The translations under genes and the position numbers were made by a program. The notes below the pieces were generated by a model, which worked only from the letters and a program-made list of their open reading frames with translations, made no database searches and was not told the DNA's origin. Below are positions 1 through 23,851 of a DNA stretch of 23,851 bases, in pieces. The first letter of the stretch is position 1. Each line of letters begins with the position of its first letter. Source of the stretch: Anaerolineae bacterium (GTDB lineage Bacteria; Chloroflexota; Anaerolineae; S140-20); NCBI GenBank assembly GCA_027021705.1, contig JALUTT010000155.1:1-23851 (forward strand), in the 5' to 3' direction.

Positions 1-22
1 AAAGCCAACGGAGGTGTTTCCA

Positions 23-406
23 ATGCTGATCCTCAACTTCTCCCATCCCCTCACCGCAGATCAGTTGGCTCAGATCGAAGCGCTGACCGGCGAAGCGGTC
101 ACGGAAGTGCGCGAAGTGCCGGCCCACTTCGACAACCAGCAGCCCTTCATCCCCCAGGTCGTCGCCCTGGCCGATGCCTGTGGGTTGACGGCCCAAGAGT
201 GGCAGACGACCCCGCTGCTCATCGTGCCCCCCGCCCTCAACTTCATCGCCGTCACCCTGTTGGCCGAACTTCACGGGCGGATGGGCTACTTCCCCTCTTG
301 CATCCGTCTGCGGCCGGTGGCCGGCGCTCGCCCCCCCCGCTATGAGGTGGCCGAGATCCTCGACTTGCAGGACGTTCGAGACGCAGCGCGGGCGAAACGG
401 GGATGA
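23..406 (+). CDS. csx15: CRISPR-associated protein Csx15-like (type III ancillary, Rossmann/CARF-like)
   Basis: N-terminus MLILNFSHPLT, plus PPALNFIAVTLLAELHGRMGYFP and C-terminal EILDLQDVRDAAR, recalled as Csx15 family motifs. GGAGGTG RBS precedes the ATG at 23, so 23 is preferred over the ORF-track start at 14. Confidence 0.8.
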   Translation: MLILNFSHPLTADQLAQIEALTGEAVTEVREVPAHFDNQQPFIPQVVALADACGLTAQEWQTTPLLIVPPALNFIAVTLLAELHGRMGYFPSCIRLRPVAGARPPRYEVAEILDLQDVRDAARAKRG

Positions 407-408
407 CT

Positions 409-443
409 CCCCCACGGATGTGGGGGTATGGGTGTGGTACAAT
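409..443 (+). promoter_or_regulatory. Putative cas10d operon promoter: inverted repeat plus extended -10
   Basis: CCCCCAC-GGAT-GTGGGGG inverted repeat (409-426) followed by TGTGGTACAAT (433-443), matching TRTGnTAnAAT. Lies about 40 bp upstream of the TTG start. Confidence 0.55.
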
Positions 444-482
444 GGGTGAGGACCATCGGAGGACAACCCGAGGAGGTGAACG

Positions 483-3341
483 TTGGGCAAGCTGGATTTG
501 CAACGCATCGCACTGCTGATCGGCAAGCAGGAGCCCTCGGTCTTGAGGGACTACCTGGACCACGTGGCCAACGCCGGGCTGACCGCCTACAAAGCGGTGC
601 TCCAGTGGGGCGACAAGCGGGGCGAAAGCCTCTACACCCACGTCCTAAACGGTATCCTCGTGCTGGAGACCCTTCGGGACCCCCTAGGGCTCAGCGATGA
701 GGAGGCCCGGGTGCTCTACACCGCCTTCACCATCCACGACCTCAACAAGGCCCTCGAAAGCGAGCAACCCTTTGGCAAGCTGGCCGTCGAAGAGAACGTC
801 GCTGCCGAGATCGAACGGTTGGGGATGGACCGCTTCTTCCCCGCCTGGCGGGATTACCTCAGCGACATCACCAGCCTGATCCGGGCCCACTCCGGCCACC
901 ACCACAGCGGCGGGGAGCGGTGGAACCTCCGGCGGGCCTCGGTCTACCGGCTGGGGCTGGACCGGGTCAACGCCCTGGTCCACCTGATGCGGGCTGCCGA
1001 CGTGGTAGACCTCTCCCACACGCTGGAGGAACGGGCCAGGAAGGCCGACTTCTTGAGTTACGTCAACGCCTACCTGGCCGACAGCGGCCGACCGGTCCAG
1101 TACGAGTTCGTCACCCATCGGCTGACGGAACAGCGGGGCCTCCTGACCAACGTCGTCCACAACGGCATCGTCGCCGAGCTCCAGGAACGGTACGGGCTGA
1201 TCCCCCTGCTCTTCTACCCCGAGGGCGTTGCCTACCTGGTCGAGAAAGGTCGCGCCCCCACCATTGGCGAGGAGGACCTGGAGCGGATGGCCCGCCGCAT
1301 CGCCCAGACCATCTCCGGGATGACGACGGCCAAGTTCCGAGAGTTCATCAGCTCCACCGGCCAGGGTATCAAGGTGGACCCCAAGTGCCTGGAGATGGGG
1401 GTGCCCTTCCGCGAGATCCTGGGGGAGATCCACAACCGCGTCCAGCGGCGCTCCTTCAACCCGGAGACCTTGGACGCCGGGGCACGCCGTCGGCTTCGCC
1501 GGGCGCTGGAGAAGGGCCGCGCCCTCCCCGAGGATGTCGTGGCGGACTTGGAAGGCCAGGCTCCCCTCGTCAGCACCCATCCCGACCGCCTGCGACTGGC
1601 GGAGCTCCTGCGGGCCTACTACATCTTCCTCAACAGCCACTTCCGGGACGTGATCCCCGAGGCCTGGAAACACATCTACGCCCTGATGGAGCTCCCGCCG
1701 GAGCGAACGGCCTACTACGAGGCCTTCGACGCCCGCTACGACCGGGCCTACGTGCTCGCCCGGGACCTCACCCTCTCCGAAGAGGAGGTCTACCACCGCA
1801 TCGAGGCCGACGGCACGGCCCTGATGCAGGAGAGCGGGGTGGGCGAGGACCCCAAGATCGCCCTCTTCACCGACTACCTGCGGCTCTACTTCCTCTTCGA
1901 TGTCGGCGGGCGCCCGACGGTGCGCTTTGGGGAACACCTGGCCCACTACGTGGGGAACCAGCACAAGCAGTGCGTCTACTGCAGCGGACCCTTCCCCACG
2001 GCCAAGTGGATGACGGCCGATGTGCGCCCCGACATCACGGTACAGACCTTCTCCAACCGGCTGCGCGGGGGGCCGGGGGAGCCCAAGAAGCATATCTGCG
2101 CCGTCTGCCACCTCCAGTTCCTGCTGGAGAAGCTGAACTACCCGCCGGTGCGCGGGGAGAAGCTGATCTACCTGCACCTCTACCCCTACTCCTTCCTGAC
2201 CCAGCCCTTCATCGAAGGGCTCCGAGCCACCGTCGCCCGCATCGTCACCGAGGACACGGCGGTGCAGGCCCTCAACATGCGGGTTTCCGAGGCCGTCGAG
2301 GCCTACCTGACCCGGCGCACCGTCACGCCCACCTTCCGCAGCCGTACCCAGAAGGGGAGGCCCCAGCCCTACGGAATCTACCTGCCCCGCTACGCCGAGA
2401 CGGTGGGCAACCTGCTCATCTTCCCTATCAACGCCGGCGGGGAGAACGACACCGCCCGCTTCCTCTTCGCCCTGTGGAACGCTCTGCTGCTCCAGCGCTA
2501 CTTCGGCGTGAAGGTGTTGATGAGCAACGCCCCCGTTCCGCCGCTGGGCAAGGAAGAGATCCCCGACCTCTACGTGGACAACATCCCCCTCGCCTGTCAA
2601 GGGCTGTTGCCCCGCAACGATTACGCCCAGTTCGAGGATGGGACGAACCGGGAGGGGACCCTGCCCAAGCTGTGGGAGGATGTGGGCCACCTCTTCGCCT
2701 TGCGGCGGCTGACCTTCGTCAAAGAGGACACCACCCCCCGTCTGGTCCGGGCCCTCTTCGGCAACCCGCTGACCATCTTCTACGAGACGGACCGGCTGCT
2801 GGAGGCCCGCGTCCGGGGTCAGGAGCAAGGGGGACTGGTGACCTGGCTATCGCAACAGGCTTTCCCTCACGTGGAAGCCCTCGCCATCAGCAAAGGAGGA
2901 CGCTTTATGACCCAACTGAGCACCCAACTACAGCGATTGGCCGAGATCGCCTGGAAGGGCGGCCTCCGGGGCCGCTCTCTGGAGCGGAGCAGCCTGCTCT
3001 ACCCGGTCGGCGAAGTCTTCGCCAAGCTGAGCCACGCCGGCGGCCACGTGGACCGGGAGGCCCTGAAGGCGGCGGCCGTCCAGGACATCTTCGACCACCT
3101 CACCCGCATCGCCGACGAGCAGTACAGGCCGGGCCGCAAGAAGTGGGAGGCGACCAAACAGTTCGTCGAAATCTGGTTCCACGACGTGCTGGAGGGCGTC
3201 TACGGCGGCAACCTGCGCAAGCTGCTCGCCGACGAGAAGCTGATCCGCTCCGCCTACCTCTTCTACGTGCGCGAGCAGATCCCCCGCAAGGAGGACCGGC
3301 TTCCCGAGGCGGAGGCGCTGCCGGACGAGGAAGCCGGGTAA
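483..3341 (+). CDS. cas10d: Type I-D large subunit Cas10d/Csc3 with N-terminal HD nuclease
   Basis: 952 aa. HD motifs LYTHVLNG, TIHDLNK, RAADVVD; zinc finger CVYC...FSNRL...ICAVC; YLHLYPYSFLT motif; GAGGAGGTG RBS before TTG; upstream of csc2/csc1. Confidence 0.93.
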   Translation: MGKLDLQRIALLIGKQEPSVLRDYLDHVANAGLTAYKAVLQWGDKRGESLYTHVLNGILVLETLRDPLGLSDEEARVLYTAFTIHDLNKALESEQPFGKLAVEENVAAEIERLGMDRFFPAWRDYLSDITSLIRAHSGHHHSGGERWNLRRASVYRLGLDRVNALVHLMRAADVVDLSHTLEERARKADFLSYVNAYLADSGRPVQYEFVTHRLTEQRGLLTNVVHNGIVAELQERYGLIPLLFYPEGVAYLVEKGRAPTIGEEDLERMARRIAQTISGMTTAKFREFISSTGQGIKVDPKCLEMGVPFREILGEIHNRVQRRSFNPETLDAGARRRLRRALEKGRALPEDVVADLEGQAPLVSTHPDRLRLAELLRAYYIFLNSHFRDVIPEAWKHIYALMELPPERTAYYEAFDARYDRAYVLARDLTLSEEEVYHRIEADGTALMQESGVGEDPKIALFTDYLRLYFLFDVGGRPTVRFGEHLAHYVGNQHKQCVYCSGPFPTAKWMTADVRPDITVQTFSNRLRGGPGEPKKHICAVCHLQFLLEKLNYPPVRGEKLIYLHLYPYSFLTQPFIEGLRATVARIVTEDTAVQALNMRVSEAVEAYLTRRTVTPTFRSRTQKGRPQPYGIYLPRYAETVGNLLIFPINAGGENDTARFLFALWNALLLQRYFGVKVLMSNAPVPPLGKEEIPDLYVDNIPLACQGLLPRNDYAQFEDGTNREGTLPKLWEDVGHLFALRRLTFVKEDTTPRLVRALFGNPLTIFYETDRLLEARVRGQEQGGLVTWLSQQAFPHVEALAISKGGRFMTQLSTQLQRLAEIAWKGGLRGRSLERSSLLYPVGEVFAKLSHAGGHVDREALKAAAVQDIFDHLTRIADEQYRPGRKKWEATKQFVEIWFHDVLEGVYGGNLRKLLADEKLIRSAYLFYVREQIPRKEDRLPEAEALPDEEAG
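2907..3341 (+). CDS. cas11d: Cas11d small subunit from an internal start in cas10d (144 aa)
   Basis: In-frame ATG at 2907 (MTQLSTQLQRLAEIAW...) preceded by AAAGGAGGA. Internal translation of Cas11d from cas10d is established for type I-D. Confidence 0.8.
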   Translation: MTQLSTQLQRLAEIAWKGGLRGRSLERSSLLYPVGEVFAKLSHAGGHVDREALKAAAVQDIFDHLTRIADEQYRPGRKKWEATKQFVEIWFHDVLEGVYGGNLRKLLADEKLIRSAYLFYVREQIPRKEDRLPEAEALPDEEAG

Positions 3342-3359
3342 ACAGGAAGGAGGCAACCC

Positions 3360-3581
3360 GTGGCCTACGAAATCCGAGTACTCTTCTACGGAAGCGAGAA
3401 GGCGATGCAGAAGGGCATTGCCAAGATGCAGAAGCGCGGATGGGAGGTGGTGGACACCGAGGTCGTCGAGCAGGGATACGGATGCCTCAAGACCGGCTGC
3501 CTGGGGGCCATCTTCCTCCCCCTGGCTTTGCTGGGCAAGAAGCCCAACCGTTACAAGGTGACCTATAGGCGACCCCGGTAG
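3360..3581 (+). CDS. Small hypothetical protein, 73 aa, with a short hydrophobic segment
   Basis: AAGGAGG RBS before GTG. Fills the gap between cas10d and cas7d, with host-like GC3. Contains GWEVV and GCLKTGCLGAIFLPLALLG followed by a basic tail. Confidence 0.7.
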   Translation: MAYEIRVLFYGSEKAMQKGIAKMQKRGWEVVDTEVVEQGYGCLKTGCLGAIFLPLALLGKKPNRYKVTYRRPR

Positions 3582-3658
3582 GTCTTCCGTGCCTCTGTTG
3601 TCGTCCGTACTTGTGAGATTCCACCGACTGACCCGCCAAGTTCACAGGAGGTTATGCC

Positions 3659-4633
3659 ATGTCCATCATCGAGAAGTACGCCGACCACTTTCTGCCCGCC
3701 TACAGCAACTATCCCCAGGGGCGCTACATCAGCCTGTTGCTGGTGCGCCGCGTCGAGTCCGAGGCGATCTTCCGCACCGAAGGGAGCGGGGAGCCGCTGA
3801 GCAAGGAGTTCGTCCACGCCGGCCTGGACGGCGGTGAGGTGATCCAGCGCGTGGTCATCAGCAAGCGGAAGCAGACGGCGGTAGAGCGCCGCACCGGACG
3901 CGAGTTGTTGCGCCGGCACGAGATGCTTTTCCCCGGCCAGCGGACGGGCGTGTTGTGCGCCCTCAACCGGAACGATCCCTGCGAGCGCTGTATGGACTGC
4001 ATGATCTACGGCTACGCTGCCGGTGGGGGCGGGGCCCAGAAGTCGCGGGTGGTGACCGACGATGCCTTCAGCCTGCACGACGCCGCCGTGGTGACGGCCA
4101 CCAAGCAGTTCAACGCCCTCTTCGACACGGGCACGATGCGCGACCCGGAGACGGGCAAGCCGTCCACCAGCATCGGCACCGACGAGTACGTCAAGCCGGA
4201 GACCCTCTTCCTGGACATCGAGACGGTGCGCGACGTGACGAGCGACGAGTTCCTCTACGTCCTGGGCAACGTCCTGCGCTCCACCCGCTACGGGGCCATC
4301 TCCTCCCGCATCGGCAAGGTCAAAAACCTGCTGGCCGGCGTGGTGTTGAGCGACTGCGAGATCTTCAGCAACCTGGAGCTGACTCAAGCCGTCTACGACC
4401 GGCTGCGGAACGGCTCGCAGGAGCCGGACTTTCCGCTGCGGTCGGACGTGGTGGTCGAGGCCGTGCGGGCGGCGACGGCGGAGTTGGCCGAGCGTGTCGT
4501 GGGCCGGCTGACCATCCTGCCCGCCGATGAGGTGGCCGCCCTGGTGGACGAGGTGACCGCCTTCTACCGGGACGAGGAGGCGGTGAAGGCGATGCTGGAG
4601 CGGGCGACGGCGATGTACGGCCCCCAGGGGTAG
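3659..4633 (+). CDS. cas7d: Type I-D Cas7/Csc2 backbone subunit
   Basis: ESEAIFRTEGSGE, ISKRKQTAVERRTGRELLR, CERCMDCMIYGYA, SRVVTDDAFS and RYGAISSRIG are Csc2 motifs. CAGGAGG RBS. Confidence 0.95.
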   Translation: MSIIEKYADHFLPAYSNYPQGRYISLLLVRRVESEAIFRTEGSGEPLSKEFVHAGLDGGEVIQRVVISKRKQTAVERRTGRELLRRHEMLFPGQRTGVLCALNRNDPCERCMDCMIYGYAAGGGGAQKSRVVTDDAFSLHDAAVVTATKQFNALFDTGTMRDPETGKPSTSIGTDEYVKPETLFLDIETVRDVTSDEFLYVLGNVLRSTRYGAISSRIGKVKNLLAGVVLSDCEIFSNLELTQAVYDRLRNGSQEPDFPLRSDVVVEAVRAATAELAERVVGRLTILPADEVAALVDEVTAFYRDEEAVKAMLERATAMYGPQG

Positions 4634-4644
4634 GAGGTGCCCCG

Positions 4645-5412
4645 ATGCACATCTACCGTTGTGAACTCACCTTGATGGAAGCGACCTTCTTCAGCAGCCG
4701 CGAGGTGAGCAACACCTATCAGACCGAACCCCTCATCGGGAACATAGCCCTGGCCTACGCCTTCGGTTTCTGCCGGGCTCCCTACTTCAACGACGGCACG
4801 ATCCACTACAAGGCGCACCTGGGGGCGTTGAACGAGGCGGGGATCTACGTCACGCCGGCCACCATCGTCGGCGAGCCCCGCTTCACCCTGGCCCAGTTCA
4901 ACGCCCAGGCCGACGCCTACTGGTACGCGATGGCGAACAACGTCATCGTCACGCGGCCCGACGGGACCTGGATGGAGAGGCGGGGGGCGGCCTGGTACAT
5001 CAAGCGCTACCCCGGCGACCGGGGGCAGAAGGTGGGGCTGGAGAACCGGCCTCAACACGGGCGCATCCGCATGCTGGCCATCGGCAACCGGGCCGTGGCC
5101 TACGTGCTCAGCCGGAAGCCGGTGGTCGTGCCGCGCTACGTGCGGCTGGGCAAGTTCATGAGCAAAGCGCGGGTGGTGGTCGAAGAAGAGTCGGCGCGGG
5201 AGGTGGAGCGGGAGGGGGTGGTCATCCCCTTCCTGCTCAACCCGGCCGACCTGCCGCCGGGGATGGAGCCGACCATCTTCGACCTGATCAGCGTGCCGCC
5301 GACCCCTCTGGTGCGCAACGCCCGCCTGAGCGGGCGCTTCTACCGGCTGCCGGACCGCACCCTGCTGCCGGTGGGGATGCGGTTTGGGGTGGAGGGGTTG
5401 GAGAAAGAGTAG
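4645..5412 (+). CDS. cas5d: Type I-D Cas5/Csc1
   Basis: MHIYRCELTLMEATFFSSRE, IGNIALAYAFG, YVTPA and PRYVRLGKFMSKARV are Csc1 motifs. AGGAGG RBS. Confidence 0.93.
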   Translation: MHIYRCELTLMEATFFSSREVSNTYQTEPLIGNIALAYAFGFCRAPYFNDGTIHYKAHLGALNEAGIYVTPATIVGEPRFTLAQFNAQADAYWYAMANNVIVTRPDGTWMERRGAAWYIKRYPGDRGQKVGLENRPQHGRIRMLAIGNRAVAYVLSRKPVVVPRYVRLGKFMSKARVVVEEESAREVEREGVVIPFLLNPADLPPGMEPTIFDLISVPPTPLVRNARLSGRFYRLPDRTLLPVGMRFGVEGLEKE

Positions 5413-5424
5413 GGTGGATGATAA

Positions 5425-5446
5425 GGACATAATCCGGACATAATCC
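5425..5446 (+). repeat. Perfect 11-bp tandem duplication GGACATAATCC x2
   Basis: Copies at 5425-5435 and 5436-5446, read directly from the sequence. Confidence 0.95.
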
Positions 5447-5466
5447 GTCAAAGACAGCGAGAGCAG

Positions 5467-7773
5467 TTGCTATACGACCCGACATCGGGCAGATCAAAAG
5501 CTGTCTTGGACGAGTGGCCAAGCACTTTCGGTGTGGTCAATGTCCCACTTGGGGAGGGACTAATGAGCCGAGTTCAAAAAGTAATCTGCCTTGCGGCCTA
5601 TTGTGCTGCTGATGCCCGGGGACGGGTATCCTTGTTAGACAGATTGGCAGCCGCGGCGTGGCGTGATGGTCTAGCACATGTGCTACGCAATACCCTGGAT
5701 GCCCTAGATGTGCCACGCCTGACTCGTCGCTTGACCCGACCCCAATCAGCAGAGCCGCTGGATTGGGCCGAGGTGACAAACGATGGCAAACAGGTGCTTT
5801 GGTGCAATACATCCATCGGTCAAATACACACATTCTACAAGACCATCTTCCCCCAAGAAGCCCAAGCACGCATTGCATATGAAGTCTTCCTCGACCGCTT
5901 CTTGGGTTATATCCAGCGCACCAAGAAAGTAGCCGTGTTGCACCAAGGTGACACCGACGTGACGCTGTTCGTGCCGGAGGGGGTGGACTTTGGTCTGATG
6001 ACGACCTGGGATGATTTCGTGGACTGGACCTTCTCAGCCGAAGAATTACGCAAGAGCTTTGTGTTGCTGGTAAACTCTATCAGGTTGAGCGATCGAGGTA
6101 TCAGCACGCTTAGCACCCCCATCGTGAACGCAAATCAGGCCCTGGTTTTGGCTGCTTTTTATCGGGCCAACTTGTTAGCGTTGGAACGGGGTGACGAGCG
6201 GCGGCGAAGGGATCTCGCTCAACTACGAGGAGAATTGGCAGATGCCAAAACTGAGAAAGAACGAGGAGAGATTGGAAAGAAAATAGCCAAGCTTGAAGGG
6301 GAGTTGGAAACGCGGATGAAGAGATACGGCAAGGCTTACGAGGCAATGGAGGCCCTGCGCCAGCAATTTCCGGATTGGGTAGGACTAGTTGAGCATATTG
6401 CCCGTCAAGAGATGGGGGAACAGGCTAGTCGGCAATTGAAGAAGCGAGGGAATATCGTGGCCAAGTGCGTAAGCGAGATGAAGAAACTAGCGCAATTAGT
6501 GCAAGTGGAGAAACCCTTCCGACCAAGACCGATGTTGGCTGAAGCCCCTTTAGACTGGGGGGCGAGAGGTGGTGGAGACGCAAGCGGTGAGTTCTGCTAC
6601 ACTTGCGGACGGCGATTTGGTCCAAAGGAGGAAAAATACAAGGCCGGAAAGTTCGTCTTCGAGAGCCCTTCGCAGCGTTTGCAATCAGGAGGCGGACAAA
6701 CAGAGCCCCAGATCTGCGCTACTTGTGCGGCCGTATCCTTCGTCTCCCCCATCAAGACCGGTAGTGATCGGTTGGTCATCCGTCTCCGCCGACCTGGCGA
6801 TGATGGCCGCTATCTGCTAGAAGATCAACTGCGAATGCTGACATTGGGACAACTGAATGTGGTAGCTGGACGCTATGCTTTGATCCAGGCTCCAGAGCAA
6901 GTGCACCGGCAGCGAGGACGAGAGCCTCTGCCTAAGGTGATGGGACGGCGGCAATATGCCCTTTACAAAGTCGCTACGCTATTTCCACCCGAGGTTTTTC
7001 GCAACTATCAGGTGGAGGTGCTTATTGGAGGCGCTGAAGTGGCCTTGTCCAGTCGCCACCTGAGCGCTGCAAGAGGATTGATAGAAGTCTTCAAGCTAGA
7101 CAACCGGCATTGGTGGGAGGAGAAAGGGAAGTTGAATAGCGTGGTCCGAGCTATTCGTCATATTGAGCAAGAGAAAGTGATATTTGCAACATATGAACTG
7201 CTCCGGGGCGGGCTGCTTCGTGGCAATCGATTTTACATCACACAGGGCAGCCGCTTGGAGACCCTTTATGAAGACCATTGGAGGTGGCTTATGAACGAAC
7301 AACCGACCGAAGCACAACGCTTCCGTGACGTGGCAGCAATGACCGGCCTGCTCTACGCTTTTTGTGAATATGTGCGTAGCCAAGTCCGGGAAGCAGGTGG
7401 CGATGTGCGTATCGAGGTGCGAAAGCTCATCGAACGAGCTATAGATCCCTTCGGCTTCAATTACACAGCCGCAGGCAACACCAAGAGCGAGAGGGCCACC
7501 CTCTTCCGCAACGCTGATCTATATTTCTGTTTCGATCAAGCCAAAGCACTGCTGGAAGAGTTGGAAGTGGACATTGCTGAGCGAGAAGGGGTCACCGAGA
7601 AGGGCACAGCCACGTTGGTTCTCTATTTTGATGACGTGGTCAAAGCCTATACCTACCTCTTCGAGAACCGTTATCCAACGCCAAAGGCGCAGCGAGATTT
7701 CACTTATGCTTTGCGCTTGAGCTTGCATTCCCGTTTCCCCGAATTGATGGAGCGGGAGGAAAAAGGAGGTTAA
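5467..7773 (+). CDS. Putative Cascade large subunit (Cas8/Cas10d-like, no HD domain); start uncertain
   Basis: Up to 768 aa. Zinc finger CYTC...SQRLQSGGG...ICATC parallels CVYC...SNRLRGGPG...ICAVC of the local Cas10d. Contains a charged coiled-coil-like stretch and is the first gene before cas7/cas5-like genes. Alternative starts: ATG 5563 (GGAGG RBS) or a frameshifted GTG at 5414. Confidence 0.7.
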   Translation: MLYDPTSGRSKAVLDEWPSTFGVVNVPLGEGLMSRVQKVICLAAYCAADARGRVSLLDRLAAAAWRDGLAHVLRNTLDALDVPRLTRRLTRPQSAEPLDWAEVTNDGKQVLWCNTSIGQIHTFYKTIFPQEAQARIAYEVFLDRFLGYIQRTKKVAVLHQGDTDVTLFVPEGVDFGLMTTWDDFVDWTFSAEELRKSFVLLVNSIRLSDRGISTLSTPIVNANQALVLAAFYRANLLALERGDERRRRDLAQLRGELADAKTEKERGEIGKKIAKLEGELETRMKRYGKAYEAMEALRQQFPDWVGLVEHIARQEMGEQASRQLKKRGNIVAKCVSEMKKLAQLVQVEKPFRPRPMLAEAPLDWGARGGGDASGEFCYTCGRRFGPKEEKYKAGKFVFESPSQRLQSGGGQTEPQICATCAAVSFVSPIKTGSDRLVIRLRRPGDDGRYLLEDQLRMLTLGQLNVVAGRYALIQAPEQVHRQRGREPLPKVMGRRQYALYKVATLFPPEVFRNYQVEVLIGGAEVALSSRHLSAARGLIEVFKLDNRHWWEEKGKLNSVVRAIRHIEQEKVIFATYELLRGGLLRGNRFYITQGSRLETLYEDHWRWLMNEQPTEAQRFRDVAAMTGLLYAFCEYVRSQVREAGGDVRIEVRKLIERAIDPFGFNYTAAGNTKSERATLFRNADLYFCFDQAKALLEELEVDIAEREGVTEKGTATLVLYFDDVVKAYTYLFENRYPTPKAQRDFTYALRLSLHSRFPELMEREEKGG
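7291..7773 (+). CDS. Putative internally translated Cas11-like small subunit (160 aa)
   Basis: In-frame ATG at 7291 (MNEQPTEAQRFRDVAAMTGLL...) preceded by GGAGGTG. The product looks helical and occupies the same relative position as cas11d in cas10d. Confidence 0.65.
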   Translation: MNEQPTEAQRFRDVAAMTGLLYAFCEYVRSQVREAGGDVRIEVRKLIERAIDPFGFNYTAAGNTKSERATLFRNADLYFCFDQAKALLEELEVDIAEREGVTEKGTATLVLYFDDVVKAYTYLFENRYPTPKAQRDFTYALRLSLHSRFPELMEREEKGG

Positions 7774-7776
7774 ACA

Positions 7777-8718
7777 ATGACTGTTCAGACCAATGTCGGA
7801 TTGCCAAAGGTGGACGTACCGCGCTATCACTTCGACATCTACGCTGTGCTGGAAGGGCCACAGGAACTATACTTCGGCCACGAGACCCAGGTGGGTGTCA
7901 ACATTGTGGAGACCGTACGCATCGCTACTGAGAAGGGTGAGATGGAGAAGTGCTACATCTCCCCCACCAAGCGGCGAGGAGTGGAGCGCCGCACCCTTAT
8001 CTGGGCACCCGTCCAGTCGGAGGGGGTACTGCTAGGCGATAAGCTGGGCTGTGGTGTTCCCCACACTTGTGCCCAACCCACTTGCCCTATCTGTGCCGTC
8101 TTCGGTGGCCTTATCACTTCTACGACCAATGTGGACGTGATGGGCAAGACCGAGAAGCGTTCACCGACGACCACCATCGGTCGGCTGGTGCATGGTGGAG
8201 GGGTGGCCATCCAGCCCCAAGACGTGGTGGAGAAGCAAAGGGCTATGCACCCTTCGATGATGCATAAAGCTCCTGAGAAAGAGCCCACACCTATGCCCTT
8301 CCGTCGCCAGTACAACGAGCCAGGGCTGCTCTATCCCGTTTATAACCACTGCCTGAGCGTCACCGAGGCTGAGTTCACCGCCGTAGCCTATGCGTTCCTC
8401 AATGCTTTGGCCCGGCTGGGCGCGGGTAATCCTAAAGGAGTGAGAATCTACGAAGGTAAGCTGATCGAGGAGCAAGAGCCACTATTGGTGGTGGATCGCT
8501 ACCTAGTGCCCCTGGGTAAGCGGCCTATCACTTCGCCGAGCGTGACCAGCATTAGGGAAGCATTGGCCCAATTTCGGGCCGATGCCCTCCAGGTCGAAGG
8601 GCAGACAGTTGCCCAGCATGAAGTCTCAGGACCCCACTTCACACGGTGGCTAGGCAGTGCTGCATATCGGAAGCTGCAGGAATACGCCGTGCAGTTCGCT
8701 GAGCTCTATCTGAAGTAG
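7777..8718 (+). CDS. cas7: Divergent Cas7-family backbone subunit (Csc2-like)
   Basis: ISPTKRRGVERR resembles Csc2 ISKRKQTAVERR; Cys cluster CGVPHTCAQPTCPICAVFGG; RLGAG loop; AAGGAGG RBS; 313 aa. Confidence 0.8.
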   Translation: MTVQTNVGLPKVDVPRYHFDIYAVLEGPQELYFGHETQVGVNIVETVRIATEKGEMEKCYISPTKRRGVERRTLIWAPVQSEGVLLGDKLGCGVPHTCAQPTCPICAVFGGLITSTTNVDVMGKTEKRSPTTTIGRLVHGGGVAIQPQDVVEKQRAMHPSMMHKAPEKEPTPMPFRRQYNEPGLLYPVYNHCLSVTEAEFTAVAYAFLNALARLGAGNPKGVRIYEGKLIEEQEPLLVVDRYLVPLGKRPITSPSVTSIREALAQFRADALQVEGQTVAQHEVSGPHFTRWLGSAAYRKLQEYAVQFAELYLK

Positions 8719-8728
8719 GGGGAGACCA

Positions 8729-9493
8729 ATGTACTACCTCCAACTAGACATCCGTCCAACGGGGGGATTGACCTTCCGTCGAATGCCCGGCAGCATTCTG
8801 CACATTTCCACCTACCCCTTTCTGCCGCCGAGTACAATGTCCGGCTACCTGCGGCGCCTGTTAATGTTGACTAAAGGGATATACCCCGCTACTGCCATTA
8901 AGAATGCTCCTTACTATGTCCTACCCCGGCCACCTTATTATGTGCTGGGAGCTTATCCAGTGCCCCGTGAAGCCTACCGGGTGCATACCACTCACCGCCA
9001 GGGAGTGAGAGCCTTCACCTATACTGCCTTTTCTCGTTTGAGCTGGTATCCTACCGGCAAGGAAGTCTACCAGCTTCACACATGGGAGTATCTCTTTGTT
9101 GAGCGGTTGCGAGGGTATGTGGTCAGTGAGGAACCAGGGCCGCTAGAGCGACTGAAGAGCGTGACCAACCTGGGATGCAAGCTGGGTAAGGAAGGGTATG
9201 CTTACGTCGAGGGTATCTCGGAGCCCCGAGCATTGGAGCGGCGTAAGATGAGAGCAATGCCCAGCGTGTTGATCCCGGCAACTGAGTTGGTGGGGATACC
9301 CAGTACGGTCTACACTCTTTACCGGCATAAGCACGAAGGACAGATAGCACTGGACAGATTGGCCGAACCTGTGCCCAATCCCATCGCCGGCTTCATGCCC
9401 TTTAGGGCTGGATGGCCAGCGGAACCGGTGGAGATAGATTACTGGACCGACGGAGAGGTTCTTATCCCAGCCAGCTTACTGGAGGTACTATGA
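8729..9493 (+). CDS. cas5: Divergent Cas5-family subunit
   Basis: N-terminal LTFRR...STYPFLPPSTMSGYLRRL is the Cas5 signature; KLGKEG glycine loop; follows cas7. Confidence 0.82.
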   Translation: MYYLQLDIRPTGGLTFRRMPGSILHISTYPFLPPSTMSGYLRRLLMLTKGIYPATAIKNAPYYVLPRPPYYVLGAYPVPREAYRVHTTHRQGVRAFTYTAFSRLSWYPTGKEVYQLHTWEYLFVERLRGYVVSEEPGPLERLKSVTNLGCKLGKEGYAYVEGISEPRALERRKMRAMPSVLIPATELVGIPSTVYTLYRHKHEGQIALDRLAEPVPNPIAGFMPFRAGWPAEPVEIDYWTDGEVLIPASLLEVL

Positions 9494-10266
9494 TGAGCAA
9501 ACGACAGGTAGGCCGGGTTGTCTTCGGGTTTGACGAAAAAGGCCAAGCCCAGTGGATAGTCTTAACTTTGGCATGTCATGTAAACAATGTGGTTCAGCTA
9601 GTGAGAGCATGGGACAATGGAAGAGCTTACTTGGACACCGCCGAGCTTGACTTGGATGCCACCAAGTCTCGCTTGGTGCGAGCGGCTGAGATTCACGATA
9701 GTGCTAAGCCGATCAAGTTCCGCATTATCTACCGGGAGAACCCTTTCCGCCAGGGCGAGATGGAGTGGGCATACTCCTTTGCGGGACACCGCTTCGAAGT
9801 GTACGACCCAGACCCTTATATCCAAACCCTAGCCCGGTTGCACCACGACTACTCGGTGGCGGGGATCACTCAAGGGGTAGCCCGTTTACGAGCTGATGGC
9901 GAGCCCCACGCAGCCAATTTGCCACTTGACCTCTACACATTAGAGATATGTGACCAGATCGAAGCCACGTTGGCGCGGGCAGTGTTAGGCGGCGATCTGG
10001 AGAGGCGGGTGTTTATGGACTTTCATATCGAACCGGTAAGCGAATGTCATTACGCCCTTGATCCCTACCCCTTTGCCACTGATGAAGTACGATTGGGCAT
10101 TGAGTACTCCCGACTTCGCCCCCCAAAAGAGCTTGTTGACCGAGTGGAGGCAGGGAGCAACAAGGATAAAGCGTTGGAGGAATTAACAAGCTGGGTCGTT
10201 GAGGCTTTGCAAACGGCCCCTCTAGAGATAAAGGAGGTAACAATATGCGCTTTGGCTCAACCGTAG
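9490..10266 (+). CDS. Stand-alone HD nuclease (Cas3''-like)
   Basis: Cas3-HD-type residue set: TLACHV, AAEIHDSAK, FAGHRF, RLHHDYS, ICDQIEA. GGAGG RBS, and ATG 9490/9493 overlaps the cas5 stop, so this start is preferred over 9412. Confidence 0.8.
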   Translation: MMSKRQVGRVVFGFDEKGQAQWIVLTLACHVNNVVQLVRAWDNGRAYLDTAELDLDATKSRLVRAAEIHDSAKPIKFRIIYRENPFRQGEMEWAYSFAGHRFEVYDPDPYIQTLARLHHDYSVAGITQGVARLRADGEPHAANLPLDLYTLEICDQIEATLARAVLGGDLERRVFMDFHIEPVSECHYALDPYPFATDEVRLGIEYSRLRPPKELVDRVEAGSNKDKALEELTSWVVEALQTAPLEIKEVTICALAQP

Positions 10267-11999
10267 GGGAGGCCTACCAAACGTTGACTCAATTCAGCCC
10301 CAACCCAATGCAAGAAGACATATGGCGAGCATTGGTGGAAGATGAGAATGGCGGATTGTTGCTTTTAGCTCCGACCGGGAGTGGCAAGACCGAGGCAGTG
10401 GCAGTGCCCGGTTTGGCGTTGGGCCGCCGCATTTTCGTTGTTCTGCCATCTCGCAGCCTGGTGGATGATCAGTTCGTCCGCTTCGCGAAGATGGTGCAGC
10501 GGGCCTCGGCTTGCGACACAAGCCGCCCCTACAGCCTGGTAGTAGATACCGGAGCCCTGTCAGAGCGGCGGGTTTGGAACAGAGGAGTGCCAGTAGGCAA
10601 CCCTCAGCGTCGTCACCTATACCAAGGGGATATCATCCTCACTACGTTGGATAAATTTCTCTATCGCTTCTTCGGCTTCGGTGAGCCGAGGAAGTCTTAT
10701 GTCTTTCCCTTACATATCCATTATGGCCTACATCACCCTCTCTTCTGCTTTGACGAAGCCCACAGCTACGATGCGGTGGCGTGGACCAACTTTCGCTTGC
10801 TGCTGCGCGCTCTGTACGAGAAGGGGTTAGACGTGGTGGCTATGACCGCAACGATGCCACCAGCATTTGCAGCCGATCTGAATTTTCTCGATAAGCAAAA
10901 CTGGGTAGATGGGCCAAACCGAGCCAGGTTAGACAAGTTCACCCGGCGGGCTAACCCCCAGCGAGGGCTGACTTACGTGTCGTGTGAGTTGGACAAGGTC
11001 CCAAACAAGATGATAGCACTCGCTCAGGAGCACCACGCTCCTGATAGGCGGACCATCGTTGTTGTGGGAACAGTACGCGATGCCGTGACTATCCATCGGC
11101 AGCTAGATGGGGCGCTGCTCTACCATGGCAGGCTCACTGCCATGCAGCGATGGAAGATTTACCACCAACTAAAACGATATGAGGAGAAAGGCGAGGGCTA
11201 CCTGTTGGCGACTACGAGTGCTATCGAGGTTGGCTGTGATCTGGATGCTCACACCCTTATTACCCAATTATGCGATCCAGATCAGCTACTCCAGCGGGCT
11301 GGTCGCTGCAACCGCAAAGGAGAGATGAAGAGCGCTCAGGTCATCGTTGTCGGCAATCGCATCCCCTGGTTCTTGACCGTTCTCTCCGATGAGGCCCAGG
11401 CGGCTTATAGGGCAACGCTGATGGAGATGAACGGCAATATATTGGACTCAACCGCTGTGCAAAGGCACATTATTAAAGAGCCGAATCTTGACTATCGGGT
11501 GGAGGTTGCCTTCCGAATGCTTTATGAATACGTATACGAGGCGGCGGTGGAGAACAAAGGACTGCATGACAAAGGGCTAGTCATCACTCGTAGTTGGGAG
11601 CCATCAGTGATATTATATACAGATATTGATGCAAATGGTCAATTGCGCAATCCTGTTCGAGTCTCCATTAAGCAATGTGTGGCCAACTCAAAGGATGAAC
11701 TGACACCTGGCTGTCGGGTCTACAGGCGAACTTTTAGCCAGCAGGAACATCAACCCGTCATTGAACCGTTGCGTTATGGTGGCTGTGCTTACCTGGTTGA
11801 TCTCATCGTTAAGGTGCCAATGGGATTTTTTGATGAAGAGATCGGGTATGCCAAGGTTCCAAAAGTTTTCCTTCGGCAAAAGCGCTGGTCTGATGATCCC
11901 TACAGGGAACGTTTGATTTACCCTCTTCCGAATGGAAAGCAAGCCTGGTTGTGGTACGTAGCACCTCTGGAATTCGTGAAGGTGAGAAATGCTGACTAG
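10245..11999 (+). CDS. cas3: Cas3' SF2 helicase without HD domain
   Basis: APTGSGKTE (I), TTLDKFL, FDEAH (II), MTAT (III), LYHGRL, TSAIEVGCD, QRAGRCNR (VI). AAGGAGG RBS; 584 aa. Confidence 0.9.
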   Translation: MRFGSTVGEAYQTLTQFSPNPMQEDIWRALVEDENGGLLLLAPTGSGKTEAVAVPGLALGRRIFVVLPSRSLVDDQFVRFAKMVQRASACDTSRPYSLVVDTGALSERRVWNRGVPVGNPQRRHLYQGDIILTTLDKFLYRFFGFGEPRKSYVFPLHIHYGLHHPLFCFDEAHSYDAVAWTNFRLLLRALYEKGLDVVAMTATMPPAFAADLNFLDKQNWVDGPNRARLDKFTRRANPQRGLTYVSCELDKVPNKMIALAQEHHAPDRRTIVVVGTVRDAVTIHRQLDGALLYHGRLTAMQRWKIYHQLKRYEEKGEGYLLATTSAIEVGCDLDAHTLITQLCDPDQLLQRAGRCNRKGEMKSAQVIVVGNRIPWFLTVLSDEAQAAYRATLMEMNGNILDSTAVQRHIIKEPNLDYRVEVAFRMLYEYVYEAAVENKGLHDKGLVITRSWEPSVILYTDIDANGQLRNPVRVSIKQCVANSKDELTPGCRVYRRTFSQQEHQPVIEPLRYGGCAYLVDLIVKVPMGFFDEEIGYAKVPKVFLRQKRWSDDPYRERLIYPLPNGKQAWLWYVAPLEFVKVRNAD

Positions 12000-12837
12000 T
12001 ACTGTGGTTAAACTGCGGGCGATGAACGATGGCCGGTTGCCATTGGCAACAGGTGAGTATGGTTATGCTGCTTTCCTGAGTCTGATCCGCAAAGTAGCAC
12101 CCGATTTGGCCCAGGCACTACACAATGCTGGGACCCGCCAGCCCTTCACGGTCTCCCCTCTACAAGGACGGATGCGATGGTGTAGAGGAAGATGGCAGGT
12201 TCGAACAGGGGCAGACTGCTGGATGCGATTTACTATCCTTGACCCGGCTCTCTACACTGCCTTCTCACGCTACTTTGCCGAAGCCCAGACATTCGACCTG
12301 AAGATCACCCTAGATGCTGTGAACTTTGCTGTAGAGGAGGTTACCACAACTCAAGGCAAATGGAGCGGCTATGCCACCTTCAAGCAACTCCTCACGGAGG
12401 CAAGTGACGATCCGGAAATCCCCCTGCGTTTTCACAGCCTTACTGCTTTCAGCCTAGGCGATCTGAGTGGAGTGGGTCCTCGAATGGCCATGTTTCCCGA
12501 AGCCGAGCTGGTTTTTGGTAGCTTGTTGACCAAATGGAACACCTTCGCTGATATCCTCCTTGAACCCCAACCACTTCGTGAGTTGATGAAGGACCAGTGT
12601 ATCCTGGTCAAACGCTACCGATTGGAAAGCCGAGTCTGGCAATTCCAGCGTCACCTACAACCGGGGTTCGTTGGCTATTGCGTGTATGAGGTCAAAGGAG
12701 CTACGGCTGAGCAACGACGTTACTTCAACACCCTGGCTGACTTCGCCTTTTATGCCGGTGTAGGCTATCGCACAACTATGGGTATGGGCCAATGCCGACG
12801 TATCGCTGACAAGCAGAATAACAATAGTGACCGATGA
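11989..12837 (+). CDS. cas6: Cas6 endoribonuclease (copy 1, in the inserted block)
   Basis: PFTVSPL, VFGSLLTKWN and C-terminal LADFAFYAGVGYRTTMGMGQ glycine-rich loop. Confidence 0.92.
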   Translation: MLTSTVVKLRAMNDGRLPLATGEYGYAAFLSLIRKVAPDLAQALHNAGTRQPFTVSPLQGRMRWCRGRWQVRTGADCWMRFTILDPALYTAFSRYFAEAQTFDLKITLDAVNFAVEEVTTTQGKWSGYATFKQLLTEASDDPEIPLRFHSLTAFSLGDLSGVGPRMAMFPEAELVFGSLLTKWNTFADILLEPQPLRELMKDQCILVKRYRLESRVWQFQRHLQPGFVGYCVYEVKGATAEQRRYFNTLADFAFYAGVGYRTTMGMGQCRRIADKQNNNSDR

Positions 12838-15182
12838 TAAGCATAGCTCTGCTCCCCCAAACCGAAAAACTGGCTCCCACCACCCCGTGGGACCTCCCAT
12901 ACCCGCTCCTCTACCACCAGTGGCGCACCGTCGAGGCCCTGCGCACCCACGACCTGGTGGTCAACACCTACAATACCGGCACCGGCAAGACGCTGGCCAG
13001 CCTCCTCTACCTCTTCACCTTGAACGGAACAGGGAAGAACGTCCTCTTCATCGCTCCCACCAACGCCCTCCTGGCCCAGCACGCCGAGGACGCCGCCACC
13101 TTCGTCGCCGACCACGGTCTGGACTTCAAGGTCCTGCCGATCAACGCCGCCGAGGTGCGGGCGCTGCGGCTGGCCCAGGACCCCGACGCCCCTCCCGCCC
13201 GCCCCGGCGAACTGCTCCAACGGCTCATCCGCAACTACCTGGAGTTCGAGCCGGAGGCCACCCGTCGCCGGCCCATCATCCTGGTCGTCAACCCCGACAT
13301 CTTCTACTACGCCCTCTACTTCCGCTACGCCGCCCACGACCGGCGCAACGTCTTCGAGCGCTTCCTGACCGCCTTCGACTACATCATCGTGGACGAGTTC
13401 CACTACTACGACAGCAAGCAGCTCTCCAACTTCCTCTTCGCCTTCGCCCTCTTCGACCAGTTCGGCTACTTCGACGTGCGCGGGCGCAAGGTCTGCCTCC
13501 TCTCGGCCACGCCGACGGGGGAGGTGGTGGGCTACCTGGACCGGCTCTTCGGGGACCGCTGGACGCTGATCAGCCCGGAGAACGAGCCGCCGGAAAGCGC
13601 CGACCTGCCGACCACCCCCGCGCTGACCCCCCTGGAGCTCACCCTGGCATCCGATGAGTTCCAGGAATGGGTGGCCGTCCATCGGGATGACCTGGTCCGC
13701 TGGGTGGTGGAAGAGGACCTGGACGGAGCGCTCATCAGCGACAGCCTCTGGCGGGTGAACGCTGCCTACGCCGCGTTGCGGAACGTCCTGGCAGCCGAGC
13801 GGATGGGCCGTATCACGGGGCCGGAACCGCCGGAGGCCCGTGTCCAGGCCACCGCCCGCGACCTGATCCTGGCCACGCCGACGGTGGACATCGGCTACAA
13901 CTTCAAGAAAATGGGAAAGACCCGGCAGAACTTGGACTTCGTCGTCTGCAGCGCCCGCCACAGCGATGCCCTGATCCAGCGGATCGGGCGGGCCGGACGG
14001 GTGCTGGGCAAGCCGGAGACCGACCGCCCCAGCCGGGCCATCGTCCTCCTGCCGGAAGAGGCCCTGCAACGTCTGAAGGCTTACGATGGGCAGACCCTCA
14101 GCCGGAGCGACTTCGCCGGCCTCATCCGTGAGGAGGCCAACCTACCGCCCAAGCACGCCCTGACCCACTACATCCGCACCCACGCCATCGTCGAATCCTT
14201 CTGGCCCATCTACCAGATCCGCAAGGTGCTACCTCCCCAGGAGGAGGCCGAGGTCGAAGCCCTCTTCGAGCGGGTGCGGGAGGTCTTCGCCCCCCACAGC
14301 CGGCGCACCTTTAAAGGGCTGCGGTGGTTCTTCCGCAAGCTGGAATCCCGGGAGCGATGGTTGGGTGAAACCCGTCGGGGCCGGATGCCCTTCAACCAGT
14401 ACACGGCCGAGCACCTGGCCGATTGGCTGGAGTGGCTGGACCCGGAGCAGGGCCACCTCGATCCCAAGGACCTGCTGCCCTACTTGCCCCAACTGCTAGG
14501 CGACGACGCCCAGCAGCAAGCCCTGCGGGCCTTCGTCCAGAGCCAGGTAGCGGTCACGCGGGCCCTCTTCGCCTTCCGTGATAGCTTCCAGGGGCCGACG
14601 GTCGTCTTCTACGACCCCCGACACATCTTTTCCAGCGAGACCGTCAACGCCTACGATCTCTTCCACCTGCTCAGCTACTATCGGCTCTCCCCGCCGATGA
14701 GCCGTCGCCGGTTTGAGGAGCAGTTCGGGGAGACGCCGCTGCGTGGACGCTTCTACGTCCGGCTGCTGGGGCCGCGCGATTCCCGCCTCTTCCTGGAGCT
14801 GGTCTACGAGAGCGAGGAGCCCCAAGAGGAGTTCGAACGCCGGTGGTGTGGCGCACCGGTCGCTTTGCAGGGCCTCCGGCTCCAGGCCCGGTCGCCCGAG
14901 GGTGGGGTGATGGCAGGCGCGTTGGACCAACGGTACGTGGAAGCGCTGACCGAGCGGCACATCCCGATGCTCATCGTGCCTCCCGATTCGGTGGGGGCGT
15001 TGATCGCCCGGCTGCGGGGCACGGACCTCTGGGCGCGTCGCCTGACCGTCCGCTTTCCCGAGGGTACGGTGGAAGAAGGATACCGAGCCGTCCTGGGCAC
15101 CGGTGCTTTCCACGCCCACGCCGAGTTGCAGGGCTACTTTCGGATGCGCGAGCGGTTGAAGCCGGAGGCGATCATCCTCTGA
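12834..15182 (+). CDS. cas3d: Type I-D Cas3' helicase (Cas3d)
   Basis: LLYHQWRTVEAL, YNTGTGKT, IAPTNALL, NPDIFYY, VDEFHYY, LLSATP, ATPTVDIGYNF and QRIGRAGR; no HD domain, as expected for I-D. Confidence 0.92.
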   Translation: MISIALLPQTEKLAPTTPWDLPYPLLYHQWRTVEALRTHDLVVNTYNTGTGKTLASLLYLFTLNGTGKNVLFIAPTNALLAQHAEDAATFVADHGLDFKVLPINAAEVRALRLAQDPDAPPARPGELLQRLIRNYLEFEPEATRRRPIILVVNPDIFYYALYFRYAAHDRRNVFERFLTAFDYIIVDEFHYYDSKQLSNFLFAFALFDQFGYFDVRGRKVCLLSATPTGEVVGYLDRLFGDRWTLISPENEPPESADLPTTPALTPLELTLASDEFQEWVAVHRDDLVRWVVEEDLDGALISDSLWRVNAAYAALRNVLAAERMGRITGPEPPEARVQATARDLILATPTVDIGYNFKKMGKTRQNLDFVVCSARHSDALIQRIGRAGRVLGKPETDRPSRAIVLLPEEALQRLKAYDGQTLSRSDFAGLIREEANLPPKHALTHYIRTHAIVESFWPIYQIRKVLPPQEEAEVEALFERVREVFAPHSRRTFKGLRWFFRKLESRERWLGETRRGRMPFNQYTAEHLADWLEWLDPEQGHLDPKDLLPYLPQLLGDDAQQQALRAFVQSQVAVTRALFAFRDSFQGPTVVFYDPRHIFSSETVNAYDLFHLLSYYRLSPPMSRRRFEEQFGETPLRGRFYVRLLGPRDSRLFLELVYESEEPQEEFERRWCGAPVALQGLRLQARSPEGGVMAGALDQRYVEALTERHIPMLIVPPDSVGALIARLRGTDLWARRLTVRFPEGTVEEGYRAVLGTGAFHAHAELQGYFRMRERLKPEAIIL

Positions 15183-15200
15183 AGGCGGCCTCGTGGCGAA

Positions 15201-15245
15201 CCGGAGCGGGGCGGACAGGGCCCCCTCCTAGTCGGTCCGCTCCGG
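15201..15245. other. GC-rich intergenic inverted repeat (possible RNA stem-loop)
   Basis: CCGGAGCGG (15201-15209) pairs with CCGCTCCGG (15237-15245). No U-tract follows. Confidence 0.4.
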
Positions 15246-15302
15246 GCAGGGGCGGGCCGGGAACGATCGTCCGAGATTCGTGATGAAAGGAGAAGGGACC
15301 AG

Positions 15303-16202
15303 ATGGCAGGTGATGACAGCGGGACCCTCTACTCCGTCGTCCTCACCCTGACCCCCGCCCACGAGGCGAGGGTGCGGGCGACGATGGGAGCCCAGGCCCA
15401 CGCCGCCTTCCTGCACACGGTGCGGGAAGCGGACCCGGCCCTGGCCGAAGTGCTGCACGCCCCCGACCTCCCAATGCGCCCCTTCACCGTCTCGCCGCTG
15501 CACGGGGTGGGCCGTGCCCGAGATGGGATGGCCCACCTCTCGCCGGGGCGGGACTACTGGCTGCGTTTCACCATCCTCTACCCTCCCATCTTCGAGCGGT
15601 TCATGGCCCGCTTTCTCCACAGCGACGGACGGCCCGCCATCCGGCTGGGCCGGGCCCGCCTGCTCATCCGGGAGATCCTGGCAACGCCCGAGAGCCACCC
15701 CTGGGCCGGCTACACGACCTGGGGGCACCTGGCCGCCCAGGCCCAACCGACCGATACCATCGTCCTGGAGTTCGTCTCCCCCACCGCCTTCAGCTTCGGG
15801 ACGAAATCCTGGGGGCGAAAAGTGATCGTCCTGCCGGAGCCCGACCTGGTCTTCGGCAGCCTGGTCAAGACGTGGAACGCGCTGGCCCCGGCCCCCTTGC
15901 AGATCGTCTGGAAGTCGCTGAAGGAGTACGTCGAAGAGCACGTGGTCATCAAGCGCCTGGAGGGGCTGGAGACGAAGATGCACCAGTTCCGCAAGGCCCC
16001 CCAGGTCGGCTTCATCGGGCGTGTCACCTACGGCCTGATGGCCGACGACGACTTCGCCCGCGCCCAACTGAACGCCCTGGCCGACTTCGCCTTCTACGCC
16101 GGCGTCGGCATGAAGCGGGCGATGGGAATGGGGCAAACTCGGCGGATAGTCCGCAGTCCTCAGTCCGAAGTCCACGGTCCAAAGTCCAAAGACCATGGCT
16201 GA
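15303..16202 (+). CDS. cas6: Cas6 endoribonuclease (copy 2, resident I-D)
   Basis: PFTVSPL, SPTAF, VFGSLVKTWN and LADFAFYAGVGMKRAMGMGQ. The last ~17 residues are encoded by a heptamer repeat array. Confidence 0.93.
   Translation: MAGDDSGTLYSVVLTLTPAHEARVRATMGAQAHAAFLHTVREADPALAEVLHAPDLPMRPFTVSPLHGVGRARDGMAHLSPGRDYWLRFTILYPPIFERFMARFLHSDGRPAIRLGRARLLIREILATPESHPWAGYTTWGHLAAQAQPTDTIVLEFVSPTAFSFGTKSWGRKVIVLPEPDLVFGSLVKTWNALAPAPLQIVWKSLKEYVEEHVVIKRLEGLETKMHQFRKAPQVGFIGRVTYGLMADDDFARAQLNALADFAFYAGVGMKRAMGMGQTRRIVRSPQSEVHGPKSKDHG
16148..16196 (+). repeat. Heptamer tandem array (AGTCCNN)x7, left arm
   Basis: Units agtccgc agtcctc agtccga agtccac ggtccaa agtccaa agaccat. Confidence 0.9.
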
Positions 16203-16238
16203 GGGGCTGCAATCATCCGTTGATAGGTGGGAGGGGGT

Positions 16239-16604
16239 ATGGCTATTGAGCGCTTTGAAGAGATCAAGGCCTGGCAGCGAGCTCGCGAGTTAACCAAGCA
16301 GGTATACGAGGTCTCCAAAACCAGCAGCTTCGCCAAGGACTTCGGTCTGAGGGATCAGATCCGAGCGGCGGCGGGGTCGGTGATGCACAACATCGCCGAG
16401 GGGTTTGACGCGGGTTCGGACCCCGAGTTCATCCGATTTCTCGGGTATGCCCGTCGCTCGGCTACGGAGGTTCAATCCCAACTCTACGTCGCCCTCGATC
16501 AGGGATACGTCAGCCAGGCACAGTTTGAGCGCACCTATGACCTGGCAGAGCAATGCAAGCGGCTTATCAACGGTTTCATTGCCTACCTGCGCAGTTCTGA
16601 CTAG
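16239..16604 (+). CDS. Four helix bundle protein (23S rRNA intervening-sequence protein / bAvd-like family)
   Basis: FEEIKAWQRAREL, DFGLRDQIRAAAGSVMHNIAEGF, EFIRFLGYARRSATEVQSQLYVALDQGY are family motifs. GGGAGGGGG RBS before the ATG at 16239. Confidence 0.92.
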   Translation: MAIERFEEIKAWQRARELTKQVYEVSKTSSFAKDFGLRDQIRAAAGSVMHNIAEGFDAGSDPEFIRFLGYARRSATEVQSQLYVALDQGYVSQAQFERTYDLAEQCKRLINGFIAYLRSSD

Positions 16605-16704
16605 CACACAGTGCCAGGAGCCGGTTCCCCGGCCACGGCGTGGAAGTTCTCCTGCTTGTCCACGCAGCTCTAACCAGCCCGCAGTCTCCAGCCAGTTAGA
16701 ACCA

Positions 16705-16788
16705 TCGGACTATGGACCGTGGACTGTGGACTGTGGACTGCGGACTATGGACTATGGACTGTGGACCACGGACTACGGACTATGGACC
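16705..16788 (+). repeat. Heptamer tandem array (NNGGACY)x12, right arm, inverted relative to the left arm
   Basis: Units tcggact atggacc gtggact gtggact gtggact gcggact atggact atggact gtggacc acggact acggact atggacc. Confidence 0.93.
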
Positions 16789-17378
16789 GACCAGACTACC
16801 TACCTATTTCTATGCTCAACCAACTGGAATACTGCGAACGGCGCTTCTGGCTGATGTACGTCCAGGGCGAGATGGAGGTCAACGCCCCCGTCCTGGAGGG
16901 CATCCAGCAGCACGAGCGGGTCCACACCGGTGGTGTCGAGCAGCAGGGCGCGACCATCGTCCACCGCCGGGTCTACCTCTGGTCCGACCGGCTGCGGCTG
17001 GTCGGCTTCGCCGACGTCGTTGAGGAGCGGAAGGGGGAGTTGATCCCGGTGGAGTACAAGCGGGGGCGGATGGGGCGCTGGCTCAACGACCACATCCAGC
17101 TCTGCGCCCAGGCGATCTGCCTAGAGGAGCGGACAGGGAAACCGGTCCGGGAAGGGGCCATCTTCTACTGGAAATCCCGACGCCGAGTCAAAGTGGAATT
17201 CACGCCGGAGCTGCGTGCCCGCACCGAGCAGGCCATTGCCCGGGCCTTTCAACTGCTGCAGGAAGGCCGGCTGCCGCCCCCCATTGACCATCGGACCAAG
17301 TGCCACGACTGCTCGCTGGAGCCCATCTGCTTGCCCCGGGAAGTGGAGATCCTGTTGAAGCTGGAGGAAGAAGGCTGA
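16782..17378 (+). CDS. cas4: Cas4 exonuclease
   Basis: DYLPISMLNQLEYCERR, GFADVVE, PVEYKRG, QLCAQAICLEE and KCHDCSLEPIC (Fe-S cysteines). The ORF extension upstream of 16782 is just translated heptamer repeat. Confidence 0.93.
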   Translation: MDRPDYLPISMLNQLEYCERRFWLMYVQGEMEVNAPVLEGIQQHERVHTGGVEQQGATIVHRRVYLWSDRLRLVGFADVVEERKGELIPVEYKRGRMGRWLNDHIQLCAQAICLEERTGKPVREGAIFYWKSRRRVKVEFTPELRARTEQAIARAFQLLQEGRLPPPIDHRTKCHDCSLEPICLPREVEILLKLEEEG

Positions 17379-17407
17379 TGGCCCAGTTGCAAGTGTGGGA
17401 GGATGGT

Positions 17408-18475
17408 ATGGCCACGTTGTACCTGACCGAGCCCCGCTCGTTGGTGAAGAAGGATGGCGACACCCTGGTCGTGCAGATCCCGGAGAACAAGGAGCGGGGC
17501 ACCCCGAAGCGGAAAGTGCGCGTCCCCCTCATCAAAGTCACCCAAGTCGTCGTCTACGGCGACGTCACCATCACCAGCCCGGCGCTGGCCGCGCTGTTGG
17601 AGCAGCGGGTGGATGTCTGCTTCTGCTCCTACTATGGCCGCTTCCGGGGCCGGCTGGCCCCGCCGATGGGCAAGAACAGCCTGATCCGGCTGGAGCAGCA
17701 CCGGGCCCACAACGATCCGGTCCGCTCCTTCACCCTGGCCCGCGCCTTCGTGCGGGGTAAGCTGGCCAACATGCGGGCGATGCTGATGCGGGCCAACCGC
17801 AAGCGGGAGGACCCGGCCATCGCCCAGGCCGTCGAATCCCTCAAGGGAGTCCTGAAGCAAGTGGACGGACTGGACCCCGAGGAGGCGATGGCACCCAAGA
17901 ACCCCTCGCGTCCCCAGGCCGACACCCTGCACGGCACCCTGCTGGGGCTGGAGGGGTCGGGAACCGCCTTCTACTACGGCGTCTTTGGCCGGTTGCTGAA
18001 GGGAGACTGGGGCTTCACGCGGCGGCAGCGTCGTCCCCCCAAGGACCCCATCAACGCCTTGCTTTCCTTTGGTTATGTCCTGCTGATGAACCAGGTCGCC
18101 TCGGCGGTCAGCATCGTTGGGTTGGACCCCTACGTTGGCTTCCTGCACTCCTCCCAGTTCGGCAAGCCGGCGCTGGCGCTGGACGTGATGGAAGCCTTTC
18201 GGCCCCTAGTGGTGGACTCGGTCGTGATGACGCTGATCAACAACGGGATGCTGCGCCGGAGTGATTTTCAAGAGGAGCTAGGGGCCTGGCGGCTGACGGA
18301 GAGGGGCCGGCGCACCTTCCTGACCAAGTTCGAGGAGCGACTGGAGACCGAGATCAAGCATCCCGTCTTCGGCTATCGGGCGACCTATCGGCGCTGTCTG
18401 GAGTTGGAAGTGCGGTTGGTGGCCAAGTGGCTTAGCGGAGAGATTCGACAGTTCAGGCCCTTCGTGGTAAGATAA
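17408..18475 (+). CDS. cas1: Cas1 integrase
   Basis: MATLYLTE, LLGLEG, RRPPKDPINALLSFGY, GLDPYVGFLH and LALDVMEAFR. GGGAGG RBS before 17408; ATG 17378 coupled to the cas4 stop is an alternative start. Confidence 0.95.
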   Translation: MATLYLTEPRSLVKKDGDTLVVQIPENKERGTPKRKVRVPLIKVTQVVVYGDVTITSPALAALLEQRVDVCFCSYYGRFRGRLAPPMGKNSLIRLEQHRAHNDPVRSFTLARAFVRGKLANMRAMLMRANRKREDPAIAQAVESLKGVLKQVDGLDPEEAMAPKNPSRPQADTLHGTLLGLEGSGTAFYYGVFGRLLKGDWGFTRRQRRPPKDPINALLSFGYVLLMNQVASAVSIVGLDPYVGFLHSSQFGKPALALDVMEAFRPLVVDSVVMTLINNGMLRRSDFQEELGAWRLTERGRRTFLTKFEERLETEIKHPVFGYRATYRRCLELEVRLVAKWLSGEIRQFRPFVVR

Positions 18476-18478
18476 TTT

Positions 18479-18775
18479 GTGAGACGCGGCAAGCAGCAAC
18501 GCACCCTCTACATCATCGCCTACGACATCCCCGATGATCGGCGACGCACCAAGGTACACAAAGTGCTCTCCGGTTTCGGTCGGTGGACCCAGTACAGCCT
18601 CTTCGAGTGTTATCTGAACGAGAAAGAGCTGATTGCCCTGCGGGGAAAGCTGGAGAAGGTCTTGGACCCTGAGGAAGACAACGTCCGGTTCTACCCCCTC
18701 TGTGCCGCCTGCGCCTCGAAGGTCGAGACCATCGGGTCGGAGAAACCCTCGGAGGAAGCCCTCTTCATCATCTAG
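18479..18775 (+). CDS. cas2: Cas2
   Basis: YIIAYDIPDDRRRTKVHKVLSGFGRWTQYSLFEC, DNVRFYPLC; directly after cas1. Confidence 0.96.
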   Translation: MRRGKQQRTLYIIAYDIPDDRRRTKVHKVLSGFGRWTQYSLFECYLNEKELIALRGKLEKVLDPEEDNVRFYPLCAACASKVETIGSEKPSEEALFII

Positions 18776-19130
18776 CCCATCCCTCTTCAGGCAACGCGGC
18801 GAGGGGGCTCTGGGGACGTGCGAGCGGTGAAGCGGAGGCCAAAGGCCCAGGAGGTGCTCGCGTCCGGGGCCGAAGTCCTTACCTCCCATATCTATGGGAA
18901 GGAAGGCGTATATCTCCCACATCTGGGGGATACTTCCGTTTCTGGCGGCGGGGCGGGAGCAAGGAGAGAGTTCATCCACCCATAAACGTGTCCACCCCTC
19001 GCAGAAAAAGGGGAGGTGGGGGAGAAGAAGCGTGAAAGGAGGGAAAACGCGAATGCTCTGGTTCGGATTGCCCTATGCAGGGGCTCAAACGGAAGCGAAA
19101 ACGGGCATCGTGCCCACGGGGATGTGAGCA
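18776..19130 (+). promoter_or_regulatory. CRISPR leader
   Basis: Non-coding gap between cas2 and the first repeat. Contains a GCGAGC...GCTCGC inverted pair (about 18820-18861) and two related palindromes (18885-18898, 18916-18929). Confidence 0.8.
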
Positions 19131-22100
19131 GTCCCACCCCACAGAATCCCGACCGAGGGATTGAAACCGTGGATGGCGGCGAGGAGGATCAGGAACGCCT
19201 TTCGTCCCACCCCACAGAATCCCGACCGAGGGATTGAAACCTTCGGGCTCGGGCTCATGCTCCTGGGGCTCAGGCAGAGGTCCCACCCCACAGAATCCCG
19301 ACCGAGGGATTGAAACAGAGCACGCTCTACCGCGTCGTTGCGGGGGAAGCGGTCCCACCCCACAGAATCCCGACCGAGGGATTGAAACTTTTTAGTCGCG
19401 CCTAAAACGGAAAGTAGGGGGGAGGTCCCACCCCACAGAATCCCGACCGAGGGATTGAAACGACTTGGACCCGCCCGAGGACTTGGAGCGGGAGCCCGTC
19501 CCACCCCACAGAATCCCGACCGAGGGATTGAAACTCCTTTCCCCGCACGCACCGAGGGGGGAAGCGCGTGGTCCCACCCCACAGAATCCCGACCGAGGGA
19601 TTGAAACATCAGAATGAAGATCAGCCCCAGCAAGGGGTTGAGCGTCCCACCCCACAGAATCCCGACCGAGGGATTGAAACTTGTCCAGTAGTTTGGTTTG
19701 AATCTTCGCGTTCATGTCCCACCCCACAGAATCCCGACCGAGGGATTGAAACTTGCACTCAGGACACCTCTTGTTCACCCTCCTATGTCCCACCCCACAG
19801 AATCCCGACCGAGGGATTGAAACAATCCATCAACCCTCTCCCACCCTCCGGGCACGGCGTCCCACCCCACAGAATCCCGACCGAGGGATTGAAACAATAT
19901 CCCTTGGGTATATCCTGAGCCTGCTATTCCCTGTCCCACCCCACAGAATCCCGACCGAGGGATTGAAACTCAATGATTTCAAACCAGAACTCTTTTAAAC
20001 AGGAGGTCCCACCCCACAGAATCCCGACCGAGGGATTGAAACTGTAGGAAACCACAGATTCTAGTAGGAAATTCTGTAGTCCCACCCCACAGAATCCCGA
20101 CCGAGGGATTGAAACGACGATTATCCTGACGAGCTCTTTACAGTTCCTACCGTCCCACCCCACAGAATCCCGACCGAGGGATTGAAACCAGAGCGGACCG
20201 CAAAAACGGCAAAACGTTTTGAAGTCCCACCCCACAGAATCCCGACCGAGGGATTGAAACCGGCTTGGCACATTGGACGCGCACGATGCGTGCCCCGTCC
20301 CACCCCACAGAATCCCGACCGAGGGATTGAAACCTTAAGTACTATATCCTCCTCTTAGCTTTTCCACTAGTCCCACCCCACAGAATCCCGACCGAGGGAT
20401 TGAAACCAGCCATTGTGCTCCAGCGTGACCACTTGGTCACCAAGGTCCCACCCCACAGAATCCCGACCGAGGGATTGAAACTACCCAGTCTATGCAGATT
20501 ATCAGTGGGATGATTCCGTCCCACCCCACAGAATCCCGACCGAGGGATTGAAACATTACTAGAGATTTTTGATGGGAATTTTGAAGCTGGTCCCACCCCA
20601 CAGAATCCCGACCGAGGGATTGAAACAAATTCATTTTGGCTCATACCAGAGCCGCTACTTCGTCCCACCCCACAGAATCCCGACCGAGGGATTGAAACCG
20701 ATGCCCCCGCCTTCAAAATTCATTGCAGAGATTGCAGTCCCACCCCACAGAATCCCGACCGAGGGATTGAAACTAATGCTCCAGGAAGATGAATCCTCTG
20801 GCCTTAAGAGGTCCCACCCCACAGAATCCCGACCGAGGGATTGAAACTTCTGGTGCGGGGCGGGGGGCCGCGCCCCTGGCCTCGTCCCACCCCACAGAAT
20901 CCCGACCGAGGGATTGAAACCACCTCCACCCCACTGTTGGTGGGGATGGGGTGGCGTCCCACCCCACAGAATCCCGACCGAGGGATTGAAACTTCCCCTC
21001 CGAGGGGGGGCCAGGGGGCCTGGCCTCGTCCCACCCCACAGAATCCCGACCGAGGGATTGAAACCGGGCGGGGGAGGGATTGCCCCCTCCCCCCTCTCCG
21101 AGGTCCCACCCCACAGAATCCCGACCGAGGGATTGAAACGGGGAAAGGAGGCGCAGTGTAGCTCAAGTGTCCGGGTCCCACCCCACAGAATCCCGACCGA
21201 GGGATTGAAACGGTCACATATCCTGCTCGGAGCAGAGCAGCCGCGAAGGTCCCACCCCACAGAATCCCGACCGAGGGATTGAAACCGGCCAGGGTGTCCA
21301 CCGCCCAGGTGAAAATGGCGCGGTCCCACCCCACAGAATCCCGACCGAGGGATTGAAACTTGCTAACGTCCATGTTCCGCTGACCACGTTAACGGGTCCC
21401 ACCCCACAGAATCCCGACCGAGGGATTGAAACCGCATTGGCTCAAAAGGCCGTTGAATGGGGAAAAGAGTCCCACCCCACAGAATCCCGACCGAGGGATT
21501 GAAACCTCGCCCGCTAGGGCGAAATCAATGAACCTTGCATAGTCCCACCCCACAGAATCCCGACCGAGGGATTGAAACTGTGAGACATCTTAACCTCCTT
21601 GGGATATTTGGGGAGTCCCACCCCACAGAATCCCGACCGAGGGATTGAAACCCTGCTTGATTTCGTGTGCTCCTGCTTTGGCGAGGGGTCCCACCCCACA
21701 GAATCCCGACCGAGGGATTGAAACCAAACCCTGGACACCCTTCGGAGAACACGAACCGCTGGTCCCACCCCACAGAATCCCGACCGAGGGATTGAAACAC
21801 GAAGCAGATCATGCACAAAGGGCACAGGACGCTGGTGGTCCCACCCCACAGAATCCCGACCGAGGGATTGAAACACCATCTTGCCGTCTTCGCTGCCCAG
21901 GGATGTGATGTCCCACCCCACAGAATCCCGACCGAGGGATTGAAACGCGACAAGACGATAGTGCAGCACGGCGACATGGTGGGTCCCACCCCACAGAATC
22001 CCGACCGAGGGATTGAAACCGTGAGAGGGCTCCCCCGGAATCCCTCAGCGAAGATGGTCCCACCCCACAGAATCCCGACCGAGGGATTGAAACACAACAA

Positions 22101-23706
22101 CAGCAACTGTGGGCTGGACAGTGGAAACAGTCCCACCCCACAGAATCCCGACCGAGGGATTGAAACACCACCTCCAGGTCGGCCCGCGCCAGGGAGGGGG
22201 TAGTCCCACCCCACAGAATCCCGACCGAGGGATTGAAACCAGCCCTCGCGCCTGAACCAGCGATACTCGCCTAGTCCCACCCCACAGAATCCCGACCGAG
22301 GGATTGAAACTGCAATAAGGAGGAAGAGCAATGAAACTTGAGATTAGTCCCACCCCACAGAATCCCGACCGAGGGATTGAAACATATCCTTTGCGGTAGA
22401 TGCATTGCTCTTCCTTGCGTCCCACCCCACAGAATCCCGACCGAGGGATTGAAACATCGAGCGCCTGCAGGGCCAAGTCGTGGTCCGGCAACGGTCCCAC
22501 CCCACAGAATCCCGACCGAGGGATTGAAACTGAGATATATATCCCGCCCTCAGAGATGGGGACCAGAGTCCCACCCCACAGAATCCCGACCGAGGGATTG
22601 AAACCCGGCTTGGTGTGGACCGGGTTGGTTATCGGTCATCGAGTCCCACCCCACAGAATCCCGACCGAGGGATTGAAACACAGATTCAGAAACGCTCGGA
22701 TGATCTGCATCACATCGTCCCACCCCACAGAATCCCGACCGAGGGATTGAAACCCCCCCAAATACCCTGATCTCCGCCCCTGTATTGTAGTCCCACCCCA
22801 CAGAATCCCGACCGAGGGATTGAAACGGCCGCCCCGGCCCCGCAGATCTCGGTCGGCGGGGAGTCCCACCCCACAGAATCCCGACCGAGGGATTGAAACC
22901 TGACGGCGCATATCCTCCGCCCCTAGGGCGGAGAGTCCCACCCCACAGAATCCCGACCGAGGGATTGAAACCCCGCGCTGCGGCGGCAGATGGGGCTGCT
23001 GGCCGCGTCCCACCCCACAGAATCCCGACCGAGGGATTGAAACTAATGGGACTGCCTTTGGACCCTAACAACCGAACAGAGTCCCACCCCACAGAATCCC
23101 GACCGAGGGATTGAAACTATGATTAGGTCTGCTTATTCTGGAATTACAGATGTGTCCCACCCCACAGAATCCCGACCGAGGGATTGAAACCTGTATCCAA
23201 AGCCCGGATTACAACGGTAGGAACTGTAGTCCCACCCCACAGAATCCCGACCGAGGGATTGAAACTCTTTCTACCGCGCCAGCACTGGAAACATCATCGT
23301 AGTCCCACCCCACAGAATCCCGACCGAGGGATTGAAACCATAAATATCCCCCTTATAATAGTTCAAGAGTTCGTCGTCCCACCCCACAGAATCCCGACCG
23401 AGGGATTGAAACCGACCAGGACCGCCCCGACGCTTGGATTCGCCCGTGTCCCACCCCACAGAATCCCGACCGAGGGATTGAAACTACATGCAATTCGGCC
23501 CCCTGGTCGCCAGAATGCAGGGGTCCCACCCCACAGAATCCCGACCGAGGGATTGAAACCACATCCTTAGCCACCGGGACCAAAGCCTTAGTGCAAGTCC
23601 CACCCCACAGAATCCCGACCGAGGGATTGAAACTCGTATAAATTCCTTTGGGATTGCCTCCTATGCCAGGTCCCACCCCACAGAATCCCGACCGAGGGAT
23701 TGAAAC
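19131..23706 (+). CRISPR. CRISPR array: 63 repeats GTCCCACCCCACAGAATCCCGACCGAGGGATTGAAAC (37 bp), 62 spacers of 34-39 bp
   Basis: Counted by hand; repeats appear identical. Internal hairpin AATCCC-GACCGA-GGGATT. The 3' ATTGAAAC end and the leader on the left give + orientation. Confidence 0.98.
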
Positions 23707-23851
23707 CCTTAACCAACCTAATATATTGGACTTTTGACAACAAGAGACAATAAGGCCCCATCCCCGGTTTGCGGGCCGGGGTGATGAAGCACCTTCATAA
23801 CGCAACAACCGAGCCGAGAAGGCCCCTTCAGGCCACTTTTCGGGACTTGAG

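Follow-up and report, generated by a model that had tools for sequence, protein, structure and literature searches.

A Thermus-type I-B interference cassette nested in a type I-D operon from an Anaerolineae-like bacterium

Introduction

That CRISPR effector modules can be swapped in place is accepted on the strength of gene trees, but such swaps have seldom been seen at base resolution. The window analysed here, a whole stretch of 23,851 nt, puts the matter in concrete form: how did a complete type I-B interference cassette come to separate cas5d from cas3d in a type I-D operon? The initial annotation had read a 9-bp direct repeat at the two ends of the block as a target-site duplication or a trace of microhomology-mediated insertion. 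The filled allele and an empty allele of a sister strain are about 1% apart in their flanks, which allows limits to be set for the tract; these point to exchange of a junction allele over transposition.

A complete I-B cassette inside a complete I-D operon

The host type I-D set is complete and lies on the plus strand throughout. It comprises cas10d (483-3341; TIGR03174, PADLOC Cas10d), which encodes the large subunit with its HD motif, cas7d (3659-4633; TIGR03157), cas5d (4645-5412; TIGR03159), whose last codons at 5394-5412 specify the tail EGLEKE, the Cas3' helicase gene cas3d (12834-15182; TIGR03158), and a run of cas6d, a four-helix-bundle gene, cas4, cas1d and cas2 (15303-18775) that forms the sole adaptation module of the locus. 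Behind it stands a CRISPR array of 63 repeats of 37 nt (19131-23706).

Between cas5d and cas3d, six further plus-strand genes tile 5563-12837 in the order cas8-cas7-cas5-cas3''-cas3'-cas6, a Thermus-type I-B effector set. The cas8 gene (5563-7773; PDLC01527, E 9e-141) likely starts at the ATG at 5563, judging from homologue N-termini, while its longest open reading frame begins at a TTG at 5467. It is followed by cas7 (7777-8718; PDLC01388), which shares about 51% identity with its T. thermophilus HB8 pTT27 homologue, and cas5 (8729-9493; PDLC01389), 45% identical to its Thermus counterpart. A stand-alone Cas3'' HD nuclease (9490-10266) has no family match in profile searches, but it aligns with the N-terminal region of Thermus Cas3 (37%) and its HD-type motifs are intact by eye. 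The Cas3' helicase (10245-11999) scores above the TIGR01587 cut-off with motifs I, II, III and VI present, and cas6 (11989-12837; PF10040, PF19308) ends with a stop that overlaps the cas3d ATG by 4 nt. An 11-bp unit stands in two repeats (5425-5446) within the 150-nt cassette leader, and a scan of 5300-5650 called neither a sigma-70 promoter nor a terminator. Co-transcription of the cassette with the I-D genes is probable.

The reference for this assignment is the type I-B locus of T. thermophilus plasmid pTT27 (NC_006462, TTH_RS11130-11155), which is active in vivo according to PMC10989782 and PMC12102369. PADLOC and tblastn against NC_006462 find homologous Cas8, Cas7 and Cas5 in order; Cas3 is present as an HD nuclease and a helicase, and cas6 comes after cas3; all six window genes are homologous to the Thermus locus (29-51%), and the order cas8-cas7-cas5-cas3-cas6 is shared. 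Unlike the Thermus locus, the window cassette has its Cas3 split into two genes (as do loci L013 and L078), lacks adaptation genes and an array of its own, lies inside an I-D operon, and has no WYL gene upstream; none occurs on its contig, and one lies on contig C59. No relative of the cassette Cas7 was found in viral contigs, and a comparison with solved structures gave no match for Cas7 and chance-level matches only for Cas8.

Base composition shows that the block is foreign and, together with the empty sister strain described below, that it arrived recently. GC3 is 0.55-0.67 in the six insert genes and 0.88-0.95 in cas10d, cas7d, cas5d, cas3d and cas6d. The early description of compositional shifts at the ends of the block thus stands as far as its foreignness goes, but not in placing the right shift at the right copy of the repeat. 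On the left, the GC3 change point is 5406 (5379-5484) and the all-base change point 5398 (5363-5422); on the right they fall at 12878 (2-log-unit interval 12872-12902) and 12872 (12840-12903). Codon use agrees: cas3d codons 2-11 are insert-like by +8.6 bits, on a scale on which five other host genes score -4.8 to +2.3 and five insert genes +3.6 to +18.0, and two of the first four cas3d codons are ATA, a codon used for 1 of 112 isoleucines in the host genes. Insert-like codons extend beyond the right copy of the repeat, to at least 12848. In the cas5d tail, codon use reaches at most +1.9 bits and is not clearly insert-like.

The 9-bp direct repeat

Some insertion sequences and transposons make 9-bp target-site duplications. 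The nonamer GATGATAAG has exactly two copies in the window, at 5417-5425 and 12833-12841, both on the plus strand, and 13 in the 5.19-Mb genome when both strands are counted. As first noticed, the pair brackets an insert of about 7.4 kb, and excision in silico leaves just 5 nt between the stop of cas5d and the ATG of cas3d. Could the block have entered at the cas3d start within this very lineage, through microhomology or the duplication of a 9-bp target site, with the sister strain differing because its empty allele, at a hypervariable junction, was itself exchanged? We regard this as rather unlikely, although several observations favour it. The excision junction is plausible, the TGA of the left copy lies in the cas5d reading frame, so that this copy may be the vestige of an ATGA-coupled cas3d start, and a null model aware of the junction finds a 9-mer match in 2 of 1634 pairs. 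The match thus exceeds chance by a modest margin. By itself, however, the repeat carries little weight. Of 20,000 segment pairs drawn at random from the genome, 3.0% share a 9-mer within 25 nt on either side and 10.6% within 50 nt, and in the upstream frame both copies spell TGA TAA, a frequent gene-end word; the right copy includes the stop codon of cas6 and the start codon of cas3d.

The block resembles a 9-bp-duplicating element in the direct repeat at its two ends. A profile scan of 17 plus-strand open reading frames found no transposase or integrase family, and there are no terminal inverted repeats: exact inverted matches between the two ends of the insert reach 6 nt at most. The nearest empty allele, moreover, is not a one-copy site.

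The empty allele

Three read sets bear on the junction: X1, the source run, and X2 and X3, which come from one study and probably represent one strain, a sister strain 98.7% identical to the source. The expectation that an empty site exists was borne out. X2 and X3 show zero or trace depth across the block, and a contig joins cas5d to cas3d. The X3 contig (6196 nt) matches the window at 400-5393 with 65 differences and at 12864-13164 with 3 differences, and between the two matches stand 52 other letters; X2 has the same joint at a depth of 15.8. The expectation that the 9-mers would bound this site failed. The joint 5393/12864 lies 23 and 22 nt outside the two copies, and where excision between the repeats predicts 54 matching letters, the sister has 52 that are known solely as unlike. 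In X1, contigs break at 5400 and 12852, again off the 9-mers. These positions, and the insert-like codons beyond the right copy, argue against insertion at the repeat as the last event, although an earlier event of that kind is possible in view of the in-frame TGA of the left copy.

Both insert junctions are supported by the X1 reads: a single mismatch-free contig covers 5371-12881 and thus takes in 46 nt of the flank outside the left copy and 40 nt beyond the right one. X1 depth is 54.8 over the insert contig against 71.9 and 69.2 in the flanks, and this step could be taken to mean that the cassette of a low-GC organism was joined to a high-GC operon in assembly or binning. Such a chimera is very improbable given the mismatch-free contig and the intact reading frames and ATGA coupling. 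A second path through X1 can be deduced only from the contig breaks and the depth step, with no joint listed. Extra X1 depth near the junctions was considered as a second allele and set aside, as neighbouring bins show a like excess from other contigs. The genome itself holds no second copy of either junction and no empty allele.

What, then, was exchanged? The tract unlike the empty allele (5394-12863) covers the end of cas5d together with codons 1-10 of cas3d (12834-12863). Cas5d proteins that share 244-245 of 249 residues end in DQLP or EELP, not EGLEKE, and a Cas3d 94% identical to that of the window after residue 10 has only three of the first ten residues in common with it. Despite its insert-like codons, this cas3d head is a typical Cas3d N-terminus, and the donor therefore had a cas3d behind the cassette. 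A search for the Cas3d N-terminus of the sister listed 10 matches, the best at 76%, and the fragment sought was not among them.

We favour, at somewhat better than even confidence, a reading in which the whole junction allele was swapped in from a cassette-bearing I-D locus, the 9-mers are an older scar or chance, and the cassette uses the shared array. The donor would be another I-D locus in which the cassette was already present, and the swapped unit would consist of the donor cas5d tail, the cassette and the donor cas3d head, brought in by recombination in two conserved stretches, the 3' end of cas5d and the 5' end of cas3d. Exchange through flanking gene ends needs no mobility gene, and recent entry of a whole effector cassette without one, proposed at the outset, is upheld by the foreign GC3, the empty sister strain and the 17 open reading frames scanned. 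The 9-mers, 22-23 nt within the limits of the differing tract, would lie inside it; they are probably the scar of an older, primary insertion at the cas3d start of the donor, and otherwise chance.

The same edges bear on another explanation, in which the cassette came from a free-standing I-B locus and randomly replaced about 50 bases of the host, with the 9-mer an AT-rich coincidence of stop and start words. The commonness of TGA TAA at gene ends and the 3-11% of random segment pairs that share a 9-mer are in its favour, as are four other Chloroflexota copies of the cassette that lie outside I-D operons, three of them after a WYL gene. However, the differing tract ends in a normal Cas5d tail on one side and a normal Cas3d head on the other, as random DNA would not be expected to do, and we consider this explanation improbable.

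The cas5d-cas3d junction in relatives

At least three junction alleles occur among 98%-identical cas5d genes. This variety gives some support to insertion within the lineage followed by exchange in the sister, and it leaves the direction unfixed, so that the block may have been lost in the sister. The wider survey, in which a quick cas5d tree was used, shows that modules land at this junction recurrently: III-C or IV-C-like genes directly follow cas5d in 18 of 109 distinct relatives, with IV-C-like modules occupying the cas5d-cas3d junction in L041 and L106. None of the four other fully visible nested modules (L041, L044, L106 and L176) has a terminal repeat longer than 6 bp, and a 232-nt remnant at the junction of L097 also lacks one, which counts against a repeat-generating insertion here. 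Neither the overlap of cas3d with the preceding stop nor its lack of a ribosome-binding site, both remarked on at the outset, is an anomaly, the overlap being ordinary ATGA coupling. An ATGA/GTGA overlap occurs in 43 of 84 empty relatives and also inside the cassette, between cas5b and cas3''; it would keep cas3d translationally coupled. An extended -10-like word just after the cas5d stop is found in 7 of 18 module-bearing loci and 0 of 84 adjacent loci, a weak contrast since in the latter the region searched falls within the coding sequence of cas3d.

None of 141 I-D loci contained the core of the cassette (cas8, cas7 and cas5), and no donor carrying it between cas5d and cas3d was found. The closest homologues of the cassette Cas7 are P0016 (89%), P0002 (82%) and P0003-P0010 (77-79%). 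Its cas7 occurs in 2 of 400 class genomes and 2 of 400 phylum genomes, with no I-D effector genes in the stretches fetched. In L163, a free-standing copy, the cassette lies behind a Cas1 of the I-D clade, sister to an I-D Cas1 (SH-aLRT 99), and the 20 kb fetched contain no I-D effector match.

Relation to known composite loci

The window locus is a variant of known composite loci. It resembles the complex CRISPR-Cas loci of PMC7145637 in having two effector sets with one cas4-cas1-cas2 set and one repeat type. According to that paper, such loci mostly pair type I with type III, often with arrays between, and most type I systems, I-B excepted, are seldom together in one locus; unlike these, the window has two type I effectors nested, with one operon split. 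In situ effector exchange, as presented in PMC12669027, changes the effectors while adaptation genes and array stay (compare L163), whereas the window keeps both effectors, and comparison with a sister strain reveals the limits of its tract. PMC13676074 gives five cases of type IV-C co-localised with I-D, likewise a foreign effector module beside I-D genes, but the module in the window is type I-B. The literature covered, open papers available in part, contains no description of the junction as a recurrent site or of an I-B cassette within I-D, though figure S1 of PMC13676074 and the picture-only supplement of PMC12669027 may show such loci.

A broader proposal can be put forward tentatively. 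The cas5d-cas3d junction of Anaerolineae I-D operons might be an exchangeable slot, with III-C, IV-C-like and I-B modules swapped between strains by recombination in the flanking ends and filtered for use of the resident array. The locus might then be a caught intermediate of in situ replacement of I-D by I-B, with two PAM-compatible complexes on one array and the scar of the first insertion kept. Three module types at one junction make two ideas testable: that modules move without mobility genes, and that two type I complexes with one array and PAM provide backup against escape or anti-CRISPRs.

One array for two complexes

Would the cassette use the I-D array? GGTN is the predicted PAM of Thermus I-B (PMC6452258) and falls within GTN, the PAM demonstrated for I-D (PMC5896167). 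Together with the repeat family, these published PAMs suggest that it does. The crRNAs of the common array would then be loaded into a second DNA-cutting complex acting on a subset of the same spacers. TTC is also reported as an active PAM of Thermus I-B (PMC10989782), and the PAM of the cassette is therefore not settled. The 239 spacers have no protospacers in their own genome, where only two 19-nt partial matches were seen, and those of the window array have none in the phage collection. The 37-nt repeat of the window is also present on two other contigs, in arrays of 162 and 19 units, and the free-standing cassette copies L013, L162 and L163 are accompanied by the same 37-nt repeat family.

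A type I-B effector cassette inside a type I-D operon

The window is one entire contig of a genome of 66% GC, and the nearest records to its cas genes come from Anaerolineae. Its type I-D locus runs csx15, cas10d, a 73-aa ORF, cas7d, cas5d, a 7.4-kb block, cas3d, cas6d, a four-helix-bundle gene, cas4, cas1d and cas2, after which lies a CRISPR array of 63 repeats. The block nested between cas5d and cas3d is a whole effector cassette, as the initial annotation had it: PADLOC calls Cas8b, Cas7b, Cas5b, Cas3 and Cas6, the Cas7 is ~51% identical to a T. thermophilus megaplasmid protein, and six of six genes match, in order, the operon around that homologue (WYL-cas8-cas7-cas5-cas3-cas6), of a kind named Thermus type I-B and active (PMC10989782, PMC12102369). 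The gene at 9490-10266, which carries no family name, aligns with the HD portion at the N-terminus of Thermus Cas3; Cas3 is thus encoded by two genes here, an arrangement shared with two other Anaerolineae copies, whereas Thermus I-B has a single cas3. Both the cassette and the host genes keep intact helicase and Cas6 motifs. The cassette is rare, occurring in 2 of 400 genomes of the class and 2 of 400 of the phylum, its own genome not counted.

The cassette leader holds an 11-bp unit twice (5425-5446), which could be an operator. Another contig of this genome, C59, encodes at 7146-8156 a WYL protein 62% identical to the one preceding a free-standing cassette in genome G074, where a full III-C module directly follows cas6 of the same I-B cassette (locus L078, 8909-15999). 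A second mix of this family with I-D systems is locus L057, which shares its cas5d group with L125 and L126: cas3''-cas3'-cas6 of the I-B family (28-45%), with no other cassette genes, lie after its cas3d (14020-17455).

Limits of the incoming tract

Parts of the stretch were found in three sequencing runs: X1, possibly the source run, and X2 and X3, which come from one other study and probably represent a single sister strain. A single X1 contig covers 5371-12881 without mismatch at depth 54.8, between flanking contigs at 71.9 and 69.2, so the insert junctions are real; X1 contig breaks fall at 5400 and 12852. Over the block, X2 and X3 have nil or trace depth, and they supply the empty site that was to be sought in relatives. 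The X3 contig aligns to 400-5393 (65 differences) and to 12864-13164 (3 differences), and between them stand 52 other letters, scored only as differing from the window and not themselves displayed, which limits the comparison; X2 shows this joint too. Insertion at a 9-bp repeat, GATGATAAG (5417-5425 and 12833-12841), had been proposed, and cutting the block out there would yield a joint of 54 letters identical to the window. Measured instead against this nearest empty allele, the differing tract begins 23 nt ahead of the left copy and runs 22 nt beyond the right one. The insert is real and arrived recently, but the latest event did not break at the repeat.

Other evidence agrees with a tract reaching past the repeats. 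Cas5d proteins identical at 244-245 of 249 residues end DQLP or EELP, while that of the window ends EGLEKE, and a Cas3d 94% identical after residue 10 shares only 3 of its first 10 residues. The compositional shift first described holds for the block (GC3 0.55-0.67 in its six genes against 0.88-0.95 in host cas10d, cas7d, cas5d, cas3d and cas6d) but not for its right edge at the repeat, since the GC3 change point lies beyond, at 12878 (12872-12902). Codon usage in cas3d codons 2-11 leans toward that of the insert by +8.6 bits (five other host genes, -4.8 to +2.3), and two of the first four are ATA, which makes up 1 of 112 Ile codons in host genes; codon-usage scoring of the cas5d tail gave no clear insert-like signal.

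Because the head of cas3d is a typical Cas3d N-terminus, the DNA that came in carried a cas3d start at its end. Most likely the donor was an I-D locus already carrying the cassette, and its junction allele was transferred by crossovers in the 3' end of cas5d and the 5' end of cas3d, with the 9-mers carried along inside the exchanged tract. No such donor was found among 141 loci with Cas5d. At least three alleles of this junction exist in near-identical strains, so the change may have run either way.

What, then, of the repeat? The two copies, at 5417 and 12833, are the only ones in the window. Random segment pairs (n=20,000) share a 9-mer in 3.0% of cases at ±25 nt and 10.6% at ±50 nt, and real junction sequences paired across different loci do so in 2 of 1634 pairs; the match is uncommon, yet not far beyond chance given that it was found by looking. 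The TGA of the left copy is in frame with cas5d, and its fit to a vestigial ATGA-coupled cas3d start makes it plausible that microhomology or a duplication produced the repeat earlier, where the donor's cas3d begins. We favor this origin, with chance as the lesser alternative.

A recurrently occupied junction

The 141 loci were found via Cas5d; 129 include its 3' end and form 109 groups at 95% identity. In 84 groups cas3d lies within 150 nt of cas5d, and in 43 of these its start overlaps the upstream stop as ATGA/GTGA, so that the overlap noted at the cas3d start of the window is the usual state. Foreign effector genes immediately follow cas5d in 18 groups (III-C genes or a cmr1 piece in 13, type IV-like genes in 4, both kinds in 1); the others end too early (3), have gaps of 215-607 nt (3) or are unclassed (1). 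Filled groups number 18 of 59 at ≥60% identity and 0 of 50 below. Cas3d is seen beyond the module in four (L041, L044, L106 and, with a 232-nt remnant, L097); in 14 the DNA stops earlier, and these modules are known as cas5d-adjacent only. In an evenly drawn class sample, cmr3 is directly upstream of 2 of 10 other cas3d genes, and one of these loci, L176, has a complete III-C module lying between its cas5d and cas3d. Comparing the two ends of each of the four full modules gives longest exact matches of 4, 4, 6 and 6 nt. A quick tree built from 72 Cas5d rows (three labelled empty without their DNA, rows below 55% identity excluded, tail columns kept in) gives 13 changes for the filled state, and well-supported branches force at least 9 of them.

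The type IV-like modules are provisionally termed IV-C-like on the strength of Csf2 and Csf3 matches and of an HD-like motif recognised by eye; their large subunit had no PADLOC match at 1e-8. The site has had successive occupants in L041 (10762-16201), where cas5d and cas3d are separated by a short ORF that looks by eye like an IS200-type transposase, by a cmr1 fragment and by an IV-C-like module with a broken reading frame. In seven loci (L016, L035, L037, L081, L090, L104 and L107) an extended -10-like word abuts the cas5d stop and could drive the downstream module.

Effector module exchange in situ is described as an accepted trend (PMC12669027), known loci that combine several effectors with a single adaptation module mostly pair type I with type III (PMC7145637), and five cases of IV-C beside I-D are reported (PMC13676074). 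We found no open paper that describes an I-B cassette within an I-D operon or treats the cas5d-cas3d junction as a recurrent site. The locus draws its interest from the breakpoints against the sister strain and from a junction that is filled repeatedly, rather than from the 9-mer.

A common repeat family and a probable second variable site

Free-standing cassette copies use 37-nt repeats that belong to the window's repeat family, and Cas1 of one (L163) falls within the I-D clade. The PAM predicted from Thermus I-B spacers, GGTN (PMC6452258), is a subset of the I-D PAM, GTN (PMC5896167); TTC is also reported as an active Thermus I-B PAM (PMC10989782). Given the common repeat family, the Cas1 placement and the nested PAMs, the cassette could use part of the genome's >240 repeat units. 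No protospacers were found for 239 spacers against their own genome or for the window array against a phage collection.

The 73-aa ORF (3360-3581) contains a hydrophobic stretch and is also present in the sister strain's contig; it had no match in family searches of window ORFs and no counterpart among mapped related loci. The four-helix-bundle (23S rRNA IVP-like) gene at 16146-16794 has inverted arms of a 7-nt tandem repeat on both sides, window Cas6d, at 299 aa, exceeds that of near-identical relatives (284 aa) by 15 residues, and the X1-X3 contigs all break at 16145; 16146-16794 is probably a second strain-variable insert.
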